A DNA stretch of 64,000 nt from an uncultured Planctomycetales bacterium (GTDB lineage Bacteria > Omnitrophota > Gorgyraeia > Zapsychrales > Fredricksoniimonadaceae). Under the pieces are notes generated by a model, which was not told where the DNA came from, made no database searches, and saw only the letters and a list, made by a program, of their open reading frames with translations. Location of the stretch: positions 47,994 through 111,993 of the forward strand of contig CAYTIW010000002.1 in NCBI GenBank assembly GCA_964438075.1, given 5' to 3'. How positions within the stretch are numbered: position 1 is the stretch's first letter; each line of letters starts with the position of its first letter. This document shows positions 1-64,000 of this stretch, piece by piece. A program made the position numbers and the translations under genes.

Positions 1-1087
1 CTACGAACATTGCCACGCCGTATGCCGTGTTAAATATGCCGTAGCCTGTGCCCCGTTTCTTCAAGGGGGTAAGATCCGCTATGGCAGACTTCATAATCGT
101 CTCGTGGGCGCCCATGACGATGCCCCACAAGATCACGCTCAGGATAATCATTGCTTTGTCGGACGTGAAAGCCAGCACGGGGATAAAGGCCGAAAGGAGC
201 GGCATGCCGCCCATGAGTAGCAAACCCGCCCTATTATTAGATGTCCTGGCATTGAGGATATCATATAACTTGCCTATCGCCAGCGCCGCCAGGCCATCGA
301 CCGCCATGGCGATGGCGTAAAAGAATGGGATCTCGGCATCGGTTATTATGCCTTTGGCCTTGAAATGATAACCCATCAGGATAAAACTCACGAACCCGGT
401 TGCGGTCAGAAAACTGAAAACGGTATAAAGCCAGAAAATCCTGGGGAGTTTATCCGGCTCGGCTTTGTTGGACGGGGTCTCTAATCTCTCTGGTACCGGG
501 AACTTCAGGTATGCCAGGGTCACCGCCAACATCAGCAGGAAAAAGGGGATCCATAAAAGGGCATATCCGGCCTGGTAGTCCCGGAGCGTTTTCTCTCCTC
601 CCCCTGTTACGATAAAAAGGCCGGTAAAAATAAGCGGACCGACCAAAGCACCGGCCTGGTCCATGGCCTCGTTCAAGCCGAATCCCCAACCAGTACCGAC
701 CTTTTGGGCCGCTTGAGAGAGAATAGTATCTTTGGCCGGACTGCGAAGCGCTTTTCCCAGACGCTCCGTTACGATGAAGAAAGCGGCCAGCTGCCAGACC
801 CCGGCAAGAGATAAAAGCGGCACTGCGATAAGAAGCCCGTAACCGACAAAAGTAAAAGCCCAGTAGGCTCGGCTACGGTCGCTGAAGTATCCTGAAACAA
901 GTCGGATCGCGTAACCGAGAAATTCACCCAAGCCGCCGATGATCCCGACAACAGCAGCGTTAGCGCCCATGGTCTTAAGGTAGGGGCCATTAACGCTGCG
1001 GGCGCCCTCATATATGATGTCCCCGAAGAGGCTGACCAGGCCAAAAAGGACTATTAATTGGATAGCCTTTTTGTTCGTATCCGCCAT
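1..1087 (-). CDS. MFS-type transporter; 5' portion in window, C-terminus runs off the window start
   Basis: Reverse-complementing 1021-1087 gives ATG at 1085-1087 and a continuous minus-strand frame reading MADTNKKAIQLIVLFGLVSLFGDIIYEGARSVNGPYLKTMGANAAVVGIIGGLGEF... Hydrophobic helices alternate with an MFS-like loop (TERLGKALRSPAKD) and GWGFG...DQAGALVGPL. The ORF track omits it because the stop lies outside the window. The listed 450..689 and 769..1044 ORFs are other frames of this gene. Confidence 0.6.
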   Translation of the reverse strand, partial: MADTNKKAIQLIVLFGLVSLFGDIIYEGARSVNGPYLKTMGANAAVVGIIGGLGEFLGYAIRLVSGYFSDRSRAYWAFTFVGYGLLIAVPLLSLAGVWQLAAFFIVTERLGKALRSPAKDTILSQAAQKVGTGWGFGLNEAMDQAGALVGPLIFTGLFIVTGGGEKTLRDYQAGYALLWIPFFLLMLAVTLAYLKFPVPERLETPSNKAEPDKLPRIFWLYTVFSFLTATGFVSFILMGYHFKAKGIITDAEIPFFYAIAMAVDGLAALAIGKLYDILNARTSNNRAGLLLMGGMPLLSAFIPVLAFTSDKAMIILSVILWGIVMGAHETIMKSAIADLTPLKKRGTGYGIFNTAYGVAMFV

Positions 1088-1147
1088 TTGAACCTCACTT
1101 GGAAGTATTTGATGTCAGGGAGACAATTTTCAATAATAAATGGGATT

Positions 1148-2167
1148 TCAGAATCTGCCTGCTATCTCGCCTTTACATTCAGCACAACATCCTTTCTCCA
1201 TCGAGATATTCACTACCGAAAAACCATCTCGTTCTATCACCGGTAAGCCGCAGGAAGGGCATTTGGTGGCAGCACCTGCAGGGTCATGCACGTTACCGGT
1301 ATAAACATAATGCAGCCCCGTTTCTAAGGCTTCGTTACGGGCAGCCTGCAGGAAAGACAGCGGAGTGCTGGGGCGGTCCACGAGTTGAAAATCAGGATGG
1401 AAAGCTGTGAGGTGCAAAGGGACATCCTTGCCCAATTCTTTGGCGATCCAGCTGCTCATGCTTCTTAATTCCGCCAGGTTATCATTCTCTCCCGGGATGA
1501 CCAGTGTGGTGATCTCAAGCCAGATATTGGTCTTATGCTTTAAATAGATAAGCGTTTCGAGAACAGGCTCAAGATTCCCGCCGCACATCCTTCGGTAAAA
1601 ATCCTGGCTGAATGCCTTCAGGTCCACGTTCGCTGCATCCATATAATGAAAGAAATCCTGACGGGCGACCTCTGAAATATATCCGTTCGTCACCGCAACT
1701 GTCTTCACCTTGGCCTCTCGGCAGGCCGCGGCTGTTTCGATCGCATATTCTGCAAATACGATCGGCTCGTTATAAGTAAACGCAACCGACGGGACCCTTA
1801 GCTCGCTGGCTTTCCTGGCGATCAGTTCCGGCTGCGCTTCGACATGGAGGTTGTCCAAAGTCTGGCTCCTCGAGATGTTCCAGTTCTGGCAGAAACGGCA
1901 GCTAAGGTTGCATCCGATAGTCCCGAAAGAGAGCACCATAGTGGCTGGATGAAAATGGTACAAGGGTTTCTTCTCGATAGGATCTACTGCGAACCCGGAA
2001 GCTTTTCCGAAAGATTCAAGGACCAAGTCTCCGTCGATGTTAAGGCGGCCGTAACAAAAACCGCGCTCATCTTTCTTTATTACGCAGGAACGCGGGCAAA
2101 GTAGGCACTGGACGGTTTTGTTCGGCAATTCCTTCTGGAATAAAGCGCGGTAAAATGACATGTTCAT
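1148..2167 (-). CDS. amrS: Radical SAM enzyme, AmmeMemoRadiSam-system (AmrS)-like / PFL-activase-like
   Basis: Carries the cluster GCNLSCRFCQNW (CxxxCxxC radical-SAM 4Fe-4S motif), preceded by DPIEKKPLYHFHPATMVLSFGTIG, and an N-terminal Cys-rich CLLCPRSC...GFCYGR. This layout is typical of AmrS / PflA-like activases. Confidence 0.65.
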   Translation of the reverse strand: MNMSFYRALFQKELPNKTVQCLLCPRSCVIKKDERGFCYGRLNIDGDLVLESFGKASGFAVDPIEKKPLYHFHPATMVLSFGTIGCNLSCRFCQNWNISRSQTLDNLHVEAQPELIARKASELRVPSVAFTYNEPIVFAEYAIETAAACREAKVKTVAVTNGYISEVARQDFFHYMDAANVDLKAFSQDFYRRMCGGNLEPVLETLIYLKHKTNIWLEITTLVIPGENDNLAELRSMSSWIAKELGKDVPLHLTAFHPDFQLVDRPSTPLSFLQAARNEALETGLHYVYTGNVHDPAGAATKCPSCGLPVIERDGFSVVNISMEKGCCAECKGEIAGRF

Positions 2168-2218
2168 GAACCGATCGGGTGCTAACTGGTGAAAGGGCTT
2201 TGATCCGCCAATTCTTAC

Positions 2219-2698
2219 CTATGAAATGGTTTTGGGCGGCTTACGGTTCAGTTTGGCAAAACCTCCCAGGACTCTTTCTAGCAGATGGCTCCACGATACT
2301 TTGTATGTCTCATCGAAATAGACCGTATCATCCACCTCTACACCGTCCACCTTCTTGATAAGTACTCCCGCAATATATTGTCGGGGGGTATTGGGTGAGA
2401 CTGCGAGCAGGCTGGACCAGCGGACCTCACCTTCCATATAGATTAGGCTTTCTTGTTTAGGAAGGTGCATTTCCATCCACAGATAGTCGCCCGGTTTAAG
2501 CTCTTTGGCAGATTCAAAACAAAGTCCGTTGACGGAGATATTCTTGGAAAAACCTATATAAGTGCGATCCTGCCCCTGTTCTTTTTCCTGATGGACCTGG
2601 AAATCCACTTCGGTCCGGAAATCATAAGCGACCTTGAAAGACACCCGCACATCGGTATCGAAACGAGGAAATTTCCTCTGTATCTGCTCTGTAGCCAT
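2219..2698 (-). CDS. PilZ-domain (c-di-GMP-binding) protein
   Basis: RxxxR motif (QRKFPR) sits near the N-terminus and a downstream (D/N)xSxxG motif (NISVNG) follows, in a 159-aa protein. Confidence 0.6.
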   Translation of the reverse strand: MATEQIQRKFPRFDTDVRVSFKVAYDFRTEVDFQVHQEKEQGQDRTYIGFSKNISVNGLCFESAKELKPGDYLWMEMHLPKQESLIYMEGEVRWSSLLAVSPNTPRQYIAGVLIKKVDGVEVDDTVYFDETYKVSWSHLLERVLGGFAKLNRKPPKTIS

Positions 2699-2795
2699 AA
2701 CCTGCTCCCTAGTTGATCTATATAAAGACGAGATTGATCTTGCCGTTTGATTACAATATGATTATCCTCTTAATCCACGTCGAAGGAAAGAGTTT

Positions 2796-3380
2796 TTATC
2801 CCAAATTGTTTTTCTTTGTCCAATAAATACAACAGTTCTTCACGATCTTTTCTGTTCGTGCGTCCAAGCTCTCGGCATATTTACCGTTCGAATAATGGAT
2901 AATACCTAACGCCGGGACGTTCTCACCGTTTAGTATGTTACGCGGCAAAGGCATCGAAAGCAGCCCCATGTATTTCCCGTAATTGTGGATCGCCTGCAGA
3001 CAAAGATCCCCTCCGCCTTCACTATTGCCGGCTGAGGTGTAAGCGAATAGTTTCTTACCCGCCAATTGCCCTTGGACCCACATACCACCGGTAGAGTCCA
3101 TGAAAGCTTTCATCTCTGCACTGACATTGCCGAAATACGTCGGACTTCCTAAAATGATCAGGTCAGCATCCAAAAGGTCCTGCGGCCTGGCCTCTGGGAC
3201 CGTAAGCATGCTTTCAAGCACTGCCTGGGCCGGTTCCGGCACGTCAGGCTTTCTTACCCAGTCGGAGTCGGCTACCCGACAGATTGCTACCTGGCATGAG
3301 TCAGCCAGGTTCTCCCGGAAAGACCTTGCCACTAGATAACAATTCCCGCAGACGCTGTGAAAAATGATCACGACTTTCAT
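2796..3380 (-). CDS. Flavodoxin-like / NAD(P)H-dependent FMN oxidoreductase family protein
   Basis: N-terminal MKVVIIFHSVCGNCYLVA is a flavodoxin-fold phosphate-binding loop. LIILGSPTYFGNVSAEMKAFMD matches the WrbA/flavodoxin family FMN-binding segment. Confidence 0.6.
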   Translation of the reverse strand: MKVVIIFHSVCGNCYLVARSFRENLADSCQVAICRVADSDWVRKPDVPEPAQAVLESMLTVPEARPQDLLDADLIILGSPTYFGNVSAEMKAFMDSTGGMWVQGQLAGKKLFAYTSAGNSEGGGDLCLQAIHNYGKYMGLLSMPLPRNILNGENVPALGIIHYSNGKYAESLDARTEKIVKNCCIYWTKKNNLG

Positions 3381-3407
3381 GACTTCCTCTTTCTAAAAAA
3401 CAAATGT

Positions 3408-3800
3408 TCAATCGTTCCTTAAGCGGATCTTTACCGTCCCTAGGCTTCGGGCCGTGATCACCCACAGGATGGAATAATAAGGTATTAAAGTAAATACCGC
3501 CAACAGAATAGCCAATCCGGTATTTTGGGTCGTATGTAGCATTGCTGCCAACGTAGCTACAAATAAAACTAAAGGCAGGGCGAAGCTCCACAACACGGCC
3601 TTATTTCCAGGGATGGACTCGATCTGTACTACTACCCTGCGGCCTGGAAAGAGATCCGTTCTTTCTGTGGTCATACACAATACTTTGGATTTGGACGAAG
3701 AGATGTCCGGGGTAGGATTGATCTCTACCCAGACAACTTTGTCCTTGAACGCGGTCACGGTGCCTGAATACTCTTTTGTCGTCCCGGAATTAATTGACAT
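3408..3800 (-). CDS. Small membrane protein, RseC/MucC (SoxR-reducing system)-like architecture
   Basis: 130 aa with a soluble N-terminal beta-rich segment followed by two C-terminal TM helices (AVLWSFALPLVLFVATLAAM and GLAILLAVFTLIPYYSILWVI). The assignment rests on architecture only. Confidence 0.3.
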   Translation of the reverse strand: MSINSGTTKEYSGTVTAFKDKVVWVEINPTPDISSSKSKVLCMTTERTDLFPGRRVVVQIESIPGNKAVLWSFALPLVLFVATLAAMLHTTQNTGLAILLAVFTLIPYYSILWVITARSLGTVKIRLRND

Positions 3801-3961
3801 GCTTGCCCATGGGCTGAACCTTTGAACTGCCTGTCTGAACTATAGGAAAGATCCACAAATCCTGGCTGAATATACTCTTCCTCAATTACAGTGTCAAGCC
3901 AATGAGTTAAAAGATAGCACGTATATAAATCAGAACCACGTTTTGACACCCGGCTCAAAGA

Positions 3962-5995
3962 ATGATAGTATTTTTTCATTCTCGACGTACACTTTTCAGT
4001 AATTTTATAATGGATATTGATAAGCCACCGTTCACATTAAAAGACCTCAAGAACATCCTGATCGGCCGTTCCCGGGATCTGCAGGAAAGAGGTCTTTTCC
4101 ATCATCTTTCACTGATCGCTTTCTTTGCCTGGGTCGGCCTGGGGGCGGACGGTCTCTCCTCATCCTGTTACGGCCCCCAAGAGTCATTTCTGGCATTAGG
4201 AAGCCATACTCATCTCAGCTTGATAGTAGGACTATTAACGGTCGTTACTATTTTTGTCATCAGCGCCAGTTATTCCCAGGTGATCGAGCTCTTCCCTTTC
4301 GGTGGCGGAGGCTACGTGGTGGCGAGCAAACTTCTCTCACCCCATGTCGGCATGATCTCTGGGTGTGCGTTGCTTATAGATTATGTGCTTACCATAACGG
4401 TCTCGGTGGCCAGTGGAGCTGATGCCATATTCAGTTTGCTGCCGATCGAACTCCTGGGACTCAGGCTGCCGTTTGCTTTTGCTGTCTTGATCTTTCTCAT
4501 AATCATGAACTTGCGAGGCGTCAAGGAATCCGTTATTACGATGGTCCCCATCTTCATATTGTTTATCCTGACGCATGCTTTCATAATTATTTTTGGTCTT
4601 TTGACCCATGTTCCGGCGGTACCACAGATTGTTTCCGGGCTCCATTACGACACCGGTGCCACGATAAACGAAATTGGCATCTTTGGTATGATCTTCCTGA
4701 TACTTAAGGCCTACAGCATGGGTGCCGGTACATTCACCGGTATAGAAGCGGTAAGCACCGCTGTGCCTGTGCTGAGAGAGCCTAGGGTCAGGACCGCTAA
4801 GGTCACCATGATCTATATGGCGGTATCACTTTCAATTTTGGTCATGGGCCTTATGGTAGGTTACCTCCTTTTCAACGTATCTTTGGTGGAAGGAAAGACG
4901 CTGAACGCCGTTCTGATGGAACGTGCGACTGCCGGCTGGCCTGCCATATGGTCGCAAGGGTTTGTGCTCATCACACTGGTATCTGAAGCCGCTTTATTGT
5001 TCATAGCGGCCCAGACCGGATTTCTAGGAGGACCCAAAGTGCTGGCCAATATGGCCTTGGACCGGTGGTTCCCCACCCGTTTCTCAGCCATCAGCGATCG
5101 GTTGGTGTCCCAGAACGGAGTTGTCATCATGGGCTGCTCTGCTTTGGTGCTGCTTTTATTAACTCACGGGTCGGTTAAACTCCTGGTTGTGCTCTATGCC
5201 ATCAACGTTTTTATTGATTTCGTTCTTTCACAGACCGGAATGGTCCGTCATTGGTGGAATGAAAGACAGCGTAAACGCTCCTGGAAACGCAAGGCGGCGG
5301 TAAACGGCTCCGGGCTCATTCTCAGCGCATTTATCTTGATTTCGACTGTCACCATAAAGTTCGATGAAGGCGGATGGATGACCCTGGCCGTCACCGGCGC
5401 GCTCATATTGGTGGCCCTTTTTACTAAAAGGCATTACCGCAAGACATCTGTTCTGCTAAAAAGACTGGATACGCTGACCACGGCGGTATCCGAAGAAATG
5501 CTCCGGACGCCCTCCACTTCCGCTCCGGGTTTTGATCCCAAAGGCAAGACCGCGGTTGTTTTCGTCAGTGGGTTTAACGGCATGGGATTGCATACCCTTA
5601 TGAATGTGGTCCGTTTCTTTAAAGGCACTTTCCGGAATTTTGTTTTTGTTCAGGTAGGCATAATTGACGCCGGTAATTTTAAAGGTGAAGCCGAGCTCGA
5701 GCACCTGAAGGACAAGTCTAAAGAGGATATTGAACGCTACGTTTCGTATATGCGATCGCAGGGCTTTTACGCGGAAGGTCATTACGCGGTCGGGGTCGAT
5801 GTGGTCGAGGAAAGCGAGAAGATCTCCCTGGAAATAGCCCAGAAATATCCTGATGCTGTCTTCTTCGGCGGACAACTGGTCTTCCCACACGATTCCTTCA
5901 TAAACCGCCTGTTCCACAACTATACGGTATTTTCCCTGCAGAAGCATCTTTACCGCCAGGGCCTGCTTTTCGTGATCTTGCCTATACGGGTTTAA
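3962..5995 (+). CDS. APC-superfamily permease with a C-terminal cytoplasmic domain (amino-acid/cation transporter, KimA-like possible)
   Basis: Roughly 12 predicted TM helices with APC-type Gly-rich segments (FPFGGGGYVVASK; GFLGGPKVLANMALDRWFP), then a ~200-aa soluble tail. The true start may be the MDIDK codon near 4010. Confidence 0.6.
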   Translation: MIVFFHSRRTLFSNFIMDIDKPPFTLKDLKNILIGRSRDLQERGLFHHLSLIAFFAWVGLGADGLSSSCYGPQESFLALGSHTHLSLIVGLLTVVTIFVISASYSQVIELFPFGGGGYVVASKLLSPHVGMISGCALLIDYVLTITVSVASGADAIFSLLPIELLGLRLPFAFAVLIFLIIMNLRGVKESVITMVPIFILFILTHAFIIIFGLLTHVPAVPQIVSGLHYDTGATINEIGIFGMIFLILKAYSMGAGTFTGIEAVSTAVPVLREPRVRTAKVTMIYMAVSLSILVMGLMVGYLLFNVSLVEGKTLNAVLMERATAGWPAIWSQGFVLITLVSEAALLFIAAQTGFLGGPKVLANMALDRWFPTRFSAISDRLVSQNGVVIMGCSALVLLLLTHGSVKLLVVLYAINVFIDFVLSQTGMVRHWWNERQRKRSWKRKAAVNGSGLILSAFILISTVTIKFDEGGWMTLAVTGALILVALFTKRHYRKTSVLLKRLDTLTTAVSEEMLRTPSTSAPGFDPKGKTAVVFVSGFNGMGLHTLMNVVRFFKGTFRNFVFVQVGIIDAGNFKGEAELEHLKDKSKEDIERYVSYMRSQGFYAEGHYAVGVDVVEESEKISLEIAQKYPDAVFFGGQLVFPHDSFINRLFHNYTVFSLQKHLYRQGLLFVILPIRV

Positions 5996-5997
5996 GT

Positions 5998-6774
5998 TTA
6001 TTCTGAAAAAGTTTGCTGTTCGGGTAATGTCTTACTAGGGGTGAAGGTCCCGGTGAGGATGTGCCTTTTCTTGCCGTGGCCTGGTACTTTTTGGACCAAG
6101 AACCCCTGTTCAGACAGGCCGCGTCGTACAGAACCGGCCACGGTGAAAGTGGAGAACGTTGTGCCGGGCCGGCATAAGTCCTTTAGGGCCTGGAAAACTT
6201 TCTTTGACCACATGGCCGGGTTCTTGGAAGGAGCGAAGCCGTCCAGAAAACAGGCGTCCGCCCCTTCTCCGGCAAGACCATTGCGCTGTATTAACTGCAA
6301 GGCGTTTATGACATCGTCGAAAACGATGGTAAGATGAACACGCCCTCCGGCTAGATACAGATCTTGGACACTACCCGGGTGCGGCGCATAACTGCAGACA
6401 AGCTCATCACGGTAGGGCGTCAACTGCGGCCAAAGCCCCAAGGCCCGGGACATTTGCTCCGGCTTAACCGGGTAAAGTTCCAGGGATATGAAACGCAGCT
6501 TCCATGACGGCGGGGCCTTGGCGTCCCATAGTTGCCAGACGCAGCAGAAATCCAACCCGGTACCAAAACCGGTCTCCACTATGGTAAAAATTCCGGGGTT
6601 TTGTAGAGAAAGCGTTCCGAAACGCTCCGACAGGGCATTGCCATGGCAATTGACATGTACGGCCTCATCGTAGCCGTTATCCTGGCAGAAGTATTTATCG
6701 TCAAATTTGACCGATCGCGGGGCGCCGTTCCGATCCCATTCCAGGTCTGCGTATGGGTTTTCCAGGGGTAACAT
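5998..6774 (-). CDS. tRNA mnm5(s2)U34 methyltransferase domain protein (MnmC N-terminal/DUF752-like, stand-alone)
   Basis: ETGFGTGLDF is a SAM-binding Gly-rich motif. The hallmark FLDGFAPSKNPAMWS...FSTFTVAGSVRRGLSEQGF...GKKRHILTGTF matches the MnmC methyltransferase domain. No FAD-oxidase domain is attached. Confidence 0.55.
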   Translation of the reverse strand: MLPLENPYADLEWDRNGAPRSVKFDDKYFCQDNGYDEAVHVNCHGNALSERFGTLSLQNPGIFTIVETGFGTGLDFCCVWQLWDAKAPPSWKLRFISLELYPVKPEQMSRALGLWPQLTPYRDELVCSYAPHPGSVQDLYLAGGRVHLTIVFDDVINALQLIQRNGLAGEGADACFLDGFAPSKNPAMWSKKVFQALKDLCRPGTTFSTFTVAGSVRRGLSEQGFLVQKVPGHGKKRHILTGTFTPSKTLPEQQTFSE

Positions 6775-6879
6775 TTGATTGCTGAGCGATGATATCGCGT
6801 CGAGAAAGAGTTGACCGTTCCGTTGCTAAAGGGATTATTCAGCATAAACCGCTAGTGGACCGCGGTCGTGTTGACATTA

Positions 6880-7071
6880 TTATGCTTTAGGCTTGCGTCC
6901 CTTTGCGACCAGTATACGTCCCAGGCGCTTGTGGCCGGCTTTCATGTACCATTTCGACCACCAGGCTACCACATCTTCGGCCTTCCAGGATGCGTAATTT
7001 TTGTAAAACTCCGCTTCGGCCTCGGCCGAGGCTTCATCCATCTGTTTCATCATATCGGCATTGTCTGGCAT
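6880..7071 (-). CDS. Small hypothetical protein (63 aa, Trp-rich, basic C-terminus)
   Basis: A strong RBS GGAAAGGA lies 7 nt upstream of the ATG on the minus strand. The sequence contains WKAEDVVAWWSKWYMKAGHKRLG. No family recognised. Confidence 0.35.
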   Translation of the reverse strand: MPDNADMMKQMDEASAEAEAEFYKNYASWKAEDVVAWWSKWYMKAGHKRLGRILVAKGRKPKA

Positions 7072-7270
7072 TTTGTATTCCTTTCCTGTCGGCGACCTTG
7101 CTATATTTTAGGGACAATATACCGCCAATCAGAATTATGAACCGACTTGATCAAAATACAAGTCATTTATCCCCGATCTTATTCGGTTTGATATAACTTC
7201 AGTGTGGTACAAAGATCAGCAATGGCAAATCTCGGATGTAAAAGTTTATAGTGATCATGTTACCGCCACT

Positions 7271-7978
7271 CTATATTTCCCTTAACCCGTTCCGATCCTG
7301 CAAATAAACTTCCGGGGGGAAGTCGATTGAGCAGTTGGCCTTCTCTGTAAGGAATTTCTCTAAGAAAGATTTTTGGATCTCATCGGCCGGGTCAAATAAG
7401 GGCTTCAAGCTAAGGTCGTTTACCAGCGCGATCACCGGTCCCCGAGCGAATTCAGATTTATTAAGCATGCGCTTTAACAGGGTATAGAGGAAACTGGGCT
7501 TGTCCCTAAATACTTCCACCGCCGTTTCGAAAACAACCTTGCCCCATGATTCTTCCACCATTTTCTGGAGCAGCCCGTAACAGGAAGAATATCTGACCAG
7601 GGCCTGCTCACCTGGTTTGAGCTTCAGCGATGAGTTCACCAGCACTTGGGCGATCTCTTGATAATTGAAAGTTTTGATCTCGCGGTGGAAATCAAAAGTC
7701 AATAGATCAAAGGTATAGATACCGCGCATCCTTTGAGCTGCTACTTTTATTGCGCGATCCAGCAGGTCACGGGCCGATTCCCAAAGGAAGTCCTCATCCC
7801 TGCGGATTATTGTTGCTGTCAAAAGCGTCCACTCCAATCCTTCCCGCACGGCTTTGAAGCGCTGAATCTTATCATCGGCATGCCCTTCGTAATTCAAGGA
7901 CTCGAACTTGGGCAGATGCTGGAACAGGTTGGAACGGTCAAATTCAAGATTGATCAGGTTGAGCGATGGATGTCCCAT
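7271..7978 (-). CDS. Hypothetical protein (235 aa)
   Basis: Long clean ORF with no recognisable motif. It sits between two terminators. Confidence 0.45.
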   Translation of the reverse strand: MGHPSLNLINLEFDRSNLFQHLPKFESLNYEGHADDKIQRFKAVREGLEWTLLTATIIRRDEDFLWESARDLLDRAIKVAAQRMRGIYTFDLLTFDFHREIKTFNYQEIAQVLVNSSLKLKPGEQALVRYSSCYGLLQKMVEESWGKVVFETAVEVFRDKPSFLYTLLKRMLNKSEFARGPVIALVNDLSLKPLFDPADEIQKSFLEKFLTEKANCSIDFPPEVYLQDRNGLREI

Positions 7979-8033
7979 GGGTAGAAAGACAATAGATTAA
8001 GTATAAAATATCATATATCAATGAGGGCTTATG

Positions 8034-8068
8034 AAAAAAGCCCGTTACTTTATATAACGGGCTTTTCC
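8034..8068 (-). terminator. Rho-independent terminator downstream of the ferritin-like gene
   Basis: 10-bp perfect stem AAGCCCGTTA/TAACGGGCTT with a 7-nt loop. An A-run lies on one side and a T-run on the other, so on the minus strand the hairpin is followed by UUUUUU. Confidence 0.6.
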
Positions 8069-8087
8069 ATATCTGAACGGCAAAGGA

Positions 8088-8597
8088 TCATCGTTTGCCC
8101 TGGGACAGGAAATCACTCAGGTCCTCTTCCAAGGACTGGAGGTCTTCTTCATGCTCCACTTCGTCTTGGAGGATCTGAAGTACGATGTTATAAGTAACAG
8201 GATCCTTGTCCGCGGTGAGATCGACCAGAGATTTGTACACGCTTATAGCACATTGCTCGCCTTTTATGTTCTGCATTAACAATTTCTTAACGTGAGGGTC
8301 CTCAGGAGCGTCATAACCACAATGCGATCTCTTAAGCCACTCTTGGGGGGTCAGAAGCGGCGTGCCCCCCAGTTGGATGATACGAAGTGAAAGCATGTCG
8401 GCGTGCCGCAGTTCGTCCGCCGCGTGCTGTGTCAACTCCGCGATGACAGCGTCCTTCATCGGCCCCTTGGCCAATTTGGATCCGAGCCAGTATTGATAAT
8501 AAGCCAACCATTCATCCGCATAGGCCTTGTTGAGAAGATCCAACAGTTTAGGAATATTCATGTTAACGATCGAACGACCTTTTGTCCCCATATTCAC
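8088..8597 (-). CDS. Ferritin-like (bacterioferritin/Dps-like) di-iron domain protein
   Basis: YADEWLAYYQYW...HAADELRHADMLSLRIIQLGGTP...ILQDEVEHEEDL contains E/H ligand spacing (ExxH twice) typical of the ferritin-like four-helix bundle. A GAGGTG RBS precedes the ATG. Confidence 0.5.
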   Translation of the reverse strand: MNMGTKGRSIVNMNIPKLLDLLNKAYADEWLAYYQYWLGSKLAKGPMKDAVIAELTQHAADELRHADMLSLRIIQLGGTPLLTPQEWLKRSHCGYDAPEDPHVKKLLMQNIKGEQCAISVYKSLVDLTADKDPVTYNIVLQILQDEVEHEEDLQSLEEDLSDFLSQGKR

Positions 8598-8831
8598 CTC
8601 ACAAAAATTATCAGTTGATATTATGCAATTTGCCCGATGTTTTTATAGCCAGGACTCGGACTGATCTTTAGCGTACAGAGTAGATTGTATGACTATACCG
8701 GCTTTTGACAATATCTTTTTTAGACCGGTTATGCCCCGCGAACGATTACCACCAGGGATTATAAGTAGGAACTTCGATTTTGTATTTTTTTATTATTTAC
8801 CTATAAAGGGCGAGTTTTCATAAAACGTGAT

Positions 8832-8868
8832 AAAAAAACCGCGCTCAACCGGATGGTCGAACGCGGTT
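8832..8868 (-). terminator. Rho-independent terminator downstream of the 95-aa secreted-protein gene
   Basis: Stem AACCGCG / CGCGGTT flanked by an A7 run; on the minus strand the hairpin is followed by UUUUUUU. Confidence 0.5.
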
Positions 8869-8891
8869 AATTTCCTTCCTGGAATGGCGTG

Positions 8892-9179
8892 TTATTTATC
8901 GGCCTTAGCCTCTTCGACTTTGTTAATCTTAGACTTGGTTGTTACCGGATATGCCGACGCAACAAATCCCGAACCTCGATTTTCCTGAATGCTTTTTTCA
9001 TCTGACAACATCTTCTGCAGCACAGGTTTAGCCACTACTAACGGCATCTGTGAAATAACCTGGGCCTGGGACGTCGTACTGCTTAAAAGGAACGCTGCCA
9101 GAACAATACCAACCACCTGACCCCATAATTTATTTTCCATGGCGTTTCCCCCTGTTTTAACAAATAACCAATGTTCCAT
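8892..9179 (-). CDS. Small secreted hypothetical protein (95 aa)
   Basis: N-terminal signal-peptide-like segment LWGQVVGIVLAAFLLSSTTSQAQV. The rest is a Lys-rich tail. Confidence 0.4.
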   Translation of the reverse strand: MEHWLFVKTGGNAMENKLWGQVVGIVLAAFLLSSTTSQAQVISQMPLVVAKPVLQKMLSDEKSIQENRGSGFVASAYPVTTKSKINKVEEAKADK

Positions 9180-9392
9180 CAGTTATAGTATAACAGAAGA
9201 ATAAGGGGTGCTCGGATGGTATAAAGAAAACATTTTCTTCAAGAAAGGGCTATTCTAACGCAACTCCTTATATCTCAATAGATTATTATTAGAGAAAATC
9301 TGAGAAAATGAAAGCATTTTTTAATATTTTTCGAAACAATCCGAACAAATGCTAAAACCCGCACAAAGAACGAGAAAGGATCGGCAACAAAT

Positions 9393-9866
9393 CTAAATTT
9401 TAAATCTTCGATTTATAATTACCATAATTATTAACCAGATTATCAAAAATAGAAAAGTGATCATTCCTGTTAATAGATATTTTAAGATAGGATGCCATTT
9501 CAAGCGGAAAAGTTTGGCGTTCAGATGTACAGCCAGAACCCCAATAACGCCTCCGATTAAACCACCCATTAAAAGCATCAATATGGGCAAGCACGACCAA
9601 ATATATTGTGCGGTGGTCAAGGGTTTTATAGTCTCGATCACGTCACCATTCTCTAACTCAATATAGGGTATGCCGTCTATAATACTGCCCAGATCGTATT
9701 TGAACTTGATCTCCACTGTTCTACCACTATTATCGCGCAAAATGTACTTGCCACCTTCGCGGGGGAGTTTGACGCCGTTAACATAAAGCTTGGTCCCGGT
9801 CCATAACCCGCCCTTTAAAGTCAAGGTCCTTCCTTCGAAACCCGGAATATTGACTACCACCCCCAT
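9393..9866 (-). CDS. Hypothetical membrane protein (157 aa; N-terminal soluble domain plus 2-3 TM helices)
   Basis: C-terminal half is strongly hydrophobic (LPILMLLMGGLIGGVIGVLAV; LLTGMITFLFLIIWLIIMVII). Confidence 0.4.
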   Translation of the reverse strand: MGVVVNIPGFEGRTLTLKGGLWTGTKLYVNGVKLPREGGKYILRDNSGRTVEIKFKYDLGSIIDGIPYIELENGDVIETIKPLTTAQYIWSCLPILMLLMGGLIGGVIGVLAVHLNAKLFRLKWHPILKYLLTGMITFLFLIIWLIIMVIINRRFKI

Positions 9867-10140
9867 AATATTTAATCCCCCTTTTAATTCATTGTTTTAC
9901 TGTTGGTCCCATATCTTTTTACCCCTAATCGCATACACGCTGATGCATTTTTAATAATAATACCCAAAAGCTCACGTGACTAGAAAATCTGCGAAACCTT
10001 GTCTACGGGGTCATAATCAACTAAAAACTTTACTAAAGAAGGATAGACCCCACAACCTTACCGTGATTCCCGAGCCCTGAAACAAGGTAACAGTGTTAAA
10101 AAACGTTTGTCTGAAAAGCTGCTCAAGATATGTCTCCGCG

Positions 10141-10452
10141 TTACATCCCGTATAAACACTGGCAATCGGTTTGTCCAGTTTCAGCATCTACCAAAGCTCC
10201 ATACATACATGTATCATTTGCCTCTTTCGCCTTGAAGAGTATGCCCCAAACGGGCTCAGGTGAATTTAGGTTAACATAATAGTGTCGGCTGTAATATTGA
10301 TTTTTGTACGAGCTGCCCGCTAAGCAATCTTGAGCTATCTTTACTGCTTCCGATCGACTGACTTTTAATTTTCCCTGTAAGCCTACAGTTGCACAAGAAT
10401 AAATGAGGGGCAGAAATAACAGGAAAATAATAATCATATTGTTTTTAGCCAT
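10141..10452 (-). CDS. Small lipoprotein, PepSY-like; candidate immunity protein for the upstream RHS toxin
   Basis: Signal peptide plus a lipobox-like LIYSC. AAGGTGG RBS. The SEAVKIAQDCL stretch is PepSY-like. It lies immediately downstream of the RHS gene on the same strand. Confidence 0.4.
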   Translation of the reverse strand: MAKNNMIIIFLLFLPLIYSCATVGLQGKLKVSRSEAVKIAQDCLAGSSYKNQYYSRHYYVNLNSPEPVWGILFKAKEANDTCMYGALVDAETGQTDCQCLYGM

Positions 10453-10647
10453 GGAATTAAACCACCTTTCTTAGTCTGATGCCTGTTGAATGGCATTAAC
10501 TGGTTTTCGCTGGTCGATAAAACTCTATCCGCAGGATGCGTCCATGTGTGTGCGACCACGAAAAGGGTCACTAAGCAACACATAATTTTTTGTCATTGAT
10601 CAAATGAGGCGGTTGATAATACATATCTGGTGATATTATTATCCTCC

Positions 10648-13600
10648 TCATGGCCTATCAGGATAACCATACACCCTGATACGGCTTGGTGCCTCCCCTC
10701 CGGCGCCATAAATGACACTATTGACTGCAAAATTGCTGTTAAAACTCAAAGCGGAATATTTTGTTTGCCCAGAAAAAGTCATATCATAAAGTTGGATATT
10801 TTCATGCAAAGCGGCAAAATTAACTTCCGCAGAGAACCTCCTGATATAATCACCTGCAAGAGTAATTGATTTCTCGGTACATAAGTGTGTTCCCCATGTT
10901 TCCAGATCGATAACTGTGTTTGTTGTACGCAGAATGCCATTTTCCGGTCCCATCTCCCAACTCCCGTGAGACAATCTACTGGAGACAATGGCCATGTGCC
11001 GGGGGCCGCTTTGACTCCCAGGCTCTCCAGATGCCGACTTCCCCAATGGTCGCGCTACAATATCAACCGTTGTATCTTTACGGTTGACATTCAAGGCATG
11101 CCGAGCGTTCATCTCCCGCGCGAACTGTTTAAAGGCCAGTTCACGATCCGATTGGAATCCCCTTCCGGCCCGATAATTTGAGAATTGTTCGATGTTTGTT
11201 TTTGCTATCCAGTCACCCATCCCCCAGCCTATTACCGCCCCCGCCCAACCGCCTGCGAAACTGTCCCAATTGTCCATCTGAGCGGCGTAAGCCACACTTC
11301 CGGCGAACATGCTCCCCAGAACAAAACCACCTATCATATTATGTGACCCGGAAGCCCAGCCGCCAACACAGCCCAGCACTCCTCCCAGCGCCGCCCCGGT
11401 GATAATCCCGTTACCTTGCGCGCCATTGAGCGCTGCAGTTGTCGCTCCCCCCGCTGCGCCGCCAAGAGCGCCTGCCAGCCAACCTGAAAGACCATAACCG
11501 GCCGGCCCTAGGACTATTCCCAGCGCCACGCCGACGACCGCCCCCGCTGCGCTGTTCAGAAAGCTTTTCCAGTTCCAGCCATAACCCGAAGGGTCAACCA
11601 AACTTACAGGATTGTTCCGGCAATACGAATAGCGGTTCAGGTCCTGCGGGTCGAAAGGATGCTGCACTGTCGGGTCCGCCGTAATGAACCTTCCTAGTTT
11701 GGGATTGTAATAGCGGGCCCCGAAAAAGACAAGCCCAGCCTCGGCATCTATTTTCTTCCCGGTAAAATAGAACCAAGCGACCTTGGGTGATGTGCCGTAC
11801 TTTTCACAGTTCTTGATTTCTCCCCAGGGAGTGAATTCAACTTTTTCCTCGACAAACGACTTCTCGTCGAGCACCAGACTGGTGGACCCCAAATGGTCAC
11901 CGATAAACCAGCGCAAAGTGACTCCGTCGAAAGCTGCGACACGCATGCCGCCGAGAAACAGGTGGTCGATCTCAATACCGTCGCTTTTTTCGTACAGTTC
12001 ACCGACATACGTTGTGGTCACTGCGCTGGCCCCCTTGTTCGAGAAAACGGTCTTCATGGTCCGCCCACCGTCACCGTCGTAGGCATAAGATGCCACCGGG
12101 TAACGTGTGACAGTGCCGGCATCGGTAAACTCCACTTGGACAAGCCTGTTATCAGCGTCGTAGGCGAAATATTGCGTCTTTTCTAATCCGGTCATAACGG
12201 TTAGATTACCGTTGGGGTCATAGGACATGCTGGTCCCGTCAGACAGCGACGTTACTGCATGTGGACCAGAACCGTTCTGTCCGTAGGTATAGACCAGTCT
12301 GCCTTTTTGAAGAAGGTTGCCGGTCTCATCGTAGCGGTAATTAACGACAATACCGTTATCGTTCGATATCACCATTCGGCCCAAAGCGTCGTAAGCGAAG
12401 GTCATGTTAAGGCCCTTTAAATCATCACTCAATTTGACTACATTGCCCACAGGATCATAGTGGTAGCTTTTGGACTGAATGATATTTCCGATAGGGTCTT
12501 TTACGACCTGCCGTAAAAGGCGGGATGTCAACGGGTCATATGAATAAACAACCGTTGTACCGTTGCCGTAATTGAGGGCAGCGATATTGCCGTTGGCAGT
12601 GTAGATGATACCGGTAATGATGTCTTTGGTGGAAGCAACGCTACCGGACATAACCTGAAATTTCAACGTTTTCAACAGTCCCGATGAGGCATCATAGCCG
12701 TAGACAGCTGTACCATTGCCATCCGGGTAAGTCAAGCTAATGATCCTGCCTAAAGCATCATAAGTCCGACTGACCCGGTATGTATCCTGTCCAATAATTT
12801 TGCTGCTCGAGATCTCATCGCCGACGGCATTATAGGTAAAAATGGTCTTGCCAGAGGGATAGTTAACCCCTGTCAGACGTCCGCGTCCGAAATCCGGCGA
12901 TGTGTCGTAGTCGTAGGCGACCAGTTCAAAGCTGCTATCCGAAAGGGTCTTTACGAGTGGGCGTCCCAGGCTATCGAAGGCAAAGGCCACTTGTACACCT
13001 TTAGCGTCGACCTGACTCTTAAGTTGCCCTAGAGGATCGTATTCGTAAATCATTCCGTGCATATCCTGGTCATTCATGGCGGTCTTGCGGCCGAGAGTGT
13101 CGTAAGACATGGACGTGATTTTTCCTTTAGCATCGATGACTTGCGTCAGGTTCCCAGATAAGTCATATACATATTTAGTAGTGGCATAAAGCTGATACGG
13201 CTCGGCAGGATAATAAGAACTGCGGCCGTCCGCCCCTAAATACTCCTCGCGCGCGATTATACGTCCACGCGCATCGACGACGGAACGTTCCTGGTGTCCG
13301 TTGGCATCTATGACGGTCACCCCATGGCTGTCATAATCCCTGGTCTCATAGTTGCCATCCGGGAAATTAATACGGACAGTACGTCCCTGGTCGTCATATG
13401 TATACTTTATCCCCGGACGGGAACTGTTGACGGTGTCTGGAAAGGTCAAAGAGAGGGTGGTAAGAAAGGGTTGGTACGAGGTCTCGAGTGCTCCCCGAGC
13501 GTCGTATGATACTTGGCCGGAAGCTACGTATTTCCCGTTCTCATCGGACTTCGCCTTGGTCATTATGACACGTCCGAGGCCGTCATAGTAGGTATAGCTG

Positions 13601-16600
13601 TCAAGAGTGCCGGGTTGATCATGATTGATCCGGCTTTTTGTCGCGACCACGTAATAACTAGCCCACTGAGCGTACTCCCACGATCTTGTGGGATAGGCAA
13701 AACTGTCCAGCGGAGACACCAAGGATAACGGACGGCCCCAGACATCATAGGTCCGCCATACTTTCTGCTGGTTAGGGTCCACTATAAGTTTCAGCTGGCC
13801 GAAAATTCCTGATCCCTCTGACGTGCTCTCGTTCACGCCATAATACTCGCGGGTCACTTTATGCTTGAGGTCGTTCTCGACCGATACCACGAAAAGCTTA
13901 TAAACGCTGTCCATACTATATCGGGTCTGATGGCCAAGGGCGTCGGTTATGCCCGAAAGGTTCCCGTATTCATCATAGCTGAAGTCTTTGGCGATCCAGC
14001 TTTCCGTTTTATTCAAACTGTTCCAGGTTTCGTTCTTTATGATAAGGCCGTTGGCATCGTAGTTGAACCGGTCTTTACTCAGGTAATTGCCGGATTGATC
14101 AGTGACCACGCTGGCCTGCAACAAGCCCAATATCCAGAAAGAAATATCGTTAGTATATGTTAAGGCAGTGGTCACGCGGTCATCCCCAATATCGTTACCC
14201 GTGTTGAAGTCCACATCGCCGTAATCAATGGTTTTGACCAGGTCACCGAATTTTTCCGTCGTGTTCCATTGATAGATAAAATCTTGTCTGGTACGCCTCC
14301 CGGAAGATCCGGCGTCATATAAAGATTTGTCTATATCAGCCAGGTAGATAAAAGATGAATCGGTAAACCCGTTACCTCGAAAGTATATCGGGAGCCAGTC
14401 CTTTGAATACCAATGATAGTTGGTTCTTTGAAGAAGTTTCCCGTAGCGGTCATAATTGGATACCGTTACCGGACGACCTCGGAAATACACATTGGCCCCG
14501 TTGGTATTGAACGAAGTCTCTATCCGGCCGCCGTAGGCATCTTTAACCGTTGTCCTGGAAAAACCCATAAATTCTCTGGCTGACGGGTCCCATCTCCCCC
14601 CGCTATAGGAATATGAGGTACGGTATACTTCTCCTTGTTTCCATAAAACAGATACCGCTACTTCAGTCACCAGTGGAAGCACAAAAGGCATATTAAGTTG
14701 CTGGAAAGCGGTGGATGGTTGATAGACCACCGATGTTTTTGCGCCCCTTCCATTCTCTAGCGACTTCAGCAGGTCGGGTATCGGACCGGAGCTGTAGGCC
14801 AGTTCAGTGGTCACATTCGAGCCGGCGATATAAGCCATCGCGTCCGTCAGACCGTCTCCGTTATAATCCCCTGGCTGTATCTGGGCGTTGGGATCTTTTA
14901 AGGAAAAGGGCGCTGGCATATCAGAAGCCGGGCCGAAATAGACCGTAATAATACCGCGCCTGATAGAGGGACGGAAAGTGATCTTACCGTTAGGCCAGTC
15001 GTAGTACGCTATATCTGTGCGGCCGTCCTGGTTGAAGTCGGCCAACAACGGATTCCGGTCAGTACCGAAACCGGACTGCACATGGAAAGCGGATCCTCTT
15101 CCGTGCCCGTCTGTGTTCTCGAAAACCACCCAATCCCCGTTGGATCGTTTGAAGGCATAAATGTCCGCCATTTGGTCGGCATTGAAGTCGCCGGTCATGA
15201 CGGCATAGCTGCTGTCACCGTAAGGCAGTGTTTGTACAGGGTCAGCGCTAAAACCATTGGCACGGTTGTTAATCCATATCTGGACCTTTAAAGACGCGTC
15301 GGTCTTCTTTAGAAGGATATCCGTGTAACCGTCACCGTTAAAGTCGCCGGTAGCGATATCAGCGTTCTGCCCCAGTGAGCTGGCCCAGAATCCTTTATCA
15401 AAAAAACTCCGGATAGCGTTGCTCCAGCTGCTGGGCTTGCTCAGCGCGACCCTTAGGCTCCCCGCTGTAATATCATAAGCGGCGATATCGGTGGAACCGT
15501 CACCGTTAAAGTCACCCAGGACGATCTTTTGATTAATGCCGAAATTCCCGATCCAGTTCTGGGGCGGGAGGAATCCCGAGTTACTTGACAAGGCCACTTT
15601 TACATTGCCTGTGTCAGGGTAAAAGGCAGCAGTATCCACTCGCCCATCTCCGTTGAAATCCCCAGCCAGGTTGGAGACTAAAGACATTGTGGAATTCATA
15701 AGATCCACCTTGCTGGCCAGATCGAAACCCAGATCGAAGGTGAAGGATTCATGCTGGTGGTAATCAGTCACTAATATCAGGTTATATCCTGCTACTAGAG
15801 ACAAGGAAGTGCGGTTGACAACACTGGAACCGTTAAGGTATATCCCCCACTCCCCCCCTCCACTCCCAGAAAGCGGAATGGTTTTAGCCTGGTTAACGTA
15901 CACATATGTCCAGCATTGACAGGCCTCATCCTGTCCCGAAGAAAAAGTCAGCCGGCCGTTGTTGTTGATCGACCAGGATACGCCATCCGGGACTGTTCCC
16001 GAGGCTTTGGTATACACCGCACCCATGTCAACATCGAACCCAGGGACCGGGCCGTAGTTCTCATGGCCGCGGTCATAACCAGCTCCGAACTGGCAGTTCC
16101 ACAATTTATCACCCGACGTTTTCGTCGTAGTTACGCTATAGGTGGCCGAGGTCTGGCTGGTGTAGCTGATTTTGAATAATATGCGCGAGGTCGTATTATC
16201 TGAAGCGTATTCCGTGATACTGTTCAGGAATGAACGTCCCGATGTCAGGCTGTTTGAATAAGAAAATTGATATCTCCGCATCCGTATGCCGTTGGCCCTT
16301 ATCGTGAGAGCGGTGATCAGGTTCTTTTCTTTCACTGCAAAACCTGGCCGGTAATCTACAGAATAATTATAAGAATTGCTCGGAGTGACATAACTGGTGA
16401 TGACGTAGGCAAAATTGTTCGTGCTATTCAAGTCGGCAGCGGCGGGGTCCAGTCCGGCTTTCAACACGTAACGGATCTCAAAACTTCCATCAGAATGATA
16501 ATCAATAACATATAAATTGTTCAAACGGTCCGTGACCTTGTCCAGCCGCCATTTGAATACACGGCCGTTGTTTTCGATATTAGAACCTGGGCGGCTACCG

Positions 16601-17073
16601 AAAAAATACGAAACCCCTTTAGGGTCCTGGACGACCCAATAATTTCCCGTATCGATGAATTTAAGCCTGTCCTCCTCCACGCGGGCACGGTATTCATTAG
16701 TGCCGACCTTCACCAGCTCGTAGATCTTTCCGCCTAGGCTGCAAAGGAAGGTATCGTTAGGGCTGTAGGCAGGCACCCCTTTTCTGGTAGAACGAGTTAT
16801 ATAGCCTAGGTCCATGGACCATCCGTTGCCGAAGGGTCCGCTGCCTGATAAGGAAGAATAGGATAGATTAATTGAAGGAGCTATGCCGCGACGTCCTTCG
16901 GGGGTAAAAAGCGGTATGATCGCGCTAGCGCCACCGGTCGATGGGTCGACCGTTATGTTATTAGAAAAAGATTGAGTCTGGGTGTCTGCCCACGAGGGGA
17001 CAGTCAGACCGATCCAGCCGGATACAAATAACATGCCCCCCATGATAAAATTTCTAGTTGCAAACAGTCGCAT
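10648..17073 (-). CDS. Giant secreted SpvB–FG-GAP–RHS/YD-repeat protein (Tc-toxin B/C-fusion-like polymorphic toxin) with C-terminal payload
   Basis: Signal peptide MRLFATRNFIMGGMLFVSGWIGLTVPSWA with an AGGAAAGG RBS; the ORF track's longer N-terminal extension to 17277 is probably not translated. The SpvB-like N-domain contains PSINLSYSSLSGSGPFGNGWSMDLGYITRSTRKGVPAY. Six FG-GAP/VCBS-like repeats follow (GDFNGDGRVDTAAF, GDFNGDGSTDIAAY, GDFNGDGYTDIL, GDFNADQMADIYAF, ADFNQDGRTDIAYY, GDYNGDGLTDAMAY). More than 25 YD/RHS repeats of the YxYDxxGR type come next. The RHS core ends at PVSLVDPSGY, at about 11581. A 310-aa variable C-terminus follows. Confidence 0.8.
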   Translation of the reverse strand: MRLFATRNFIMGGMLFVSGWIGLTVPSWADTQTQSFSNNITVDPSTGGASAIIPLFTPEGRRGIAPSINLSYSSLSGSGPFGNGWSMDLGYITRSTRKGVPAYSPNDTFLCSLGGKIYELVKVGTNEYRARVEEDRLKFIDTGNYWVVQDPKGVSYFFGSRPGSNIENNGRVFKWRLDKVTDRLNNLYVIDYHSDGSFEIRYVLKAGLDPAAADLNSTNNFAYVITSYVTPSNSYNYSVDYRPGFAVKEKNLITALTIRANGIRMRRYQFSYSNSLTSGRSFLNSITEYASDNTTSRILFKISYTSQTSATYSVTTTKTSGDKLWNCQFGAGYDRGHENYGPVPGFDVDMGAVYTKASGTVPDGVSWSINNNGRLTFSSGQDEACQCWTYVYVNQAKTIPLSGSGGGEWGIYLNGSSVVNRTSLSLVAGYNLILVTDYHQHESFTFDLGFDLASKVDLMNSTMSLVSNLAGDFNGDGRVDTAAFYPDTGNVKVALSSNSGFLPPQNWIGNFGINQKIVLGDFNGDGSTDIAAYDITAGSLRVALSKPSSWSNAIRSFFDKGFWASSLGQNADIATGDFNGDGYTDILLKKTDASLKVQIWINNRANGFSADPVQTLPYGDSSYAVMTGDFNADQMADIYAFKRSNGDWVVFENTDGHGRGSAFHVQSGFGTDRNPLLADFNQDGRTDIAYYDWPNGKITFRPSIRRGIITVYFGPASDMPAPFSLKDPNAQIQPGDYNGDGLTDAMAYIAGSNVTTELAYSSGPIPDLLKSLENGRGAKTSVVYQPSTAFQQLNMPFVLPLVTEVAVSVLWKQGEVYRTSYSYSGGRWDPSAREFMGFSRTTVKDAYGGRIETSFNTNGANVYFRGRPVTVSNYDRYGKLLQRTNYHWYSKDWLPIYFRGNGFTDSSFIYLADIDKSLYDAGSSGRRTRQDFIYQWNTTEKFGDLVKTIDYGDVDFNTGNDIGDDRVTTALTYTNDISFWILGLLQASVVTDQSGNYLSKDRFNYDANGLIIKNETWNSLNKTESWIAKDFSYDEYGNLSGITDALGHQTRYSMDSVYKLFVVSVENDLKHKVTREYYGVNESTSEGSGIFGQLKLIVDPNQQKVWRTYDVWGRPLSLVSPLDSFAYPTRSWEYAQWASYYVVATKSRINHDQPGTLDSYTYYDGLGRVIMTKAKSDENGKYVASGQVSYDARGALETSYQPFLTTLSLTFPDTVNSSRPGIKYTYDDQGRTVRINFPDGNYETRDYDSHGVTVIDANGHQERSVVDARGRIIAREEYLGADGRSSYYPAEPYQLYATTKYVYDLSGNLTQVIDAKGKITSMSYDTLGRKTAMNDQDMHGMIYEYDPLGQLKSQVDAKGVQVAFAFDSLGRPLVKTLSDSSFELVAYDYDTSPDFGRGRLTGVNYPSGKTIFTYNAVGDEISSSKIIGQDTYRVSRTYDALGRIISLTYPDGNGTAVYGYDASSGLLKTLKFQVMSGSVASTKDIITGIIYTANGNIAALNYGNGTTVVYSYDPLTSRLLRQVVKDPIGNIIQSKSYHYDPVGNVVKLSDDLKGLNMTFAYDALGRMVISNDNGIVVNYRYDETGNLLQKGRLVYTYGQNGSGPHAVTSLSDGTSMSYDPNGNLTVMTGLEKTQYFAYDADNRLVQVEFTDAGTVTRYPVASYAYDGDGGRTMKTVFSNKGASAVTTTYVGELYEKSDGIEIDHLFLGGMRVAAFDGVTLRWFIGDHLGSTSLVLDEKSFVEEKVEFTPWGEIKNCEKYGTSPKVAWFYFTGKKIDAEAGLVFFGARYYNPKLGRFITADPTVQHPFDPQDLNRYSYCRNNPVSLVDPSGYGWNWKSFLNSAAGAVVGVALGIVLGPAGYGLSGWLAGALGGAAGGATTAALNGAQGNGIITGAALGGVLGCVGGWASGSHNMIGGFVLGSMFAGSVAYAAQMDNWDSFAGGWAGAVIGWGMGDWIAKTNIEQFSNYRAGRGFQSDRELAFKQFAREMNARHALNVNRKDTTVDIVARPLGKSASGEPGSQSGPRHMAIVSSRLSHGSWEMGPENGILRTTNTVIDLETWGTHLCTEKSITLAGDYIRRFSAEVNFAALHENIQLYDMTFSGQTKYSALSFNSNFAVNSVIYGAGGEAPSRIRVYGYPDRP

Positions 17074-17420
17074 AGCATTGCCTTTCCTGTTCATTGAACT
17101 TTTTCCGGCTGGGGGTAACCGTAAGAATCTTGGGGGCCGCATTGCAGGTATCAAAACAACAAATAAACCGCGCCGTCTAGCGGATCGATAGCACATACCG
17201 GGATGTGCTCGGGGGCGGGGATCCAGGTAGGGTTGTAACCGGCGCGGAAAGCCGGGGCATTCGCCAGCCAGGAGCATCCTGGCAATGGAAATTTGTCTAA
17301 GCAGTAATGTCCTGCACGATTATGTCGATGAAATCCGGCGTAATAATTTAATGTTCCAGGTTGATAACCAAATATAGAAAGTCATGAAAACAGGCTTCCC
17401 TTTGCCTGTCAAAGACCCGA

Positions 17421-17510
17421 ATATATCGGGCGCCCGGTGCTTCTCCAGACACGCCCCCAAAAGCCTTCCCCCGCCAGGGAGAAGCGCATGTCTATACCCG
17501 GGCGCCCGAT
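17421..17510 (-). terminator. Long inverted repeat (13-bp GC-rich stem, ~46-nt loop) immediately downstream of spoVG; possible terminator or regulatory structure
   Basis: ATCGGGCGCCCGG (17425-17437) pairs with CCGGGCGCCCGAT (17495-17507), a perfect reverse complement. There is no clean U-tract. Confidence 0.3.
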
Positions 17511-17514
17511 AGGC

Positions 17515-17784
17515 TCACTCAGATTGCGATCTTTGGTAGTGACCGATGACCTGTTCAGAGAACTCTTCGTAAATGCTCGCGTTCTTGCATACGACCTGGT
17601 CGTACCATTTATTGTCTTTGCCCTGTTCCTGCGGCATAGAAACAAAAAGTCCTTTCTTGCCTGACAGCACCCGGATCCCTTTGATAACCAGGGCATCATT
17701 TACCGCCACATCTGCAAATGCCTTCAGGTTGCCTGCGTCTGGAAGGCGGTACATTTTTTCAACTTTAAAATGGATATTTCCCAT
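17515..17784 (-). CDS. spoVG: SpoVG-family protein
   Basis: MGNIHFKVEKMYRLPDAGNLKAFADVAVNDALVIKGIRVLSGKKGLFVSMPQEQ...DQVVCKNASIYEEFSEQVI aligns with the SpoVG signature (RM-AIASI--D-AFVVHDIRVIDG-NGLFVAMPS). The ORF-track N-terminal extension is ignored; the internal ATG at 17782-17784 is used. Confidence 0.7.
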   Translation of the reverse strand: MGNIHFKVEKMYRLPDAGNLKAFADVAVNDALVIKGIRVLSGKKGLFVSMPQEQGKDNKWYDQVVCKNASIYEEFSEQVIGHYQRSQSE

Positions 17785-17962
17785 AACTTCTCCCTTTTGA
17801 TAACCTGATGAATGATCCGGCTCTAACGCTCTAAGGGCGAACGGAAAGCCGGACGGAATACCTGTACCTTTCACTGGCTGTCGATCTATTCCGCCCGGCC
17901 AGACTTATCGGGAACTGACCCGTAACAGGATGGAATAATCCCTGGCGCAGTCCCCTGCTTTC

Positions 17963-18226
17963 TTATTTTTTCTTGCCCTCTACCGGCAATATCGGAGACT
18001 CAGCCTCCGCCTTAGCCTTCAGGTAACTTTTGGATGGCTTGTAGCCCTTGGCTTCAGCCTCTTCCTTGGTCATCCTGACCGTGTCTCGGTTCTTGATGAA
18101 CGGCGATTCCGCGTGATGGTAGACCTTGCCGCTCTTGGTAACGAAAACATCCTCGGCAAAGCTCATCGCCGCCGCACCTGCCGCCATAAAAGCGGCCATC
18201 AATAAAACCAACAGTTTCTTTTTCAT
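17963..18226 (-). CDS. Small secreted Lys-rich hypothetical protein (87 aa)
   Basis: Signal peptide MKKKLLVLLMAAFMAAGAAAMSFA. A 4-nt overlap with the upstream gene suggests translational coupling. Confidence 0.4.
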   Translation of the reverse strand: MKKKLLVLLMAAFMAAGAAAMSFAEDVFVTKSGKVYHHAESPFIKNRDTVRMTKEEAEAKGYKPSKSYLKAKAEAESPILPVEGKKK

Positions 18227-19815
18227 GGGTTGTCCCTCCTTGGTTGATGGTTGAAACTGTCATTTATAATAAGTCTCGAAAAAGCTCCTCCGGTGTAACC
18301 GTCCAGAAGGGCCGTCAATTCCGCCACTCTCATCTCTGCAGCCATCCGCTCGCCGCTATCTGCATATGAGCACGCGGACAGTTCAACCTGAAGCCGTCGC
18401 CGCTCGAAATATATTCTTGTTACCTGGTCGATCACCTGTTCGCGCAACTCGACCATGAGTTTAGAACGCGAATCGATAGCTGTCTGGTCGCTGCTCCAGA
18501 CCATATCCGATAGTTTCCAGGTCAGACGCACATCCCAGTCTGAATATGAGCGCCCTTTTTGCAGGACGTCCGGATTAGAGCCGGTATCCCAGTGCAATAG
18601 TTCTCCAGAAGCGCGGTCCACCCCGATGGAGAGATCAGGGACTAAAGCCTTGACCCTGGCCTGGCGGCGCCAGGCATCGATCTTCGATTTGTCGGCTTCG
18701 GCATGATCCACCGCCATGACCTGGACCTGACGCACCGATGGCTCGAATGAGAATTCGGCCTCGATCCGGGGATAATCTTTAAAAATGCATTGGGGGGCGT
18801 AGTTGGTTGGATCATTATTTTTAAGGGTGCTGGTTACATCGTCTATGATATAAACGCCGCGCCTGGTAGCAGCTATCAGCCCGCGTTCGCGCAGAATAGA
18901 CAGCCGTACAACATCGATTTCATCCATGCCGGCGTAGAGGTTCTTAACCGCGCCTTCATGACCGCAGGCGACCCCTTTGGACGAAGAAAAACACACGATC
19001 TCCCGACCGTCTTCCCCCGTAATAGAGACGACCGACGAAATTATTCCGGAGATATTCCCTGGCCAGCGGAACTCGCGCCAGGTCGTCCCTCCATCCTGGC
19101 TTATATAAATTCCATGCCTGGCCGCCAGATAAAGCCCTTCATATCCCATGAATACATCGACCAGTTCGTTTTCCCATCCGGCAGGCAGCGTTCTCTCATC
19201 TTCCGTTTCTACATCTGTCCCGTCCTCACTTCCCATCCCCAGGGAAAAGGCCTTTATCCCCAGAGCGTGGTCCGCGTTTATGAAATACAGATCATGTCGC
19301 GTCATAGCAAAAAAACCGTTTTCGCTGACCAATAGTCGAAGAACTTTCTCTCTGCCCAGAGACCCTGGAAAGCGTTGCCAGACCGGCTCGTCAAGGGACC
19401 GCACAAAAATCCCCTTATCGCTTGCCAGAAGATATCGATCATCCTCAGCGGAAATATCATAGACTGCAGCTTCCGTGTTTTCCCGTAGCCAGTTGTTACC
19501 ATTATTATTAGAAGAAAAGAGCCCCCGGTCGGTAGCGGCCAAGATACGCTCACCGCGTGTAAATATTTCATTAACGGGTTCTCCAAGGATCCGCTTAGAT
19601 GAAAGCAAAGGCGATGAAATGTTGACCTGGAATAAACCGGCCGAAGACATTACCATAATAAATTTGTCATTCCGGATATCAATAGTCGCTCCTCGGACGT
19701 CATTATTCCCAGTAGAGACATATAACCTGCGCCAATCCTGTTGCGCGTATGAAGATGTTGCTAGAGTTAATGTCATAAATAAAACTGTTAATGAAATATG
19801 TTTATTTTTCATAAC
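18223..19815 (-). CDS. Secreted beta-propeller-like protein (BNR/Ycf48-like repeats) with an unassigned C-terminal domain
   Basis: Signal peptide MKNKHISLTVLFMTLTLATSSYAQ. Repeated motifs of the form [ST]xDxGxxW / 'GIFVRS', 'GIYISQDGGTTWREF' are typical of BNR/Ycf48 propeller blades. The start is taken at the internal MKNK. Confidence 0.45.
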   Translation of the reverse strand, partial: VMKNKHISLTVLFMTLTLATSSYAQQDWRRLYVSTGNNDVRGATIDIRNDKFIMVMSSAGLFQVNISSPLLSSKRILGEPVNEIFTRGERILAATDRGLFSSNNNGNNWLRENTEAAVYDISAEDDRYLLASDKGIFVRSLDEPVWQRFPGSLGREKVLRLLVSENGFFAMTRHDLYFINADHALGIKAFSLGMGSEDGTDVETEDERTLPAGWENELVDVFMGYEGLYLAARHGIYISQDGGTTWREFRWPGNISGIISSVVSITGEDGREIVCFSSSKGVACGHEGAVKNLYAGMDEIDVVRLSILRERGLIAATRRGVYIIDDVTSTLKNNDPTNYAPQCIFKDYPRIEAEFSFEPSVRQVQVMAVDHAEADKSKIDAWRRQARVKALVPDLSIGVDRASGELLHWDTGSNPDVLQKGRSYSDWDVRLTWKLSDMVWSSDQTAIDSRSKLMVELREQVIDQVTRIYFERRRLQVELSACSYADSGERMAAEMRVAELTALLDGYTGGAFSRLIINDSFNHQPRRDNP

Positions 19816-20071
19816 GGCATACAGTCTGGTGCAGTTCTTGTAGTGCTCTATCGAGCAGTTCATTGTTTACTGCATTCTTTATTTCTGGTTTGATGCGTTC
19901 AATGGCCTTTGTATAGCTGTCAAGGAAATCGAGCATGGCCTCTATTCCAAGCCGATCGCGCATTTTCTTAAGAACAAGCAGGACTGTATAGATTATGATA
20001 AGGCGACGGTTAAGGTTCGGGCTGCCTTTATCGTTTAGATAATTGATGGAAATATTAGATGTGTTCAACAT
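19802..20071 (-). CDS. Hypothetical small protein (89 aa)
   Basis: ORF only. Partly hydrophobic N-terminus. No motif recognised. Confidence 0.2.
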   Translation of the reverse strand: MLNTSNISINYLNDKGSPNLNRRLIIIYTVLLVLKKMRDRLGIEAMLDFLDSYTKAIERIKPEIKNAVNNELLDRALQELHQTVCRYEK

Positions 20072-20192
20072 ATATTGCTTGATTAATTATCAAATCCATA
20101 ATGCAAAGATAGCATAATTTTGTCTTTTTGTCAAGAGATAATGGCAGAATAATCAAAAAGTGTCAATCTTTGATCTACATAATAAAAATAAT

Positions 20193-20220
20193 TTGATATA
20201 TAGTCAAATAATGGTATATT
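20193..20220 (+). promoter_or_regulatory. Candidate sigma70-type promoter for the XRE–cupin regulator
   Basis: TTGATA (20193-20198), a 16-nt spacer, then TATATT (20215-20220), in an AT-rich region. An AAGGAGG RBS lies at 20235-20241 and the ATG at 20246. Two TGTCAA direct repeats sit upstream. Confidence 0.3.
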
Positions 20221-20245
20221 TGTATCATCATATCAAGGAGGCATT

Positions 20246-20797
20246 ATGCGTATAGGCGAACAGGTAAGGAAATTCAGGGAACAGAAAAAGCTGTCACTTA
20301 CAGAATTAGCCCATGCTAGTGGGATACAGATTGCCACACTCTCCAGGATAGAGAACAATAAGATGACCGGGACACTGGAATCACATTTAGCCATAGCCAA
20401 GGCCATGGGTATCGAGCTAACGGACCTTTACCTGAACCTGCAGCAAGAAGAACCCGTTTCGGCGCATGTTGATGACGCCACTGCTGAACCTCTCCCCGTC
20501 TCTGACGGCAAATGCTCGCTGGAAATACTAGCCCGGCAGGTCGCGTCCAAAAAGATGCTCCCTGCGCTCATCAAGATAGAGCCCAGGAGTTCGACTGCTG
20601 TCGAGATCTTACCCGCCGGCGGAGAACGTTTCGTATATGTTCTCGAGGGGACGGTGGAAATAAAGCTTAAATCACAGGTCATACAGCTTTCCTCCAACAC
20701 ATCCTTGTATTTCAACGCAAACCAGCCGCATAATATAGAGAACAATACCGACTTGCCGGCTAGGATAATTTCTGTATCCACACCGGTGGTCATATAG
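20246..20797 (+). CDS. XRE-family HTH transcriptional regulator with C-terminal cupin domain
   Basis: N-terminal helix-turn-helix QKKLSLTELAHASGIQIATLSRIENNK. The C-terminal beta-rich segment GGERFVYVLEGTVEI...PHNIEN is cupin-like. Confidence 0.75.
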   Translation: MRIGEQVRKFREQKKLSLTELAHASGIQIATLSRIENNKMTGTLESHLAIAKAMGIELTDLYLNLQQEEPVSAHVDDATAEPLPVSDGKCSLEILARQVASKKMLPALIKIEPRSSTAVEILPAGGERFVYVLEGTVEIKLKSQVIQLSSNTSLYFNANQPHNIENNTDLPARIISVSTPVVI

Positions 20798-20804
20798 CCA
20801 CCCC

Positions 20805-21164
20805 ATGAAACCAGCCATCCTTATCGGTAACAACCAAGAAGAGACAGCGGAACAGTTAAAATCTATATTGTCCTACACCTTCCCGCTGATCGTAGTGACG
20901 GATGGAGATCAATGCCTGGCGGCACTGAAGCAAGGATCCTCGATCGGACTGGCCTTTGTCGGGTCTGACATTGATCTATCCGGTCAATTGTTCGAAAAGA
21001 TGCGGGAGCTAAGCCCCCGGCTGACCATAATAGCCATCGGAGAAGCTGGATCAGAAGGGGGAGCAGTTGAGGCGGTAAGTCGAGGCGCGAACGGTTATAT
21101 CATGCTGCCACTTCGCAATAATGACGTAATGTCACTGGCCCAAAAATATGCCTTTCCGGCATAA
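20805..21164 (+). CDS. Receiver (REC)-like single-domain protein, atypical
   Basis: CheY-like beta-alpha layout. A candidate phospho-acceptor Asp sits in LAFVGSDIDL, but the conserved Lys of the KP motif is missing (the position reads MLPL). Confidence 0.35.
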   Translation: MKPAILIGNNQEETAEQLKSILSYTFPLIVVTDGDQCLAALKQGSSIGLAFVGSDIDLSGQLFEKMRELSPRLTIIAIGEAGSEGGAVEAVSRGANGYIMLPLRNNDVMSLAQKYAFPA

Positions 21165-21212
21165 TAAACCCGGTCATAAGCCTGTTTATCGATCGTTAGG
21201 TAGAATATCGGT

Positions 21213-24200
21213 CTAGTTATTTGGGATACCAAGGAAGGACTGGATGCTACTTAAAGGCCGCATGTCGATAAGTACCGGTGAGAAACCCGGCATGGCATCG
21301 AAACGCCTGACCATGATCGGGTCGACATTGAATTTCACACCGCCGCCCGAGTTTTGCACCTGCAGGTCCAGCCGGTCAGTGTTAAAGTCGATACCACCGT
21401 AGACGGCCTCTTTCATGGCAAAGTCGAACTGCCAGGCTACCGACGATGTGCTCTTCAACTTTATCTCTCCCTTTTGGCGGGAAGCATATTTTTTGAAGAA
21501 TTCCAACGACCTGGTCCGGCTGAAAGGTATAAAGGCTAAAGACATCTTTCCAGCGGCACGCAGTTCCCCGATGAGACGGTCCAGCAGAAGCGAGCCCAAC
21601 CCGCTGGGCGCATCCGGAAGCGAGGCGACACGCGAAAGGTAAGGCTCAGCAGAATTTATCCGTGAACAGATAGAGAACCCGATGATTTGGCCGTCCTTCT
21701 GCGCCCAGTATACCTTGACGTCAGGGTCTTTAAGATAGGCCTCGATGGTCCCGCGTTCCAGTCGGTGGTTCCGGCCGAAATCGGGGTTGTTCTGAAAACG
21801 GGCCTGCCGGTCTACCCGGGCGATACCGTCAACCACGGCTTCCAGGTTCTCCGCCGTGACCGATTCTCCCACCACCACGCCCTCGATCGATCCCTGCGCC
21901 GGATCAGCATCATCCGTTCCCTGCTGCCCTTCAGACGCAGTCCCTTTCCCAGGCGTTACAAGCTTACGCTGAAACTCAACGGTCCCTTTAGTGACATTGA
22001 TCTCTGCACGTAATTGATCATTAGTGTTATTCATGTTAAAAAGATATATCCTCACGATGTCCGGTAAGGCTAATTCAATATTATCATAGTAATAATTTTT
22101 AAAGTTCGGCAGGCCGGAACGGTTAGCCAGTAAGAGGCGAAAAGCTTCCGCGACATTACGCTGGGCGTTCAACGCTTCGGCTGAGTACGTGGCAAGACCC
22201 TCACGCTGCAGGAAAGCCATGGCATCATAGGTGGCTTGGAAGGCCAGGGCCTCATCTTCAAGCGCACCTATACCAGGGGCCATGTAATAATCCCGCACAT
22301 GCCTGCCTTCGTGGGCTATTTTTATTGCCAGAAGGGCGAAGGCTTCCTTATCGCTCAAACCCTCGAAGGCGTCGGCACTCACCACGACAAGCTTGCTTGT
22401 CACTATCGTCATAGCATAACTACGGTGCGCAGTGCCCAGGGAACTCTCCCGGCTCAATCCGGTCAAAAACAAGACCCTTAAGGGGGGCGTGTCGGACGGC
22501 AAAAGGCCGTTGTCCTTAAGAAAACTTTCCACCTCTCCGGCCCAGGCCTGTTTGGCTACCGATATTTCTATGGACCGTTTCAATTGCTCAGGAGTAATCT
22601 CTCCCATCCTGGAGCCATGGCTATAAATGAGCTCCGGCGTCAGGTCGTCCCATCCGGCAGGAAGGTTTATCGTCGTCCCGGGAGGTTCCTGTAGAGTATT
22701 GATGGGTTCACATCCCACCCCGAAGGTCAGCGACGCCACCAACAAAATCCCGCTTAATGCGCGGAACAATGACCGCTGCGCCCGGTCCAGTACTTGTTCT
22801 CGGCTGAGGCTGTCTTCACGTGCCGGGAATATCTTTCTGGCCGTAAAAGCATCCAAAGGATCCACATGGTGAACGAATTCCGCAGGGAGGTCGTAATAGA
22901 AAGCGACCTCTTCTTCGACGTCTCCCTTTTGGGCCACGACCGGACGATTGTCTGTCAGCCAGTCGACAGGGATCCGGTAAGTGACCACCGTGCCGTTCCC
23001 GATAGTGGCCGCCCGCCTGGCCATTTCCGGATTGAGGGTGGTATGCAAGGTGGCATCATTTTCCGCACCCCTTTGGGCGATATTCCGCAAGACCGCCTCC
23101 TCGACGGAAGCGCCGTATCTTTTGTAGGCCTCTTCCTTGGGGATGTTATTGGCAGCAGCCAAGGACTGATGGGCCGCCCCCTTGATGGCATCCGGGCTTA
23201 CATTCTTAAGCCCACGGTAGACGAATATGAACGAACGGCCGTTCCTGTCGACTGTGCGATTGAAATCTTTAAGCGTGGCGGTACGACCCGGCACCTGGAC
23301 GAGCCCCACCGGTTCGTTTTCAGGTATTGAGGGCCATTTCCGGGAAAGGTCCGGGAACGCGCTCTGCGCCCTATCTGTATCCCGGCCGGTCTGGACGCGT
23401 TCCCGTAAGAACACAAAGGGTTGGAACTGCACGGTCCCCTTGTCGGTATTTATTTTTACCTGCGCCAGTCCCCCGTTCTCTTCATTTACCAGGTCTATCA
23501 GTATTACGGAAGGCGCCCTCAAACTCACGATGGATACATTGGTGTAGTAGTAATTCTGGAAATCTTTTATCTTGTTTTTACCCGTCATCCACAGGAAAAA
23601 GGCCTTGGCCACTGCCCGCTGGGCATCTAGCTGGTCCCTTGAATAGGATGCCCGGCCCTCTTGGGACAGTTTTTCCATCACTGTAACGGTGTTCTGATAA
23701 GCCCGCGCCTCGCTGGCCATCTTTTCACCAGGCGTCGGATTGAGATTGGCCCGGAAGTCATCAGTGTGGGTGCCTTCATGCGCGTATTTGATCGCCAAGA
23801 GCGGGAAGGCGTCCCGCTCGCCGAGCCCCTCAAACGCGTCAGCACTTACCACGATCAGCTCGTTGCCTCTTTCCGATATCGCCAAGGCAAAACTGGCATG
23901 GTGGGGGCCCAATGATCCAGGGCGGCTCAAGCCTTTCAGGAAAAGAATACGTATCGGCGGGCTGTCTTTATTGAGTATGCCCTTTTCCATCAGGAAACTG
24001 CGCACATCATTGACCAGCGGTCTTTTAGAATCAGAGAATTCTATCGATTCTTTTAATTGATTCTCAGATATCCGGCCCATCACAGTGGCGTTACGGTAAA
24101 GAAGGTCCGGCGTGATCCCCTGCCATTCCTGCTGCTGTTCGGTTGTGACCGGCGTCTTTGGGATAAGATCCTGGGCACTGACCGGTGAATTCCCGCTGGA

Positions 24201-25382
24201 CAGCCCTACGGCAAGAATAATAAGCCCTCCGGCTATTACACGTGAGAGTTGGGCGCGGTCATGGGTTATGTTCAGAGATATGTCCGAGAGCATGGAGTAA
24301 TCAAACCCGCCGGAGAAATATTTTCGGGGTAATATCTCCTGCGAATAGGGGTCCTGCTCTTCCTTGATGTAATTGTAGGCGCCCTTTTTGAAAGCTTCGA
24401 CGTACTGTTGCCAGATGCGCCGGGACATTTCCGGGTCATCGATGTTCACGCCTGTCACTTTTTTACGGTCCACATAGACCTTGCTCAGGAGGCTTTCTTT
24501 AACTTTTTTCTTGAACCACGCGGCCAGGATTAGAGACCGGTATACCTGACGTACCGGGGCAAAGTTCCTGCCTTCGTTGACCTCTTTTTCCAGTTCAGGG
24601 AGGATTATTTCACGCAAGATCTGTTTGGACAGGTCCCGGGTGGCGCTCACCGCGTCCGAGTCCCCGTTGGATACGCTGGCGGATCTCTTCTCGTCTGTGT
24701 TCGCTTCCCTGCTATCCAATATCCTCTCCTGCGCTAGATAATCTGATTCCAGCAGGACTTTTAAATGGCTCTCGATGACCAGGGACTGGCCTTCGTTCTC
24801 GAATACCTCGGCCTTATCCGGGGTGATCCAGACCTTGTTGAAGGTGTCCATCGGGATATCGGTCGTGCCGAACATCTCGAAAGCGGCTTGGTAGACCTTG
24901 GACCAGAATTTTTTGCCTACCTCACCCTCTGGATACATCACCGAAGCCGTGATCTGTTTCAAAAGGTAATCCTGTTCCAGCAAGTCTCTGCCCATTTCGG
25001 TCTGCCCGAACTCGTTAGTGATGATACGCTCCTGTTCATATGGCGACAGGTTGACCCACAGGTCCTTTTCGGGCATTGTCAGAGAGGTCAGGAAATAGCG
25101 GATAAGTCTTCCGGATTCCTCCTTGAGGGCATCGGCATCCAGCCGTTCTTCGCCGGGGTCCAGGATGAAATCAAAACGGAACGGGTTGTCGGGATAGACT
25201 TTGATACCTTTAAGCGAGGGAGGGTTGAAAGCCTGGCTCAGCGGCACTAAACTGCCCGGCGGGGGCATGCTTACCAGAGTCTGGGCAGACGACGGGTAGA
25301 CCGCAGTTAGGGCAAAGATAACCGCCATCCCAATGCAAACACTTTTTCGCCAGGAGTGTAGCTTTTGCCAATGCATAAGCAT
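21213..25382 (-). CDS. 1389-aa chimeric secreted/membrane protein: N-terminal domain, two tandem HExxH zincin-like modules, C-terminal GNAT-like domain
   Basis: N-terminal signal peptide. Two internal signal-peptide-like hydrophobic segments at ~24195-24245 (RVIAGGLIILAVGLSSGNSPVSAQD) and ~22705-22770 (LFRALSGILLVASLTFGVGCEP). Two paralogous ~460-aa modules with HExxH motifs: AIKYAHEGTHTDD at ~23770 and AIKIAHEGRHVRD at ~22300. C-terminal PSGLGSLLLDRLIGELRAAGK is a GNAT motif-A-like stretch. Confidence 0.6.
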   Translation of the reverse strand: MLMHWQKLHSWRKSVCIGMAVIFALTAVYPSSAQTLVSMPPPGSLVPLSQAFNPPSLKGIKVYPDNPFRFDFILDPGEERLDADALKEESGRLIRYFLTSLTMPEKDLWVNLSPYEQERIITNEFGQTEMGRDLLEQDYLLKQITASVMYPEGEVGKKFWSKVYQAAFEMFGTTDIPMDTFNKVWITPDKAEVFENEGQSLVIESHLKVLLESDYLAQERILDSREANTDEKRSASVSNGDSDAVSATRDLSKQILREIILPELEKEVNEGRNFAPVRQVYRSLILAAWFKKKVKESLLSKVYVDRKKVTGVNIDDPEMSRRIWQQYVEAFKKGAYNYIKEEQDPYSQEILPRKYFSGGFDYSMLSDISLNITHDRAQLSRVIAGGLIILAVGLSSGNSPVSAQDLIPKTPVTTEQQQEWQGITPDLLYRNATVMGRISENQLKESIEFSDSKRPLVNDVRSFLMEKGILNKDSPPIRILFLKGLSRPGSLGPHHASFALAISERGNELIVVSADAFEGLGERDAFPLLAIKYAHEGTHTDDFRANLNPTPGEKMASEARAYQNTVTVMEKLSQEGRASYSRDQLDAQRAVAKAFFLWMTGKNKIKDFQNYYYTNVSIVSLRAPSVILIDLVNEENGGLAQVKINTDKGTVQFQPFVFLRERVQTGRDTDRAQSAFPDLSRKWPSIPENEPVGLVQVPGRTATLKDFNRTVDRNGRSFIFVYRGLKNVSPDAIKGAAHQSLAAANNIPKEEAYKRYGASVEEAVLRNIAQRGAENDATLHTTLNPEMARRAATIGNGTVVTYRIPVDWLTDNRPVVAQKGDVEEEVAFYYDLPAEFVHHVDPLDAFTARKIFPAREDSLSREQVLDRAQRSLFRALSGILLVASLTFGVGCEPINTLQEPPGTTINLPAGWDDLTPELIYSHGSRMGEITPEQLKRSIEISVAKQAWAGEVESFLKDNGLLPSDTPPLRVLFLTGLSRESSLGTAHRSYAMTIVTSKLVVVSADAFEGLSDKEAFALLAIKIAHEGRHVRDYYMAPGIGALEDEALAFQATYDAMAFLQREGLATYSAEALNAQRNVAEAFRLLLANRSGLPNFKNYYYDNIELALPDIVRIYLFNMNNTNDQLRAEINVTKGTVEFQRKLVTPGKGTASEGQQGTDDADPAQGSIEGVVVGESVTAENLEAVVDGIARVDRQARFQNNPDFGRNHRLERGTIEAYLKDPDVKVYWAQKDGQIIGFSICSRINSAEPYLSRVASLPDAPSGLGSLLLDRLIGELRAAGKMSLAFIPFSRTRSLEFFKKYASRQKGEIKLKSTSSVAWQFDFAMKEAVYGGIDFNTDRLDLQVQNSGGGVKFNVDPIMVRRFDAMPGFSPVLIDMRPLSSIQSFLGIPNN

Positions 25383-25529
25383 ATTTTGTAGAACAAACGT
25401 TTTAATATATGTGATTGGCTTACAAGGTAAGTATGTAAGAAAATTGTATAAAAATCAATATTTGTATATATAGAATTTTTTTCAATGAAAAAGGCAATGA
25501 GATTATTTCAAGAAAGAATGAAAAGTATA

Positions 25530-25566
25530 GCTGGCCAGGACCATGGAGTTATGGGTCCTGGCCAGC
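25530..25566 (-). terminator. Rho-independent terminator downstream of the C25-peptidase gene
   Basis: 13-bp perfect stem GCTGGCCAGGACC / GGTCCTGGCCAGC with an 11-nt loop. A U-rich stretch follows on the minus strand. Confidence 0.5.
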
Positions 25567-25575
25567 ACAAGGCCG

Positions 25576-28500
25576 CTAATTGATTGTGATCGGATTACCA
25601 GCCAAAGAATTGTTGGTTTCATTCTGCTCCGGCCGGGAATTCAGATAATCCACTATCGCTCCTATATAATATGTACCGACGGGTATGCTAGTGGATAAAG
25701 TAACCGAAGTTGTGGCGCTACTGGTCTGACCGACATTAAGGGAGCTTACTGACCTTCGGCCTAGATATCTGTCCGAGGTATTTATAACCACGTCGGTCGA
25801 AAGATAATAGGCCACGTAGAATGACGAGCAATTGCCGCTTCCCTGATTACGGACAGAATCGTTTATCGCGATAGAACTGCCGCGCGTCCCGGTTGCCGGA
25901 CCAGAAACACTGCTCACGACCAGGTCCGGTCCAGGGGTTATTACTATCTGGGGCCCGGCCAGGGCGTTATTGCTTTCGTCCTGCTCCACCCTGGCGTTGG
26001 AATAATCAGCCAGCACGCCAATGTAATAAGTGCCCGGTGAAAGCGTGGTGGAAAGTGTCACGGTGGTGCTACCCGAGCTGCTGGCCTGTGAATTAAGCGC
26101 ACTGACCGAGCGGCTCCCGACGCGGGTATCGGAGGTTGTGATTATCGCATCGGAGGAAAGATATAGCCCCACATAGAATGATCCACCTTTTCCCGGGCCT
26201 TGGTTCTTCACAGTGTCTGTTAACGTTAGGGGGCCGCCGGTCACTGCTCCGGCAGGTCCGCCGACGGTGGTCATGACCATGTCCTCCCCGGGCGTGACGG
26301 GCATAGACAGAACGGCCGACAAGTTATTGGTCTCGTTGCTTTCAGCCTGGGCGTTGTTATAATCGGCGATGGCTCCGACGTAATAAGTGCCGGGTGTAAC
26401 GACAATATTGGAGAGGGTCGTCGTAGCCGTGCTTGTTGCGTCAGGCAAAAGGACGCTCACGCTCCTGCGTCCCAGATAAGTGTCGGATGTCGTGATGTTG
26501 GCGTCCAGTGACAGATAATACGCCACATAAAACGTGCCGGTCCTGCCCGGCCCCTGGTTCTTGACCGTATCGGTAAAGCTCATCGTCGTGCCGGATACAT
26601 AACTGGTCGGGGCCTGGAAGGCGGTGATCGCCAGGTCCACGCCGGAAGACAAAGAGACCTGGGTAACGGAAGCGGCCATGTTGTTCGCTTCATTACTCTC
26701 GGGACGGGTATTGTTGTAATCCGCTATCGCTCCAAGATAATAATTCCCGGCGGGAATGGTGGCAGGAATAAGTATACTTGGAGACTGGTTGGCTATTGCG
26801 CCGCCCCCAAGACTTGAGATATAGGCGTTACCTAGATAGCGGTCACTGGTGGTGATTACGGCGTCGTCTGATAAGTAATAACCAACGTAAAAACTGCTGC
26901 TGGTGCCAGTGCCTTGGTTTTTGACCGAACTGCTCATGATCATATAAGTACCGCTTTGGAAGCTGGCCGGGGGATTGCCTAGCGTGTTCATGACCAGATC
27001 CGCGCTCGATACCTGCACAGGAGTGGCAGTACAACGTGTATTGTTGTCTTCGGCCGATTCGTTCACCACGGCCCCGCTGTCAGCTTTAGCGCAAAGGAAA
27101 TAAGCGCCTTCGACCGCTGTAGCCGGGATCAAGACCGAGGTGGAGGTTCCGCTCGAGGCCCCGGCAGCCAGCGAGGAGACGGAACGCGTGGGTGTCAACA
27201 CAACGTCATCGCTGCCGCCGTAGGTGTTGTCTGCCGACAGGTGGAATTCGATCACAAAAGCGGCCGCCGCCGAAGTGCCTTGGTTCTTGACGGTATTGCT
27301 TAGGCTGAGATAACTGCCCTTGGCCACATTAGCGGTAGTGGTTGAAAGGGCCGTCAGGATCAAGTCCACCGAGGGGATGTCATTGACCGTGATGGTTATA
27401 TTCTCCGAATCAGTGAGCGTACCGTCTGTTGCCGCTATTGTTACCGGATAGTTCCCTGCTTGGTTGTAATTGGGCGTCCAGGAGAATGCGCCAGAGCTGC
27501 TATTAAAGACCGCCCCCGATGGCAGGCCGCTGGCCGAATAGGTGACGGTATCTCCGTCCGGGTCGCTGGCATAGACGGAAAAGTTCAATGTCTGCCCCTC
27601 GTTGACGGTCTTGTTGCCGATGGTATTCAGCACCGGCGCCTGGTTCACATATTGGATACCGTCTGAATAACCGGTTCCGCTCCACACTTCAGCCTGATTC
27701 TTGGCCTTCACGCAGAAAAAGTAGATCTGGCCGGCGGTCAGATTGAGGTCCATGGCCGATACCGCTTCCGCCGTGACTGGCGTCCAATCGCGGACAATAG
27801 GTCCGTCTACCGCCGCGCTGCGGATTTGATACTGATATTCAGCGACGCCCGTATCAAGGTCTTCGCTATGCCATTGCGCGGACAATTGGGTCGCGCTGTG
27901 CGTTTGGTCACCGGAATCAGTTACGACCGGCACCGAAGGCGGCGTGAGATCTTGCGGGACTTCATGCTTCCCCATGTCGATAGCAGTTCCACCGTTCAGA
28001 GGCACCGCCGACAATGGATCGCCAGTGTTCACACAGGGCGAATTGCGCTCTATGTGGAAGTCGCCGTTGGCCATATCGACGAAAAGCGGGTCGGCATTGA
28101 TGTTCCCCGCCCCCACTCCGGGATGCGATGAATTGATATCATTGTAGCTGGCCTTGACCGTCGCTCCCGGAGCGGTTGAAAAGGTCAAGGTATTGTTCCA
28201 TACGATGGAATTATGGAATTCCGAGACCGAATTGTCATTCGACCTGATCACTAGCGGGTTAGACGTTCCGTTATTGGCAAGAACGGACGAATCGATGCGG
28301 GTGTAACCATACTGGGCAGCCATGATCTCGGTGGCGTTATTGTCACTCAATATCGACCGCTCGACCAACAAGGTGGATATGTCCGAACCCGTCTCCATTC
28401 TCTGGACGACCGAAGTATTGGCGAACATCTTTCCGCCAGTATTGTTCCTGATGAGGGCATTATTCAGTATTAAATTGCCCATCCATGAATCCACGTCCAG

Positions 28501-31077
28501 CTTAACGAGATTAATATTGTTCGTGTTGTTTTCGAACAGGCTGTCCTTGATCCAGCTCTGGTAGTTCCCGTTACGGAGCGAGAATTCGATCAAAGAACCG
28601 TTGCGGTCGTTCCCGGACAGCTTAAGGCCAACGAAGCCTATTTGCGAACCCATTCCCGGAACGGAGATTGCTGCCGCATTATCATCCGAGTCGATTATCT
28701 CTACATCACGCAACAGCACCGCGATAAAGTCCGGGGCGGCATGCAGCACTTTCCCTGAAAAGGCCTGTCCTTTCTTTGTCAGTATCATGTGTTCGATCAG
28801 AGAAACGGCGCTTGGCCCGGGGAATCCTTCCTGGACAATACTGACCAGAGTATCGGTGCCGTCCGGGTCTAATATCACCGGCTTGCTCTGGGCCGGATTA
28901 CCCATCAACCTGACCCCTACCGGCAAGGTCAGGTTCTCCTGATATGTACCGCTGTTGACGCGCACCACCTTGGTGGTAGTGTTCTTGGCCACGTCGATCG
29001 CCTGCTGGATGGTGGGATAATCCTGAGGGACGCGCACTATGTCGAATAACGGGAAATAGGAAGCGCCAATATCCCTGATCGTTCCGTCTGGATCGGGACT
29101 GTCCGCCGGGTCGCCGCCGTTAACACAGAGTGAGGTGTTTATAAGCTTGGACTCGTTGTCCACGAATTCACGGTCCCAAACGATACCAGGCCCCGTTCCC
29201 TTGAAACTGGCTGGTACCAGTGAATACGAAACATCCATATTGGATAGATAACCTCCATTGGTAGGCTGTCCCATCTGTCCCCGTCCAACAATCGTATTGG
29301 ACATCCTTCCTTTGACCGGATTTGGGAAGACACCTTCCATCATCATGGCATACATGATTGTACAGTTCTTGAATCGCAGCCTCGGTGTACCAATGCCGAC
29401 GATCTTGGAATTGATATAACAGTATTCAAAATCAGCGGCCAGCTCATCCCCGTCCGCGTTGATCTCCAACTGCACGGAACTGAAACGCCAATCGTTCGGC
29501 GGCGGGGAGAAACGGACAGGGTTGTCCACTGTCCCCTTGGCCACCAACCTCCCGCCTGGCTGTATCGATATCTTGCCTCCATAGAAATCGCTCAGGACAG
29601 TAACTCCCGGCTGCAACACCAATGTTGTGCCAGCAGGTATGATCAGATCCATGCTCATCACGTAATAACCCGGCGGCAAGGTCATGGTGTTGCCGTTAAT
29701 GATAAAATCGGAAGTCTCCAGATAATTTGTGTCGGAGACCACCAGACTGGCGTTAGCTGTACCGTAAACGACATCCCCGCTGGAAACATCCTTTATGTCA
29801 AAACTTATGGAATAGGTTCCCGCCGGCAACCCATCCGGAGGGAGGAAAGATACCGTTATCTCTCCGTCAGCATTACCGCTTAACGGTGAGACTGAAACAT
29901 AGCTGCCCAATTCCGGGGCGCTGAAAGAGACCGGTCCAACTGCCCACTGGCAGCCATTAAATGACTGGACGGATATCCGAAGGGGGTCAAGCTGGCCGGT
30001 ACCAGTATCCAGATTGTAATTGCGCTGCCCGGAAAGAAGATTGCGGTCGACGTAGATCCTGGGGCTCTCCAGGAAATCCTGGCTGGTCAACTTCAGATAG
30101 GGGTCGCCGAGCAGGATATCCTGTCCCGCGAAACGATGGATATCGCCGATGCTGGGATACCCGTATTGCATAAAAGTACGGACGAACCTTTTGGCAAAAT
30201 CGCTGTCGCTGTGGGGCTCGCCTTTACCGGCAATGGCAGAATAATAGGTCCGGTGGTTTATGTAGGTGACTCTGGGGTCATCGTTTACTCCTGACCAAAA
30301 GGCGGCCGAGGAACAGCCAAAGGCGTGATAGAACGGGGACATCGTGGTGTTCAAATTGGCGTAAGCGTACCTATTCATACCGCAGCCATAGCCATGGCTG
30401 GTATTCATGTGGATGCTGGATTGGCCGACCACATCCCGAAGCTGAAAGTCGGTGAGAGTGCAGCAGGTTGTCCCCACTTCCAGGTATGGCGACACGATCC
30501 TGCGTACTTCGTCGGCGGTATAGAAATTATCCCCGCCATAACACTCGATGAACATGTTTATCCGGTCCTCTCCTGATGGGATGAGAAAGCCGCCCGAGCC
30601 TCCCGGCAGTATTTTTTGATAGTAATTCTCAATATCCGTGACAGTGTTGGCAGGCAAACGCCCAATGGCAATCTCCGGTCCGGCAAAGAAGGAAGTATAA
30701 AATTGGTCGGAGGTGGCGGATATTACCAGACTGCCGTTCATGACCGGGTTGATAAGAGGTATCTTGGTATAGCCCCCCACCAAGAAAATATATTCTGTCC
30801 CCCACCCCGCGGGTTCTTGCGGATAAAGCGTGTTCTGAAAATAAGCCTTGATCTCCTGCCAGGTGGGCTGGCCAGGCAGAACGGCCGGGATCTCGTCAAG
30901 TGTAACTACTCTGGCCTGGTGGTCGGCATCATAGGAACGAAGAGCGCGGATAGGCTCAACCGCCGTTCGCCATTCGGGCCTGGTCACGATCACATAATAA
31001 TATTCAGCGGCGAAAGCAGGCCCGGCCCACAATAAAACCACTAATAAAAGGCTGAAAAAGAACGCTATTTTTTTCAT
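25576..31077 (-). CDS. Giant secreted clan-CD cysteine peptidase (C25/gingipain-like) with beta-helix, Ig-like/FN3-like domains and six CARDB repeats
   Basis: Signal peptide. The C25-like N-domain (YYYVIVTRPEWRTAVEPIRALRSYDADHQARVVTLDEI...YIFLVGGYTKIPL) carries a His-Gly dyad in NTSHGYGCG (~30370-30400) and a catalytic-Cys candidate in HAFGCSSAAF (~30313). An NxT-rich right-handed beta-helix segment follows. An He_PIG-like Ig domain (VNQAPVLNTIGNKTVNEGQTLNFSVYASDPDGDTVTYS) is present. Six tandem CARDB-like repeats (DLxxxxxxxP...TVKNQG...F.V..YLS.D..IT..D..LG...V..L...)  occupy ~25576-27400. Confidence 0.75.
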   Translation of the reverse strand: MKKIAFFFSLLLVVLLWAGPAFAAEYYYVIVTRPEWRTAVEPIRALRSYDADHQARVVTLDEIPAVLPGQPTWQEIKAYFQNTLYPQEPAGWGTEYIFLVGGYTKIPLINPVMNGSLVISATSDQFYTSFFAGPEIAIGRLPANTVTDIENYYQKILPGGSGGFLIPSGEDRINMFIECYGGDNFYTADEVRRIVSPYLEVGTTCCTLTDFQLRDVVGQSSIHMNTSHGYGCGMNRYAYANLNTTMSPFYHAFGCSSAAFWSGVNDDPRVTYINHRTYYSAIAGKGEPHSDSDFAKRFVRTFMQYGYPSIGDIHRFAGQDILLGDPYLKLTSQDFLESPRIYVDRNLLSGQRNYNLDTGTGQLDPLRISVQSFNGCQWAVGPVSFSAPELGSYVSVSPLSGNADGEITVSFLPPDGLPAGTYSISFDIKDVSSGDVVYGTANASLVVSDTNYLETSDFIINGNTMTLPPGYYVMSMDLIIPAGTTLVLQPGVTVLSDFYGGKISIQPGGRLVAKGTVDNPVRFSPPPNDWRFSSVQLEINADGDELAADFEYCYINSKIVGIGTPRLRFKNCTIMYAMMMEGVFPNPVKGRMSNTIVGRGQMGQPTNGGYLSNMDVSYSLVPASFKGTGPGIVWDREFVDNESKLINTSLCVNGGDPADSPDPDGTIRDIGASYFPLFDIVRVPQDYPTIQQAIDVAKNTTTKVVRVNSGTYQENLTLPVGVRLMGNPAQSKPVILDPDGTDTLVSIVQEGFPGPSAVSLIEHMILTKKGQAFSGKVLHAAPDFIAVLLRDVEIIDSDDNAAAISVPGMGSQIGFVGLKLSGNDRNGSLIEFSLRNGNYQSWIKDSLFENNTNNINLVKLDVDSWMGNLILNNALIRNNTGGKMFANTSVVQRMETGSDISTLLVERSILSDNNATEIMAAQYGYTRIDSSVLANNGTSNPLVIRSNDNSVSEFHNSIVWNNTLTFSTAPGATVKASYNDINSSHPGVGAGNINADPLFVDMANGDFHIERNSPCVNTGDPLSAVPLNGGTAIDMGKHEVPQDLTPPSVPVVTDSGDQTHSATQLSAQWHSEDLDTGVAEYQYQIRSAAVDGPIVRDWTPVTAEAVSAMDLNLTAGQIYFFCVKAKNQAEVWSGTGYSDGIQYVNQAPVLNTIGNKTVNEGQTLNFSVYASDPDGDTVTYSASGLPSGAVFNSSSGAFSWTPNYNQAGNYPVTIAATDGTLTDSENITITVNDIPSVDLILTALSTTTANVAKGSYLSLSNTVKNQGTSAAAAFVIEFHLSADNTYGGSDDVVLTPTRSVSSLAAGASSGTSTSVLIPATAVEGAYFLCAKADSGAVVNESAEDNNTRCTATPVQVSSADLVMNTLGNPPASFQSGTYMIMSSSVKNQGTGTSSSFYVGYYLSDDAVITTSDRYLGNAYISSLGGGAIANQSPSILIPATIPAGNYYLGAIADYNNTRPESNEANNMAASVTQVSLSSGVDLAITAFQAPTSYVSGTTMSFTDTVKNQGPGRTGTFYVAYYLSLDANITTSDTYLGRRSVSVLLPDATSTATTTLSNIVVTPGTYYVGAIADYNNAQAESNETNNLSAVLSMPVTPGEDMVMTTVGGPAGAVTGGPLTLTDTVKNQGPGKGGSFYVGLYLSSDAIITTSDTRVGSRSVSALNSQASSSGSTTVTLSTTLSPGTYYIGVLADYSNARVEQDESNNALAGPQIVITPGPDLVVSSVSGPATGTRGSSIAINDSVRNQGSGNCSSFYVAYYLSTDVVINTSDRYLGRRSVSSLNVGQTSSATTSVTLSTSIPVGTYYIGAIVDYLNSRPEQNETNNSLAGNPITIN

Positions 31078-31964
31078 GGCGCAACTCCTTTGTGCCGGGC
31101 GTCCACGATGTATGTCGAGAGTTCCTCATCGTTGACCACCATACGCTTAATAAGTGTTAGATCTTTTTCTTTTGTACGCAGATAGATCTCCGGGATACGC
31201 TTCTCCGGAGGGTCTGCCTGCAAACGGATATGTCCTTTGGCCAGAGAGAAAGACAATAATTCTCTTGTCAGCGGGTGATACTTAAATGGTTTTATCTTCA
31301 AAGACAGGATTCGGTATCCCATATGGATTTGCTCATCGAATTCGTAGTTAAGGGGCGGATAATATCCCGGGGCTCCGTATATGGTTTCATCTTCCCTTAA
31401 GGACGCCTCCCATTTATTCTTCAGTTCTGGATCCTGGAGATCGGTGAAAGATATCTTGCCGGGTATGAAATTGAGACCTTCCGGGAGGTCCATTCTCCGG
31501 CTTTGATAAAAATCCAGACTTCCATCGAGAAAAGAATATCCTTTGGGAAGCAGTATGTAATATTCGATATACGGGATCGCCGGGGCACCGGCCGGTTCAT
31601 CCGCTATAGCCGCTCCTTCAAGATGGATGACGTTACGGGTGGACATTTTTCCCCTGATCATGAATTGGGAGGCGCCGATATCCGCCGGAGGAAAAGAGGC
31701 GGAGAGATCGAAAACTATTGTATCATCCGATCTTGGCAGGGCATCGTTGGGGGCAACGAGAGAGGGCGGGTCCTTTTTTGCAGAAATAGCTTGAGAGTAA
31801 TTCAAAAGTATCTGCTTTCCTCCCTCCGGTGGAATTCTTTTGACAGTCAGGTCGGCATTAGATATTGAACATGGAAGGAAGAGGTTAAATAGTAGGAAGT
31901 AAACACTGCTAAGGAATGGGCGCTTCTTAAAAGAGAATTCGGCAAAGGCATTGATTGATAACAT
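31074..31964 (-). CDS. Secreted 296-aa protein translationally coupled to the C25 peptidase (possible trans-encoded propeptide/chaperone-like partner)
   Basis: Its stop overlaps the ATG of the peptidase gene as ATGA at 31074-31077. N-terminal hydrophobic signal-like segment. No catalytic motif recognised. Confidence 0.45.
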   Translation of the reverse strand: MLSINAFAEFSFKKRPFLSSVYFLLFNLFLPCSISNADLTVKRIPPEGGKQILLNYSQAISAKKDPPSLVAPNDALPRSDDTIVFDLSASFPPADIGASQFMIRGKMSTRNVIHLEGAAIADEPAGAPAIPYIEYYILLPKGYSFLDGSLDFYQSRRMDLPEGLNFIPGKISFTDLQDPELKNKWEASLREDETIYGAPGYYPPLNYEFDEQIHMGYRILSLKIKPFKYHPLTRELLSFSLAKGHIRLQADPPEKRIPEIYLRTKEKDLTLIKRMVVNDEELSTYIVDARHKGVAP

Positions 31965-32110
31965 ATCAACTGATCGAATTTACCTTTAATTCTAGAATCT
32001 CTATTTATGTGGAAATATGTTATAAGTATAGATAAGAACGATTAAAAAGACAAGGAACATGTATAAGACTGAAATAAAGCCTTAGATCAGGCAGAGGCAC
32101 ATTACCTGAA

Positions 32111-33268
32111 TCATTCCGGGTTCCGCAAAGTGGTTATAACCGAACTAGGATAATAGAACGACAAGATCTTTTTATAATCGTAACGCAATTTGGCCATGCC
32201 ATAGGCACCCCATTGGCACATACCCACACCGTGTCCCCAGCCCAGTCCCTCGAAATCGACGTACCATCCCTTCATAACTATTTCGTATTTGTTGCTGCGC
32301 AGGATGTTGGGACCTAGAATGTCCCGGAAGGACTTGCCATTGATCGTTTTGACCGAACCGTCGCGTGCGGTAAGCTGCAGGTTGCGTACCCGCCCGCTTT
32401 TGTTGCGTTCAACCACCTTTATCTCCTGAATATCTCCAATAGCCACTCCGGCCTTGTTAAGCTTTTGCTGGATGTCTTTGAGACGAAAATTGCGGCGCCA
32501 CTTGTAATGGGGGGAATTTACCGAGAAAGGAGAATCAACGCCTCCTTTCAAAGGCGGAAGGTCGATGTCCCAAAGTTCATTTGCGTCCTCGGTTATCCCA
32601 CCGCAGTTAGCATGGAAGAAGGCGGGAAAGACCTTCCCTTTGTATGTCAGTACCTCTCCCTTCGTCCTGCGCACCGCCAGATTGGTACGGTAACGTTCAG
32701 CGGAACGGCCGCCGTATACCTGAGAATATATATCACTGGTCAGGTCGTAATCACGTCCGGCATATTGCTGCATGGAATATACGGCGTAAGTCCGAGTAGC
32801 GACTGCCTGCGCCTGGATAGCTTCCAGCGGCCACTTGTCGGATATTTCGTGGTGCAGGACCCCACGGACGTATTCTTCGAGTTCAATAGAGTTAATGACC
32901 GTGATCGACTTGCCCGAGTTGTTGATCAAGGTTATCTGGCCGCGGTAATTGCGGTTATTGAGGGACATTATCGCGTCGCTGCGTGGTATTACCGTAACAC
33001 GTTGAGCCTCATAATACGAATCTCCGACTTTGATGGCACCGCCTTTAAGTGACACCGCCACCGGGCGCAGGCGCATTCCGACGTTGAGCCTTTTTCCAGA
33101 GTTCTGGTCTATGACCTCGTACCGGCCGTCAATGGTCAGCGTGCAATGGGTAACATCGCGCAGGATAGCTACCCGAACCAAAGTCAAATCAGCGCACTCG
33201 CCTGGTCCAGCGGCAAGAAATAACGCGGTTATAAAGACAAATATGCTTCGCTTCATTTTTTTGGCCAA
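32111..33268 (-). CDS. SpoIID/LytB-domain protein (lytic transglycosylase / amidase-enhancer family)
   Basis: Signal peptide. The signature SIELEEYVRGVLHHEISDKWPLEAIQAQAVATRTYAV matches the SpoIID family. The HANCGGITE segment (also SpoIID-like) is also present. Confidence 0.75.
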   Translation of the reverse strand: MAKKMKRSIFVFITALFLAAGPGECADLTLVRVAILRDVTHCTLTIDGRYEVIDQNSGKRLNVGMRLRPVAVSLKGGAIKVGDSYYEAQRVTVIPRSDAIMSLNNRNYRGQITLINNSGKSITVINSIELEEYVRGVLHHEISDKWPLEAIQAQAVATRTYAVYSMQQYAGRDYDLTSDIYSQVYGGRSAERYRTNLAVRRTKGEVLTYKGKVFPAFFHANCGGITEDANELWDIDLPPLKGGVDSPFSVNSPHYKWRRNFRLKDIQQKLNKAGVAIGDIQEIKVVERNKSGRVRNLQLTARDGSVKTINGKSFRDILGPNILRSNKYEIVMKGWYVDFEGLGWGHGVGMCQWGAYGMAKLRYDYKKILSFYYPSSVITTLRNPE

Positions 33269-33477
33269 AGGTTAAGGATGATCGTCAAGATTATACTGAT
33301 GATGATACAGGTAACGATAGGGAAATAAAAAGTATTGTTCCCTTTTTGGATGAAAATATCACCCGGGAGCCTGCCGAGCCCGGGGATCCTTGATAAGAAC
33401 ATTGCCATGGCACCGACAAAGATCAACGCCAACCCTGAGATTATAAGTAATTTTGCGATATCAGCCATTATTGCCAC
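33253..33477 (-). CDS. DUF2905-like small membrane protein
   Basis: 74 aa with two TM helices and the LPGDIFIQKGNNTFYFPI motif. Confidence 0.5.
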   Translation of the reverse strand: MAIMADIAKLLIISGLALIFVGAMAMFLSRIPGLGRLPGDIFIQKGNNTFYFPIVTCIIISIILTIILNLWPKK

Positions 33478-33557
33478 CTGTTAACATTTATACTAGCCCT
33501 GCAACAAACTGGCAGACACGGTCCCAGAGCAATTATTTATAATATATGATCATCCTC

Positions 33558-34604
33558 TCAGGCCTGGAACAGATCCCCGCCTGCCTGGCGGCTAGCATAA
33601 AAACCAAGATGCCGACGGGCTTTCTCGGTCAGCTCACGGCCTCGCGAAGTACGGCGCAGGAATCCCGCCTTCAGAAGATAAGGCTCCACCACATCGACGA
33701 TAGTATCGACCTCTTCGTTCAAAGTCGCGGCCAAAGCCTCTATTCCCACAGGCCCGTCTTGATAAGTGTCATGGATGACCTTGAGCGTTTTGCGGGAGAA
33801 TTCGTCCATGCCCTCGGAATCGACCTTGAGACGGTCCATGGCGGTCAAAACCAACGGCAGTTCTATACGGGTGGAAAGTCCTGGCCCCGCCTCCAACTGG
33901 GCGAAATCGCGTACACGTTTGAGCAAACGTATTGAAATACGCGGGGTCCCGCGGGAACGGCGCGCTATTTCCAATGCCGCATCAGGTTCAACTGTAACCC
34001 CCAGCTTACGGGCGGCATTACCGATGATGGCCGCGAGGTCCTCCGGTTCGTAGAAATCCAGATGATGCAATATGCCGAAACGGTCGCGCAAAGGAGAGGC
34101 CAATAACCCGCTCCGGGTCGTAGCTCCGATCAACGTGAAAGGCTTGAGGTTAAAATTGATAGTTTTCGCATAAGGACCTTTATCGACAATGAAGTCGATC
34201 TTGAAATTCTCCATCGCTGGATAAAGGAATTCTTCGACCGATTTGGCCAGGCGGTGGATCTCATCGATAAAAAGGATGTCACCCTTCTCGAGGTTGGTTA
34301 GTATGCCGATGAAATCACCTGCCCGCTGGATGGCCGGCCCTGAGGTGTAAGTCAAACGGCTCTTCATTTCATGGGCTATGATATGGGCCAGCGATGTTTT
34401 CCCCAATCCGGGAGGGCCAGAAAAGAGCATGTGCTCCAGAGGCTCCCCGCGCTGTTTGGCAGCCGCTATCGACACCTTGATATTGTCAATAAGGTCCTTT
34501 TGGCCGATGAAATCTGTCAGGCGTTCCGGACGCACGGAAAGACTGGTGATAACATCTTCTTCAGTTTCTTGATTAAGTATTATCTTTTTGAGTTCGTCCA
34601 TCAA
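33558..34604 (-). CDS. ruvB: Holliday junction branch migration ATPase RuvB
   Basis: LFSGPPGLGKTSLAHIIAHEM is the Walker A. DILFIDEIHRL is the Walker B. Length and order are RuvB-typical. Confidence 0.9.
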   Translation of the reverse strand: MMDELKKIILNQETEEDVITSLSVRPERLTDFIGQKDLIDNIKVSIAAAKQRGEPLEHMLFSGPPGLGKTSLAHIIAHEMKSRLTYTSGPAIQRAGDFIGILTNLEKGDILFIDEIHRLAKSVEEFLYPAMENFKIDFIVDKGPYAKTINFNLKPFTLIGATTRSGLLASPLRDRFGILHHLDFYEPEDLAAIIGNAARKLGVTVEPDAALEIARRSRGTPRISIRLLKRVRDFAQLEAGPGLSTRIELPLVLTAMDRLKVDSEGMDEFSRKTLKVIHDTYQDGPVGIEALAATLNEEVDTIVDVVEPYLLKAGFLRRTSRGRELTEKARRHLGFYASRQAGGDLFQA

Positions 34605-34659
34605 CCAACCTCAATTCAGGAAGGGGATCACATGGGTTGACAAAAAGCGCCTTTATGGA

Positions 34660-35481
34660 TCATCCGGAGGATGTTCCCGGCCCCCCAGTCGTCGAGGAGC
34701 CCCCCGTAGCCACCTGGCCCGCCGGAGGCTCATCCATCGCAGGACGAGGCCGGACAACGATATTTTCCGTATTGCGGACCAATTCGATCTCGGAAAACAA
34801 CCTGCGCTGGACCACCTGCAGCTCGCGCATACGGCACAACTCCAGCACTGCCATGAAGGTCACGATCACCTCCATTTTATTACGGGCGTTCTCAAAAAGC
34901 TCATTCAATAATATACGAGGGCGTTCGACCAGGACGTGCAGAATAAGATGCACCTTTTCTTCGACGGTGTACTCCTCCTTTACGACTTCATATTCGCCTT
35001 TATCAGGCTTGGCCAATAACGCCCTGCTCAAGGCTGTTACCAGGTCAAAAAGGTTGGCCTCGAAATAGACTTCTTTAGCCTCTTCCTTGATCTCGCCGAG
35101 GGCCTGCTCGTCCAGGTGGCGGGCGAAAAGTTCGGAGCGTTTTTCAGCCCGTGATCGCAGCTCTTCAGCCGCTTCCTGTATGCGCTGGTATTCTTCCAAG
35201 CGCCGGACAAGGTCAGCACGAGGGTCCTCGGGCTGGATGATTTCGTTAGGGTCCGGCGGCAGGAGCATCCTGGATTTTATCCGCATCAGTTCAGCCGCCA
35301 TCACCAAAAAGTCGCCGATGCCGTCCAGGTCCATCAATTTCATCATTTCGATATATTCGATGTACTGGTCGGTTATTTGGGATATGGGGATATCGTAGAT
35401 ATCGATCTCGTTCTTCTTGATCAGATAAACGAGAAGGTCCAGGGGGCCTTCGAACATGTCAAGCTGGAGTTTGTAGCTCAT
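34660..35481 (-). CDS. scpA: Segregation and condensation protein A
   Basis: The N-terminus MFEGPLDLLVYLIKKNEIDIYDIPISQITDQY is the ScpA signature. Confidence 0.8.
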   Translation of the reverse strand: MSYKLQLDMFEGPLDLLVYLIKKNEIDIYDIPISQITDQYIEYIEMMKLMDLDGIGDFLVMAAELMRIKSRMLLPPDPNEIIQPEDPRADLVRRLEEYQRIQEAAEELRSRAEKRSELFARHLDEQALGEIKEEAKEVYFEANLFDLVTALSRALLAKPDKGEYEVVKEEYTVEEKVHLILHVLVERPRILLNELFENARNKMEVIVTFMAVLELCRMRELQVVQRRLFSEIELVRNTENIVVRPRPAMDEPPAGQVATGGSSTTGGPGTSSG

Positions 35482-35506
35482 AGGCAGTTCGAGAAGAGTG
35501 ACTTGA

Positions 35507-36487
35507 TCAGCGGAATACCGCTTTCCTGACTTCCTGCATGGTTATCACGGCTTTCTCCTTGGCCCGGGAAGCTCCTTGTTTAAGAATGGCATCAATATAA
35601 CCGCGGTCAGCCATTATCTTCTCGCGCTTCTCCCGGATAGGCCGCAGATAGCTGGTCAGCTGTTCGGCCAGGATACTTTTACATTCCGTGCAACCTTTCT
35701 TGGCTCCTTCGCACCAATCACGCACCTCTGCGTCCCGCCCCGGTATAAAGGCCTTGAAGTAACTGAAAACATTACACTCGTCCGGATGACCCGGTTCTTT
35801 CAGTCGCTGACGTTTGGGGTCGGTGAACATGTTCTTGACTTTGTTAACGATCTCGTCCGGCGTATCCGCCAGGTTGATGGTGTTCTGGTAGCTCTTGGAC
35901 ATCTTTCTCCCGTCGAGGCCTAACAAACGGGGAGTAGGAGTAAGAATGGCCTCGCAATCATGAAAGACCTCGCAGGAGTACATCCAGTTGAAACGGCGCG
36001 CTATCTCCCGGGTGAGCTCAAGATGCGGCAGCTGGTCTTCCCCGATAGGGACCGCGTGCGCTTTATATAGCAAGATATCCGCCGCCTGCAGGACCGGATA
36101 GCCAAGGAAGGCATAGGTCTGCAGGTCCCTCGTGGTGATCTCGCGCAGCTGTTCTTTATAGGTGGGGTTGCGTTCCAGCCAGCCCAGAGGAGTCAAGCAC
36201 GAAAGGAACATCTGCAATTCGAGGTGCTCAGGGACCTGCGACTGGACAAAAACGATCGAACGTTCAGGGTCAATACCGCAGGCGATCCAGTCCGCGGCCA
36301 TTTCATAGACATAGGAGGATATGTTCTCGCTGTGTTCATATTCCCCCATCAGCGCGTGCCAATCCACGATCGAATATACACACTGGTGGGTATCTTGGAA
36401 TTTGACCCAGTTCTGGAGGGCACCGACGAGATGCCCCAGATGGAGCTTCCCCGTCGGTCTCATGCCGCTGAAAACGGTCTTTGTCAT
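35507..36487 (-). CDS. trpS: Tryptophan--tRNA ligase
   Basis: Class I HIGH motif (TGKLHLGHLVG) and KMSKS. The start is taken at MTKTVFSG, whose ATG overlaps the infB stop as ATGA. Confidence 0.85.
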   Translation of the reverse strand: MTKTVFSGMRPTGKLHLGHLVGALQNWVKFQDTHQCVYSIVDWHALMGEYEHSENISSYVYEMAADWIACGIDPERSIVFVQSQVPEHLELQMFLSCLTPLGWLERNPTYKEQLREITTRDLQTYAFLGYPVLQAADILLYKAHAVPIGEDQLPHLELTREIARRFNWMYSCEVFHDCEAILTPTPRLLGLDGRKMSKSYQNTINLADTPDEIVNKVKNMFTDPKRQRLKEPGHPDECNVFSYFKAFIPGRDAEVRDWCEGAKKGCTECKSILAEQLTSYLRPIREKREKIMADRGYIDAILKQGASRAKEKAVITMQEVRKAVFR

Positions 36488-39024
36488 AACTTCCGCGCAA
36501 TTTGTTCGATCTGGAACGCTTCGATAAGGTCGCCGGCCTGGTAACCAGTGAAACCGCCGACCGAAATGCCGCACTCAAATCCTTCGCCGACCTCGCGTAC
36601 GTCGTCCTTAAAACGCTTGAGTGTTGTGATCTTGTTAGTATGGATAACCTGGCCGTTACGGATGATCTCCACATCCAGCTTGGTGCGCATCTTTCCTTTC
36701 AGCAGGAAACAACCGGCGACAATGCCGGACTTGGAAAGGTTGAAGACCTGCCGCACTTCGGCACGAGCGATAAAATGGCGTTTTTCATCCGGCTTTAGCA
36801 TCCCTTCCAGCGCGTCGCGGACGTCATTGACCACATCATAAATGATATTATATCGACGTATCTGGACCGGAGTTTTGTTCAGTTCCTCTTCGGCATCAGA
36901 ATTGGTACCGACGCCGAAGGCCACGATGATGGCTTTGGAAACAGCTGCTAGGATAACGTCCGAGGCATTGACATTGCCCACTCCGCAATGGATGAACTTT
37001 ATCGCCACTTCCTTGTTCTCCGCCGGGACCTTGAGCAGCGAGTCGCGGATCGCCTCCACGGAGCCTTGCACGTCGCCTTTGATAAGCACGTTCAGCTCTT
37101 TTACCTCTCCGGCCTGTTTTTGAGCAAAAAGGTCTTCCAGCGTGATCTTGGACGTTGCCCGTAAGCGTTCAGCTTTGAGTTTCTCCTCACGGGCTAAAGT
37201 GATCTCCCGGGCGACCTTTTCTTCTTCGACCACAAAAAATCTTTCACCAGCCTCCGGAACTGCCGGAAGCCCAAGGATCTCCACCGGTCCGGAGGGCCCG
37301 ATCTCGTGGACATGGCGCTTACGGTCATCGAACATAGCTTTTACGCGGCCATAATAGGGGCCTACTATGACAATATCGCCATCCTTGAGCGTTCCGCTCT
37401 GGACTATAAGCGTGGCCAAGGCCCCTTTGCCGGGGCTGAGGTGGGCTTCAACCACGATACCGGCTGCGCGTTTGTTCGGATTAGCCTTGCACTCCAGCAT
37501 CTCCGCTTCCAGCAAGATCATTTCCAGCAAATTATCGATCCCCTGCCCGGTATGGGCAGAGACCGGTACCACGATGGTCTTACCGCCCCAGTCTTCGGGC
37601 ATAAGGTCGTGTTGCATCAACTGTTTTTTGGCATTTTCTATGTCGGCATCCGGCAGATCGACCTTGTTCATCGCCACAACTATAGGAACCTTGCCCGCCC
37701 GGGCGTGGTCTATGGCCTCCAGGGTCTGCGGCATCACTCCCTCATTCGCCGCAACTACCAGCACAACCAGGTCGGTTATATGCGCGCCTCGGGCACGCAT
37801 CGCCGTAAAGGCGGCATGACCGGGTGTATCCAGAAATGTTATTGTTCCTTTCGCCAGCTTGACAGAATAAGCACGGATATGTTGGGTGATCCCGCCGTGT
37901 TCCGTATCGACCACCTTGGTTTTGCGTATAGCATCGAGCAAGGAAGTCTTACCATGATCGACATGGCCCATAAAAGTGACAACCGGAGCTCGTGGTTTAA
38001 GCAATTCAGGGGCATCTTTTTCCTTTTCGTGCTCATAAACCAGCTGTTCTTCCTGGGATTTTATTTCTATGAGATTAAATCCGAACTCCTGGCAGATACT
38101 GCGCACGATATCTTCACCGAGGTTCTGGTTGATATGAGCAAAAATGCCCCTGGACATGAGCGTTTTGAGAACTATGTTGGCCTTTTGTTGTATTTTGAAG
38201 GCCAGATCCCCGACCGTGATAGGGATCTTCATTTCAATGTCTACCAGCGGGCCATCGCGTTTGGCAGGAGGTTGATCAAGGGGCTGTTCTTCGACGGGTT
38301 TCTCATGGTCCCCGCCGGACGAGTGCGGTTGCGGCTGACCGGTTGAGGACGGTTCTCCCGCAGGACGCCTCTTGCCATGCGCCAAAGGCTTCATGGAGAT
38401 AAACTCAGGCTGTTCTTTATGGATGACTTTCTTAATGACCTTCTTGATTACCTTTTTGACCACCTTTTTACCGTCACCCGAAGACTGATCATCGGGTTTC
38501 TTTTCGAATTGGGCCAGTTCGTTTGGCAATTCGCCCTTAGCAGCTTCCGGCTCAGTTACGACCGGTTCAGCTTTTGGTTCGATCTTAGGCTCCACCGGTA
38601 TTTCAACAGTCTGCTCAGCTTTTGGTTCCGGCTTTGTTTCCGTCTTGGGTTCTGTTCTGGAAGGATGGACAACCCCGGCCTTGTATGAGACCAGTATTTG
38701 TTTCTTGGCATGGTCCGCGGGCTTGTCTGTTTCTGAGACTTCCGCGTGGTCCTTGGATTTCAGGTCTTTCTTTTTCTTGGCAGACGCATCTTCATGCGAG
38801 GGAGCATGTGTTTTTTTAACGGGTGGCTTCTTGGCGGGTTTGGGTTCTGGCTCAGGTTCTTTTTGGATAAGCCCTTTCTCTTCGAGTTCGCCTTTCAAGA
38901 CCATGATAACTGCCGGGCTAAGCTCATGGTCATCACCCTTGGCCCTAAGTTTTAAGGTCTTCAGGGTGGTCATAATGATCTCTTCAGTGATATTGTATTT
39001 CTTAGCCAAATCCCTAACTAACAT
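36484..39024 (-). CDS. infB: Translation initiation factor IF-2
   Basis: G-domain GHVDHGKTSLLD with DTPGH. Lys/Glu-rich N-terminal region. Overall IF-2 architecture. Confidence 0.9.
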   Translation of the reverse strand: MLVRDLAKKYNITEEIIMTTLKTLKLRAKGDDHELSPAVIMVLKGELEEKGLIQKEPEPEPKPAKKPPVKKTHAPSHEDASAKKKKDLKSKDHAEVSETDKPADHAKKQILVSYKAGVVHPSRTEPKTETKPEPKAEQTVEIPVEPKIEPKAEPVVTEPEAAKGELPNELAQFEKKPDDQSSGDGKKVVKKVIKKVIKKVIHKEQPEFISMKPLAHGKRRPAGEPSSTGQPQPHSSGGDHEKPVEEQPLDQPPAKRDGPLVDIEMKIPITVGDLAFKIQQKANIVLKTLMSRGIFAHINQNLGEDIVRSICQEFGFNLIEIKSQEEQLVYEHEKEKDAPELLKPRAPVVTFMGHVDHGKTSLLDAIRKTKVVDTEHGGITQHIRAYSVKLAKGTITFLDTPGHAAFTAMRARGAHITDLVVLVVAANEGVMPQTLEAIDHARAGKVPIVVAMNKVDLPDADIENAKKQLMQHDLMPEDWGGKTIVVPVSAHTGQGIDNLLEMILLEAEMLECKANPNKRAAGIVVEAHLSPGKGALATLIVQSGTLKDGDIVIVGPYYGRVKAMFDDRKRHVHEIGPSGPVEILGLPAVPEAGERFFVVEEEKVAREITLAREEKLKAERLRATSKITLEDLFAQKQAGEVKELNVLIKGDVQGSVEAIRDSLLKVPAENKEVAIKFIHCGVGNVNASDVILAAVSKAIIVAFGVGTNSDAEEELNKTPVQIRRYNIIYDVVNDVRDALEGMLKPDEKRHFIARAEVRQVFNLSKSGIVAGCFLLKGKMRTKLDVEIIRNGQVIHTNKITTLKRFKDDVREVGEGFECGISVGGFTGYQAGDLIEAFQIEQIARKL

Positions 39025-39072
39025 AATGATTGCTTTCCACTACGGTTTATCCGGTTTTCTTTTTCAACAAGA

Positions 39073-40155
39073 CTATTTATCTTCCGATGGTTCCTCGTTG
39101 CCGTCAGACGGCTCCGTGCCATTACTCGCATCCCCGGCAACTTCTTCCTCGACCACTTCTTCGACGACTTCCTCGACCTCTTCTTCTTGCTCCGACTCTT
39201 GTTTAAGATGCTCTTCCCATTGTTTAGCCGAAAAGATATCCAGTTCCCACCCCACCAGTTTTCCGGCCAGTCTTACGTTCTGGCCATAACGTCCGATGGC
39301 GATAGAAAGCTGATCATCCGCCACGATGATATTGGCCTTCTTTTCCGCCGACAAAAGCTGCATTTGCGATATCTCTGCCGGTGAAAGGGCCGCCTGGATG
39401 TATTCCTTGATGTCCACCGCATAACGGACTATATCGATCTTCTCGCCGTGGAGTTCATTGACTATATTTTTGACCCTGGAACCGCGCATGCCTACACAAG
39501 CGCCCACACAATCGACCTTTTCGTCTTTGGAATAGACTGATATTTTTGTCCTTTCGCCGGGATCGCGGGCAATGGCTTTGACCTCTATAATGCCTTCGTA
39601 AATCTCGGGAACTTCCAGCTCAAAAAGGCGTTTTACAAAATTAGGATGCGCCCGGGAAAGCACTATCTGAGGGCCGCGGGTCTCGCGCTGGACATCCAGG
39701 ACCAAGGCCCGCACGCGGTCGCCCTGTCGGAATTCTTCCTTGCCGCAAAGCTCGCTCCTCGGGATAATGGCTTCGGTCTTGCCCAGATCTACGATCACGC
39801 TGCCACGGTCGAAACGATACACACTGCCCGAAATAATGGATCCGATACGTGTACTATAGTCGGTAAAGACGACATCTTTTTCCGCCTCGCGTATCTTCTG
39901 GAACACGACTTGTTTGGCGGTCTGGGCAGCGATGCGGCCGAATTCGCTCGAACGGATCTCCTGTCCGTTGGCATAAGCGGTGATCTTTCCAGTCCTGGGA
40001 TCGAACTTGGCGGTCACATCCTCTTCCTTGCCGACCGTCCACACCTTGCGGGCCGCGGAGGCGACAGCCGCTTCGACGGCCTGTATGAGCACTTCCTTGG
40101 CGATGCCCTTATCGCGTTCGATCTGCTCCAAAATCCCCATTAGTTCACTTTCCAT
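39073..40155 (-). CDS. nusA: Transcription termination/antitermination factor NusA
   Basis: The N-terminus MESELMGILEQIERDKGI is the NusA start. S1/KH layout. Acidic C-terminal tail. Confidence 0.9.
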   Translation of the reverse strand: MESELMGILEQIERDKGIAKEVLIQAVEAAVASAARKVWTVGKEEDVTAKFDPRTGKITAYANGQEIRSSEFGRIAAQTAKQVVFQKIREAEKDVVFTDYSTRIGSIISGSVYRFDRGSVIVDLGKTEAIIPRSELCGKEEFRQGDRVRALVLDVQRETRGPQIVLSRAHPNFVKRLFELEVPEIYEGIIEVKAIARDPGERTKISVYSKDEKVDCVGACVGMRGSRVKNIVNELHGEKIDIVRYAVDIKEYIQAALSPAEISQMQLLSAEKKANIIVADDQLSIAIGRYGQNVRLAGKLVGWELDIFSAKQWEEHLKQESEQEEEVEEVVEEVVEEEVAGDASNGTEPSDGNEEPSEDK

Positions 40156-40167
40156 CAGACTTGACTC

Positions 40168-40632
40168 CTAGATTATGACCTGTTTCCCTTTTTCTATGTT
40201 TACCATCGGAACCAGCCACTCCTCGTTCCGGACCTTCATTATCAACTCGCCTTCACGCAGCCCGGTCAACTCACCGATGATTTCACGCTTGCCACGAACC
40301 GGGTCTTTCAGAAAAAGATGTATCTCCCTGCCCATGACCCGCCGGAAATCTCGATATCCGGTCAGCGGCCTATCCATACCGGGAGAGGAAACTTCTAAAG
40401 TATAATTATTGCCCAGGTTCAGTTCATTATACAGTATTTTGTCCAAACGCTGGTTGAGAGCAGTACATTCATCCAGCCCAACGCCTCCTGTCGGACGGTC
40501 CGCAAAGACCTGGATCGACAGGATATCGTTATAGGCATGGATCTTCATTTCGACGATCTCGATACCGATCTCAGCACAAATAGGAACAGCGCGTTTATAA
40601 ATATCCTCTTTTAGGTCGTCGATACTTCCCAT
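40168..40632 (-). CDS. rimP: Ribosome maturation factor RimP
   Basis: Matches the RimP family, and the position upstream of nusA-infB is conserved. Confidence 0.8.
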   Translation of the reverse strand: MGSIDDLKEDIYKRAVPICAEIGIEIVEMKIHAYNDILSIQVFADRPTGGVGLDECTALNQRLDKILYNELNLGNNYTLEVSSPGMDRPLTGYRDFRRVMGREIHLFLKDPVRGKREIIGELTGLREGELIMKVRNEEWLVPMVNIEKGKQVII

Positions 40633-40641
40633 AAAGATACA

Positions 40642-41826
40642 CTATTTCCCGACTAACGCCAATATCCGCTCTACCGCTTTGTCCTTGGAAATATTCTCGA
40701 CAGCGTTGGTCGCACGGTGCTTGATTTCGATATTCCCTTCCGATAGACCACGCTTGCCGATGGTGATACGGTAAGGAAGGCCGATGAGGTCGGCATCGTT
40801 AAATTTCCGACCGGCGCTTTCATCACGGTCGTCCATTAAAACATCAATATTAAATTTTGTCAACTCATCATAATACTGTGTGGCTAAGGCCATTACCGCC
40901 GGTTCTCCGACCTGCACCGGAAGCAATTCTACTTGGAACGGCGCGACCTCCAGTGGCCAGCGGATCCCTTTATCGTCAGAGTGGACCTCTATGATCGTAG
41001 CTATAAGGCGACTTACCCCTATTCCGTAGCAACCCATGATTATTGGTTGCTGCTTGCCCTTCTCATCCAAATATACAGCCCCCAAAGCCTCTGAATACTT
41101 GGTCCCTAGCTGGAAGATGTGGCCAACCTCTATGCATTGCCTCTCCTGCCCGTTAGCATCTTTGGCCCTGTCTTCACCTATAGCTGCGGGGATAAGGAAT
41201 TCATGGGAGAGACTACCGCCCATCGCCCCGCTATCGGCTTCGGTTATGATCGGTTCCAGACAACACCGGTCAAAGACTTTCTTGTAGGCATGATACATGG
41301 CATCGTAGCTTTTCTTCAAGCCAGCGTTATCGACGTCGAAGCTATAAGCATCCTTCATGATGAACTCGCAAGCCCGGATAACGCCAAATCGCGGACGGGT
41401 CTCGTCGCGGAATTTGGTCTGGATCTGGTAAAGGGTCACGGGAAGCTGCCGGTATGATTGCACGAAGGCCTTAACCAGGTCAGTTATTATCTCCTCATGG
41501 GTCGGCCCCAGGCACATGGGAGTGCCTTTTTTATTCTTAAAACGTATCATCACTTCTTCCAGCGTTTTATCTCGCCCGGTCTTTTGCCATATCTCCAGAG
41601 GATGGATGGCAGGCATCCTGAGCTCATGCGCCCCGGACTGATCCATCTCCTGGCGGATTATCTGCTCGATCCTGCCCAGAACGCGCAATCCTAGAGGTAA
41701 ATAAGAATAAACCCCCGAAGTAAGCATGTGGACCAGGCCTGACCGTAAGAGCAATTGATGGCTGACAGCCTCGGTCCCGACCGGGATCTCTTTTATCGTT
41801 GGAATGAAGTATTGCGACCACTTCAT
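40642..41826 (-). CDS. proS: Proline--tRNA ligase, short form lacking the INS editing domain
   Basis: N-terminus MKWSQYFIPTIKE...HQLLLRSG. Motif 2 FRDETRPRFGVIRACEFIMKDAYSF. Motif 3 GHIFQLGTKYSE. Only ~60 aa separate motifs 2 and 3. Confidence 0.8.
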   Translation of the reverse strand: MKWSQYFIPTIKEIPVGTEAVSHQLLLRSGLVHMLTSGVYSYLPLGLRVLGRIEQIIRQEMDQSGAHELRMPAIHPLEIWQKTGRDKTLEEVMIRFKNKKGTPMCLGPTHEEIITDLVKAFVQSYRQLPVTLYQIQTKFRDETRPRFGVIRACEFIMKDAYSFDVDNAGLKKSYDAMYHAYKKVFDRCCLEPIITEADSGAMGGSLSHEFLIPAAIGEDRAKDANGQERQCIEVGHIFQLGTKYSEALGAVYLDEKGKQQPIIMGCYGIGVSRLIATIIEVHSDDKGIRWPLEVAPFQVELLPVQVGEPAVMALATQYYDELTKFNIDVLMDDRDESAGRKFNDADLIGLPYRITIGKRGLSEGNIEIKHRATNAVENISKDKAVERILALVGK

Positions 41827-41848
41827 CAGATCACCTTTCCTTTACCGC

Positions 41849-43156
41849 TCATGCAAAGAATTCCGGCGGGAGCTTGACGTTGCGTTTATCGAACTTGTGC
41901 TGGAACGAAGGGATGGCATGGTTCATCATCCAGTCACCTTTAATGCTGCCCTGTTCATCCATTTTGGTCTGACGGAAGGTAAAAATATCCTGAAGCGTTA
42001 CCACATCGGTCTTCCGGTCAAAACGCAGGTCAGTTATGTTCGCCACTCGGCGCACACCGTCCAGATACAATTCTATATAAACGATAACATCTATAGACGT
42101 GGCTATCTGCCTTCGTATCTGGTCCCCCGACAAGCGTATACCAGACATCAACATCATAGTGATCATACGGTTGAAACACTCTTCTGGAGAGTCGGCGTGG
42201 ACGATCGCCAACATCCCCGAGTGGCCGGAACTGATGGACTGGACCATATCGAGCACCTCGTCGCTTCGCACTTCGCCGAGGATGATTCGGTCAGGGCGCA
42301 TACGCAAACTGTTCAAGAAAAGGTCGCGGATAGTAACCTGCCCTTTGCCTTCGATATTCGGCGCCTTCGCCTGAAGGTTCACTACGTGTTCCTGGAATAG
42401 CCGCAACTCGGATGTGTCCTCAATGGTTACGATACGCTCATCCTCCGGGATGTGTTTGGAAAGAACGTTCAGCAAGGTGGTCTTACCGGAACCCGTGGCG
42501 CCACAAAACACTATATTTAACCGAGCTCTTACTGCCGCGATCAGGAATAGGACCATTTGCTGGCTAATGGTTCCCAATTCTATCAGGTTCTCAACCGTCG
42601 TTATATCGTGAGAGAATTTACGTATGGTCACTACCGGCCCCTGTAAAGTACAAGGCGGAATAATGACGTTAACACGCGAGCCGTCCGGCAAGGAGAAGTC
42701 AGTGTAGGGCTGAGATTCATCAACGCGGCGACTGGTGCCAGCAGAGGCAATAAGTTTCTGTATGAAGTGCATCAGGTGGGTATTGTCTTCAAAGGTAATA
42801 TCTGTCAGAGTGATGCGGCCGGCCTTCTGGATAAATATCTGTTTGGGGCCGTTGATCATGATTTCCGAGATGTCTTTGTCTTCCATGATGGGTCGGATGG
42901 GGCCCAGGCTGATGATAGAACTGGTCAGTTCACGCACCAACTTGGCCCGTTCCTCGAAGGTGATCTTGAAATCAGCTTCTTGGGTCAAACGCACAATAGT
43001 CTTGTCAACGAACATCCTCAACTGGTCATCATTGAGCGAATCCTTGATCTTCAAGAAATCCGTCTTGGATATCAGATATCGGTGGATAATTGACTTAATA
43101 TCGTCGTATTCTGAACCAGGACCCTTGCCTTTTTTAGCTGTTGGATCATCCGCCAT
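41849..43156 (-). CDS. cpaF: CpaF/TadA-family type II/IV secretion ATPase (orphan)
   Basis: Walker A GATGSGKTT. Asp/His boxes. Sequence otherwise CpaF-like. Confidence 0.75.
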   Translation of the reverse strand: MADDPTAKKGKGPGSEYDDIKSIIHRYLISKTDFLKIKDSLNDDQLRMFVDKTIVRLTQEADFKITFEERAKLVRELTSSIISLGPIRPIMEDKDISEIMINGPKQIFIQKAGRITLTDITFEDNTHLMHFIQKLIASAGTSRRVDESQPYTDFSLPDGSRVNVIIPPCTLQGPVVTIRKFSHDITTVENLIELGTISQQMVLFLIAAVRARLNIVFCGATGSGKTTLLNVLSKHIPEDERIVTIEDTSELRLFQEHVVNLQAKAPNIEGKGQVTIRDLFLNSLRMRPDRIILGEVRSDEVLDMVQSISSGHSGMLAIVHADSPEECFNRMITMMLMSGIRLSGDQIRRQIATSIDVIVYIELYLDGVRRVANITDLRFDRKTDVVTLQDIFTFRQTKMDEQGSIKGDWMMNHAIPSFQHKFDKRNVKLPPEFFA

Positions 43157-43167
43157 AATTATCCCCT

Positions 43168-44283
43168 TTATTTGATGAAGAAACTTGCAAGTTTATCTAT
43201 AAGACCTATTCTCTCAAAATCTATGTAAAAAACGTAGACCGCCAGTAAAATGATCAACCCGAATCCGGCTTTCCCGATAATTTCGTCCACCTTGACGGAG
43301 AGGGGTCTACGTCTGACCTTCTCCAGACCCAGCAAAGCCAAATGGCCGCCGTCAAGAGGGATCAGCGGGATCAGGTTAAAAATGGCCAAACTTGCACTGA
43401 GTGCCCCCACAATGTAGATCAAGAAGGAAATACCCAGCCCGATAGCAAATTTGATAATGAAAAATATGCCTATCAGGCCGGTTACTCCTTCTTTGGCTGA
43501 TTTTTTCCCGGTCAATATATCCCACAAAGCCACGTAAGTCTGGTTAGTGACCGACCACAGCTCTTTGGATGCCCTTGTCATTGCGCCGAACAGCCCGTAA
43601 CGTTCAATGTGTGAAGAATTGAAGGCTTTCTCTCCGGCGGGTTGTATGCCGATCCGGCCGATGATTTTTTCTCGTCCGAAAACATCCTTGCTGGGAACCT
43701 GATCAGGCGCGACCCGGACTATCCTCGCCACACCATCGTTGAGAACGGACAACTCAATGGTTTTTCCCGCCGAATCCATGATCAAGGTCTGCATTTCATC
43801 CCAATAGGCGATCGGCTTGCCATCGATGCTGACCACTTTATCACCCACCTTTACTCCCGCTTTGGCCGCTGGGGAACCAGCCGCCACTACCCCGATCTTG
43901 GCCGGCAAGTCCTTGCTGGCTTTGACGATGTCCAGATAACCGATCATGAAGACCAGAACAAAACATATATAGCCCAAGATATAATTGACCACCGGCCCCA
44001 TGAGCACGATCAAGGCTCGGTGCCCCGGAGATTTGGAAAAATATTCATCCGGCTTGCCTTCACATTTAGACCGGTCATCTCCAGCCATTTTAACATAACC
44101 GCCTAATAGAATAGCACATATACGGTAATTAGTACCGCCAATGGTCCGGGAAAAAAGTTTAGGGCCAAAGCCGAGAGCGAATTCCTCCACCCGCACCCCC
44201 AACATTTTCGCGGTCAAGAAGTGTCCGGCTTCATGGACAATGATCAAAATGCTTAGAATGACGATGAACAATAGAACGGTCAT
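43168..44283 (-). CDS. rseP: RIP metalloprotease RseP (site-2 protease) with PDZ domain
   Basis: HEAGHFLTAK is the HExxH in TM1. A PDZ segment is present. LDGG motif near the C-terminus. Confidence 0.85.
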   Translation of the reverse strand: MTVLLFIVILSILIIVHEAGHFLTAKMLGVRVEEFALGFGPKLFSRTIGGTNYRICAILLGGYVKMAGDDRSKCEGKPDEYFSKSPGHRALIVLMGPVVNYILGYICFVLVFMIGYLDIVKASKDLPAKIGVVAAGSPAAKAGVKVGDKVVSIDGKPIAYWDEMQTLIMDSAGKTIELSVLNDGVARIVRVAPDQVPSKDVFGREKIIGRIGIQPAGEKAFNSSHIERYGLFGAMTRASKELWSVTNQTYVALWDILTGKKSAKEGVTGLIGIFFIIKFAIGLGISFLIYIVGALSASLAIFNLIPLIPLDGGHLALLGLEKVRRRPLSVKVDEIIGKAGFGLIILLAVYVFYIDFERIGLIDKLASFFIK

Positions 44284-45437
44284 GCGATCCCCTTTATGCT
44301 TGCGAAGGCATTGAATCTCGCACAGGCATCGGCGTAGCGTATATCAAACAATGATGCCGGCTTGATGTTTTTATGTGATAAGACAACTTTTTCCACTATC
44401 TTGAAAATGTCCGTAAATCGGATACGGCCTTTGAGAAAGGCTTCCACGGCTATTTCATCTGCGGCATTCAACACCGCCGGTAAAGTGCCTCCCTGTTTGG
44501 CCGCATGATATGCCAAAGCCAACGAAGGAAAAGTTTTCATGTCCGGCTTTTCGAAGGTCAGGGTCTGCACTTCCAGGAGATCCAGCGTCGGCAGACCTGT
44601 CGCCAGCCTGTCCGGATAAGTCAGGGCATACTGGATAGGCAGTCGCATGTCGGTAACTCCCATCTGGGCTAATATCGTCCCGTCCACCATTTCCACCATC
44701 GAATGGATGATCGCTTCCGGATGGATAACGACCTTGACCTGATCGACCGACAAGCTGAACAGCCTCATCGCCTCGATCACTTCAAACCCTTTGTTCATCA
44801 AACTCGCCGAATCAACAGTGATCTTGGCCCCCATGCGCCAACGCGGATGGCGCAATATTTCTTTCACCGAAAGACGGTCATGCTTCGCAGGCGCTATTTG
44901 CCGTAATGCGCCGCCTGAGGCGGTCAAGAGGACCATCTTAAGACAAGAGCGGTCTTGTCCTTCCAGACACTGGAAAATAGCGCTCTGTTCACTGTCAACG
45001 GGAATGATCCTTGAACCGGAACAGCGTGCCTCCGTCATGATTATCTCACCCGCCATTACCAGAGCTTCCTTATTGGCAGGTGCTATGATCTTGCCGGCCT
45101 TGGCCGCGCTTAAGAATGGTTCCAGAGCGGCGGCTCCCGTCATGGCCAAGATCACCAGGTCCACATCTGTGGCTGAAGCCAAAGCAGGCAGATCTTGCCC
45201 CGCATCAAAGAATTTCACCTTATTGCCCAGAGAGCGGCGCAGAGTTGGAATGCGATCCGCCGAAAGGGCGACGTTTTTCGGCTTGAACTGTTTGATCTGG
45301 CCTACCAAAGCATTGACATTGTTAAAAGCCGTTAACGTCACAACTTCAAATCGTTCGCTCCAACGCCCGATCACTTTCAGCGCGTTAAGGCCGATGGAAC
45401 CAGTGGAGCCAAAGATGGCAACGCGTTTTCTTTTCAT
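44280..45437 (-). CDS. dxr: 1-deoxy-D-xylulose 5-phosphate reductoisomerase
   Basis: VAIFGSTGSIGLNALKVI is the NADPH-binding motif. Dxr length. Confidence 0.9.
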   Translation of the reverse strand: MKRKRVAIFGSTGSIGLNALKVIGRWSERFEVVTLTAFNNVNALVGQIKQFKPKNVALSADRIPTLRRSLGNKVKFFDAGQDLPALASATDVDLVILAMTGAAALEPFLSAAKAGKIIAPANKEALVMAGEIIMTEARCSGSRIIPVDSEQSAIFQCLEGQDRSCLKMVLLTASGGALRQIAPAKHDRLSVKEILRHPRWRMGAKITVDSASLMNKGFEVIEAMRLFSLSVDQVKVVIHPEAIIHSMVEMVDGTILAQMGVTDMRLPIQYALTYPDRLATGLPTLDLLEVQTLTFEKPDMKTFPSLALAYHAAKQGGTLPAVLNAADEIAVEAFLKGRIRFTDIFKIVEKVVLSHKNIKPASLFDIRYADACARFNAFASIKGIA

Positions 45438-46267
45438 ACTTTGGCAACCGTATGTAACGTCGAACTCATGAACAGATAGAAAGCTGGGACCGAAAACAAA
45501 AGACTGTCTATCATGTCCAGCACCCCTCCGGTGCCGGGCAGGAATTTGCCAGAATCCTTGACATTACAATCACGCTTTATCATGGACTCCGAGAGATCAC
45601 CCAACTGCCCCAGACTGCCAAAAAAGAGACCGATGCAAGAAATATACCATATCGACATATTCCTTAGGACCGGAGGCAGCCAGGAGCTAAGCAAGACTGC
45701 CACAATAGCACTGAAAATTATTCCGCCCAGCGTGCCTTCCACTGACTTCTTGGGACTGACCTTGGGCAAAAGAGGATGTTTGCCGAGAGCCGTTCCTATG
45801 AATAAACCACCCACATCGGCGGCTTTGGTCACCAAGACTATGAATAATACCAGTTTGACGCCTTCCCATCCAGGCAAAAGGAACCTGATCTTGATGATAA
45901 AACTGAAGAACCACGAAACATAGAGCACCCCGAATAATGTTGTGGAAAGACCTATGATGGCGTTGGTGTTATCTTGTCGAGCGAATTGCATGATGAGCAT
46001 CAGTAGAAAGGCGCATACTATGAATAACAACTCCCAATTCCTGGTAAGTTCAAAATGGAAAAAAATGGACAAAGGTATCAATAAACCTATGAATATTCCG
46101 GTATAACTGTAGATGGGGATATCCTTCTTCTTGATCAAATAAAAGAATTCATATAACCCGCCCATGGTAAGAAGGCATACCAGCATTATGAAACTTAACG
46201 GATTCAATATTGCCAGTACGGCCACGACCAATGCCAAGGCGCTGTTCAATACCCGAGGTACGTTCAT
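45434..46267 (-). CDS. cdsA: Phosphatidate cytidylyltransferase
   Basis: Polytopic membrane protein with the C-terminal KSVEGTLGGIIFS motif. Conserved uppS-cdsA-dxr-rseP gene order. Confidence 0.8.
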   Translation of the reverse strand: MNVPRVLNSALALVVAVLAILNPLSFIMLVCLLTMGGLYEFFYLIKKKDIPIYSYTGIFIGLLIPLSIFFHFELTRNWELLFIVCAFLLMLIMQFARQDNTNAIIGLSTTLFGVLYVSWFFSFIIKIRFLLPGWEGVKLVLFIVLVTKAADVGGLFIGTALGKHPLLPKVSPKKSVEGTLGGIIFSAIVAVLLSSWLPPVLRNMSIWYISCIGLFFGSLGQLGDLSESMIKRDCNVKDSGKFLPGTGGVLDMIDSLLFSVPAFYLFMSSTLHTVAKV

Positions 46268-47124
46268 TGGAATGTCCCTCTGCTGGATTTAATGCCACCG
46301 AAACGGCGTTCCCGATGCTGGAAATCGTATATGGCCTTCCGGAATTCCTCCGGCGTAAACTCAGGCCAGCATTTTTCAGTAAAAAAACATTCGGCGTAAG
46401 ACAATTGCCAAAGCAGAAAATTGCTTATCCGCATCTCACCAGATGTCCTGATGAGCAGATCCGGGTCCGGCAGCCCACTGGTATACAAATAAGATGAAAA
46501 CACCTTTTCATCTATCGCCTCCGTATCAATCTTACCTTCGCGGCAGTCACGGGCCAAGGAACGAACCGCATGGATGATCTCCTGGCGGCCGCCATAATTA
46601 AAAGCTATGTTCAGAATCATGCCACTATTATTTTTGGTCAGGTCTATTGCCTTATCGAATGTCTGTAGTACAAATCTTGGAACGCCTACACGGCTACCCG
46701 AAAGACGAAAGCGTATATTATTTTTGTGTAATTTCTTCAGTTTACTTCCCAGTGCGCTTACGAGGGTTTTCATCAGCATGGATACTTCAATTTCAGGGCG
46801 AACCCAATTCTCGGTCGAAAAAGTAAAGAGCGTAAGCGCCTTCAGACCGATATCTCTGGCTTCTTGGACGATCTCGTCGACCCGCTTTACTCCTTCAACA
46901 TGTCCTTGAGTCCTGGGCAATCCTCTGGACTCTGCCCAGCGGCCGTTGCCGTCCATAATTATGGCCACATGTGCCGGGATCCTGTCAGGCCGAAGTATCG
47001 TTTTTACCACATGATCTCCTTTAAAAAGCAAAGATCGAAGCCCGGCCAAAATAAAATGGGGGATATCAAATCCCCCATCACACGACGCCACACTAACATC
47101 ATACCACCTACCACCGCGTTCCAA
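46264..47124 (-). CDS. uppS: Undecaprenyl-diphosphate synthase (start probably internal, ~47016)
   Basis: HVAIIMDGNGRWA is the UppS signature. The ORF-track N-terminus carries a ~36-aa extension that is probably not translated. Confidence 0.85.
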   Translation of the reverse strand: MERGGRWYDVSVASCDGGFDIPHFILAGLRSLLFKGDHVVKTILRPDRIPAHVAIIMDGNGRWAESRGLPRTQGHVEGVKRVDEIVQEARDIGLKALTLFTFSTENWVRPEIEVSMLMKTLVSALGSKLKKLHKNNIRFRLSGSRVGVPRFVLQTFDKAIDLTKNNSGMILNIAFNYGGRQEIIHAVRSLARDCREGKIDTEAIDEKVFSSYLYTSGLPDPDLLIRTSGEMRISNFLLWQLSYAECFFTEKCWPEFTPEEFRKAIYDFQHRERRFGGIKSSRGTFQ

Positions 47125-47133
47125 CTTGCCAAG

Positions 47134-47640
47134 CTAGGGTTTCACCTGCGGTTGGGCTTTAATAGCCTCTGCGGCGGCTCTAGCTGCTCTTTCCGCTTCG
47201 GCTGCCCTTTTTTCGGCTTCTGCAGCCTTGCGAGCGGCATCTGCTTGAACAGCTTCAGCCTGAGCTTCTGCTTTGATCTTCTGTTCTTCCAAGTTCTGTT
47301 TTTTCCTCAAAGCTTCGCCCAGTTCCTTCTCCAGATCGACCTTGCTTTTTCCCAGTTGATCGATTTTTTGTTTCAAAGCCGCAACGGTTTCCTTATCTTT
47401 ATCATAGTTCTCTTGCATCTTGGAAAGTTTTACCTGGGCAGTTTGAAGGTCGGCCTCGAGTTTCTTTATTCTGTATTCCCCCTTCTGCTGTTCTTCTTCC
47501 GCGATCATGCGGCTATAACGCTCTTGTTCGAGTGTACGGGACGCATCTGCATTCTCACGGTTAAAACGGAATAACAACAAAATGCTTACGGCCGATACTA
47601 AAACTAAAACAAAAAGGAAGAAATTCTTTAACATATCCAT
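47134..47640 (-). CDS. Membrane-anchored coiled-coil protein (hypothetical)
   Basis: N-terminal TM helix followed by heptad-rich Lys/Glu/Ala-rich sequence. Confidence 0.4.
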   Translation of the reverse strand: MDMLKNFFLFVLVLVSAVSILLLFRFNRENADASRTLEQERYSRMIAEEEQQKGEYRIKKLEADLQTAQVKLSKMQENYDKDKETVAALKQKIDQLGKSKVDLEKELGEALRKKQNLEEQKIKAEAQAEAVQADAARKAAEAEKRAAEAERAARAAAEAIKAQPQVKP

Positions 47641-47646
47641 CCTGAA

Positions 47647-48270
47647 TTATTCAATTTCCTGGGCATCCGCCTGTTTGGAAACCTTCGGAAGGACCACGAT
47701 CTCGACTCGACGGTTCTTCTGTCGGCCTTCTTTGGTATCGTTGGTCGTCACCGGACGATATTCACCGCAGGCGATCGCCGATAACCTTTCCGGATTAATC
47801 CCTTGTTCCGTCAAAAACTGTAAGACGCTTAGGGCGCGTTCGGATGACAACTGCCAGTTCGACTTCCATCCGGAACGTTTGATCGGTTCGTTATCAGTAT
47901 GCCCCTCTATGCCGACATTCAAGTCTGAAACTGTGGACTTCAGGACGTTCGATACTTTCTCGAGTTTTTCCAGCGAAGCCGGTTTCAGGTCCACCTTGCC
48001 GGAATCAAAAAGCACTTCAGCCAAGAAAGTAATGACTAGGCCTTTTTCCAGCATCTCGACCTTTACTTCTTTATCGTTTATTTCCTTGGACAAGCGTTCT
48101 TCCAGCTCTTTTTTAGCGCGCTCCATCTCGGAAAGTTCGTTCTTCAGCCGGGAGATCCTTTCTACGTCAGTACGCCTGCCCTTCTGGAAAATAACAGTAC
48201 AGCCGGAGAACAAGAATGCCAGAACGACCGTCGGAACTATGGCTCGAAGTAACGGCATACGAGGAAACAT
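47647..48270 (-). CDS. OmpA/MotB-family peptidoglycan-binding lipoprotein
   Basis: Signal peptide plus lipobox (LFSGC). C-terminal OmpA-like domain NWQLSSERALSV...RRVEIVV. The start is taken at the internal MFPRMPLL. Confidence 0.7.
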   Translation of the reverse strand: MFPRMPLLRAIVPTVVLAFLFSGCTVIFQKGRRTDVERISRLKNELSEMERAKKELEERLSKEINDKEVKVEMLEKGLVITFLAEVLFDSGKVDLKPASLEKLEKVSNVLKSTVSDLNVGIEGHTDNEPIKRSGWKSNWQLSSERALSVLQFLTEQGINPERLSAIACGEYRPVTTNDTKEGRQKNRRVEIVVLPKVSKQADAQEIE

Positions 48271-48409
48271 TCCACCCTCCTGAAACGTGTTTTTCAAGTT
48301 ATCACAGTGAAATTTTAAAGTCAAGCTATTATCAGGGTTTCAGGCATTTTCCGTCTAGAAACTGTCTGAAAGAGGCTTTCTCCAGATAATGCCTGGATAA
48401 CAGCCGGCG

Positions 48410-49681
48410 TTAACGCACTATGATCTCATCGCGTTCGGATCCGATCGAAACATATTTGATCGGGACCCCGGTCAGGTCTTCCATTCTGATTATGTAGTCC
48501 CTGGCCTCGCGCGGTAACTTTTTAAAATCCCTGATATTCCCGACCGGCCTTTGCCAACCTCGAATTTCTTCATAAACCGGCTTGACATTGCAAAACACCT
48601 CATAATCATGCGGGAAGTCTTTGATTATTTCACCTTTATATTTGTAGGCCTTGCATAATTTAATGGTTTTAAGTTCATCCAGAACGTCCAACTTCATGAT
48701 CGCCAGTTCATCGTAGCCGCCGACCACAGCAGCGTAGCGTATCAGCACGCTATCGAACCAGCCACATCTCCTGGCACGGCCGGTAGTCGCTCCGTACTCC
48801 TTGCCCTTGGTGCGGATATCGTTCTCCATCTTGGCATCGAATTCGGTGGGGAACGGACCGCCGCCCACACGGGTAGTATAGGCTTTGACCGCCGCGATCA
48901 CTTTGTCAATCTTGGTGGGAGGCACCCCGCTACCGCTGGTAACACCTCCCACTATTGTGTTGGAAGATGTGACATATGGGTAGGTCCCAAAGTCAATGTC
49001 TAGGAATGCGCCCTGTGCGCCTTCAAAGAGGATCTTCTTTTTCTTGGCCATGGCGTCATGCAGATAGAGGGCCGTATCACAGACATAAGGCTTCAGGCGT
49101 TTGGCGTATCCCCTATACTCATCGTATATTGCGTTAAAAGTAAAACCTTGTTGATCGAATACTTTCTGGAAATATTCGTTCTTCTCGAGGAGATTGTCCT
49201 TCAACTTGGCGGCAAAGACCCGTGGATTTAACAGATCGACCATGCGTATACCGCACCGGGTCACTTTGTCGGCGTAACAAGGCCCTATACCCCGGCCCGT
49301 TGTCCCGATCTTATGTTCGCGCATTTTCTCCCTCAAACCGTCCAGGATACGGTGATAAGGCATGACCACATGGCTGTTGACGGCGATCTTTAGCTTGTCA
49401 GGCGATACGTTCGTGCCACGCTCTTTTAGAGAATCTATTTCATCCAAAAGAGCCTTGGGATCAACCACCACTCCGTTACCGATGATGCATACCTTGGCAT
49501 CGCGCAGGATAGCAGACGGCAACAGATGGAATACATATTGCTCTTGTCCCACAATTACCGTGTGTCCGGCGTTGCTGCCGCCTTGGTACCGCACGGTAAT
49601 ATCGACATCCTTCGAAAGTATGTCGATGAGTTTCCCCTTCCCTTCATCGCCCCATTGGGCTCCGACCACCACTATGTTCAT
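48410..49681 (-). CDS. purA: Adenylosuccinate synthetase
   Basis: The N-terminus MNIVVVGAQWGDEGKGK is the PurA signature. Confidence 0.9.
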   Translation of the reverse strand: MNIVVVGAQWGDEGKGKLIDILSKDVDITVRYQGGSNAGHTVIVGQEQYVFHLLPSAILRDAKVCIIGNGVVVDPKALLDEIDSLKERGTNVSPDKLKIAVNSHVVMPYHRILDGLREKMREHKIGTTGRGIGPCYADKVTRCGIRMVDLLNPRVFAAKLKDNLLEKNEYFQKVFDQQGFTFNAIYDEYRGYAKRLKPYVCDTALYLHDAMAKKKKILFEGAQGAFLDIDFGTYPYVTSSNTIVGGVTSGSGVPPTKIDKVIAAVKAYTTRVGGGPFPTEFDAKMENDIRTKGKEYGATTGRARRCGWFDSVLIRYAAVVGGYDELAIMKLDVLDELKTIKLCKAYKYKGEIIKDFPHDYEVFCNVKPVYEEIRGWQRPVGNIRDFKKLPREARDYIIRMEDLTGVPIKYVSIGSERDEIIVR

Positions 49682-49691
49682 ATTTTTCTCA

Positions 49692-50381
49692 CTATATAAA
49701 TTGCAAAAATATAATCAAGATACCTGAACCGATGGCAATAAAAAAAGCCGCCAAAATAATATAGACCATGGAGGTCCTTATGATCTTCTTCTTTGGGCCA
49801 GCTTGTTTTTTTGCTATTGAAAAAGCCCCTATTAAAATCAATACGAAAGACAGATTCTTAAAAAGAAAGTAGAACGCCATTGAGCCGAAGGTATCCCATC
49901 CCTTTCCCGGCAAAAGAGCTTGGGTAGCCAGAAAAGTGACATACTGCGTGGGGGCCCAGATCATGGATACATAGGCCAAGGCCATTGCCGCTATAATGGC
50001 AGTCGGAGCGTGCAGTATCCAGGATAATGGGAGGATCTTCAGATCGATCTCCTTTTCTTCAGCAGAGCCCCGGAACTCTTCGATCCAGCGGGCAAATAAT
50101 TTTAATCCCGCCCACAACAACCATAACCCAAGAAGCATAAAAACCACCCGGCTAACGTCCGGGAACCATTTAACATAAACCAAACTGTTAAAGTAACCCA
50201 TTAACAGGAGCAGTCCCAGGGTATAAAAAACCAGAATGAAGTAGATCCCAAAGAAAAGCATCGCCTTGCGGTCGCCAGAGAGGGATATGCATGCAGCCGT
50301 GAACCACGCCAATATCGCAACATAGACAGGCGACAGGCTGTCGGATATGCCCCAGATGATCAGCTCTGGAATCTGTTCCAT
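49692..50381 (-). CDS. Hypothetical polytopic membrane protein
   Basis: About 6 TM helices. No motif recognised. Confidence 0.4.
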   Translation of the reverse strand: MEQIPELIIWGISDSLSPVYVAILAWFTAACISLSGDRKAMLFFGIYFILVFYTLGLLLLMGYFNSLVYVKWFPDVSRVVFMLLGLWLLWAGLKLFARWIEEFRGSAEEKEIDLKILPLSWILHAPTAIIAAMALAYVSMIWAPTQYVTFLATQALLPGKGWDTFGSMAFYFLFKNLSFVLILIGAFSIAKKQAGPKKKIIRTSMVYIILAAFFIAIGSGILIIFLQFI

Positions 50382-50386
50382 TTTGA

Positions 50387-51973
50387 TTATACCTTTAACA
50401 TTTTGACGAACTGTATGCCTTGGGTCGCCTTAAGGCTTTCAATGACCGCCGCGGGGACGTCACTATCGAGGTTGACCACGCTGACCGCCATCGCACCTTG
50501 TTTTTCGCGCCCGAAGGTGATGTAGGCAATATTGACCTGGGCATTCCCCAGCGCCATCCCGACCGCCCCCACGATGCCAGGCACGTCGTTATTGCGTATA
50601 AAAAGGATGTTGCCTTCCGGCACCGCTTCAACGTAAACATTATTGATCTTGACTATGCGCGGTTTCTTGTTGGCCGAGAGCACGCCCCAGACCTCGACCG
50701 TTTCTTTGTCTGTCTCGATCTGCAACTTGATACAATTCCCGAACTCCTGTTCGTCCTCGATTATCTCTTGGATAGCTATGCCTCGCTCTTTAGCAATATC
50801 AAGCGAATTGATCGCATTAATATTCTCCGCTAGTATAGGCTTGAGGACGCCATGCACCAGGGACATAGCTACCGGCATCATGTTATAGCGCGGCAGACTG
50901 CCGCCATAAACGCTCCGGATCGCTTTGATCCCGCCGCTCACCAGCTGGCCCGCGAATTTGCCCAACTTATCTCCAAGGTCGATATAAGGTTCCAGGACTT
51001 TATATGATTCCGCATCCAGTGAAGGGAAATTGGCCGCGTTGCGTATGCCTCTTCCCAAAAGGGCATCGCGAACGGTATAAGCTATTTCGACGGCAACGTT
51101 TACCTGAGCTTCGGCAGTCGATGCGCCTAAATGAGGTGTCAAGACGCAGTTGTCCAGTTTGAGCAAAGGGAAATCCGCCTGAGGAGGTTCCTGGTCATAA
51201 ACGTCCAGGGCGGCCCCCGCAATGCGTTTTGCTTCCAGGGCCTTGGCCAACGCCCCCTCGTCGATGATGCCGCCGCGCGCGCAGTTGATCAGGCGCACGG
51301 ACTTCTTCATCATCGCGATCTCCTTCTCGCCGATCATGCCCTTGGTCTCATCGGTCTTTGGCACATGGACGGTGATGAAGTCCGAGTTCTTGATCAAATC
51401 TTCCAACGGCGTAACAGCAATGCCTTTTTTAGCCGCCATTTCAGGTGAAAGGAAAGGGTCATAGGCCTTGATCGTCATGCCGAAACCCTGCGCGAACTTG
51501 GCAACGGTAGAACCGATGCGGCCCAGTCCGATAATGCCGAGGGTCTTGCCGTAAAGTTCCACCCCCTGGAACTTGCCGCGATCCCATTTGCCAGCTTTCA
51601 TGGAACCGTGCGCCTGAGGTATATTCCTGGCCAGGGCCATGATAAGGCTGAAGGCGTGTTCGGCCGTAGAGGTAGTATTACCGCCGGGAGTATTCATGGC
51701 GATAATGCCTTTTTTAGTGGCCGCTTTAAGATCGACGTTGTCCAGCCCCACCCCGGCGCGGCCGATGACTTTCAGCCCCGCGGCCGCCTCAATGATCTCT
51801 TCGGTGACCTGCGTGCCGCTGCGCACTATCAAAGCGTCGTAGCCGCCGATGATCTTTTTTAATTCTTCGGGTTTGAGGTCATATTTGGTGTCGACCTCGA
51901 ACAGGTCGCCTTCCCTGAGGATCTTCAAACCTTCCTCGGCCAATTTGTCGCTCACAAGAATTTTCATCTTCAT
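50387..51973 (-). CDS. serA: D-3-phosphoglycerate dehydrogenase (with C-terminal ACT domain)
   Basis: 2-hydroxyacid dehydrogenase NAD-binding GxGxxG (GIIGLGRIG). Catalytic His/Glu. 528 aa with an ACT tail. Confidence 0.85.
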   Translation of the reverse strand: MKMKILVSDKLAEEGLKILREGDLFEVDTKYDLKPEELKKIIGGYDALIVRSGTQVTEEIIEAAAGLKVIGRAGVGLDNVDLKAATKKGIIAMNTPGGNTTSTAEHAFSLIMALARNIPQAHGSMKAGKWDRGKFQGVELYGKTLGIIGLGRIGSTVAKFAQGFGMTIKAYDPFLSPEMAAKKGIAVTPLEDLIKNSDFITVHVPKTDETKGMIGEKEIAMMKKSVRLINCARGGIIDEGALAKALEAKRIAGAALDVYDQEPPQADFPLLKLDNCVLTPHLGASTAEAQVNVAVEIAYTVRDALLGRGIRNAANFPSLDAESYKVLEPYIDLGDKLGKFAGQLVSGGIKAIRSVYGGSLPRYNMMPVAMSLVHGVLKPILAENINAINSLDIAKERGIAIQEIIEDEQEFGNCIKLQIETDKETVEVWGVLSANKKPRIVKINNVYVEAVPEGNILFIRNNDVPGIVGAVGMALGNAQVNIAYITFGREKQGAMAVSVVNLDSDVPAAVIESLKATQGIQFVKMLKV

Positions 51974-52036
51974 AACAACTCCTGTATAAAATATGCTTGG
52001 GCCTATGGATACAGCCTGTTACCCATCGCCGTCCGC

Positions 52037-53176
52037 TTAACTATTGAATACTCTCTGCGCTGCTGCTAAACCCGCCCCCATTTCGAACTTGTGTCCGGCT
52101 TCTTTAAGGACCTTTTCGAGGCAGGATAGACCCGTCAGGATGTCGTACTCATCGACGGCACCCATATGAGCGATCCGTATGACCTTGCCGTCCAGGTCGC
52201 CCTGGCCGCCGGCCATGGTTATCCCGTGGACATCGCGCATGGTCTTGACGATCTTTTTCGGGTTCAAAGCCTCCGGCACCAAAATGGCCGTCAAAGCCCG
52301 TGAACGGAACTGCGGGTCCGCGTAAACTTTCAACCCCATAGCCTCTGCGGCCGCCCAGACCGCCCGGGCCATTTTGAGATAATAGGCCTGCTTTTTATCC
52401 AGCCCATCTGCCAAAAGCATCTTGACCGATTCGTTCAGGGCAATGACCATCCCTATCGCCGGAGTGAAAGGTGTGTCGGTCTCGGCCAGGGACTTCTTGG
52501 CTTTTCTGAGATCGAAATAGAATCGGACATTTGTCGAGGTGTCGATCATAGCCATGGCTTTGGCGGATACGGCCACTATCCCTACACCAGGCGGAAGCAT
52601 GAGGCCTTTGTGGCAACCGGAACAAACCACGTCCACGCCCCATTCGTCCATCTTCATCGGCTCTGTCCCGAGAGCGCTCACCGCATCGGCCACCAGCGCA
52701 GTTGCGGTTGTTTTCAAGAACGAGCCTATGGATTCCAGGTCTGGCGTCGCGGAAGTAGAGGTTTCGCACTGGGTCACGAAGACCGCCTTTGCGTCCGGGT
52801 TATCGTTCAAGGCCTTCTTTATCTCCTCGACCGTGACCGCACGGCCCCATTGCACTTTGAGCACGACAGGAACGCCTTTATAAGCTTTTACCAGCGACGT
52901 CCAACGTTCTCCGAATTTGCCATATTCGACGGTGATCGCTTTGTCCCCAGGGGAAATAAGATTGGCTACTGCGGCCTCCATAGCGCCGGTTCCGGAAGAA
53001 GCCAGCAGATATACGTCACTTGTGGTGCCGATGATCTTTTTCAAACCCTCCGTCACTTCCTTCAACACCTGCTGGAACTGCGGAGTGCGGTGGTGGATGA
53101 TCGGCTTACCCAGGATTTCACTTAATTCTACCGGCACCTTCGACGGGCCAGGGGTCAATAATAGATTCCTTTTCAT
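52037..53176 (-). CDS. Class-V aminotransferase (phosphoserine / serine-pyruvate aminotransferase type)
   Basis: N-terminus LLTPGPSKVP. A PLP-Lys region. Adjacency to serA suggests the phosphoserine aminotransferase role. Confidence 0.7.
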   Translation of the reverse strand: MKRNLLLTPGPSKVPVELSEILGKPIIHHRTPQFQQVLKEVTEGLKKIIGTTSDVYLLASSGTGAMEAAVANLISPGDKAITVEYGKFGERWTSLVKAYKGVPVVLKVQWGRAVTVEEIKKALNDNPDAKAVFVTQCETSTSATPDLESIGSFLKTTATALVADAVSALGTEPMKMDEWGVDVVCSGCHKGLMLPPGVGIVAVSAKAMAMIDTSTNVRFYFDLRKAKKSLAETDTPFTPAIGMVIALNESVKMLLADGLDKKQAYYLKMARAVWAAAEAMGLKVYADPQFRSRALTAILVPEALNPKKIVKTMRDVHGITMAGGQGDLDGKVIRIAHMGAVDEYDILTGLSCLEKVLKEAGHKFEMGAGLAAAQRVFNS

Positions 53177-53202
53177 AATTCTTTTTCTTTCCTTCCTAAG
53201 CT

Positions 53203-53817
53203 TTAACTTGGTAATGTTGTAATGACTTCGTCTACCAGACCGTATTCCTTTGCTTCCTGCGCGGACATGAAGAAATCCCGGTCTGAATCTTTCAATATTT
53301 TATCCACCGGCTGTTTGGAATGCCGGGAGATGATGTTTGAGAGGTTCTCTTTCATGCGGAGTATTTCCTGGGCCTGGATGGAAATATCGCTGGCCGTACC
53401 CTCGGCGCCTCCCCAGGGCTGATGGATCATTATCCTGGCGTTAGGCAGGGCGAAGCGACGGCCGGTGGCGCCGGCGGTCAGTAATACCGCGCCCATACTC
53501 GCCGCCTGACCGATGCAAAAAGTACAGACCTTAGGCTTTACGAACTGCATGGTGTCATAGATCGCCAGGCCAGCCGTGACCGACCCTCCCGGAGAGTTGA
53601 TATAGAGGCTTATGTCTTTGTCCGGACTCTCTGATTGGAGGAACAGTAACTGCGCCACCACCAGGTTGGCTACCACATCGTCGATCGCCGAACCCAGGAA
53701 AATAATACGGTCCTTCAGGAGCCGGGAATAAATATCATAAGCCCTCTCAGCGTGCCCGGTACTCTCCACGACCATTGGAACAAGCGTAGCTCTGGCCATT
53801 ATTTTGCCTCCTCCCAT
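53203..53817 (-). CDS. clpP: ATP-dependent Clp protease proteolytic subunit
   Basis: GQAASMGA contains the catalytic Ser; other ClpP motifs are present. The start is either MGGGKIM (overlapping tig) or MARAT at ~53799. Confidence 0.9.
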
Positions 53818-54701
53818 TTAGCTTCCTTAAGTAAGAACTCCATGATCTTGGCCGCCAGGCTTTCGCCCTGCTTGACCTCGACCTTTTCTTCCTGCGCGAT
53901 CTTCTGAAGGATAAGGAACAGCTTGACATCTTTTTCAGCTGCCGTCTTGATCTCTGATTCAGCCTCCGTCAGCCGCTTATGAATGTCCTCTTCTTTGGCC
54001 CCGTACTGTTTCAGACGTTGCCGGAACTCTTCCACCCTGGAGGACAACTGTTTTTCTACCAGAGACGCGGGGACATGCAGCGAGGCTCTCTTGAAAAGTT
54101 CCTCGATCAGCTGTTGTTCGATGTCCTGGCGGTTCTGGCGCTCTTTGTCGAATTCCAGGTTGCGTTTGAGCGCTTTTTTGAACTCCTCCAGGCTGGGGAA
54201 GCCCATGCTCTTGGCGATATCATCGGTCAGTTCGGCCTTTTCATCCAGGCCACGGCTTTTTTTAAAGTAATCCAGGGTCTTTCCTAGCTCATCTTCGGAG
54301 ATCTCGGAGCTTTTCTTGGCGACCTTTATGCCACGGTAATCTTTGATCTCCACTTCCGGCCGGATGTCGAAGGTGGCACGGAATTTAAGTATGCCATCGG
54401 TCAGGTCTACCTGATCGATCATCGGATAATCGATCGGGTCCAGTTTCTCCTGCACGAGCCCTTCCTGGTACACTTCGGGTATCAGGCTCTTGAGGGTTTC
54501 TTCCTTGGCCAGTGAGCCGTGCGCGCTCTGGACCAGTTTTTTGGGGGCCTTGCCCTTGCGGAAGCCGTCAATGCGGGCATGCTTGGCCAGGTCCTTCAAC
54601 ACCTCATCTGTTTTCTTGGCGACGCGTTCCTTAGGTACTTCGAAATGCATCTCGCGTCTCAACGCATCGATCTTTTTTACCGAAACTTTCATGCGGTTCA
54701 C
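53799..54701 (-). CDS. tig: Trigger factor, short form lacking the PPIase domain
   Basis: N-domain signature [12 protein letters not shown]. 300 aa made of an N-domain plus C-domain-like helical arm, with no FKBP segment. Conserved tig-clpP order. Confidence 0.7.
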
Positions 54702-54720
54702 TTTCCTTTACTGCGGTTGG

Positions 54721-55443
54721 TCACATTGTGAATTTTTCACCTAGGTATATCTTTCGAGCCATGGGGTCATTCATAAGATCATGCGCCGTCCCGGAACGCA
54801 GGATCTGGCCATCGGCGACCAGGAAAGCCCGGTCAACGATCGATAGCGTTTCGCGGACGTTATGGTCTGTTAATAATATCCCCATGCCACGCTTCTTCAA
54901 GTCTTTTATTATTTCCTGCGCTTCCGCCACCACGATCGGGTCTATCCCCGAGAAAGGTTCATCCAGCAAGAGGAAAGAAGGGTTGGTGACCAGCGCCCGC
55001 GTTATTTCGAGCCTACGGCGTTCCCCGCCAGAGAGCGTGTAGGCCTTGCTTTTAGCCAAGTGCCATATATTGAGCTCTTCCAGCAGCGACTCCATCCGGC
55101 GCCGGCGTTCGCGCGGACCGATGTCCAGGGTCTCCAGCACGGCCATGATGTTCTCTTCCACCGTCAGTTTGCGGAAAATGGAAGGCTCCTGGGCTAGATA
55201 GCCCATGCCCAGCCGGCAGCGTTCGTGAATTGGCTTTTTGGTGATGTCCTCCTGGTCGAAAAAGATCTCCCCCCGGTCGGGTTGGATGATCCCGACAGCC
55301 ATGTAAAAGCTGGTGGTCTTGCCGGCCCCGTTCGGCCCCAGCAGACCGACTATCTCCGAGCGCCCGACTGAAAGGCTCAGCCCGTTGACGACCGAACGTC
55401 CGTTATATATCTTGACCAGGTCCTTAAGTTCTAAAAGGTCCAT
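54721..55443 (-). CDS. lptB: LPS export ABC transporter ATP-binding protein LptB
   Basis: Walker A GPNGAGKTT. LSGGERRRLEI is the ABC signature. Position next to lptA/kdsCD. Confidence 0.85.
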   Translation of the reverse strand: MDLLELKDLVKIYNGRSVVNGLSLSVGRSEIVGLLGPNGAGKTTSFYMAVGIIQPDRGEIFFDQEDITKKPIHERCRLGMGYLAQEPSIFRKLTVEENIMAVLETLDIGPRERRRRMESLLEELNIWHLAKSKAYTLSGGERRRLEITRALVTNPSFLLLDEPFSGIDPIVVAEAQEIIKDLKKRGMGILLTDHNVRETLSIVDRAFLVADGQILRSGTAHDLMNDPMARKIYLGEKFTM

Positions 55444-55450
55444 TTCCCAC

Positions 55451-56336
55451 CTAGAATTTCAGTGTGTCGGCCATGGTTTTATCGCCGGTGTCCAATATAA
55501 GCTTTGGCTTCCCGGTCAATATCATGCGCTGTTCGTCAGCTTTGTAGGTAAGGCTGTCCGAATACGTTATGTTGTTCCCCTGATGCACCTCTACGTGCCC
55601 CGTGCAATAAATCTCCTTGATCTTTCGGGTATCGGGATCGAAGAGCACCTCCATGCGGTCGGCCTTAAGCGCCCGGTCCGACCCCGATTCGATGGCGACG
55701 ACGTTCTCATTGAAGACGGCCGCTTGTTTGATCTGGTCGATCTCCATCGGCCCGTCAGAAGTTATCTGTATCCGATTGTTCTTTTGATTGTCCTTGCTGG
55801 CAGCCTCGATATCGGCCGTCACATCGCTCTCCAGCTTGGCGGTCTTTAAGCCGGGATGCGCCTCCATACCCTGCCCTTTTATCTTCATGGTCTCGTCTTC
55901 CAGCGTGACGACGTCTTCTGTCTTGACGATATTCTCGTTCCTTTTCCAGTCCAAGGTGTTCGTCTTCATCTGAGCGCCGTTCTCGGTAGTTATCACCACA
56001 TCCTCCTGGAGATGGACATCGCCAGTGGTCTTGTCGATGTTGCCGCGTTTGGCTTTCAGGTTCGTGTCTTCGTTGCCGTAATTATTGGCGTTCACGTTGG
56101 TGACCTCGACCTTATCGCCGTTAATATTGGCCTTGTCGCCTTTGATATCCCAGGCTTTTGTGCCGCTGTCGGAATATCCCGAGAGATTAAAACCTTCCAT
56201 CTGCTGCGGAACATTGACATTAGAGCTGGCTGGTGTGAGGGGGTTCGGGTCGATTTCCTCTGCCCAGCCCGCTTTTGCGGCAAAAATTGACAACGCCATA
56301 AATAAGAAAATCTTGGTGTATATATTCACTTCACGC
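55451..56336 (-). CDS. LptA/OstA-like periplasmic LPS-transport protein (possibly an LptC–LptA fusion)
   Basis: Signal peptide MEREVNIYTKIFLFMALSIFAAKAGWA, then repetitive beta-jellyroll-like OstA sequence. Start taken at the internal ATG 56334-56336. The ORF-track N-terminal 103 aa overlap kdsC and are rejected. Confidence 0.55.
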
Positions 56337-56829
56337 TCCATTTGCCTTGCGCGTGCAATATTTTCTCGACGATGTCTCTTACCGCCCCGCGCCCACCGTG
56401 CAGTCGCGAAACAAAATGCGCTTCCTGGCGCACCTCGGGAGCCGCATTTGACGGTGCCGCCGCGAAACCGACCCGGGACATAATCTCCAGGTCCGGCAGG
56501 TCGTCGCCGATAAAGCAGACCTCGTCGTCTTTTACCCCGAAAGCTTTTAACATTTTCAAGTAAGCACCGATCTTCGGATATTCGTCGAGATAGACCTTGT
56601 CGATCTTCAGATCGGCCGTCCTTGCCTTTACGGCCCGGCACCCGCGGGCAGAGATGACCGCGGTCTTGAGCCCCTGATGCCTTGCCTTGGATATGGCGAA
56701 ACCGTCGCGGACGTCAAAGAACTTAAGCTCGCGCCCTTCGCCGTCGTAGACTATCCGGCCGTCGGTCATTACCCCGTCCACGTCCATGGCGATGACTTTT
56801 ATCTTCTTTAACCGATCCAATATCTTCAT
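56326..56829 (-). CDS. kdsC: KDO 8-phosphate phosphatase (HAD family)
   Basis: HAD motif I VIAMDVDGVMTDG. Context kdsD-kdsC. Confidence 0.8.
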   Translation of the reverse strand: MKILDRLKKIKVIAMDVDGVMTDGRIVYDGEGRELKFFDVRDGFAISKARHQGLKTAVISARGCRAVKARTADLKIDKVYLDEYPKIGAYLKMLKAFGVKDDEVCFIGDDLPDLEIMSRVGFAAAPSNAAPEVRQEAHFVSRLHGGRGAVRDIVEKILHAQGKWSVK

Positions 56830-57788
56830 CGTGCCAAACCCGCCTTTAAAAGGTCCTGGACGTCAAGAAGGCCTACCAATCTGCCGCGGGAGTCAATTAC
56901 CGGGAGTTCATCGACCTTCTTTTGCATCAGGATGTCGAACGCTTCGGTCGCCAGCCGATCCTGCTCAATCGTGAGCGGGTTCTTGGTCATAAAGCTTCCC
57001 ACGGGCTTCGAAAGCAGCTGGGGGTCGGTCTCAATGTAACGGCGCAGGTCGCCGTCAGTAAATATGCCGACGAATTTCTTTCTGCCGTCGATTATGCAAG
57101 CTGAACCGCAACGCGCCGCAGTGATCGCCAGCAGCACATCTTTGACCGTCGCCGTATCCAGAACCTTGGCAAAATGGCGCCCCTTGCGCATGATATCTTC
57201 AACCTTCAGGATCAGACGGCGTCCCAGATTACCACCAGGATGATAAAAAGCAAAGTCTTCCCGCCGAAAGTTTTTGCGGTCGACCAGACAAGCGGCCAAG
57301 GCATCCCCCATGGCCAGTGTCGCCGTGGTAGAGGCCATCGGGGCCAGCCCCAATGGGCAACCTTCCTTGTGCACGCCCACATTCAATACCAGATCGCAGT
57401 ATTTGGCCAAGGAAGACTTCATGCCGCCGGTCATAGCAATGGTTTTGCAGCCGATCTTTTTTAGCGATGGCAGCAGCCTTACGGTCTCCTCGGTTTCTCC
57501 GCTGGAAGAAATGAGGATGACCACGTCCTGCCGGGTGACCTGGCCCAAGTCGCCGTGTACCGCTTCGGCGCTATGCATATAAATGCTGGGCGTGCCGGTC
57601 GAGGAAAGGGTGGCTGATATCTTGCGGGCGATGATCCCGGTCTTTCCCATACCGGCCACGACCACCCGGCCCTGACATCCGGCCAGCACGTCGACCGCTT
57701 TGGCAAACTGGGCATCCAGCCTTTTGACCAGGGACTTCACCGCTGCGGCTTCGATCTCCAGAACTTCCTTGGCTCGTTTAAGTGGCAT
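56826..57788 (-). CDS. kdsD: Arabinose-5-phosphate isomerase (SIS plus tandem CBS)
   Basis: SIS domain GRVVVAGMGKTG. C-terminal CBS pair. Confidence 0.85.
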   Translation of the reverse strand: MPLKRAKEVLEIEAAAVKSLVKRLDAQFAKAVDVLAGCQGRVVVAGMGKTGIIARKISATLSSTGTPSIYMHSAEAVHGDLGQVTRQDVVILISSSGETEETVRLLPSLKKIGCKTIAMTGGMKSSLAKYCDLVLNVGVHKEGCPLGLAPMASTTATLAMGDALAACLVDRKNFRREDFAFYHPGGNLGRRLILKVEDIMRKGRHFAKVLDTATVKDVLLAITAARCGSACIIDGRKKFVGIFTDGDLRRYIETDPQLLSKPVGSFMTKNPLTIEQDRLATEAFDILMQKKVDELPVIDSRGRLVGLLDVQDLLKAGLAR

Positions 57789-57804
57789 ATATCTACACTA
57801 TCCT

Positions 57805-58644
57805 TCAACTGTTGGCGTTCCTGTTCTTGACCAGCCGGTCTATCAGGACCAGCTGTTTCAATAATGGTTCCAGCTTGCGTATAGCGATCATGTTGGGTCC
57901 GTCTGAAAGCGCCTTTTTAGGATTAGTATGCGTTTCCATGAAGATCGCATCCACGCCGGCCGCCACACCGCAGCGTGCCAAAAGCGGTATGAATTCGCTC
58001 TGTCCCCCGGAGGCATTGCCAAGACCTCCGGGCTGCTGAACGCTGTGGGTCACGTCGTAAACAACGGGATAGCCGGTCTCGCGCATGATCTGGAAAGCCT
58101 TGAAATCCGTCACCAGGTTATTGTATCCGAATGTAACGCCGCGCTCGGTCAACAACAGCTTCCGGTTGCCGACGCTTTCGACCTTTTTGACGATGGACCG
58201 CACGTCCCAGGGGGCAAGGAATTGTCCCTTTTTTACGTTTATTACCTTTTCTGTCTCAGCGACAGCCAGGATCAGGTCCGTCTGACGGCAAAGGAAGGCC
58301 GGTATCTGAATGACATCTAGTACTTTCGCTGCCGCATTTACTTGGCTTACCTCGTGAACATCACTAAGGACCGGCACACCGAAACGCTCTTTTACTTCCT
58401 GTAGCACCTCAAGGCCAGCTTCCAAGCCGGGGCCTCGGAAAGTATCAGAGGAAGTGCGGTTCGCCTTGTCAAAACTGGCCTTGAAGATGAACGGGATATT
58501 AAGCCGACGGGTAAGCCGGACCAGTTCGCCGGCCATCCTGACCGTGGAGGCGCGCGACTCGATGACGCACGGTCCTGCGATGAGGACGAAAGGCAATTCC
58601 CCGCCTAATGCTATTTTGCCCAACCGGATAATTCTTGTCTTCAT
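57805..58644 (-). CDS. kdsA: 2-dehydro-3-deoxyphosphooctonate aldolase (KDO-8-P synthase)
   Basis: N-terminus LFVLIAGPCVIES. KdsA length. Confidence 0.9.
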   Translation of the reverse strand: MKTRIIRLGKIALGGELPFVLIAGPCVIESRASTVRMAGELVRLTRRLNIPFIFKASFDKANRTSSDTFRGPGLEAGLEVLQEVKERFGVPVLSDVHEVSQVNAAAKVLDVIQIPAFLCRQTDLILAVAETEKVINVKKGQFLAPWDVRSIVKKVESVGNRKLLLTERGVTFGYNNLVTDFKAFQIMRETGYPVVYDVTHSVQQPGGLGNASGGQSEFIPLLARCGVAAGVDAIFMETHTNPKKALSDGPNMIAIRKLEPLLKQLVLIDRLVKNRNANS

Positions 58645-59384
58645 AGGTTCGGGTTCGCTTTTAGAAAGTTAACTGCACGGGCCACGTCTTCCGCCGTATC
58701 CACTCCTATGGTCTGGGCATCGGTCTCCACGCATTTGATGCGGTAACCGGCCTCCAGTACCCTGAGCTGCTCCAGGCATTCCTCCTGCTCCAGGAAAGAC
58801 TTGGGCAGCTGGCAATAACGGAACAGGAATTCCCGGCGGTAAGCGTAGATCCCCAGATGCTTGAAATATTTGCTCAGGTCTGGCGGCCGGCCCTCGCGCC
58901 GGAAAGGGATCGTGGCGCGTGAGAAATAGATCGCGTTCCAGTTCTGGTCCAAAACCACCTTGACCACGTTCGTATTGCTGTATTCCACCTCGGAAACTAT
59001 CCGTTTCACCGGAGTGGCGACCACCGCTACCTGGTCTTTTTCCAACGCTTCCACCAGCCGGTCGATCAACTGAGGCTGGATAAAAGGTTCGTCCGACTGA
59101 ATATTTACGATGATCTCAGCCTCGATACCTCTCGCCGCTTCCGCCACCCGGTCCGAGCCCGAAGGATGGTTTTTCGAGGTCAGGACCGTATGGGCGCCGA
59201 AAGCCTGTGCCCGATCGGCCACATGCTGCTCATCGCAGGCGATTATCACATCGCAGAGTTTGGCGGCCCGCTTCGCCCGTTCCCAGACATGCTGCACCAT
59301 CGGCTTGCCGCCGATATCCACAAGTATCTTGCCCGGCAAACGCGTGGAGGCCCACCGTGCGGGAATGATGCCCACCGCCCTCAT
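58641..59384 (-). CDS. kdsB: 3-deoxy-manno-octulosonate cytidylyltransferase
   Basis: N-terminus IIPARWASTRLPGK. KdsB length. Confidence 0.9.
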   Translation of the reverse strand: MRAVGIIPARWASTRLPGKILVDIGGKPMVQHVWERAKRAAKLCDVIIACDEQHVADRAQAFGAHTVLTSKNHPSGSDRVAEAARGIEAEIIVNIQSDEPFIQPQLIDRLVEALEKDQVAVVATPVKRIVSEVEYSNTNVVKVVLDQNWNAIYFSRATIPFRREGRPPDLSKYFKHLGIYAYRREFLFRYCQLPKSFLEQEECLEQLRVLEAGYRIKCVETDAQTIGVDTAEDVARAVNFLKANPNL

Positions 59385-60406
59385 GGGACATCCCTCAAGG
59401 ACATGGTCAGCTCACCTGTCGTAACGGAGGCTGCGCCCATTTTTCCTACCACGATGCCCGCGGCATGGTTGGCGATGTCGGCGGCTTGTTTCTTTTGCGC
59501 ACCGGCAGCTAAAGACAAGGCAAAGACCGAAATGACCGTATCGCCCGCACCGGAGACGTCAAACACCTCCCGGGCCCGGGTCGGTATAAGCAAAGGCTCC
59601 CGCCCTGCTTCCAGCAGACACATCCCGTCCTCTCCCAATGTGATCAAGAGCGATTCGATGTCCAGATATTTGAGCAGCCCCATACCGTTCTTTTTTACAA
59701 GGTCAGGGTTATCCAGCCTGGTAGTGGTGATGCCGAAAGACCTGCGAGTATCCGGTTCCAGCCCTTTCAGCGCATTCTCTGTTTCCTTACGGTTAGGGGT
59801 GATGGATGTGACCCGTCCATAGAATTTCAAGTGTTCCACCTTGGGATCCACTACGATCGGTACTCGGCGGCGCTGTGCCAGGCGGGTCAGATCAGACACC
59901 AGCGGTTCCTGCACGATGCCTTTACCGTAGTCTGAAATGATCACCGCGTCAAAACGGGGAAAATGTTTATGGATGTACGGAGCGATAGTGGCGTCATAAA
60001 ACACCCCGTCAGAATCATCGACAATGCGCTCGCGGTCCAGGCGTACCATCTGCTGATGCTGGGCAATGATCCGGGTCTTGAGTATCGTGTGGACCCGGCG
60101 GTCAACAAAGATGCCCGAAGTGCGTATCTTGCGTTGCGACAGGACGCGTTTTAACAGATCGCCTTCACTATCCTCTCCTATTCGGCCCACAACCGTCACT
60201 TTTGCCCCCAGGCTGCTTAAGTTATTGGCGACGTTGGCGGCCCCGCCAGGCATATAAAAGGTTTCTTCCTGCAGCACCACCGGAACTGGGGCTTCCGGGG
60301 ATATACGGCTGACGCTGCCCTTTACATATTGATCCAGGATCAGATCTCCGACGACCAGTAAGTGCTGTTTTTTGAAAGAATTAATAATTGAATTGTATTT
60401 ATTCAT
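59381..60406 (-). CDS. hldE: D-glycero-beta-D-manno-heptose-7-phosphate kinase (RfaE domain I only, pfkB family)
   Basis: N-terminus LVVGDLILDQYVKGSVSRISPEAPVPVV. The pfkB motif DTxGAGD appears as DVSGAGDT. No adenylyltransferase domain II. Confidence 0.8.
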   Translation of the reverse strand: MNKYNSIINSFKKQHLLVVGDLILDQYVKGSVSRISPEAPVPVVLQEETFYMPGGAANVANNLSSLGAKVTVVGRIGEDSEGDLLKRVLSQRKIRTSGIFVDRRVHTILKTRIIAQHQQMVRLDRERIVDDSDGVFYDATIAPYIHKHFPRFDAVIISDYGKGIVQEPLVSDLTRLAQRRRVPIVVDPKVEHLKFYGRVTSITPNRKETENALKGLEPDTRRSFGITTTRLDNPDLVKKNGMGLLKYLDIESLLITLGEDGMCLLEAGREPLLIPTRAREVFDVSGAGDTVISVFALSLAAGAQKKQAADIANHAAGIVVGKMGAASVTTGELTMSLRDVP

Positions 60407-60490
60407 ATATTTCTATCTAAATTGATAAAAAAAGAGTTTTAATACTAACATAGTTGGTCAGTAATGTCAACGTGATGAAAACACCTAACT

Positions 60491-61531
60491 TCAATCTGCT
60501 CTAGGAGTTGAGTGGAGAAGCCTGACGGCTTCGACAAAAACCTCTTCAATGCTTATAGAATCGAATTTTCCTCCTACCACCTGCCCTTTCTTGTCCAGGA
60601 CGATCTCTTCTCCCGGCTTGTTCAAGAGGACCACGGATTTGCTTCCCAGCGGCTTCCACCGGATATGGTTTATGCCAGGCTGCCCTCTGAGGAAAAGAGA
60701 AATGACCGGGATACCTACCGCGGCGGCTATATGGACCGGACCGGAATCATTGGAGACCAGGAGATGACATCGACGGAGCAGGCTCACAAGCTGGGCCAGG
60801 GACAATGACCCTGTGAGGTCGAAATAATCGTGATGCATTTGTTCACCGATAACTGCCACCTGCGGTCTGGCTGTCAGGGAGCCTATGATCAGAGGGATCA
60901 CGTTCAAAGAACTGGCCAGCCGATCGGCCAGCTCGCCAAAACTTTTGACCGGCCAACATTTGGTCGGACAACTGGCGTCAGGATGCATGGCCACCAATTT
61001 TCTGCCTGCCAGATTGCGTCGCGCAAAGAACTGGTCAGTCCAGGCTTCGGCCTCTTTATTGACCGCAAGTTCCAGGGACAGGTCGGATGAAACCACTCCG
61101 ATCTTTTGCAGGAGGTCCAAGCAGTATTCGGCCTCATGTTTCTCCCCCAGATGCCTGGTGTCTATGACCGAACGGTTAAGAAGGAATCCGAACTTGTTGT
61201 TCCTGTATCCGACCCGTAGCGGGATGCCGGCCAGGAAACAGGCCGAGTTGGTGCGGCGCTTGGGGTGATAATTGATCACCAGGTCGTAATCCTTGTCCAT
61301 TAATTTACCGACGAAATCAAAATAGCCTCCCCAGCCTCGGGAAGTGTTCTCAACCAGGACTTCATTGATATAGGGCAGTCCTTCGGCCAGTTCTCTGGTT
61401 GTTTCGGAAACCCAGAACGATATCCAGGATTTGGGGAAAGCTTTCTTTAAAGCCCGCACGGCCGGTATGGTCAGGACCACATCGCCGATGCGGTCGGTCC
61501 GAATGACCAGGATGTTTTTGATCTCTTTCAT
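60491..61531 (-). CDS. ADP-heptose:LPS heptosyltransferase (GT9)
   Basis: N-terminus ILVIRTDRIGDVVLTIPAV. C-terminal SNDSGPVHIAAAVGIPVISLF. Confidence 0.8.
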   Translation of the reverse strand: MKEIKNILVIRTDRIGDVVLTIPAVRALKKAFPKSWISFWVSETTRELAEGLPYINEVLVENTSRGWGGYFDFVGKLMDKDYDLVINYHPKRRTNSACFLAGIPLRVGYRNNKFGFLLNRSVIDTRHLGEKHEAEYCLDLLQKIGVVSSDLSLELAVNKEAEAWTDQFFARRNLAGRKLVAMHPDASCPTKCWPVKSFGELADRLASSLNVIPLIIGSLTARPQVAVIGEQMHHDYFDLTGSLSLAQLVSLLRRCHLLVSNDSGPVHIAAAVGIPVISLFLRGQPGINHIRWKPLGSKSVVLLNKPGEEIVLDKKGQVVGGKFDSISIEEVFVEAVRLLHSTPRAD

Positions 61532-61540
61532 AAAATAATC

Positions 61541-62758
61541 CTATGTTCTGCTAGGGTCTGTTATGCGGCCCATGAATAATATGCAGCCGCTTTCATTATC
61601 ACGTATTAAAAAGATGAACGGTCGGTCAGCCCGAAAAATTTTGGGTGACGGTACCTTCATCGGCATGCTTTTGAGTGTCATAGCCACCGCAGTTGCGGCG
61701 GCAGCCTCGGCCCCCTCTTCATTCACTTCCACAAAGGCCTTGTGGACCACATAACTGGTGAAAAGGTCTTTGCGGCCGTTCATGCCGCTGAAATCAGCCC
61801 GGGCTTGGTCAAAGGCATCGCTCATTCCCAGAGAGCTGAGTTGATCGTTCAGGAGGAAAAAGGATCCGGCTTTGAATCGAGGTATTTCCACGTGGACATT
61901 TTGTGACTCCAGGCCCTTGATATACATTGCCAATCTTTCGGTTGTCAGCTCTTTCTCAAAAGGCCGCAGATCCGGCATCTTCGGTAATATGAAAACCATC
62001 GAAAACTTATTTTGGCTATAATCCATCGCCAGCACCTTGGCAAGATCATCTTCAAAGTAAAGGAACTCAGCCGCCTGGTTCATAAAAGGGACATTAACCT
62101 GCTCTCCTGTGGCAGTGGTGAAATCTTCCCGGACAGTATCCTTGTCGTCGAATTTTAGCGCCCATTTACCCTTGAAATACAACGCGTTCACCAGAACCAG
62201 CCGGGTCATGCCCGATATCATGCCAGGCGCTATGAGGTCGCTTATCCTGGCTCTGGTCCGCTCCTCGACCCATAGGTTTATGCTCACCCGCTGGGCTTCT
62301 GGATTGGAAGCGAAATCCGCCTCCTTTGGCAATGAACCGTATGCGTTCTCCATTACCTCCAGGAAGTCCGGCTGCAATCCGTAACCCGTCTGGACCCAAA
62401 GCGAATTGGCTGATAAATATTCATACCCTCCGGTCCGGGCGTTATTTTCCAGTTCCCTTGACAGTTCACCGAAGGTCCGGTGGAACCGGTCACGGCCAAG
62501 ATCGACATGCAAAACCTGTGTCATCTGAAGCTCGGTGTTATTCCGCGCACCAAGATAGGCCATGGCCAGGGCTTTCGATATGCTGTAGGGAGAAAAGACG
62601 ACCCCGCCTGGCTCCTTGCTGAGTTGCCCGTAAATATCGATGGCGAAGGCGGTGTTACTTCCGACCAATGAAGATATATTGTCGGCTGCCTTGGACTGAG
62701 ACGTTGCCACAAAAGCGATAAAGATAAAAAAGAGCAGCAATAGGGGCCTCAGCATCAT
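61541..62758 (-). CDS. Secreted inhibitory serpin
   Basis: Signal peptide. Serpin signature FSPYSISKALAMAYLGARNNT. Hinge EEGAEAAAATAV. C-terminal FRADRPFIFLIRD. Predicted P1-P1' is Lys-Ser (TLK|S). Confidence 0.8.
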   Translation of the reverse strand: MMLRPLLLLFFIFIAFVATSQSKAADNISSLVGSNTAFAIDIYGQLSKEPGGVVFSPYSISKALAMAYLGARNNTELQMTQVLHVDLGRDRFHRTFGELSRELENNARTGGYEYLSANSLWVQTGYGLQPDFLEVMENAYGSLPKEADFASNPEAQRVSINLWVEERTRARISDLIAPGMISGMTRLVLVNALYFKGKWALKFDDKDTVREDFTTATGEQVNVPFMNQAAEFLYFEDDLAKVLAMDYSQNKFSMVFILPKMPDLRPFEKELTTERLAMYIKGLESQNVHVEIPRFKAGSFFLLNDQLSSLGMSDAFDQARADFSGMNGRKDLFTSYVVHKAFVEVNEEGAEAAAATAVAMTLKSMPMKVPSPKIFRADRPFIFLIRDNESGCILFMGRITDPSRT

Positions 62759-63696
62759 TTCAGGCTCCCTGTTAACATACGATCCAGGGCCCTGATCACT
62801 TCATCGGGCGATATGGAATCCATCGTTCCGCTATTGCGGATGACTTCTTTTGCATCACTCCACGGACCGTAAAGGAAAGGGTCCGTAGGGCCGAACAGGG
62901 CTAACGTCGGGATATTAAAATAACTCGCCAGGTGCATGATCCCGCTGTCGTTAGTGACCGCCAGCTTGGCCCGGCTGACGATACACGCCAATCGGGTCAG
63001 CGTTGTCCGCGAGCATAAATTTATGAACCCGCCGGGGATATCCCGTAGTATCCTTTCAGCTATCGGCAGATCGTTGTTGTCCCCCACCACGACCACCGGG
63101 TTTTCTTTCGTCCCTGTTAGATGCCGGATCACGCCGGCAAATCCTTCTTCGTTCCACCTTTTGGCCGGGTGCGCCGCCCCGGGCGCTACAAGCACGAACC
63201 CTTCCATCCCGTTAATGGCCTGTCCGGCCTCGCGCCTATCCTGATCCGAAAGACAGACCGAGTATTTATCCCGGGGAGTGGCGGGATCTTGCAGGACCGA
63301 CCTGAGCCTGAGGAGATGCTTGTCCTTCATGTGGCAACGCACGGACCGGCCCTCCGGTCTTGTACTGAAACGGGACCTTAACAGGAACGGCAGCATGGAA
63401 TTACGCAGGTCCACTATCAGGTCAAAAGCCTGGCGCCGCAGTCCGGACAGCCAACGGCTTTTTTCCCACCACGTCATGGACTTCTCGTAAATGACCGTTC
63501 TGAACACATGCGGGTTGGTAATGAAAAAGTCTTTCCCCTTCGGCCCGACGATGACCGTGATCTCGGCTTTCGGAAAACTTTCTCGTAAGGAATCAAAGAC
63601 CGGGAAGGTCAAGACGATATCCCCGATGTTCGACAGCGAGACCAACAGTATCCGCTCTGTTTTAGAATTGTTCGAGAGCTTGAACAACATCTTCAA
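62755..63696 (-). CDS. ADP-heptose:LPS heptosyltransferase (GT9)
   Basis: N-terminus ILLVSLSNIGDIVLTFPV. C-terminal TNDSGIMHLASYFNIPTLALFGPT. Confidence 0.75.
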   Translation of the reverse strand: MKMLFKLSNNSKTERILLVSLSNIGDIVLTFPVFDSLRESFPKAEITVIVGPKGKDFFITNPHVFRTVIYEKSMTWWEKSRWLSGLRRQAFDLIVDLRNSMLPFLLRSRFSTRPEGRSVRCHMKDKHLLRLRSVLQDPATPRDKYSVCLSDQDRREAGQAINGMEGFVLVAPGAAHPAKRWNEEGFAGVIRHLTGTKENPVVVVGDNNDLPIAERILRDIPGGFINLCSRTTLTRLACIVSRAKLAVTNDSGIMHLASYFNIPTLALFGPTDPFLYGPWSDAKEVIRNSGTMDSISPDEVIRALDRMLTGSLK

Positions 63697-64000
63697 CCTC
63701 TATGGCTTGCATGCATTTATTAGAAGGGCATTCCGTATAATAACAGGGCGCCTGGTTACATCCGACGTCTTTCTGCAAAACCACGGCTCTTCCCTGGCCG
63801 CGCGGGCCGGTTATCTCGGGCCGCGTGGGGCCGAACAGGGCGATCACATCCGTACCGAGCGCATTGGCCAGGTGCAGCGGGCCAGTGTCGGCGGTCACCA
63901 GCACATCGACCCGGCTCAGAAGTCCGGCCAGGCAGGATAGACCAGTTTCACCAGCGGTGATCACCGGTCCGGCCCCGGAAAGATCAGCTATCTTTTTAAC
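63662..64000 (-). CDS. GT9 heptosyltransferase, C-terminal part (gene continues beyond the window end)
   Basis: TADTGPLHLANALGTDVIALFGPT motif. The frame stays open upstream to position 64000. The listed start at 63964 is a GTG. Confidence 0.6.
   Translation of the reverse strand, partial: VKKIADLSGAGPVITAGETGLSCLAGLLSRVDVLVTADTGPLHLANALGTDVIALFGPTRPEITGPRGQGRAVVLQKDVGCNQAPCYYTECPSNKCMQAIEVEDVVQALEQF

Follow-up and report, generated by a model that had tools for sequence, protein, structure and literature searches.

A predicted TcdB/TcaC-class polymorphic toxin of Omnitrophota with a two-module C-terminus and a candidate immunity gene

The gene and its shell

The gene lies in a 64-kb window (the whole stretch of DNA analysed), which by sequence is Omnitrophota chromosome; the PurA encoded in it shares 80-87% identity with Omnitrophota MAG proteins. 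ORF analysis gave a single, intact reading frame on the minus strand, uninterrupted from 10648 to 17277. A good Shine-Dalgarno sequence (AGGAAAGG) precedes the ATG at 17073 by 7 nt, and an alternative ATG at 17094 (2148 aa) is the start chosen by gene callers in public assemblies. Features of the locus are collected in Table 1.

Table 1. Features of the toxin locus, in window coordinates.
Feature	Position (nt)	Strand	Details
Toxin gene	10648..17073	-	2141 aa from ATG 17073; stop codon 10648-10650
Sec-type signal peptide	16987..17073	-	29 aa; predicted cleavage between SWA and DT; read from sequence
SpvB/TcaC N-terminal domain (Pfam match)	16483..16944	-	PF03534, E = 8.5e-22, aa 44-197
Beta-rich insert between SpvB domain and propeller	15682..16029	-	~115 aa; AF2 residues ~320-435, all beta, pLDDT about 80-90
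Six FG-GAP repeats, integrin-like beta-propeller, counterpart of TcB gate	14842..15663	-	Motif, Pfam and Foldseek
TcdB_toxin_midN	14503..14889	-	PF12256, 4.6e-14; domain absent from the original prediction
RHS/YD repeat region, shell wall	12076..14067	-	14 canonical YD motifs; RHS_repeat, YD_repeat_2x
Rhs-associated core, aspartyl autoprotease	11584..11832	-	TIGR03696, E = 1.2e-21, aa 1748-1830
Predicted catalytic codons of Rhs core	Arg 11713-11715, Asp 11674-11676, Asp 11593-11595	-	Alignment to TccC3 and SGS1
Predicted self-cleavage point	After Tyr codon 11581-11583	-	DPSGY at core end
Gly/Ala-rich hydrophobic pre-toxin module	11161..11580	-	140 aa; 24% Gly, 18% Ala
Terminal toxin tail, uncatalogued family	10651..11160	-	Conserved His, Glu (WEMGP), motif N-[S/E/D]-N-[YF]-A
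Candidate cognate immunity gene	10141..10452	-	98-103 aa exported protein; profile match

The N-terminus reads as a signal peptide, as originally predicted, with n, h and c regions (MRLFATR, an 18-residue hydrophobic core and SWA before DT, obeying the -3/-1 rule), and equivalent N-termini are present in almost every full-length relative. The same prediction had treated a Sec signal peptide as unusual for such a protein, a view that does not hold, given that a signal peptide belongs to the TcdB/TcaC class as published (Zhang, de Souza, Anantharaman, Iyer, and Aravind, 2012; PMC3482391) and full-length relatives almost universally carry it.

The domain order claimed from the sequence (SpvB-type N-domain, six FG-GAP repeats, YD/RHS repeats and an RHS core ending in DPSGY) was recovered by profile and motif searches, apart from one count. 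PF03534 was matched at the N-terminus, and the SpvB structural domain extends beyond the Pfam match to about nt 16100; this domain matched PDB 6p0x and YenB by sequence, and 6p0x also by Foldseek. The insert that follows had no sequence match in Pfam, NCBIfam or PDB and is possibly a binding module. Scanning for [GA]D[FY]N.D...D returned exactly six motifs, with Pfam FG-GAP/FG-GAP_3 matches at 1e-15. A whole-protein Pfam scan found midN only, with no match to the TcdB middle/C-terminal domain PF12255 (midC) at E <= 0.01. The YD repeats are present (RHS_repeat, 4.6e-40; YD_repeat_2x, 1.5e-25); of the "more than 25" first counted, 14 follow [YF]x[YF]D strictly (aa 1010-1673 of the 2148-aa version), and the higher number is plausible if degenerate hairpins are included. 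A TEN_YD-shell Pfam match was also obtained. The core ends where it was said to end, its last Tyr codon finishing at nt 11581, and its motifs GARYY, TADP and VDPSGY line up with R/D651/D674 of TccC3; the Arg/Asp/Asp autoprotease triad is complete.

An AF2 model was made of aa 30-1200, the N-terminal 1171 aa (pLDDT, 86.9; pTM, 0.82); closure of the shell and enclosure of the C-terminus are assumed by homology. Its top 13 Foldseek matches were all TcB chains (E, 3e-45 to 3e-39; TMq, 0.57-0.68), among them 6l7i_F, 6h6e_F, and 4igl_A (E, 3e-45 to 5e-43; TMq, 0.64-0.68). Other shell proteins scored far lower: SGS1 at TM 0.24, T6SS Rhs structures at 0.13-0.20, and teneurins and TLP at 0.09-0.18 (TLP 9ifo, 0.16). 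In the model, the N-terminal half superposes globally on TcB and shows its fold throughout, comprising SpvB domain, propeller gate and lower shell. By sequence, the protein matched the solved TcdB2-TccC3, YenB and SpvB N-domain structures and Rhs proteins in PDB. The proposal of a single-chain, BC-like cocoon toxin is supported by the profile matches, the PDB matches and the superposition.

C-terminal modules and the downstream gene

The C-terminus is 310 aa long and variable, as predicted (60 relatives fell into 53 tail clusters), and had no Pfam or NCBIfam match. Sequence comparison divides it into two modules, a Gly/Ala-rich hydrophobic head followed by a tail of ~160 aa. The head contains 16 GxxxG motifs and several hydrophobic stretches of transmembrane length, and the alignment with SGS1 runs on from the core into it. 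Eight relatives have this head, each with a different tail; the tail was not found on the closest shell relatives; and in an exhaustive search some matches spanned the head alone and others the tail alone.

The tail family is distributed almost only in Omnitrophota. Its AF2 model (pLDDT, 92.3) places an invariant His (39/39) on strand 53-58, and N-S-N as the cap at a helix N-terminus; the conserved polar set comprises R, E, T, T, N, N, and Y. The modelled fold weakly resembles permuted papain-fold hydrolases (Foldseek not significant), and neither a sequence-profile link to these hydrolases nor an enzyme match in Foldseek was found for the tail. At the position of the would-be nucleophile, 41 of 48 sequences have Ser, 4 have Glu, 3 have Asp, and none has Cys. 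Such Ser/Glu/Asp variation is an odd pattern for a nucleophile and counts against a hydrolase reading of the tail.

At 14 of 18 other tail-bearing loci, a small protein with a signal peptide is encoded 0-50 nt downstream of the tail. A profile built from these 14 loci, with the window left out, matched a sole ORF (10141-10470) among 800 in the window; the match was significant but weak (E = 1.3e-6; 23.8 bits). This gene, possibly encoding a lipoprotein, is separated from the toxin gene upstream of it by ~195 nt, versus 0-50 nt at the other loci, and GC content falls from 0.50 in the toxin gene to 0.40 in the candidate immunity gene and the region downstream. No match was found among 977 ORFs at control loci, which have the same kind of shell with other tails. 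Because it occurs together with the tail (14/18) and is absent beside relatives with other tails, the small exported protein is likely, on these sequence data, the immunity protein of the tail. A signal peptide, lipobox or TM segment was present in 17 of 18 downstream partners; at one locus (L004), the partner is a second copy of the tail-like domain with a signal peptide. Orphan cassettes (core fragment, head, tail, and immunity gene) and multiple immunity copies occur at loci L003, L005, L011, L014, and L017. Neither the downstream gene nor the two-module C-terminus featured in the original prediction.

Neighbourhood, proposed mechanism and alternatives

As had been stated, there is no TcA-like gene in the window: no ORF of TcA size and no TcA family match was found in the 64 kb, where the only large neighbours encode a 1389-aa protein (GNAT match only) and an 1833-aa CARDB/Ig protein. 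There was likewise no TcA within 10 kb of three relatives. No PAAR or VgrG family match was found in the toxin or its neighbours within the window. A secretin/PilN cluster adjoins two relatives and is absent at this locus.

The protein is probably a TcA-independent, Sec-exported, single-chain TcdB/TcaC polymorphic toxin, antibacterial or predatory, which acts on the envelope of the target cell. The candidate immunity gene and the two-module C-terminus favour such a toxin over an insecticidal Tc role, and the envelope is proposed as target because nearly all downstream partners (17/18) have a signal peptide, lipobox or TM segment. By analogy, the full chain would close into a cocoon in the periplasm of the producer or on its surface and cleave itself after DPSGY, the hydrophobic payload staying shielded within the shell, as in SGS1. 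Upon contact with a target cell, the payload would be released without a TcA pentamer; the Gly-rich segment would then enter the target membrane and either permeabilize it or carry or anchor the tail. Acting in the cell envelope, the tail would likely be a hydrolase of permuted papain-like fold using His and Ser/Glu instead of Cys, and the downstream exported protein would neutralize it in the periplasm of the producer. Its likely role would be the killing of competitors or prey.

Toxicity might instead reside in the Gly/Ala-rich segment, acting as a glycine-zipper pore former, with the tail a targeting, oligomerization or regulatory domain bound by the downstream protein. The GxxxG motifs and TM-length stretches of the segment fit this reading, as do the tail's lack of Cys (S, E, or D at the nucleophile position) and of an enzyme match in Foldseek, and a teneurin-like hydrophobic C-terminal domain permeabilizes Escherichia coli from the periplasmic side. 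We nonetheless regard it as unlikely, since the head is common to relatives with different tails and downstream genes, so that immunity tracks the tail, as expected if the tail is toxic; the invariant His and conserved polar residues of the tail are, moreover, typical of a catalytic site.

Two further readings leave the C-terminus in other roles. The protein could be the BC part of a three-part Tc toxin, with a TcA pentamer encoded elsewhere docking on the propeller and injecting the C-terminus into eukaryotic cells, and much of its structure would suit that: the N-terminal half is globally TcB-like, with SpvB, TcdB_midN and Rhs core present, tcB-tcC fusion genes occur naturally, the 310-aa C-terminus falls inside the 201-400 aa typical of TcC hypervariable regions (PMC7861908), and one distant relative (P0112) has a TcA TcB-binding domain. 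It is nevertheless quite improbable in view of the missing TcA, both in the 64 kb and beside three relatives, of a signal peptide atypical of canonical Tc subunits (the Tc toxin of Yersinia entomophaga is described in PMC10847048 as leaving by T10SS-dependent lysis), of a conserved immunity partner where the Tc loci examined have none (PMC7861908), of the ~140 hydrophobic residues that open the payload, and of a host that is a free-living or predatory Omnitrophota bacterium. We consider it highly improbable that the protein serves in surface adhesion or cell-cell recognition, as metazoan teneurins do, without delivering its C-terminus as a toxin. The signal peptide, propeller, extra beta-rich insert and TEN_YD-shell match would be compatible with adhesion, and cell-cell interaction roles are discussed for bacterial teneurin-like proteins; against this, the complete R/D/D is kept here, the last catalytic Asp being absent from teneurins, the tails are polymorphic, with orphan cassettes and a tail-specific immunity partner, and the structure is far from teneurins and TLP (TM, 0.09-0.18).

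Comparison with known systems

From its sequence matches and model, the protein is assigned to the TcdB/TcaC class of polymorphic toxins (SpvB, beta-propeller, and RHS). Like other members, it has a signal peptide, an integrin-like propeller, a polymorphic toxin C-terminus and an adjacent candidate immunity gene, and orphan cassettes are seen in its relatives. As differences, Omnitrophota is missing from the phyla listed in the Table 1 row for the class (PMC3482391), and the protein's Gly-rich module, tail and immunity families match no Pfam or NCBIfam model.

With the BC subcomplexes of Tc toxins (TcdB2-TccC3, TcdB1-TccC2, and YenB-YenC2) it shares the TcB fold of the N-terminal half, SpvB, propeller and TcdB_midN, as well as the RHS shell, the Arg/Asp/Asp autoprotease and a variable C-terminus of ~300 aa. 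It differs in being a single gene with a Sec signal peptide and no TcA in the 64-kb window, in having no TcdB_midC match, in the extra ~115-aa insert ahead of the propeller, and in the hydrophobic start of its payload and its candidate cognate immunity gene.

The Rhs core finds its best PDB sequence match in mosquito SGS1 (PDB 8fjp; PMC9935623), which has the same C-terminal order of autoprotease site, predicted TM helices and terminal toxin-like domain; the predicted helices of SGS1 are hidden in its Tc-like shell, between the shared cleavage site and the terminal toxin domain (PMC9935623). SGS1, however, is eukaryotic, 3364 aa long, and equipped with two propellers and lectin domains; its Tox-SGS tail is not related to the present one, and an immunity gene is lacking. 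BiTLP (PDB 9ifo; PMC13018210) resembles the present protein as a Sec-exported single-chain YD shell with a cleaved, polymorphic C-terminal domain and an immunity gene immediately downstream, and the hydrophobic C-terminal domain of a Bacillus teneurin-like protein is toxic only if directed to the periplasm (PMC13018210). In BiTLP, an FN-plug and NHL propeller, rather than SpvB and an FG-GAP propeller, plug the shell, and the C-terminal domains are much smaller (~15 kDa). Assignment to the bacterial teneurin-like proteins was rejected, as only the YD shell is held in common (TM, 0.16 to 9ifo versus 0.68 to TcB; no NHL match), and so was assignment to the T6SS Rhs effectors (no PAAR/VgrG in the protein or neighbours; TM, 0.13-0.20 to T6SS Rhs structures). 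Permuted papain-fold hydrolases (PPPDE/DeSI, the NlpC/P60 effector TseH, LRAT/PLAAT, and YiiX), comparable to the tail only, differ from it in that the tail has no Cys (Ser 41, Glu 4, and Asp 3 of 48).

The architecture is not unusual: signal peptide, SpvB, integrin-like propeller and RHS together form a class known since its first description in 2012, with hundreds of relatives; what appears to be new is the payload, an uncatalogued tail consistently paired with its own small exported, likely immunity protein.

Domain architecture and structural relatives

The toxin gene is one uninterrupted reading frame, for which two starts come into question: ATG 17073, preceded at 7 nt by a good ribosome-binding site (AGGAAAGG), and ATG 17094, the choice of gene callers for this locus in two public metagenome assemblies (giving 2,148 aa). 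With either start the protein carries a predicted Sec-type signal peptide (basic n-region, 18-residue hydrophobic core, SWA|DT). Profile searches bore out the domains of the original prediction, namely SpvB (8.5e-22), FG-GAP and FG-GAP_3 (~1e-15; exactly six motifs), RHS_repeat (4.6e-40), and the Rhs-associated core (TIGR03696, 1.2e-21), with the DPSGY end at nt 11581 and a C-terminus of 310 aa. A TcdB_toxin_midN domain (4.6e-14) comes in addition to that list, and where more than 25 YD repeats had been counted, the tally of canonical [YF]x[YF]D motifs comes to only 14.

A PDB sequence search matched three stretches of the protein to solved TcdB2-TccC3 fusions (4e-29), and YenB and the SpvB N-domain were also matched, as were several cocoons of T6SS Rhs proteins. 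Alignment to TccC3 pairs the autoprotease Arg and the two Asp residues (GARYY, TADP, VDPSGY) with their counterparts there. A structure model of residues 30-1200 only, built with an alignment of 35 relatives, was confident (pLDDT, 86.9; pTM, 0.82) and was compared with the PDB using Foldseek. Because both E values and TM-scores favor TcB chains over the other groups, the N-terminal half, as modeled, is specifically TcB-like, beyond a generic RHS protein. The SpvB domain and the propeller are separated in the model by a well-ordered, all-beta insert of ~115 aa. Domain matches, PDB matches, and the TcB-like model together support the reading as a single-chain BC-like protein; by homology, its shell would be expected to close.

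Foldseek matches of the model of residues 30-1200 to PDB structures (TM-scores normalized to the query)
Group	E value	TM-score
TcB chains (TcdB1, TcdB2, YenB; top 13 matches)	3e-45 to 3e-39	0.57-0.68
T6SS Rhs proteins	~1e-14 to 1e-20	0.10-0.20
SGS1 (mosquito salivary protein with a Tc-like shell)	4.7e-17	0.24
Bacterial teneurin-like protein (9ifo)	8.2e-16	0.16
Teneurins	~1e-12 to 1e-16	0.09-0.18

Class membership and genomic setting

More than 270 proteins match the toxin protein at E <= 1e-20, from Omnitrophota, Leptospira, Amycolatopsis, Mesorhizobium, Bacteroides, and others, and the great majority of 120 matches listed carry the SpvB/FG-GAP/TcdB_midN/RHS/YD-shell set. Nearly all full-length relatives have a signal-peptide-like N-terminus, and the class was described in 2012 with a signal peptide in its definition (Zhang et al., PMC3482391); natural tcB-tcC gene fusions were noted in a 2021 survey of Tc loci (PMC7861908). 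The signal peptide, earlier held to be unusual, is part of the class definition and therefore no puzzle, and the SpvB-propeller-RHS order is that of a known class, so it is no discovery in itself. The term "SpvB" is absent from two Omnitrophota genome papers, in which Rhs or toxins are mentioned a few times, always for other proteins. P0112, a distant relative outside the window (3,183 aa), has a full-length TcB-binding domain of TcA (PF18276, aa 440-717, E = 2.7e-30) ahead of SpvB, FG-GAP, TcdB_midN, and RHS; it is a naturally occurring fusion in which part of a TcA is joined to a BC-like chain.

The remaining window is ordinary chromosome (RuvB, IF-2, NusA, tRNA synthetases, RseP, ClpP, trigger factor, and similar genes). 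Its PurA is 80-87% identical to proteins of Candidatus Omnitrophica/Omnitrophota metagenome-assembled genomes, and the host is therefore an Omnitrophota bacterium. GC content falls from 0.50 in the toxin gene, as in the window (~0.50), to ~0.40-0.42 over nt 8000-10650, a stretch spanning the immunity gene and the small ORFs 3' of the toxin gene (0.40 for the immunity gene plus downstream sequence). A promoter and terminator scan of nt 9300-17600 was uninformative.

Coordinates of features in the window and at compared loci
Feature	Position	Strand	Description
Toxin ORF	10648-17277	minus	
FG-GAP motifs	14842-15663		
Candidate immunity gene	10141-10470		immediately 3' of toxin gene
157-aa ORF	9393-9866	minus	two genes 3' of toxin gene; soluble N-terminal half, C-terminal transmembrane helices
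546-aa exported protein	18223-19863	minus	upstream of toxin gene; no Pfam match
1,389-aa protein	21213-25382	minus	upstream of toxin gene; single match, weak C-terminal GNAT acetyltransferase
1,833-aa protein	25576-31077	minus	upstream of toxin gene; five CARDB domains and He_PIG/Ig domains
Secretin/PilN cluster, locus L021 (also at the P0004 locus)	5974-9969		small ORF, secretin (546 aa), PilN-domain protein (447 aa), second small ORF
Y1_Tnp (Pfam) match, locus L021	18268-18957		
ORF with second tail-like domain, locus L004	8369-8863		immediately after toxin gene

How the protein leaves the cell and delivers its cargo was weighed against its neighbors. As first noted, the window holds no TcA: no ORF has the size of one or matches a TcA family, neither of the two large neighbors (1,389 and 1,833 aa) is TcA-like, and three relatives on long contigs likewise have no TcA-family neighbor within 10 kb. 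In two close relatives (at L021 and the P0004 locus), the SpvB-RHS gene is immediately preceded, in the same orientation, by a conserved secretin and PilN cluster that could serve as an outer-membrane export route; for the toxin of the window this route was rejected, since no secretin/PilN counterpart adjoins the toxin gene. The exported 546-aa protein upstream is not a secretin; in NCBIfam it resembles, weakly, an F510_1955-family glycosyl hydrolase (2.6e-8, well short of the cutoff) and T9SS PorZ. A TcB-like global fold in a TcA-less, immunity-bearing context is relevant to the question of how BC-type cocoons let go of their cargo when there is no A-subunit syringe.

C-terminal modules and the immunity partner

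Among close relatives, NRYSY..NNP....DP[ST]G[HY] closes the core, and after it come, in this order, a short SW.K.F motif, 100-140 Gly/Ala-rich residues (the head), and a variable tail. Gly makes up 24% and Ala 18% of the head of the window protein, which contains 16 GxxxG motifs along with several hydrophobic stretches of transmembrane length. Eight relatives share this head, each with its own different tail, and 60 relatives fall into 53 tail clusters. P0001, which represents this protein's cluster in public data and comes from two sequencing runs assembled by Logan, departs from the window protein at 2 residues, both in the Gly-rich head within nt 10648-11580.

Queried exhaustively with HMMER, the 310-aa C-terminus returned 87 proteins, of head-only, tail-only, and combined types. 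Conserved in the tail are an invariant His, WEMGP, TTNT, W.T...T, and N-[S/E/D]-N-[YF]-A-[VI]-N..IYG.GG; the His lies on a beta-strand, and the N-S-N motif caps a helix. Pfam, NCBIfam, and PDB searches, by sequence or profile, returned no match for the tail and nothing usable for the Gly-rich head, the immunity protein, or the ~115-aa insert, for which no family or PDB sequence match was found. The order of His and N-S-N is that of His and Cys in permuted papain-fold hydrolases, from which the tail differs in having Ser (41 of 48), Glu (4), or Asp (3) at this position and Cys in none; as judged from modeling, the tail may have a permuted papain-like fold, a call of moderate strength, and any catalytic chemistry is putative.

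Scanning species-representative genomes for the tail yielded 18 loci (14 labeled Omnitrophota and 4 Planctomycetia or Planctomycetales), where it ends either a protein of 2,077-2,795 aa or a short orphan ORF of 365-470 aa. At 14 of the 18, an ORF of 120-137 aa on the same strand starts 0-50 nt downstream and encodes a signal or lipoprotein peptide and the motif D[LI]SDG[VL][SN]KEEAIIIAQNY. A profile built from these 14 ORFs, with the window excluded, matched one of 800 window ORFs (E = 1.3e-6), the one directly after the toxin gene, whose product is thus a candidate immunity protein for the tail. Neither the immunity nor the tail profile matched any of 977 ORFs at loci with related shells and other tails, so the immunity gene tracks the tail and not the shell. 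Matches of the immunity proteins to PepSY (E = 0.23) and Inhibitor_I69 (E = 0.09) were below threshold and were not relied on. Other downstream partners are lipoproteins (L007 and L018) and a small transmembrane protein (L019); together, exported, lipoprotein, and transmembrane partners suggest that the toxin acts in the envelope or periplasm. The 157-aa ORF was rejected as a second immunity gene, having no family match and no homologue beside any related locus.

Several loci depart from the simple pair. Extra immunity copies and orphan cassettes occur at L011 and L014. At L004, the ORF after the toxin gene encodes a signal peptide and a second copy of the tail-like domain, where the contig ends; it reads WEAGP in place of WEMGP and is not the usual immunity protein. 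IS200/Y1-transposase-like ORFs (motif PHH..RGNNR) lie just 3' of the immunity gene at L005, L008, L010, L012, L014, L015, and L016, and with the Pfam match at L021 such ORFs recur right after Omnitrophota toxin-immunity pairs.

Proposed action and comparison with known systems

The protein combines a TcB-like fold, an RHS core with catalytic residues, a modular C-terminus, and a tail-specific exported partner; the original observation is confirmed, its inference is supported, and the architecture belongs to a known class. In the mechanism we propose, the protein would be exported by Sec, fold into a cocoon, cut itself after DPSGY, and shield a hydrophobic payload, which would be released at the target cell without TcA. 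The Gly-rich segment would then enter the membrane and the tail act in the envelope, while the downstream protein would guard the producer's periplasm. Omnitrophota count a cultured predator among their members, and predation is discussed for the phylum (bioRxiv 10.1101/2023.11.21.568195), which makes prey killing as plausible as competition. A bolder version, to which we give only a low probability, holds that the Gly/Ala-rich segment is a shell-hidden translocator replacing the TcA pentamer, making a self-delivering BC cocoon, with a new His/Ser(Glu) permuted papain-fold enzyme as payload, used by predatory Omnitrophota against the prey envelope.

A toxin-immunity pair of narrow taxonomic range and without a Pfam or NCBIfam model is of modest added interest; Omnitrophota, with one cultured predatory representative, gain a concrete pair that is testable in E. 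coli. Canonical Tc loci have no immunity proteins (PMC7861908). SGS1 is the best PDB sequence match to the Rhs core, in an alignment that runs on into the hydrophobic segment, and its structure has predicted transmembrane helices after the same autoprotease site, inside a Tc-like shell and before the terminal toxin domain (PMC9935623), the same C-terminal order of parts as in the toxin protein. This layout recurs in bacteria and the mosquito protein, and the bacterial proteins could therefore be tractable models of the unexplained step. A teneurin-like protein of Bacillus has a hydrophobic C-terminal domain that is toxic to E. coli only with a signal peptide, and its operon includes an immunity gene (PMC13018210); it is a close functional counterpart of the toxin as proposed here.

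Follow-up and report, generated by a model that had tools for sequence, protein, structure and literature searches.

An Rhs toxin of Omnitrophota with a constant glycine-zipper module and a tip that may be a serine hydrolase

The closest described systems are the Rhs/YD polymorphic toxins and the TcB-TcC cocoon, whose C-terminal cargo is released by autoproteolysis. In another effector, Tde1, a GxxxG segment lies in front of the enzyme domain (PMC10240207), and serine-based papain-like families have been described under the names DUF3750, DUF2145, DUF2272, menin and APC5867 (PMC10318531). An Rhs toxin with its immunity gene, as presented here, is a well-known kind of system; the domain family at the tip of this toxin was previously unannotated. 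By the window we mean the whole stretch of 64,000 nucleotides that was analysed, and the features which matter for the argument are the following.

10648..17277, minus strand: Rhs/YD-shell toxin gene, the longest ORF, with a translation of 2209 aa
16987..17073, minus strand: predicted Sec signal peptide MRLFATRNFIMGGMLFVSGWIGLTVPSWA, then DTQ, by direct reading of the sequence, with a putative cleavage site
11581..11832, minus strand: Rhs-associated core ending in ...VDPSGY (TIGR03696 at residues 1816-1898, E 1.3e-21)
11197..11580, minus strand: glycine-zipper module, tail residues 1-128, with GxxxG enrichment and an uncharged stretch, carried by Rhs proteins with other tips
11101..11196, minus strand: conserved junction NIEQFSNYRAGRGFQSDRE... 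and a helix, closing the constant module, its motif found in proteins with differing downstream domains
10651..11100, minus strand: variable warhead or NSN domain, ORF residues 2060-2209, 150 aa, alpha/beta by AlphaFold2 and the family alignment
10996..10998, minus strand: codon of His2094, proposed general base, present in 53/53 sequences, on strand 34-39 of the domain
10954..10956, minus strand: codon of Glu2108 in the W-E-M-G-P strand, proposed third triad residue, Glu in 48/53
10732..10740, minus strand: Asn2180-Ser2181-Asn2182, Ser being the proposed nucleophile at the N-terminus of helix 122-132
10141..10452, minus strand: candidate immunity gene for a 103-aa exported protein with a hydrophobic N-terminus, LIYSC and a PepSY-like pattern

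The Rhs protein probably starts at M69 (position 17073), which has GGAAAGG upstream and gives a length of 2141 aa, the same as in public gene calls. Pfam places SpvB at residues 112-265, four FG-GAP repeats, TcdB_toxin_midN at 797-925 and RHS_repeat (PF05593) in 10 stretches with E 8.9e-40, and the NCBIfam model TIGR01643 matches with E 2e-25. The motif DPSGY ends at residue 1899 of the 2209-aa protein; from what is known of Rhs and TcC proteins it is predicted to be an aspartyl autoproteolysis site, which would free the tail within the cocoon. The first-pass annotation had placed a 310-aa C-terminal payload after this motif, and both the ORF and the boundary are confirmed by the translation of 10648..17277(-) and by the end of TIGR03696. 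The tail of 310 aa occupies positions 10651-11580 (minus strand) with its stop codon at 10648-10650. Large neighbours of the gene encode a CARDB/Ig protein and a GNAT-containing protein. No TcA-type Pfam domain was found in the flanking and other large ORFs scanned in the 64-kb window, and near the Rhs gene there was no sign of a TcA partner.

The tail opens with GWNWKSF, continues with about five Gly/Ala-rich helices of transmembrane length (4-23, 33-51, 57-76, 82-101 and 108-128 in a low-confidence model) and reaches the end of the zipper with DSFAGG...GDWIAKT. Gly makes up 24% and Ala 18% of the first 135 residues, and D, E, K and R are absent from residues 6-102, that is 97 uncharged residues. 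The run of GxxxG repeats seen earlier at ~11280-11547 is real and non-random: the zipper holds 16 such motifs where 5000 shuffles of the same composition gave 7.6±2.1 (p=6e-4), a density about 15 times that of the rest of the Rhs protein. The Pfam glycine-zipper models PF13441, PF13436 and PF05433 have no match in the window tail at E<=1; homologous tails match such models at E 7e-4 to 0.04, which is under threshold.

Rhs relatives in Omnitrophota that end in other domains can be aligned with the protein beyond residue 1899, as far as residues 1932-2086, before they diverge. The homologues compared (P0077, P0102, P0108, P0115, P0119 and P0132) carry C-terminal domains which are HExxH, JAB-like, HSEGT-type or hydrophobic, and the genes flanking the Rhs gene are common to homologous carriers with differing C-termini. 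Because Rhs proteins with other C-termini align through the zipper, we regard it as a constant pre-toxin module and not as the specific toxin; to count it as part of the specific payload, as had been done, does not hold for a module common to unrelated C-terminal domains. What had been taken for a charged linker (NIEQFSNYRAGRGFQSD...) is likewise no spacer. It is the conserved junction of the shared N-terminal module, with a motif EQFxN(Y/F/W)(R/K)xGxGFxS common to proteins whose downstream domains differ.

The distal module has 6 relatives among 5.8 billion clusters, with E down to 1.5e-64, and a profile search gave 131 representatives of the NSN family, 22 of them below 1e-30. The family amounts to 131 clusters at 50% identity, almost only from Omnitrophota, and 13 of the 14 genome loci with the domain are from this phylum. 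The NusA encoded in the window falls, at 90% identity or more, into a cluster in which every named member is an Omnitrophota MAG. Where the N-terminal context is available the domain sits on Rhs proteins, except for exported stand-alone paralogues. The family alignment contains 61 full-length members; the genome scan was run with a 7-sequence alignment because the 53-sequence alignment was too diverse. Searches of the tail in Pfam, NCBIfam, PADLOC and PDB sequences gave no match reaching threshold, which bears out the earlier statement that no family match is recognisable for the distal module. This module had been drawn at ~180 aa (10651-11190); it is real and conserved, but only the last ~150 aa (10651-11100) are an autonomous domain, and stand-alone homologues begin at about tail residue 170. 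The domain is novel, as was suspected, in the sense that its family had no annotation; one His never varies in it and a Ser at the start of a helix hardly does, which would fit a new enzymatic toxin domain.

Three residues of the NSN domain, H2094, G2110 and N2182, are invariant (53/53 each). They are followed by R2076 and Y2174 (both 52/53), N2180 (51/53), T2134 (49/53), E2108 (48/53, with D in 3 and Q in 2) and S2181 (47/53). None of the 47 Rhs-borne copies lacks the serine, and the only forms with another residue there are the exported stand-alone ones; these paralogues have Glu or Asp for Ser and retain the His, the Glu-Met-Gly, the Tyr and the Asn..Asn. It should be noted that such paralogues, which keep the remaining residues, would be odd if these residues existed only for Ser catalysis. 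The candidates first pointed to were the His of SHGSWE (H2104), which is present in 7/53 sequences, and the His and Cys of THLCTE, of which H2131 is present in 18/53 and C2133 in <3/53. As catalytic residues they were rejected on this poor conservation across the 53 sequences.

An AlphaFold2 model of the core domain from 53 sequences reached a pLDDT of 92.5 and a pTM of 0.88, and it was adopted because the model of the whole tail from 7 sequences was poor (pLDDT 54.7). In the core model one strand bears His2094, the strand after it Glu2108-Met-Gly, and Ser2181 stands at the N-terminus of a helix. Foldseek with this model against PDB and BFVD found no match at E<1, and 3EBQ and 2WP7 were outside the top 50; the best PDB match, its E not below 1, was the LRAT-like H-box/NC protein, Aichivirus 2A. 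In Pfam, no family except PF05903 is matched by more than one NSN member (4/53, best E 0.001). These relatives score 14.3-18.6 bits, below the gathering threshold of 29.2 bits, and the window domain itself has no match to PF05903 at E<=1. Full-length hhalign of NSN against DESI1 (3EBQ) gives P=0.005 and a probability of 7% with the same order of elements, the DESI1 counterparts being H38, EFFFG and N-C108-N, with Asn-Ser2181-Asn aligned on the last; H2094 falls opposite the catalytic H38 of DESI1 only in the greedy run. The DESI1 profile added little power because it was built only from close vertebrate orthologues. The catalytic Cys of the PPPDE N-C-N motif is absent from the NSN domain and Ser2181 is in the aligned position, and a sister clade, homologous to the NSN family at 95% hhalign probability, has Cys at the position of the Ser. 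LRAT/PLAAT3 as the closest relative is unsupported (hhalign P=0.13). With signals below thresholds, the profiles point weakly to a Ser version of a permuted papain-type hydrolase, PPPDE/LRAT-like. Of the unknown fold first assigned to the module it is true that Foldseek gives nothing significant, but the profile evidence leans weakly and consistently toward permuted papain/NlpC-P60 folds (PPPDE, LRAT).

The gene following the toxin has AAAGGTGG upstream of its ATG. A PepSY-like family with signal peptides lies downstream of NSN toxins in 11 of 15 loci (15 copies), and an HMM of this family built without ORF 10141-10452 matches that ORF and no other among 800 window ORFs (E 1.7e-4). The window protein is a divergent member with 19-27% identity, and its gap to the toxin gene is 196 nt against 10-20 nt in most loci. 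With PepSY PF03413 it scores 12.2 bits (E 0.23), under the cutoff of 24 bits, and 2 of 13 members of the downstream family match at E<=1; in our own reading, its pattern of a helix and then strands resembles PepSY. Downstream of zipper tails with other domains there is a 4-TM protein (locus L021, where the tail has only hydrophobic helices beyond the zipper), a lipoprotein (L022) or a signal-peptide protein (L023), so that the candidate immunity gene changes with the variable domain and not with the zipper. One further locus, L009, has arrays of orphan toxin/immunity pairs. All candidate immunity proteins are exported or membrane-embedded, and action is therefore expected outside the cytoplasm. 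An action of the payload on membrane or periplasm, which the first-pass annotation had suggested, is very probable because, both at this locus and at most related ones, the next gene encodes a protein with a signal peptide or a lipoprotein. ORF 9393-9866 (157 aa, with C-terminal TM helices) as the immunity gene was without family support, an NEN-type paralogue was searched for in the window and is absent, and a promoter and terminator scan of the gap between toxin and immunity gene gave nothing above shuffles.

The model which we favour, and to which we would give an even chance, is that the tail is a membrane-anchored, envelope-acting Ser/His hydrolase toxin. It proposes a Sec-exported, TcB/TcC-like Rhs cocoon with a releasable payload, made by a Candidatus Omnitrophota bacterium and used on other bacteria; members of the phylum Omnitrophota are suspected of living as predators or epibionts. 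Autoproteolysis at DPSGY would leave the 310-residue fragment held inside the cocoon. The first ~160 residues of the tail, with the Trp-rich start, about five zipper helices and the EQFxNYRxGxGF junction, would be a generic membrane module, shared among toxins, which may insert in the target membrane and tether the following domain at its periplasmic face. The last 150 residues would be the specific toxin, a hydrolase on a circularly permuted scaffold of papain/NlpC-P60 type and most like PPPDE, in which Ser2181 would stand in for the usual Cys nucleophile, His2094 would be the base and Glu2108 would complete the triad. Its target might be an amide or ester linkage of the envelope, for example in a peptidoglycan peptide, a lipoprotein or a phospholipid. 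The exported PepSY-like protein, encoded downstream, would protect the producer by binding. A bolder version, doubtful as a whole, postulates that a Sec-exported cocoon with a universal self-inserting zipper plug plants interchangeable enzymes acting in the periplasm, one of them a Ser-nucleophile enzyme on a permuted papain scaffold, and that the Glu/Asp paralogues are decoy immunity beside the PepSY-like inhibitor.

Another model would let the zipper itself kill by pore formation or depolarisation, like Tse5-CT or EsxX, and leave to the 150-aa domain an accessory part in receptor binding, oligomerisation or regulation. The strong GxxxG enrichment and the 97-residue uncharged stretch suit it, glycine-zipper toxins and the Rhs-borne pore former Tse5 are already known, and L021 has nothing but hydrophobic helices beyond its zipper, followed by the 4-TM protein gene. 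We consider it rather unlikely, however, since the zipper recurs in tails whose downstream domains are of five or more unrelated kinds and candidate immunity genes vary with these domains and not with the zipper; in the distal domain, moreover, the His never varies and the Ser/Asn motif, which is of active-site type, hardly does, and there are exported stand-alone proteins that carry this domain with no zipper at all. The zipper could instead carry the enzyme across the target inner membrane, as proposed for Tde1, which needs a GxxxG module upstream of the enzyme domain for translocation (PMC10240207), and the domain would then act in the cytoplasm. The candidate immunity proteins make this improbable: NSN toxins are accompanied by candidates with signal peptides or lipoboxes, the three other zipper toxins that were looked at by candidates with signal peptides, lipoboxes or multiple TM helices, and none of all these looks cytosolic.

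If the 150-aa domain did no catalysis and were a binding module or a pseudoenzyme, for instance for ligand or cell-wall binding, with its conserved residues serving structure or binding, this would explain why the Glu/Asp-for-Ser paralogues retain every other conserved residue, and would agree with the searches, in which no enzyme family or structure matched significantly. Against it speak the position of the domain at a polymorphic toxin tip with a dedicated, co-varying exported protein downstream, the strictness of the Ser in all 47 Rhs-borne copies with its loss only in exported stand-alone forms, and the Cys at the same site in the sister clade, and we find it quite unlikely. The layout of SpvB, FG-GAP propeller, TcdB_mid and RHS fits a TcB-TcC fusion, so that the tail could be the hypervariable region of a Tc-type (ABC) toxin against eukaryotic cells. 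This is highly improbable, as there is no TcA-like gene among the scanned Rhs-flanking genes, the Rhs protein has a signal peptide of its own, and the conserved downstream immunity-type gene and the orphan toxin/immunity arrays (L009) are hallmarks of interbacterial polymorphic toxins.

The analysis defines a toxin-domain family that had no annotation, a likely immunity family to go with it, and a putative glycine-zipper delivery module which stays constant between the predicted cleavage site of Rhs and the toxin that varies behind it. Should the Ser/His chemistry of the favoured hydrolase model hold, nature would here have selected a serine nucleophile for a papain-type scaffold and turned it into a weapon. 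The way in which uncultured Omnitrophota attack neighbour cells would then also become easier to approach.

Like the Rhs/YD polymorphic toxins (E. coli/Dickeya Rhs, B. subtilis WapA), the protein has RHS repeats and an Rhs-associated core that closes with DPxG; further points in common are C-termini which differ between homologous carriers in one chromosomal slot, a small gene of immunity type alongside, and orphan toxin/immunity arrays. The protein differs in its N-terminus, which is a Sec signal with SpvB/FG-GAP/TcdB-mid where theirs is PAAR/VgrG-linked, and in its variable boundary, which lies ~130-190 residues past DPxG, behind the constant zipper module. SpvB, beta-propeller, TcdB middle and RHS shell are as in the TcB-TcC cocoon (Photorhabdus TcdB2-TccC3, Yersinia YenB/YenC); unlike that cocoon, the present one has no TcA found nearby, its own signal peptide, an immunity-type gene and an Omnitrophota host. 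The hydrophobic GxxxG-rich effector segment recalls Tse5, a P. aeruginosa Rhs effector, and Tde1, but these are T6SS substrates, and Tse5-CT is without a globular enzyme domain whereas Tde1 is a DNase in the target-cell cytoplasm.

The distal domain appears to have the order strand, His-strand, acidic strand, strand, helix in common with PPPDE/DeSI (Peptidase_C97, PF05903; 3EBQ, 2WP7) and LRAT/PLAAT, and Y-x5-N-[C/S]-N at a helix N-terminus with the PPPDE/LRAT H-box-NC proteins; it departs from them by Ser for the catalytic Cys, by an extra helix 70-81 and by scores below thresholds. A conserved Ser for the papain-type Cys beside remaining active-site residues is also the mark of DUF3750, DUF2145, DUF2272, menin and APC5867 (PMC10318531). 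The Pfam families of this serine group have no sequence match to NSN at E<=1, none of the group is a polymorphic-toxin tip, and their proposed activity is unproven too. The T6SS Tae amidases (NlpC/P60-type) have a canonical non-permuted Cys-His fold without a membrane module, and the immunity families are unrelated; what the two systems would share is a papain-superfamily hydrolase, here a proposed one, in the periplasm of a rival, paired with an exported immunity protein, which for Tae is Tai.

The tail of the Rhs protein, the 310 residues which follow DPSGY, is divided into two parts by profile matches. Many proteins match the zipper and DSFAGG...EQFxN(Y/F/W)(R/K)xGxGFxS alone and continue into unrelated domains. 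Full-length Rhs homologues with other tips can be aligned with the window protein beyond DPSGY, up to residues 1932-2086, and diverge thereafter. Zipper and junction therefore form a constant module, and the warhead, named the NSN domain after its Asn-Ser-Asn, is the last ~150 residues:

10648-17277, minus strand: Rhs gene, ORF of 2209 aa with the tail at its 3' end
10651-11580, minus strand: tail
11101-11580, minus strand: constant pre-toxin module (zipper and junction)
10651-11100, minus strand: variable warhead (NSN domain), ~150 residues

The first-pass annotation had divided the tail into a glycine-zipper segment and a distal module. Both exist, but zipper and junction are constant and common to carriers of unrelated tips: HExxH-type, JAB-like (E..HxH..S..D), HSEGT lipase-like, NC/DC papain-like or purely hydrophobic, none with a Pfam entry. 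The zipper run itself is genuine. The first 135 tail residues (24% Gly, 18% Ala) contain 16 GxxxG against 7.6±2.1 in 5000 shuffles (p=6e-4), a density ~15 times that elsewhere in the protein, and tail residues 6-102 carry no charge. A low-confidence model suggests five helices of ~20 residues. In all glycine-zipper tails the residues immediately after DPxG[YH] form the motif x-W-x-W-K-x-F, rich in Trp (window 11560-11580, minus strand, GWNWKSF; also L021-L023, loci with other tips), which may be an interfacial anchor.

The distal module, for which no family had been recognised, is a conserved entity: a search of 5.8 billion clusters gave six homologues (E to 1.5e-64) and a profile search raised this to 131 representatives, with no match in any curated library searched. 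Stand-alone homologues start exactly at the first strand of the warhead. An AlphaFold2 model from the 53-sequence alignment A4 (pLDDT 92.5, pTM 0.88) has the following elements (domain numbering):

10-18: strand
34-39: strand with His35
47-53: strand with Glu49-Met-Gly51
56-59: strand
70-81: helix
87-93: strand
95-108: helix
115: Tyr115
122-132: helix opened by Asn121-Ser122-Asn123

Column counts over A4 show H2094, G2110 and N2182 in 53/53 sequences, R2076 and Y2174 in 52/53, N2180 in 51/53, T2134 in 49/53, E2108 in 48/53 (plus 3 D and 2 Q) and S2181 in 47/53. The catalytic candidates originally proposed, in SHGSWE and THLC, are poorly conserved (H2104 7/53, H2131 18/53, C2133 <3/53).

The only Pfam family matching more than one member is PF05903 (PPPDE, Peptidase_C97; 4/53, best E 0.001), whose matches all cover profile positions ~54-125. 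In hhalign A4 aligns with human DESI1 (query identical to PDB 3EBQ; P=0.012) and with a DESI1 orthologue profile (P=0.005), placing N-S-N over N-C108-N and, when extended, His35 over His38 and W-E-M-G over E-F-F-F-G; PLAAT3 (checked against 4FA0) gives the same pattern at P=0.13. A sister clade (proteins P0049, P0097, P0075 and P0061; 95% hhalign probability, E 3.5e-8) has R-N-Cys at the N-Ser-N position, as judged by eye just past the ends of the profile alignment, and papain-like families with serine in place of cysteine are documented (PMC10318531). The profiles thus point weakly but consistently to the permuted papain group, and on these grounds we read the warhead as putatively belonging to the circularly permuted papain/NlpC-P60 group, as a divergent member of serine type, formally outside PPPDE. 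Many DESI1/PPPDE orthologues (among P0136-P0255) are named 'palmitoyl-protein hydrolase' in UniRef, which suggests, for guesses about the substrate, that the targets of PPPDE-type scaffolds can include acyl (thio)esters besides isopeptides.

The serine nucleophile is made less certain by exported stand-alone paralogues which keep all conserved residues except that Ser is Glu or Asp (NEN/NDN): L001 764-1291, L002 6633-7127 and the proteins P0017 (a lipoprotein), P0020, P0024, P0029, P0036, P0048 and P0086. Two lie directly behind NSN-type Rhs toxin genes; the window has none. Such paralogues might confer immunity as decoys, represent ancestral forms with a housekeeping role, or catalyse a different chemistry.

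The search turned up the NSN domain at 14 genome loci (13 Omnitrophota, 1 Elusimicrobia), which were surveyed for immunity genes together with contig L001 (Omnitrophota, GCA_028688215.1). Downstream of the toxin, usually after a gap of ~20 nt or less, comes a 120-135-aa protein that bears either a signal peptide or a lipobox and shares the motif DLSDGV(S/N)KEEAIIIAQNYLI...W.V.F.A...VDKKTGEI. An HMM of 12 such proteins had a sole match (E 1.7e-4) among all 800 stop-to-stop ORFs of the window, 10144-10470 on the minus strand. It corresponds to the following ORF, which has a Shine-Dalgarno-like AAAGGTGG upstream:

10141-10452, minus strand: candidate immunity gene, 103 aa

The family occurs behind the toxin in 11 of the 15 loci (window included), in 15 copies. 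Its PepSY similarity is a hint only (12.2 bits for the window candidate, cutoff 24). Locus L009 is a typical orphan toxin/immunity array, with a PepSY-like gene after each of three NSN-type toxins (2-4597, 5059-6471, 7797-9209). The loci lacking the family also have exported proteins. The two most divergent NSN toxins (L014 623-1591, L015 6258-7184) are each followed not by a PepSY-like gene but by one for an exported protein of ~310 aa; these two proteins are 39% identical and may be a second immunity family. Two genes past the window toxin is a 157-aa ORF (9393-9866, minus strand; soluble N-terminal half, C-terminal transmembrane helices), also called in other assemblies of this locus and without a family match.

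Where the same zipper carries other warheads, the protein encoded next has 4 TM helices, is a lipoprotein or has a signal peptide. Immunity candidates thus vary with the warhead and are exported or membrane proteins, never cytosolic, which argues that specific toxicity probably maps to the distal domain and backs the earlier proposal that the payload acts in the periplasm or at the membrane. The main rival, a Tse5-like pore former with the distal domain as an accessory, is disfavoured because immunity co-varies with that domain. Architecture, constant/variable boundaries, residue conservation and exported neighbours are shown by the data; the proposed mechanism is as follows. After the predicted autoproteolysis at DPSGY the zipper would insert into the target membrane and hold the warhead at the periplasmic face, where Ser2181, His2094 and Glu2108 would cleave an envelope component hydrolytically at an amide or ester bond; the PepSY-like protein would block the warhead.

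The carrier is a fused Rhs cocoon of TcB/TcC-like type: it has SpvB (112-265), four FG-GAP repeats, TcdB_toxin_midN (797-925), RHS repeats (E 9e-40) and, at 1816-1898, an Rhs-associated core (E 1.3e-21) terminating in VDPSGY (Pfam/NCBIfam). Public gene calls start at M69 (2141 aa), and by inspection the N-terminus from there is a predicted Sec-type signal peptide (MRLFATRNFIMGGMLFVSGWIGLTVPSWA, ending before DTQ). Among the longer NSN-domain carriers scanned, P0052 alone gave no detected repeats; all others have RHS or YD-shell repeats. Rhs homologues with different tips occupy the same chromosomal slot; it seems that the site is conserved and the tips are exchanged:

17515-17874, minus strand: SpoVG gene, upstream of the Rhs gene; recurs in L022, L023 and L024
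20246-21164, plus strand: HTH_3-Cupin_2 and response-regulator pair; recurs beside Rhs genes in the same three loci

The window is chromosomal; it encodes IF-2, NusA, PurA, SerA and Dxr, and every named member of its NusA cluster (at least 90% identity) comes from a Candidatus Omnitrophota MAG. Upstream of the Rhs locus are a 1389-aa protein whose sole Pfam match is a C-terminal GNAT acetyltransferase (21213-25382, minus strand) and an 1833-aa CARDB protein with five CARDB stretches and Ig/PKD-type domains (25576-31077, minus strand); the segment also has a full-length serpin (61541-62758, minus strand; PF00079, E 2e-111).

The feature is real and clearly bounded. As an Rhs polymorphic toxin with immunity the system is of an ordinary kind; what it carries, in an uncultured phylum, is a constant glycine-zipper module, presumably for delivery, a new family of putative toxin domains and a new family of exported candidate immunity proteins.

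Follow-up and report, generated by a model that had tools for sequence, protein, structure and literature searches.

Polymorphic toxins of the kind associated with Zhang and Aravind (2012 description) and the MARTX effectors of Satchell's work reportedly combine conserved trafficking parts with highly variable enzymatic payloads. Both occur as many paralogues per genome and contain internal 'releasing' peptidases, and in the MARTX case the variable effectors lie between conserved N- and C-terminal regions. T9SS CTD cargo carries an N-terminal Sec signal peptide, unrelated middle domains and a small conserved C-terminal domain that recurs in many paralogues; we know of no T9SS in the phylum Omnitrophota. 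Within this phylum, passages of a 2026 preprint describe long proteins as mostly signal-peptide- and/or TM-bearing multi-enzyme chains (methyltransferase, HATPase, GNAT) and list GNAT in 93 of them (bioRxiv 10.64898/2026.06.07.730766). Embedded peptidases are proposed to cut such proteins in passages of the same source and of a second preprint (bioRxiv 10.64898/2026.06.07.730766; West-Roberts et al. 2023, bioRxiv 10.1101/2023.11.21.568195).

The gene described here (Table 1) was found in a window of 64,000 nucleotides, the whole stretch of DNA that was analysed. As far as passages of both preprints describe the giant Omnitrophota proteins, its product shares with them the phylum, an N-terminal signal peptide, scattered internal hydrophobic segments and strings of normally cytoplasmic enzyme domains, including the co-occurring set of methyltransferase, HATPase and GNAT. 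Its HExxH module also occurs inside chains of 2,000–6,400 aa. In contrast to its 1,389 aa, the proteins treated in those passages have at least 10,000 aa, and the passages searched mention neither the N-domain/C-tail frame nor the DxA[M/Q] punctuation described below.

Table 1. Features of the gene and its product, with window positions.
Feature	Position	Strand	Residues and remarks
Whole gene	21213..25382	(-)	1389 aa + stop codon; single uninterrupted ORF
Sec-type signal peptide	25284..25382	(-)	aa 1-33; hydropathy peak; predicted cleavage SSA↓Q
Conserved family N-domain	24252..25283	(-)	aa 34-377, ~340 aa
Junction motif DRAQ	24249..24260	(-)	aa 375-378; N-domain / cargo border
Internal signal-peptide-like leader 1	24168..24248	(-)	aa 379-405; LSRVIAGGLIILAVGLSSGNSPVSA↓QD; hydropathy; aligns with leader 2
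HExxH module copy 1	23376..24167	(-)	aa 406-669; H535, E536, H539, E558
Junction motif DRAQ	23364..23375	(-)	aa 670-673; HExxH copy 1 / orphan border
Orphan module	22788..23363	(-)	aa 674-865; about 190-200 aa
Junction motif DRAQ	22776..22787	(-)	aa 866-869; orphan / leader 2 border
Internal signal-peptide-like leader 2	22710..22775	(-)	aa 870-891; RSLFRALSGILLVASLTFGVG, then Cys; hydropathy
HExxH module copy 2	21906..22709	(-)	aa 892-1159; H1024, E1025, H1028, E1044
Junction motif DPAQ	21894..21905	(-)	aa 1160-1163; HExxH copy 2 / GNAT border
GNAT acetyltransferase module	21426..21893	(-)	aa 1164-1319; Pfam match aa 1211-1298
Junction motif DFAM	21414..21425	(-)	aa 1320-1323; GNAT / C-tail border
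Conserved family C-tail	21216..21413	(-)	aa 1324-1389; GGIDFN...FNVDP...PGFSPVLIDMRP...FLGI

The protein is a member of a very large, Omnitrophota-specific, multi-copy family with a fixed frame, which consists of a cleavable-type Sec signal peptide, the N-domain, variable cargo and the C-tail. A family search returned more than 3,900 matches, and 276 relatives were found in species-representative genomes. Nearly all of the 80 loci listed carry the label of Omnitrophota/Omnitrophica or 'uncultured Planctomycetales' MAGs, and several assemblies have 3–5 or more family copies. The N-domain is common to 120/120 top homologues (55–65% identity) and the C-tail to 118/120, while the cargo (methyltransferases, kinases, PP2C and others) is different in every one. 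The original prediction overlooked these two defining parts. The frame is a standard architecture, present in thousands of Omnitrophota proteins. The N-domain has no match in Pfam and no fold match in the PDB. The C-tail follows the family pattern GGIDxN...FLGL, with G10, G11, I12, D13, G47, P50, P57 and F64 invariant in alignment A4, and has no match in Pfam, NCBIfam or PDB sequences. The originally predicted N-terminal signal peptide is of the typical Sec type (basic n-region, ~14-residue h-region) and probably cleaved after SSA; homologues across the family keep its n/h/c design and the ..[SA][YF]A↓Q site. Among 118 members, 93 have no internal hydrophobic segment, 20 have one and four have two; since the majority lack such a segment, export of the whole protein is predicted. 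No conserved neighbour gene was found. Family members have neither immunity genes nor a secretion system beside them, nor a conserved partner of another kind, which counts against the effector reading given below.

The frame resembles T9SS CTD proteins in its Sec signal peptide, unrelated middles and small shared C-terminal domain. It differs from them in also having a large conserved N-domain, and the C-tail gave no Pfam match at E<=1, in a model set taken to include the T9SS sorting domain. With polymorphic toxins and MARTX toxins the family has in common conserved trafficking parts, variable payloads, many paralogues and internal peptidases, and with MARTX toxins also the conserved regions at both ends. 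Unlike in those systems, export begins with a plain Sec signal peptide, adjacent immunity and dedicated secretion genes are absent, and the extreme C-terminus is conserved instead of forming the variable tip of polymorphic toxins; no sequence or fold similarity to either system was detected.

On balance, we favour the explanation that this is an exported frame-and-cargo multi-enzyme protein whose cargo is delivered as effectors, and an exported multi-enzyme effector is the most likely nature of the product. The signal peptide would route the chain through Sec. On architectural grounds, the N-domain and C-tail are probably shared devices that sort, anchor or deliver the enclosed cargo, and the C-tail would then be loosely comparable to a C-terminal sorting domain. 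The HExxH domains might have envelope or target proteins as substrates, or might trim the chain that carries them at its junctions. Because GNAT depends on acetyl-CoA, and sister proteins carry cargo that depends on SAM or ATP, such cargo would be useful only inside a cell. This cofactor argument, together with the lifestyle proposed in the literature, suggests that the family is an effector arsenal that nanobacteria with a putatively predatory or parasitic way of life deliver to the cells of their hosts or prey.

The cargo of this member comprises a leader with its HExxH module, the orphan module, a second leader with its HExxH module and GNAT, so that an unrelated orphan region comes after copy 1 and GNAT after copy 2. 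A DxA[Q/M] peptide motif sets off each of these four modules. A crude Kyte-Doolittle scan located hydrophobic segments at aa 15–33, 379–398 and 872–891, the latter two being the internal segments already predicted, and both predicted HExxH motifs are present (aa 535 and aa 1024). The predicted paralogy also holds (41–45% identity; E=1e-62 for the alignment at 41%), with a unit of ~290 aa including the leader (aa 379–664 and 872–1148) and not ~460 aa; the second copy is an old duplication (~43% identity). The H, E and H, with a Glu 16–30 residues downstream, are invariant in 27 aligned sequences of ~28% identity, a conservation of the presumed metal site that is not due to chance. A signal-peptide-like leader is kept in ~19/24 relatives of the module, with a canonical Tat [ST]RRxFLK motif in at least five of the 24. 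Relatives have Tat-like leaders, or leaders with a lipobox-like Cys, in the position of leader 2; the supposed lipobox of leader 2 itself (FGVGC) is non-canonical. Module and leader also occur together deep inside unrelated giant proteins, from which the family frame is absent. By these comparisons the leader belongs to the HExxH cassette, and the module looks as if it had once been a secreted protein that was taken up along with its signal peptide.

The original model of a polytopic inner-membrane protein with its paralogous modules on opposite sides is somewhat unlikely. It would leave the N-domain periplasmic after signal-peptide cleavage. Leader 1, as a stop-transfer helix, would hold the first HExxH copy in the cytoplasm together with the orphan module; leader 2 would restart export, placing HExxH copy 2, GNAT and the tail in the periplasm, and cleavage of this leader or its lipidation at Cys891 might follow. 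With an even number of internal segments, two, the tail ends up outside, where the leaderless majority also have it; leader 2 has a basic N-flank (RAQRSLFR), which fits an in-to-out orientation; and signal-peptide-plus-TM topologies are predicted for many long Omnitrophota proteins in passages of the literature. At least one family member, P0040, has six strong internal TM segments and a GT2 domain expected in the cytoplasm, so that genuine TM helices can occur inside proteins of this family. The two leaders, however, have only 13–16 apolar residues each. By a crude estimate on a Hessa scale not weighted by position, their insertion energy is +2.6 to +3.7 kcal/mol per 19-residue window, no more favourable than the +3.1 of the N-terminal signal peptide. 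They are therefore probably not stable stop-transfer anchors, and may at most attach the zincin domains to the membrane peripherally or transiently. Leader 1 would have its basic N-flank on the periplasmic side, contrary to the positive-inside rule, and paralogous modules that both carry an export-signal-like leader would occupy different compartments. Members with one segment outnumber those with two, and P0124 and P0127 (N-domain, single leader, HExxH module, tail) would have a cytoplasmic tail. GNAT would still lie outside the cytoplasm, apart from acetyl-CoA.

A processed polyprotein, from which cleavage at DxA[Q/M] would release several separately routed proteins, is an unlikely alternative to the frame-and-cargo effector. 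The motif stands at all five module boundaries (five occurrences against 0.46 expected; 0/2000 shuffles reach five), and its codons differ between sites, so that the constraint is on the peptide and not on the DNA. In 118 homologues it occurs 117 times within 30 residues of the N-domain end and 64 times in the 45 residues that lead up to the C-tail GGI, and in the cargo of 117 homologues 97 times against 30 +/- 5 expected. Two motifs immediately precede the leaders, and cuts at DRA↓Q (aa 377/378 and 868/869), whether made by a protease in trans or by the chain's own zincins, would give fragments starting with complete leaders (QLSR-h-region-VSA↓QD and QRSLFR-h-region-GVG↓C). Peptidase domains embedded in the chain agree with this reading, as does the processing proposed for giant Omnitrophota proteins. 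However, most family members have the motif without an HExxH module of this kind, P0121, a close relative, reads THASSR in place of THDRAQ ahead of its leader, and the giant carriers of the module show no enrichment of the motif (27 occurrences, with 22.5 expected). The motif could simply be structural, a linker or a domain cap where the N-domain ends and the tail starts.

Neither HExxH copy belongs to a Pfam or NCBIfam peptidase family, including the originally suggested M48, M56, DUF4157 and SprT. Many true peptidases (M30, M1, M48, M32, minigluzincins, SprT) are also found among the matches of the module. In gluzincins (MEROPS clan MA(E)) the third ligand is classically a Glu on the following helix, as is the invariant downstream Glu here. 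With M30 lugdulysin, M1 ERAP1/APN, M48 BepA and minigluzincins the module shares the HExxH helix, this Glu and a small beta-sheet before the helix; it differs in an extra cystatin/PepSY-like beta subdomain and an obligatory upstream leader. The modules are gluzincin-like HExxH...E domains and are probably zinc peptidases. That they are instead metal enzymes of a different type built on the zincin scaffold, such as Fe(II)/alpha-ketoglutarate hydroxylases (ChlH, PflC, BpmH-like), or non-catalytic binding domains is quite improbable, even though HExxH hydroxylases were long mis-annotated as metallopeptidases (PMC12636437). Against it stand the invariant Glu, the peptidases among the matches and the lack of any NCBIfam/TIGRFAM match for either copy at E<=5, in a library assumed to hold an IPR026337-equivalent HEXXH-hydroxylase model. 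Unlike the cytoplasmic RiPP hydroxylases, the module stands in an exported context, and no radical-SAM, precursor peptide or other RiPP context was found nearby.

The ORF, uninterrupted as predicted, is a single real gene from a member of the Omnitrophota. Six near-identical variants on ~10 contigs from separate NCBI and Logan assemblies are all intact, and the same protein (1371/1389 aa) was recovered in them with 0–4 substitutions and zero indels. Fusion of three adjacent genes by a frameshift or assembly error, suggested by nothing except the superficial appearance of three 'signal peptides' within one ORF, has negligible probability, since neither internal leader is directly preceded by a Met or start context, N-domain and C-tail occur together in 118/120 homologues and leader-bearing HExxH modules are also internal in other proteins. 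Nor is the gene a chance chimera of three secreted-protein genes; of that proposal, only the capture of the HExxH module with its own signal peptide finds support.

The predicted C-terminal GNAT domain scored above the gathering cut-off of PF00583 (25.1 bits against 20.7; 21.4 bits on the whole protein). Its pairing was taken for an undescribed architecture, but family member P0082 also has GNAT domains, and GNAT is listed among long Omnitrophota proteins in the preprint passages cited above. The orphan module has zero homologues in 5.8e9 proteins and no match in Pfam, PDB, NCBIfam or PHROG. It contains an R-S-E motif series resembling that of ADP-ribosyltransferases (FVYRG / HTTLNPEMA / EEEV), matched by 15/5000 shuffles, and an ADP-ribosyltransferase-like module may be considered as a lead.

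The ORF is a single uninterrupted reading frame encoding a protein of 1389 aa, whose coordinates are listed with those of its surroundings in the table below. As the original prediction had claimed, it contains three strongly hydrophobic stretches and no more (aa 15–33, 379–398 and 872–891, by hydropathy scan), as well as two HExxH motifs (aa 535 and 1024). The two modules taken there for paralogues are indeed related (aa 379–664 versus aa 872–1148, 41% identity, E=1e-62), but each is about 290 aa long including its hydrophobic leader, and not about 460 aa. The 90%-identity cluster of the ORF consists of six sequence variants on about 10 contigs (NCBI and Logan assemblies), all of 1371 or 1389 aa, a difference in the called start only, with 0–4 substitutions relative to the window protein and zero indels. 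Because these variants are intact and free of indels, the join of three genes by a frameshift or sequencing error, against which the original prediction had itself cautioned, is ruled out.

Features of the ORF and its neighbourhood in window coordinates
Feature	Position	Strand	Remarks
The ORF	21213–25382	-	
Junction motif, DRAQ, aa 375	24249–24260	-	D-x-A-[Q/M] pattern
Junction motif, DRAQ, aa 670	23364–23375	-	D-x-A-[Q/M] pattern
Candidate R-S-E motif series, aa 722–825	22908–23219	-	within the orphan module
Junction motif, DRAQ, aa 866	22776–22787	-	D-x-A-[Q/M] pattern
Junction motif, DPAQ, aa 1160	21894–21905	-	D-x-A-[Q/M] pattern
Junction motif, DFAM, aa 1320	21414–21425	-	D-x-A-[Q/M] pattern
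CARDB/Ig-rich signal-peptide protein, 1,833 aa	25576–31077	-	directly upstream of the ORF; at least 5 CARDB domains, He_PIG/Big_9 Ig-like domains
Receiver-domain ORF (response regulator)	20805–21164	+	adjoins the ORF
SpvB/FG-GAP/TcdB_toxin_midN/RHS-repeat protein, 2,209 aa	10648–17277	-	about 4 kb downstream of the ORF

Taken singly, the ORF is an ordinary member of a large family that shares a frame, namely a Sec signal peptide, an N-domain and a short C-tail, around a variable cargo. Among 5.8 billion proteins, more than 3,900 match the ORF significantly, almost all of those with a named source coming from Candidatus Omnitrophota/Omnitrophica, and their similarity is confined to the first ~27% of the query. 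In local BLAST comparisons, the N-domain (aa 34–375, directly after the signal peptide) is found at 55–65% identity in all 120 of the 120 best matches (E down to 1e-152), while the C-tail (aa ~1324–1389) is matched in 118 of them at 40–56% identity, with the consensus GGIDxN...[FI]xxDP...PGFxPVIIxI[x/Q]P...FLG[L]. Nothing located between these two ends is common to the ORF and the other 119 best homologues. At the N-terminus, family members have a typical Sec signal peptide whose end is conserved as ..S[YF]A|Q and reads ..YPSSA|QT in the query (cleavage predicted). According to precomputed Pfam annotations, the cargo of the homologues comprises SAM methyltransferases, HATPase, PP2C, Ser/Thr kinases, PRTases, PLD, NUDIX, radical SAM, SNF2 helicase, adenosine deaminase, PGK, EPSP synthase, glycosyltransferases, GDSL lipase, GGDEF, M48, M23, TPR/HEAT and GNAT domains. 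Neither the N-domain nor the tail has a match in Pfam, NCBIfam, PHROGs or PDB sequences, and a profile of the C-tail likewise returned nothing significant from PDB sequences. The resemblance of the C-tail to the end of the N-domain (GGIDxN versus SGGFDY) was considered as a possible repeat and rejected (hhalign probability 0.4%).

In species-representative genomes, 276 family loci were confirmed by a pattern scan. Nearly all of the 80 listed belong to MAGs that bear the label Omnitrophota/Omnitrophica or “uncultured Planctomycetales”, the exceptions being single loci with the labels Phenylobacterium, Candidatus Elulimicrobium (placed by NCBI in the Patescibacteria group) and plain “bacterium”. 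Several assemblies have 3–5 family loci each among these 80. No recurrent neighbour of the family genes, such as a secretion system or an immunity gene, was found in the 80 loci, the commonest neighbour occurring in 6. Two N-domain ORFs lie within ~13 kb of each other at six of the 80 loci (L023, L037, L041, L048, L071 and L075), and such tandem paralogues could provide a substrate for cargo exchange.

The pieces of the ORF are separated by a short motif, D-x-A-[Q/M], which occurs five times versus 0.46 expected, a count reached in 0 of 2000 shuffles. Each site falls exactly on one of the five boundaries between modules. Across 118 homologues, 117 occurrences of the motif lie within 30 residues of the N-domain end and 64 shortly before the tail. 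The cargo of 117 homologues contains it 97 times versus 30 ± 5 expected, a three-fold enrichment. The codons differ between the motif copies, which indicates that the constraint acts on the peptide, and a DNA recombination site is rejected on the same ground. Two of the DRAQ motifs stand directly before the internal leaders, so that a cut after DRA would leave fragments starting with complete signal-peptide-like sequences. The motif may serve as a cleavage site for processing, as a linker or as a domain cap.

A profile built from both HExxH copies was searched with full HMMER against 1.84 billion representatives, and 29 proteins were found. The frame is present in a few of these, among them P0124 and P0127, in which leader and module stand between N-domain and tail; the majority are 1,000–6,400 aa long, Pfam-dark and without the frame. 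The module is absent from the 120 closest frame homologues of the ORF, in which HExxH motifs, where present, belong to other, unrelated domains. An alignment of 27 sequences (~28% mean identity) is invariant at H, E, H, a Glu 16–30 residues downstream, one Phe and one Tyr, and the predicted metal-site residues are H535, E536, H539 and E558 in copy 1 and H1024, E1025, H1028 and E1044 in copy 2. In gluzincins (MEROPS clan MA(E)), the HExxH motif is combined with a Glu ligand on the following helix. The AlphaFold2 model made with the 27-sequence alignment (pLDDT 94.3, pTM 0.90) consists, in order, of a three-stranded sheet, a long HExxH helix, a Glu-bearing helix, a third helix and a four-stranded beta subdomain. 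It places the metal-site residues on consecutive helices (101–124 and 130–150), with a mixed beta-sheet above the active-site helix as in the zincin fold. The families suggested for the module by the original prediction (M48, M56, DUF4157 and SprT-like) went unmatched in Pfam and NCBIfam. The 27 module members have no consistent match in Pfam at E≤1 (one member hits DUF5700, E=0.15), NCBIfam gave no match, and the profile found nothing significant among PDB sequences, the best being peptide deformylase (E=0.077). The invariant HExxH...E residues, the modelled fold and the lack of a match to any named family together identify the module as a predicted new gluzincin-like family.

A minority alternative is that the module is an Fe/alpha-ketoglutarate-dependent hydroxylase, a function described for the HExxH proteins ChlH and PflC (PMC12636437). 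Against this reading, no NCBIfam/TIGRFAM model of any kind matches the HExxH copies and the gene context of the ORF is no RiPP cluster; neither the sequence model of the Fe/alpha-KG HExxH hydroxylases (IPR026337) nor their RiPP/radical-SAM context was found here. The module is more probably a peptidase. In P0121, a 319-aa close relative of copy 1 plus tail, the HExxH helix is missing and the first half of the module is joined to its last part; this protein may have arisen by a natural deletion or represent an assembly fragment.

Among the module relatives with upstream sequence, about 19 of 24 have a hydrophobic leader 60–110 residues before the HExxH domain, and this pairing of leader and module holds even at positions 2,500–4,800 of giant proteins. 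In at least five leaders the twin-arginine motif is canonical (SRRAFLK, TRRSFLK, SRREFLK, SRRQLLK, SRRDFLK); P0126, P0127, P0137, P0138 and P0139 are relatives that have it. A lipobox-type Cys comes after several leaders (IIGC in P0130, LAAC in P0125, FLGC). The leaders of the ORF itself have neither the Tat motif [ST]-R-R-x-F-L-K, having single arginines (LSRV, QRSLFR), nor the lipobox [LVI][ASTVI][GAS]C, since leader 2 reads F-G-V-G-C, with Gly at -3, and leader 1 has no Cys. Their apolar cores are 13–16 aa long, with Kyte-Doolittle 19-residue peaks of 1.69 and 1.74; for comparison, a membrane-spanning helix takes ~19–21 aa. The internal leaders can be assigned, by their recurrence in relatives, to the HExxH cassette. 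With Tat motifs and lipobox Cys residues present in relatives, even in giants, the module seems to descend from a Tat/Sec-exported (lipo)protein and to have moved around with its leader. This partly vindicates the original prediction, which had offered an origin from ancestral secreted proteins as one of two readings. Six relatives (P0126, P0133, P0137, P0138, P0139 and P0140) have a canonical or near-canonical Tat motif and h-region deep inside proteins of 1,000–6,400 aa, up to position ~4,800 and in each case 60–110 residues ahead of the zincin-like domain. Internal Tat signals are not known to be used by any export mechanism.

At E≤1e-3, the whole cargo (aa 376–1311) retrieved only its own cluster from 5.8e9 proteins. 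The GNAT domain proposed at the C-terminus (module aa 1164–1319) is borne out by PF00583 (25.1 bits for the C-terminal fragment, 21.4 bits for the full-length protein, cut-off 20.7), the only Pfam match in the ORF and the sole match when the whole protein and each piece were compared with Pfam, NCBIfam and PHROGs. Motif A of GNAT enzymes, Q/R-x-x-G-x-G/A, forms the acetyl-CoA pyrophosphate loop; the corresponding site here (aa 1258–1263) is A-P-S-G-L-G, with the glycines kept and Ala instead of Gln/Arg at the first position. The orphan module (aa 674–865) has no Pfam or PDB-sequence match, and aa 671–870 searched alone found no homologues. It contains FVYRG, HTTLNPEMA and EEEV in the order and spacing of R-S-E ADP-ribosyltransferase toxins, a pattern that a regular expression also matched in 15 of 5000 shuffles of the segment. 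A putative ADP-ribosyltransferase is retained as a lead only.

At a Kyte-Doolittle threshold of ≥1.6, internal hydrophobic segments are absent from 93 of 118 family members; 20 contain a single one, four a pair and one contains six. For most members, export of the entire protein is therefore predicted. If single leaders acted as stop-transfer anchors, the tail of P0124 and P0127 would be left in the cytoplasm, unlike that of the majority, and this argument favours whole-chain export of the ORF product as well. The opposite-sides topology of the original prediction, in which two membrane spans would place HExxH copy 1 inside and copy 2 outside, appears unlikely. It would strand the tails of P0124 and P0127 in the same way, and the insertion energies of the leaders (+3.7 and +2.6 kcal/mol per 19 residues) are no better than that of the N-terminal signal peptide (+3.1 kcal/mol), as crude estimates on the scale of Hessa et al., 2005, with no weighting by position. 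Under whole-chain export, the internal leaders would be at most peripheral or transient membrane attachments.

Since exported GNATs, kinases and methyltransferases would lack cofactors outside cells, their presence points to action inside another cell. Such action agrees with proposals in the literature that Omnitrophota live as predators or parasites. The frame would then serve all members for sorting or delivery, with the zincins as processing or attack enzymes. The full scheme is speculative, and we consider it improbable as a whole: the family would be an undescribed, phylum-wide platform whose fixed N-domain and C-tail export exchangeable enzyme cassettes and deliver them into cells of a host or prey, with the chain cut at the DxA[M/Q] sites that join the cassettes. 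In the ORF product, the cuts would release fragments starting with their own signal peptides, so that a single gene would give rise to several proteins with different routes, and the processing enzymes would be the new zincins built into the chain.

The closest described likeness to the frame family is provided by the long signal-peptide/TM multi-enzyme proteins of Omnitrophota, and the ORF product is a putative modular exported multi-enzyme effector. Its likeness to polymorphic toxins, to MARTX-type toxins and to cargo that bears C-terminal sorting domains is one of analogy only. Polymorphic toxin systems have a variable toxin at the extreme C-terminus and an adjacent immunity gene, whereas the ORF ends in a conserved tail and its family has no recurrent neighbour in the 80 loci. 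No curated family corresponds to the frame domains, to the HExxH module or to the junction motif, and the searched passages of bioRxiv 10.64898/2026.06.07.730766 and 10.1101/2023.11.21.568195 mention none of them. With thousands of exported paralogues, normally cytoplasmic enzymes (kinases, methyltransferases, phosphatases, GNATs) as cargo and two invariant ends, the family is an obvious candidate for an Omnitrophota effector arsenal. Omnitrophota are widespread, ultra-small bacteria thought to be predators or parasites, and this large, uncharacterised family is directly relevant to the interaction of such nanobacteria with other cells; the N-domain profile, the tail profile and the junction motif offer concrete experimental handles. 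The putative zincin-like family, with its signal-peptide-like leader even in giants, bears on the membrane threading and processing of giant Omnitrophota proteins. For annotation, the frame architecture explains “chimeras with several signal peptides”, and such ORFs should not be split.

No dedicated partner of the ORF is evident in the window neighbourhood, although the region is rich in large exported proteins. The CARDB/Ig-rich protein is probably a surface or adhesion protein, and the SpvB/TcdB/RHS protein is a predicted Tc-toxin/Rhs-type encapsulation shell. Between the latter and the ORF lie an HTH-cupin regulator and the receiver-domain ORF. A similar small receiver ORF is next to family members in five of the 80 listed loci, including L015, a weak association. 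Beyond the CARDB gene, a 296-aa ORF with no Pfam match is followed by genes for SpoIID, RuvB, ScpA and a class-I tRNA synthetase.
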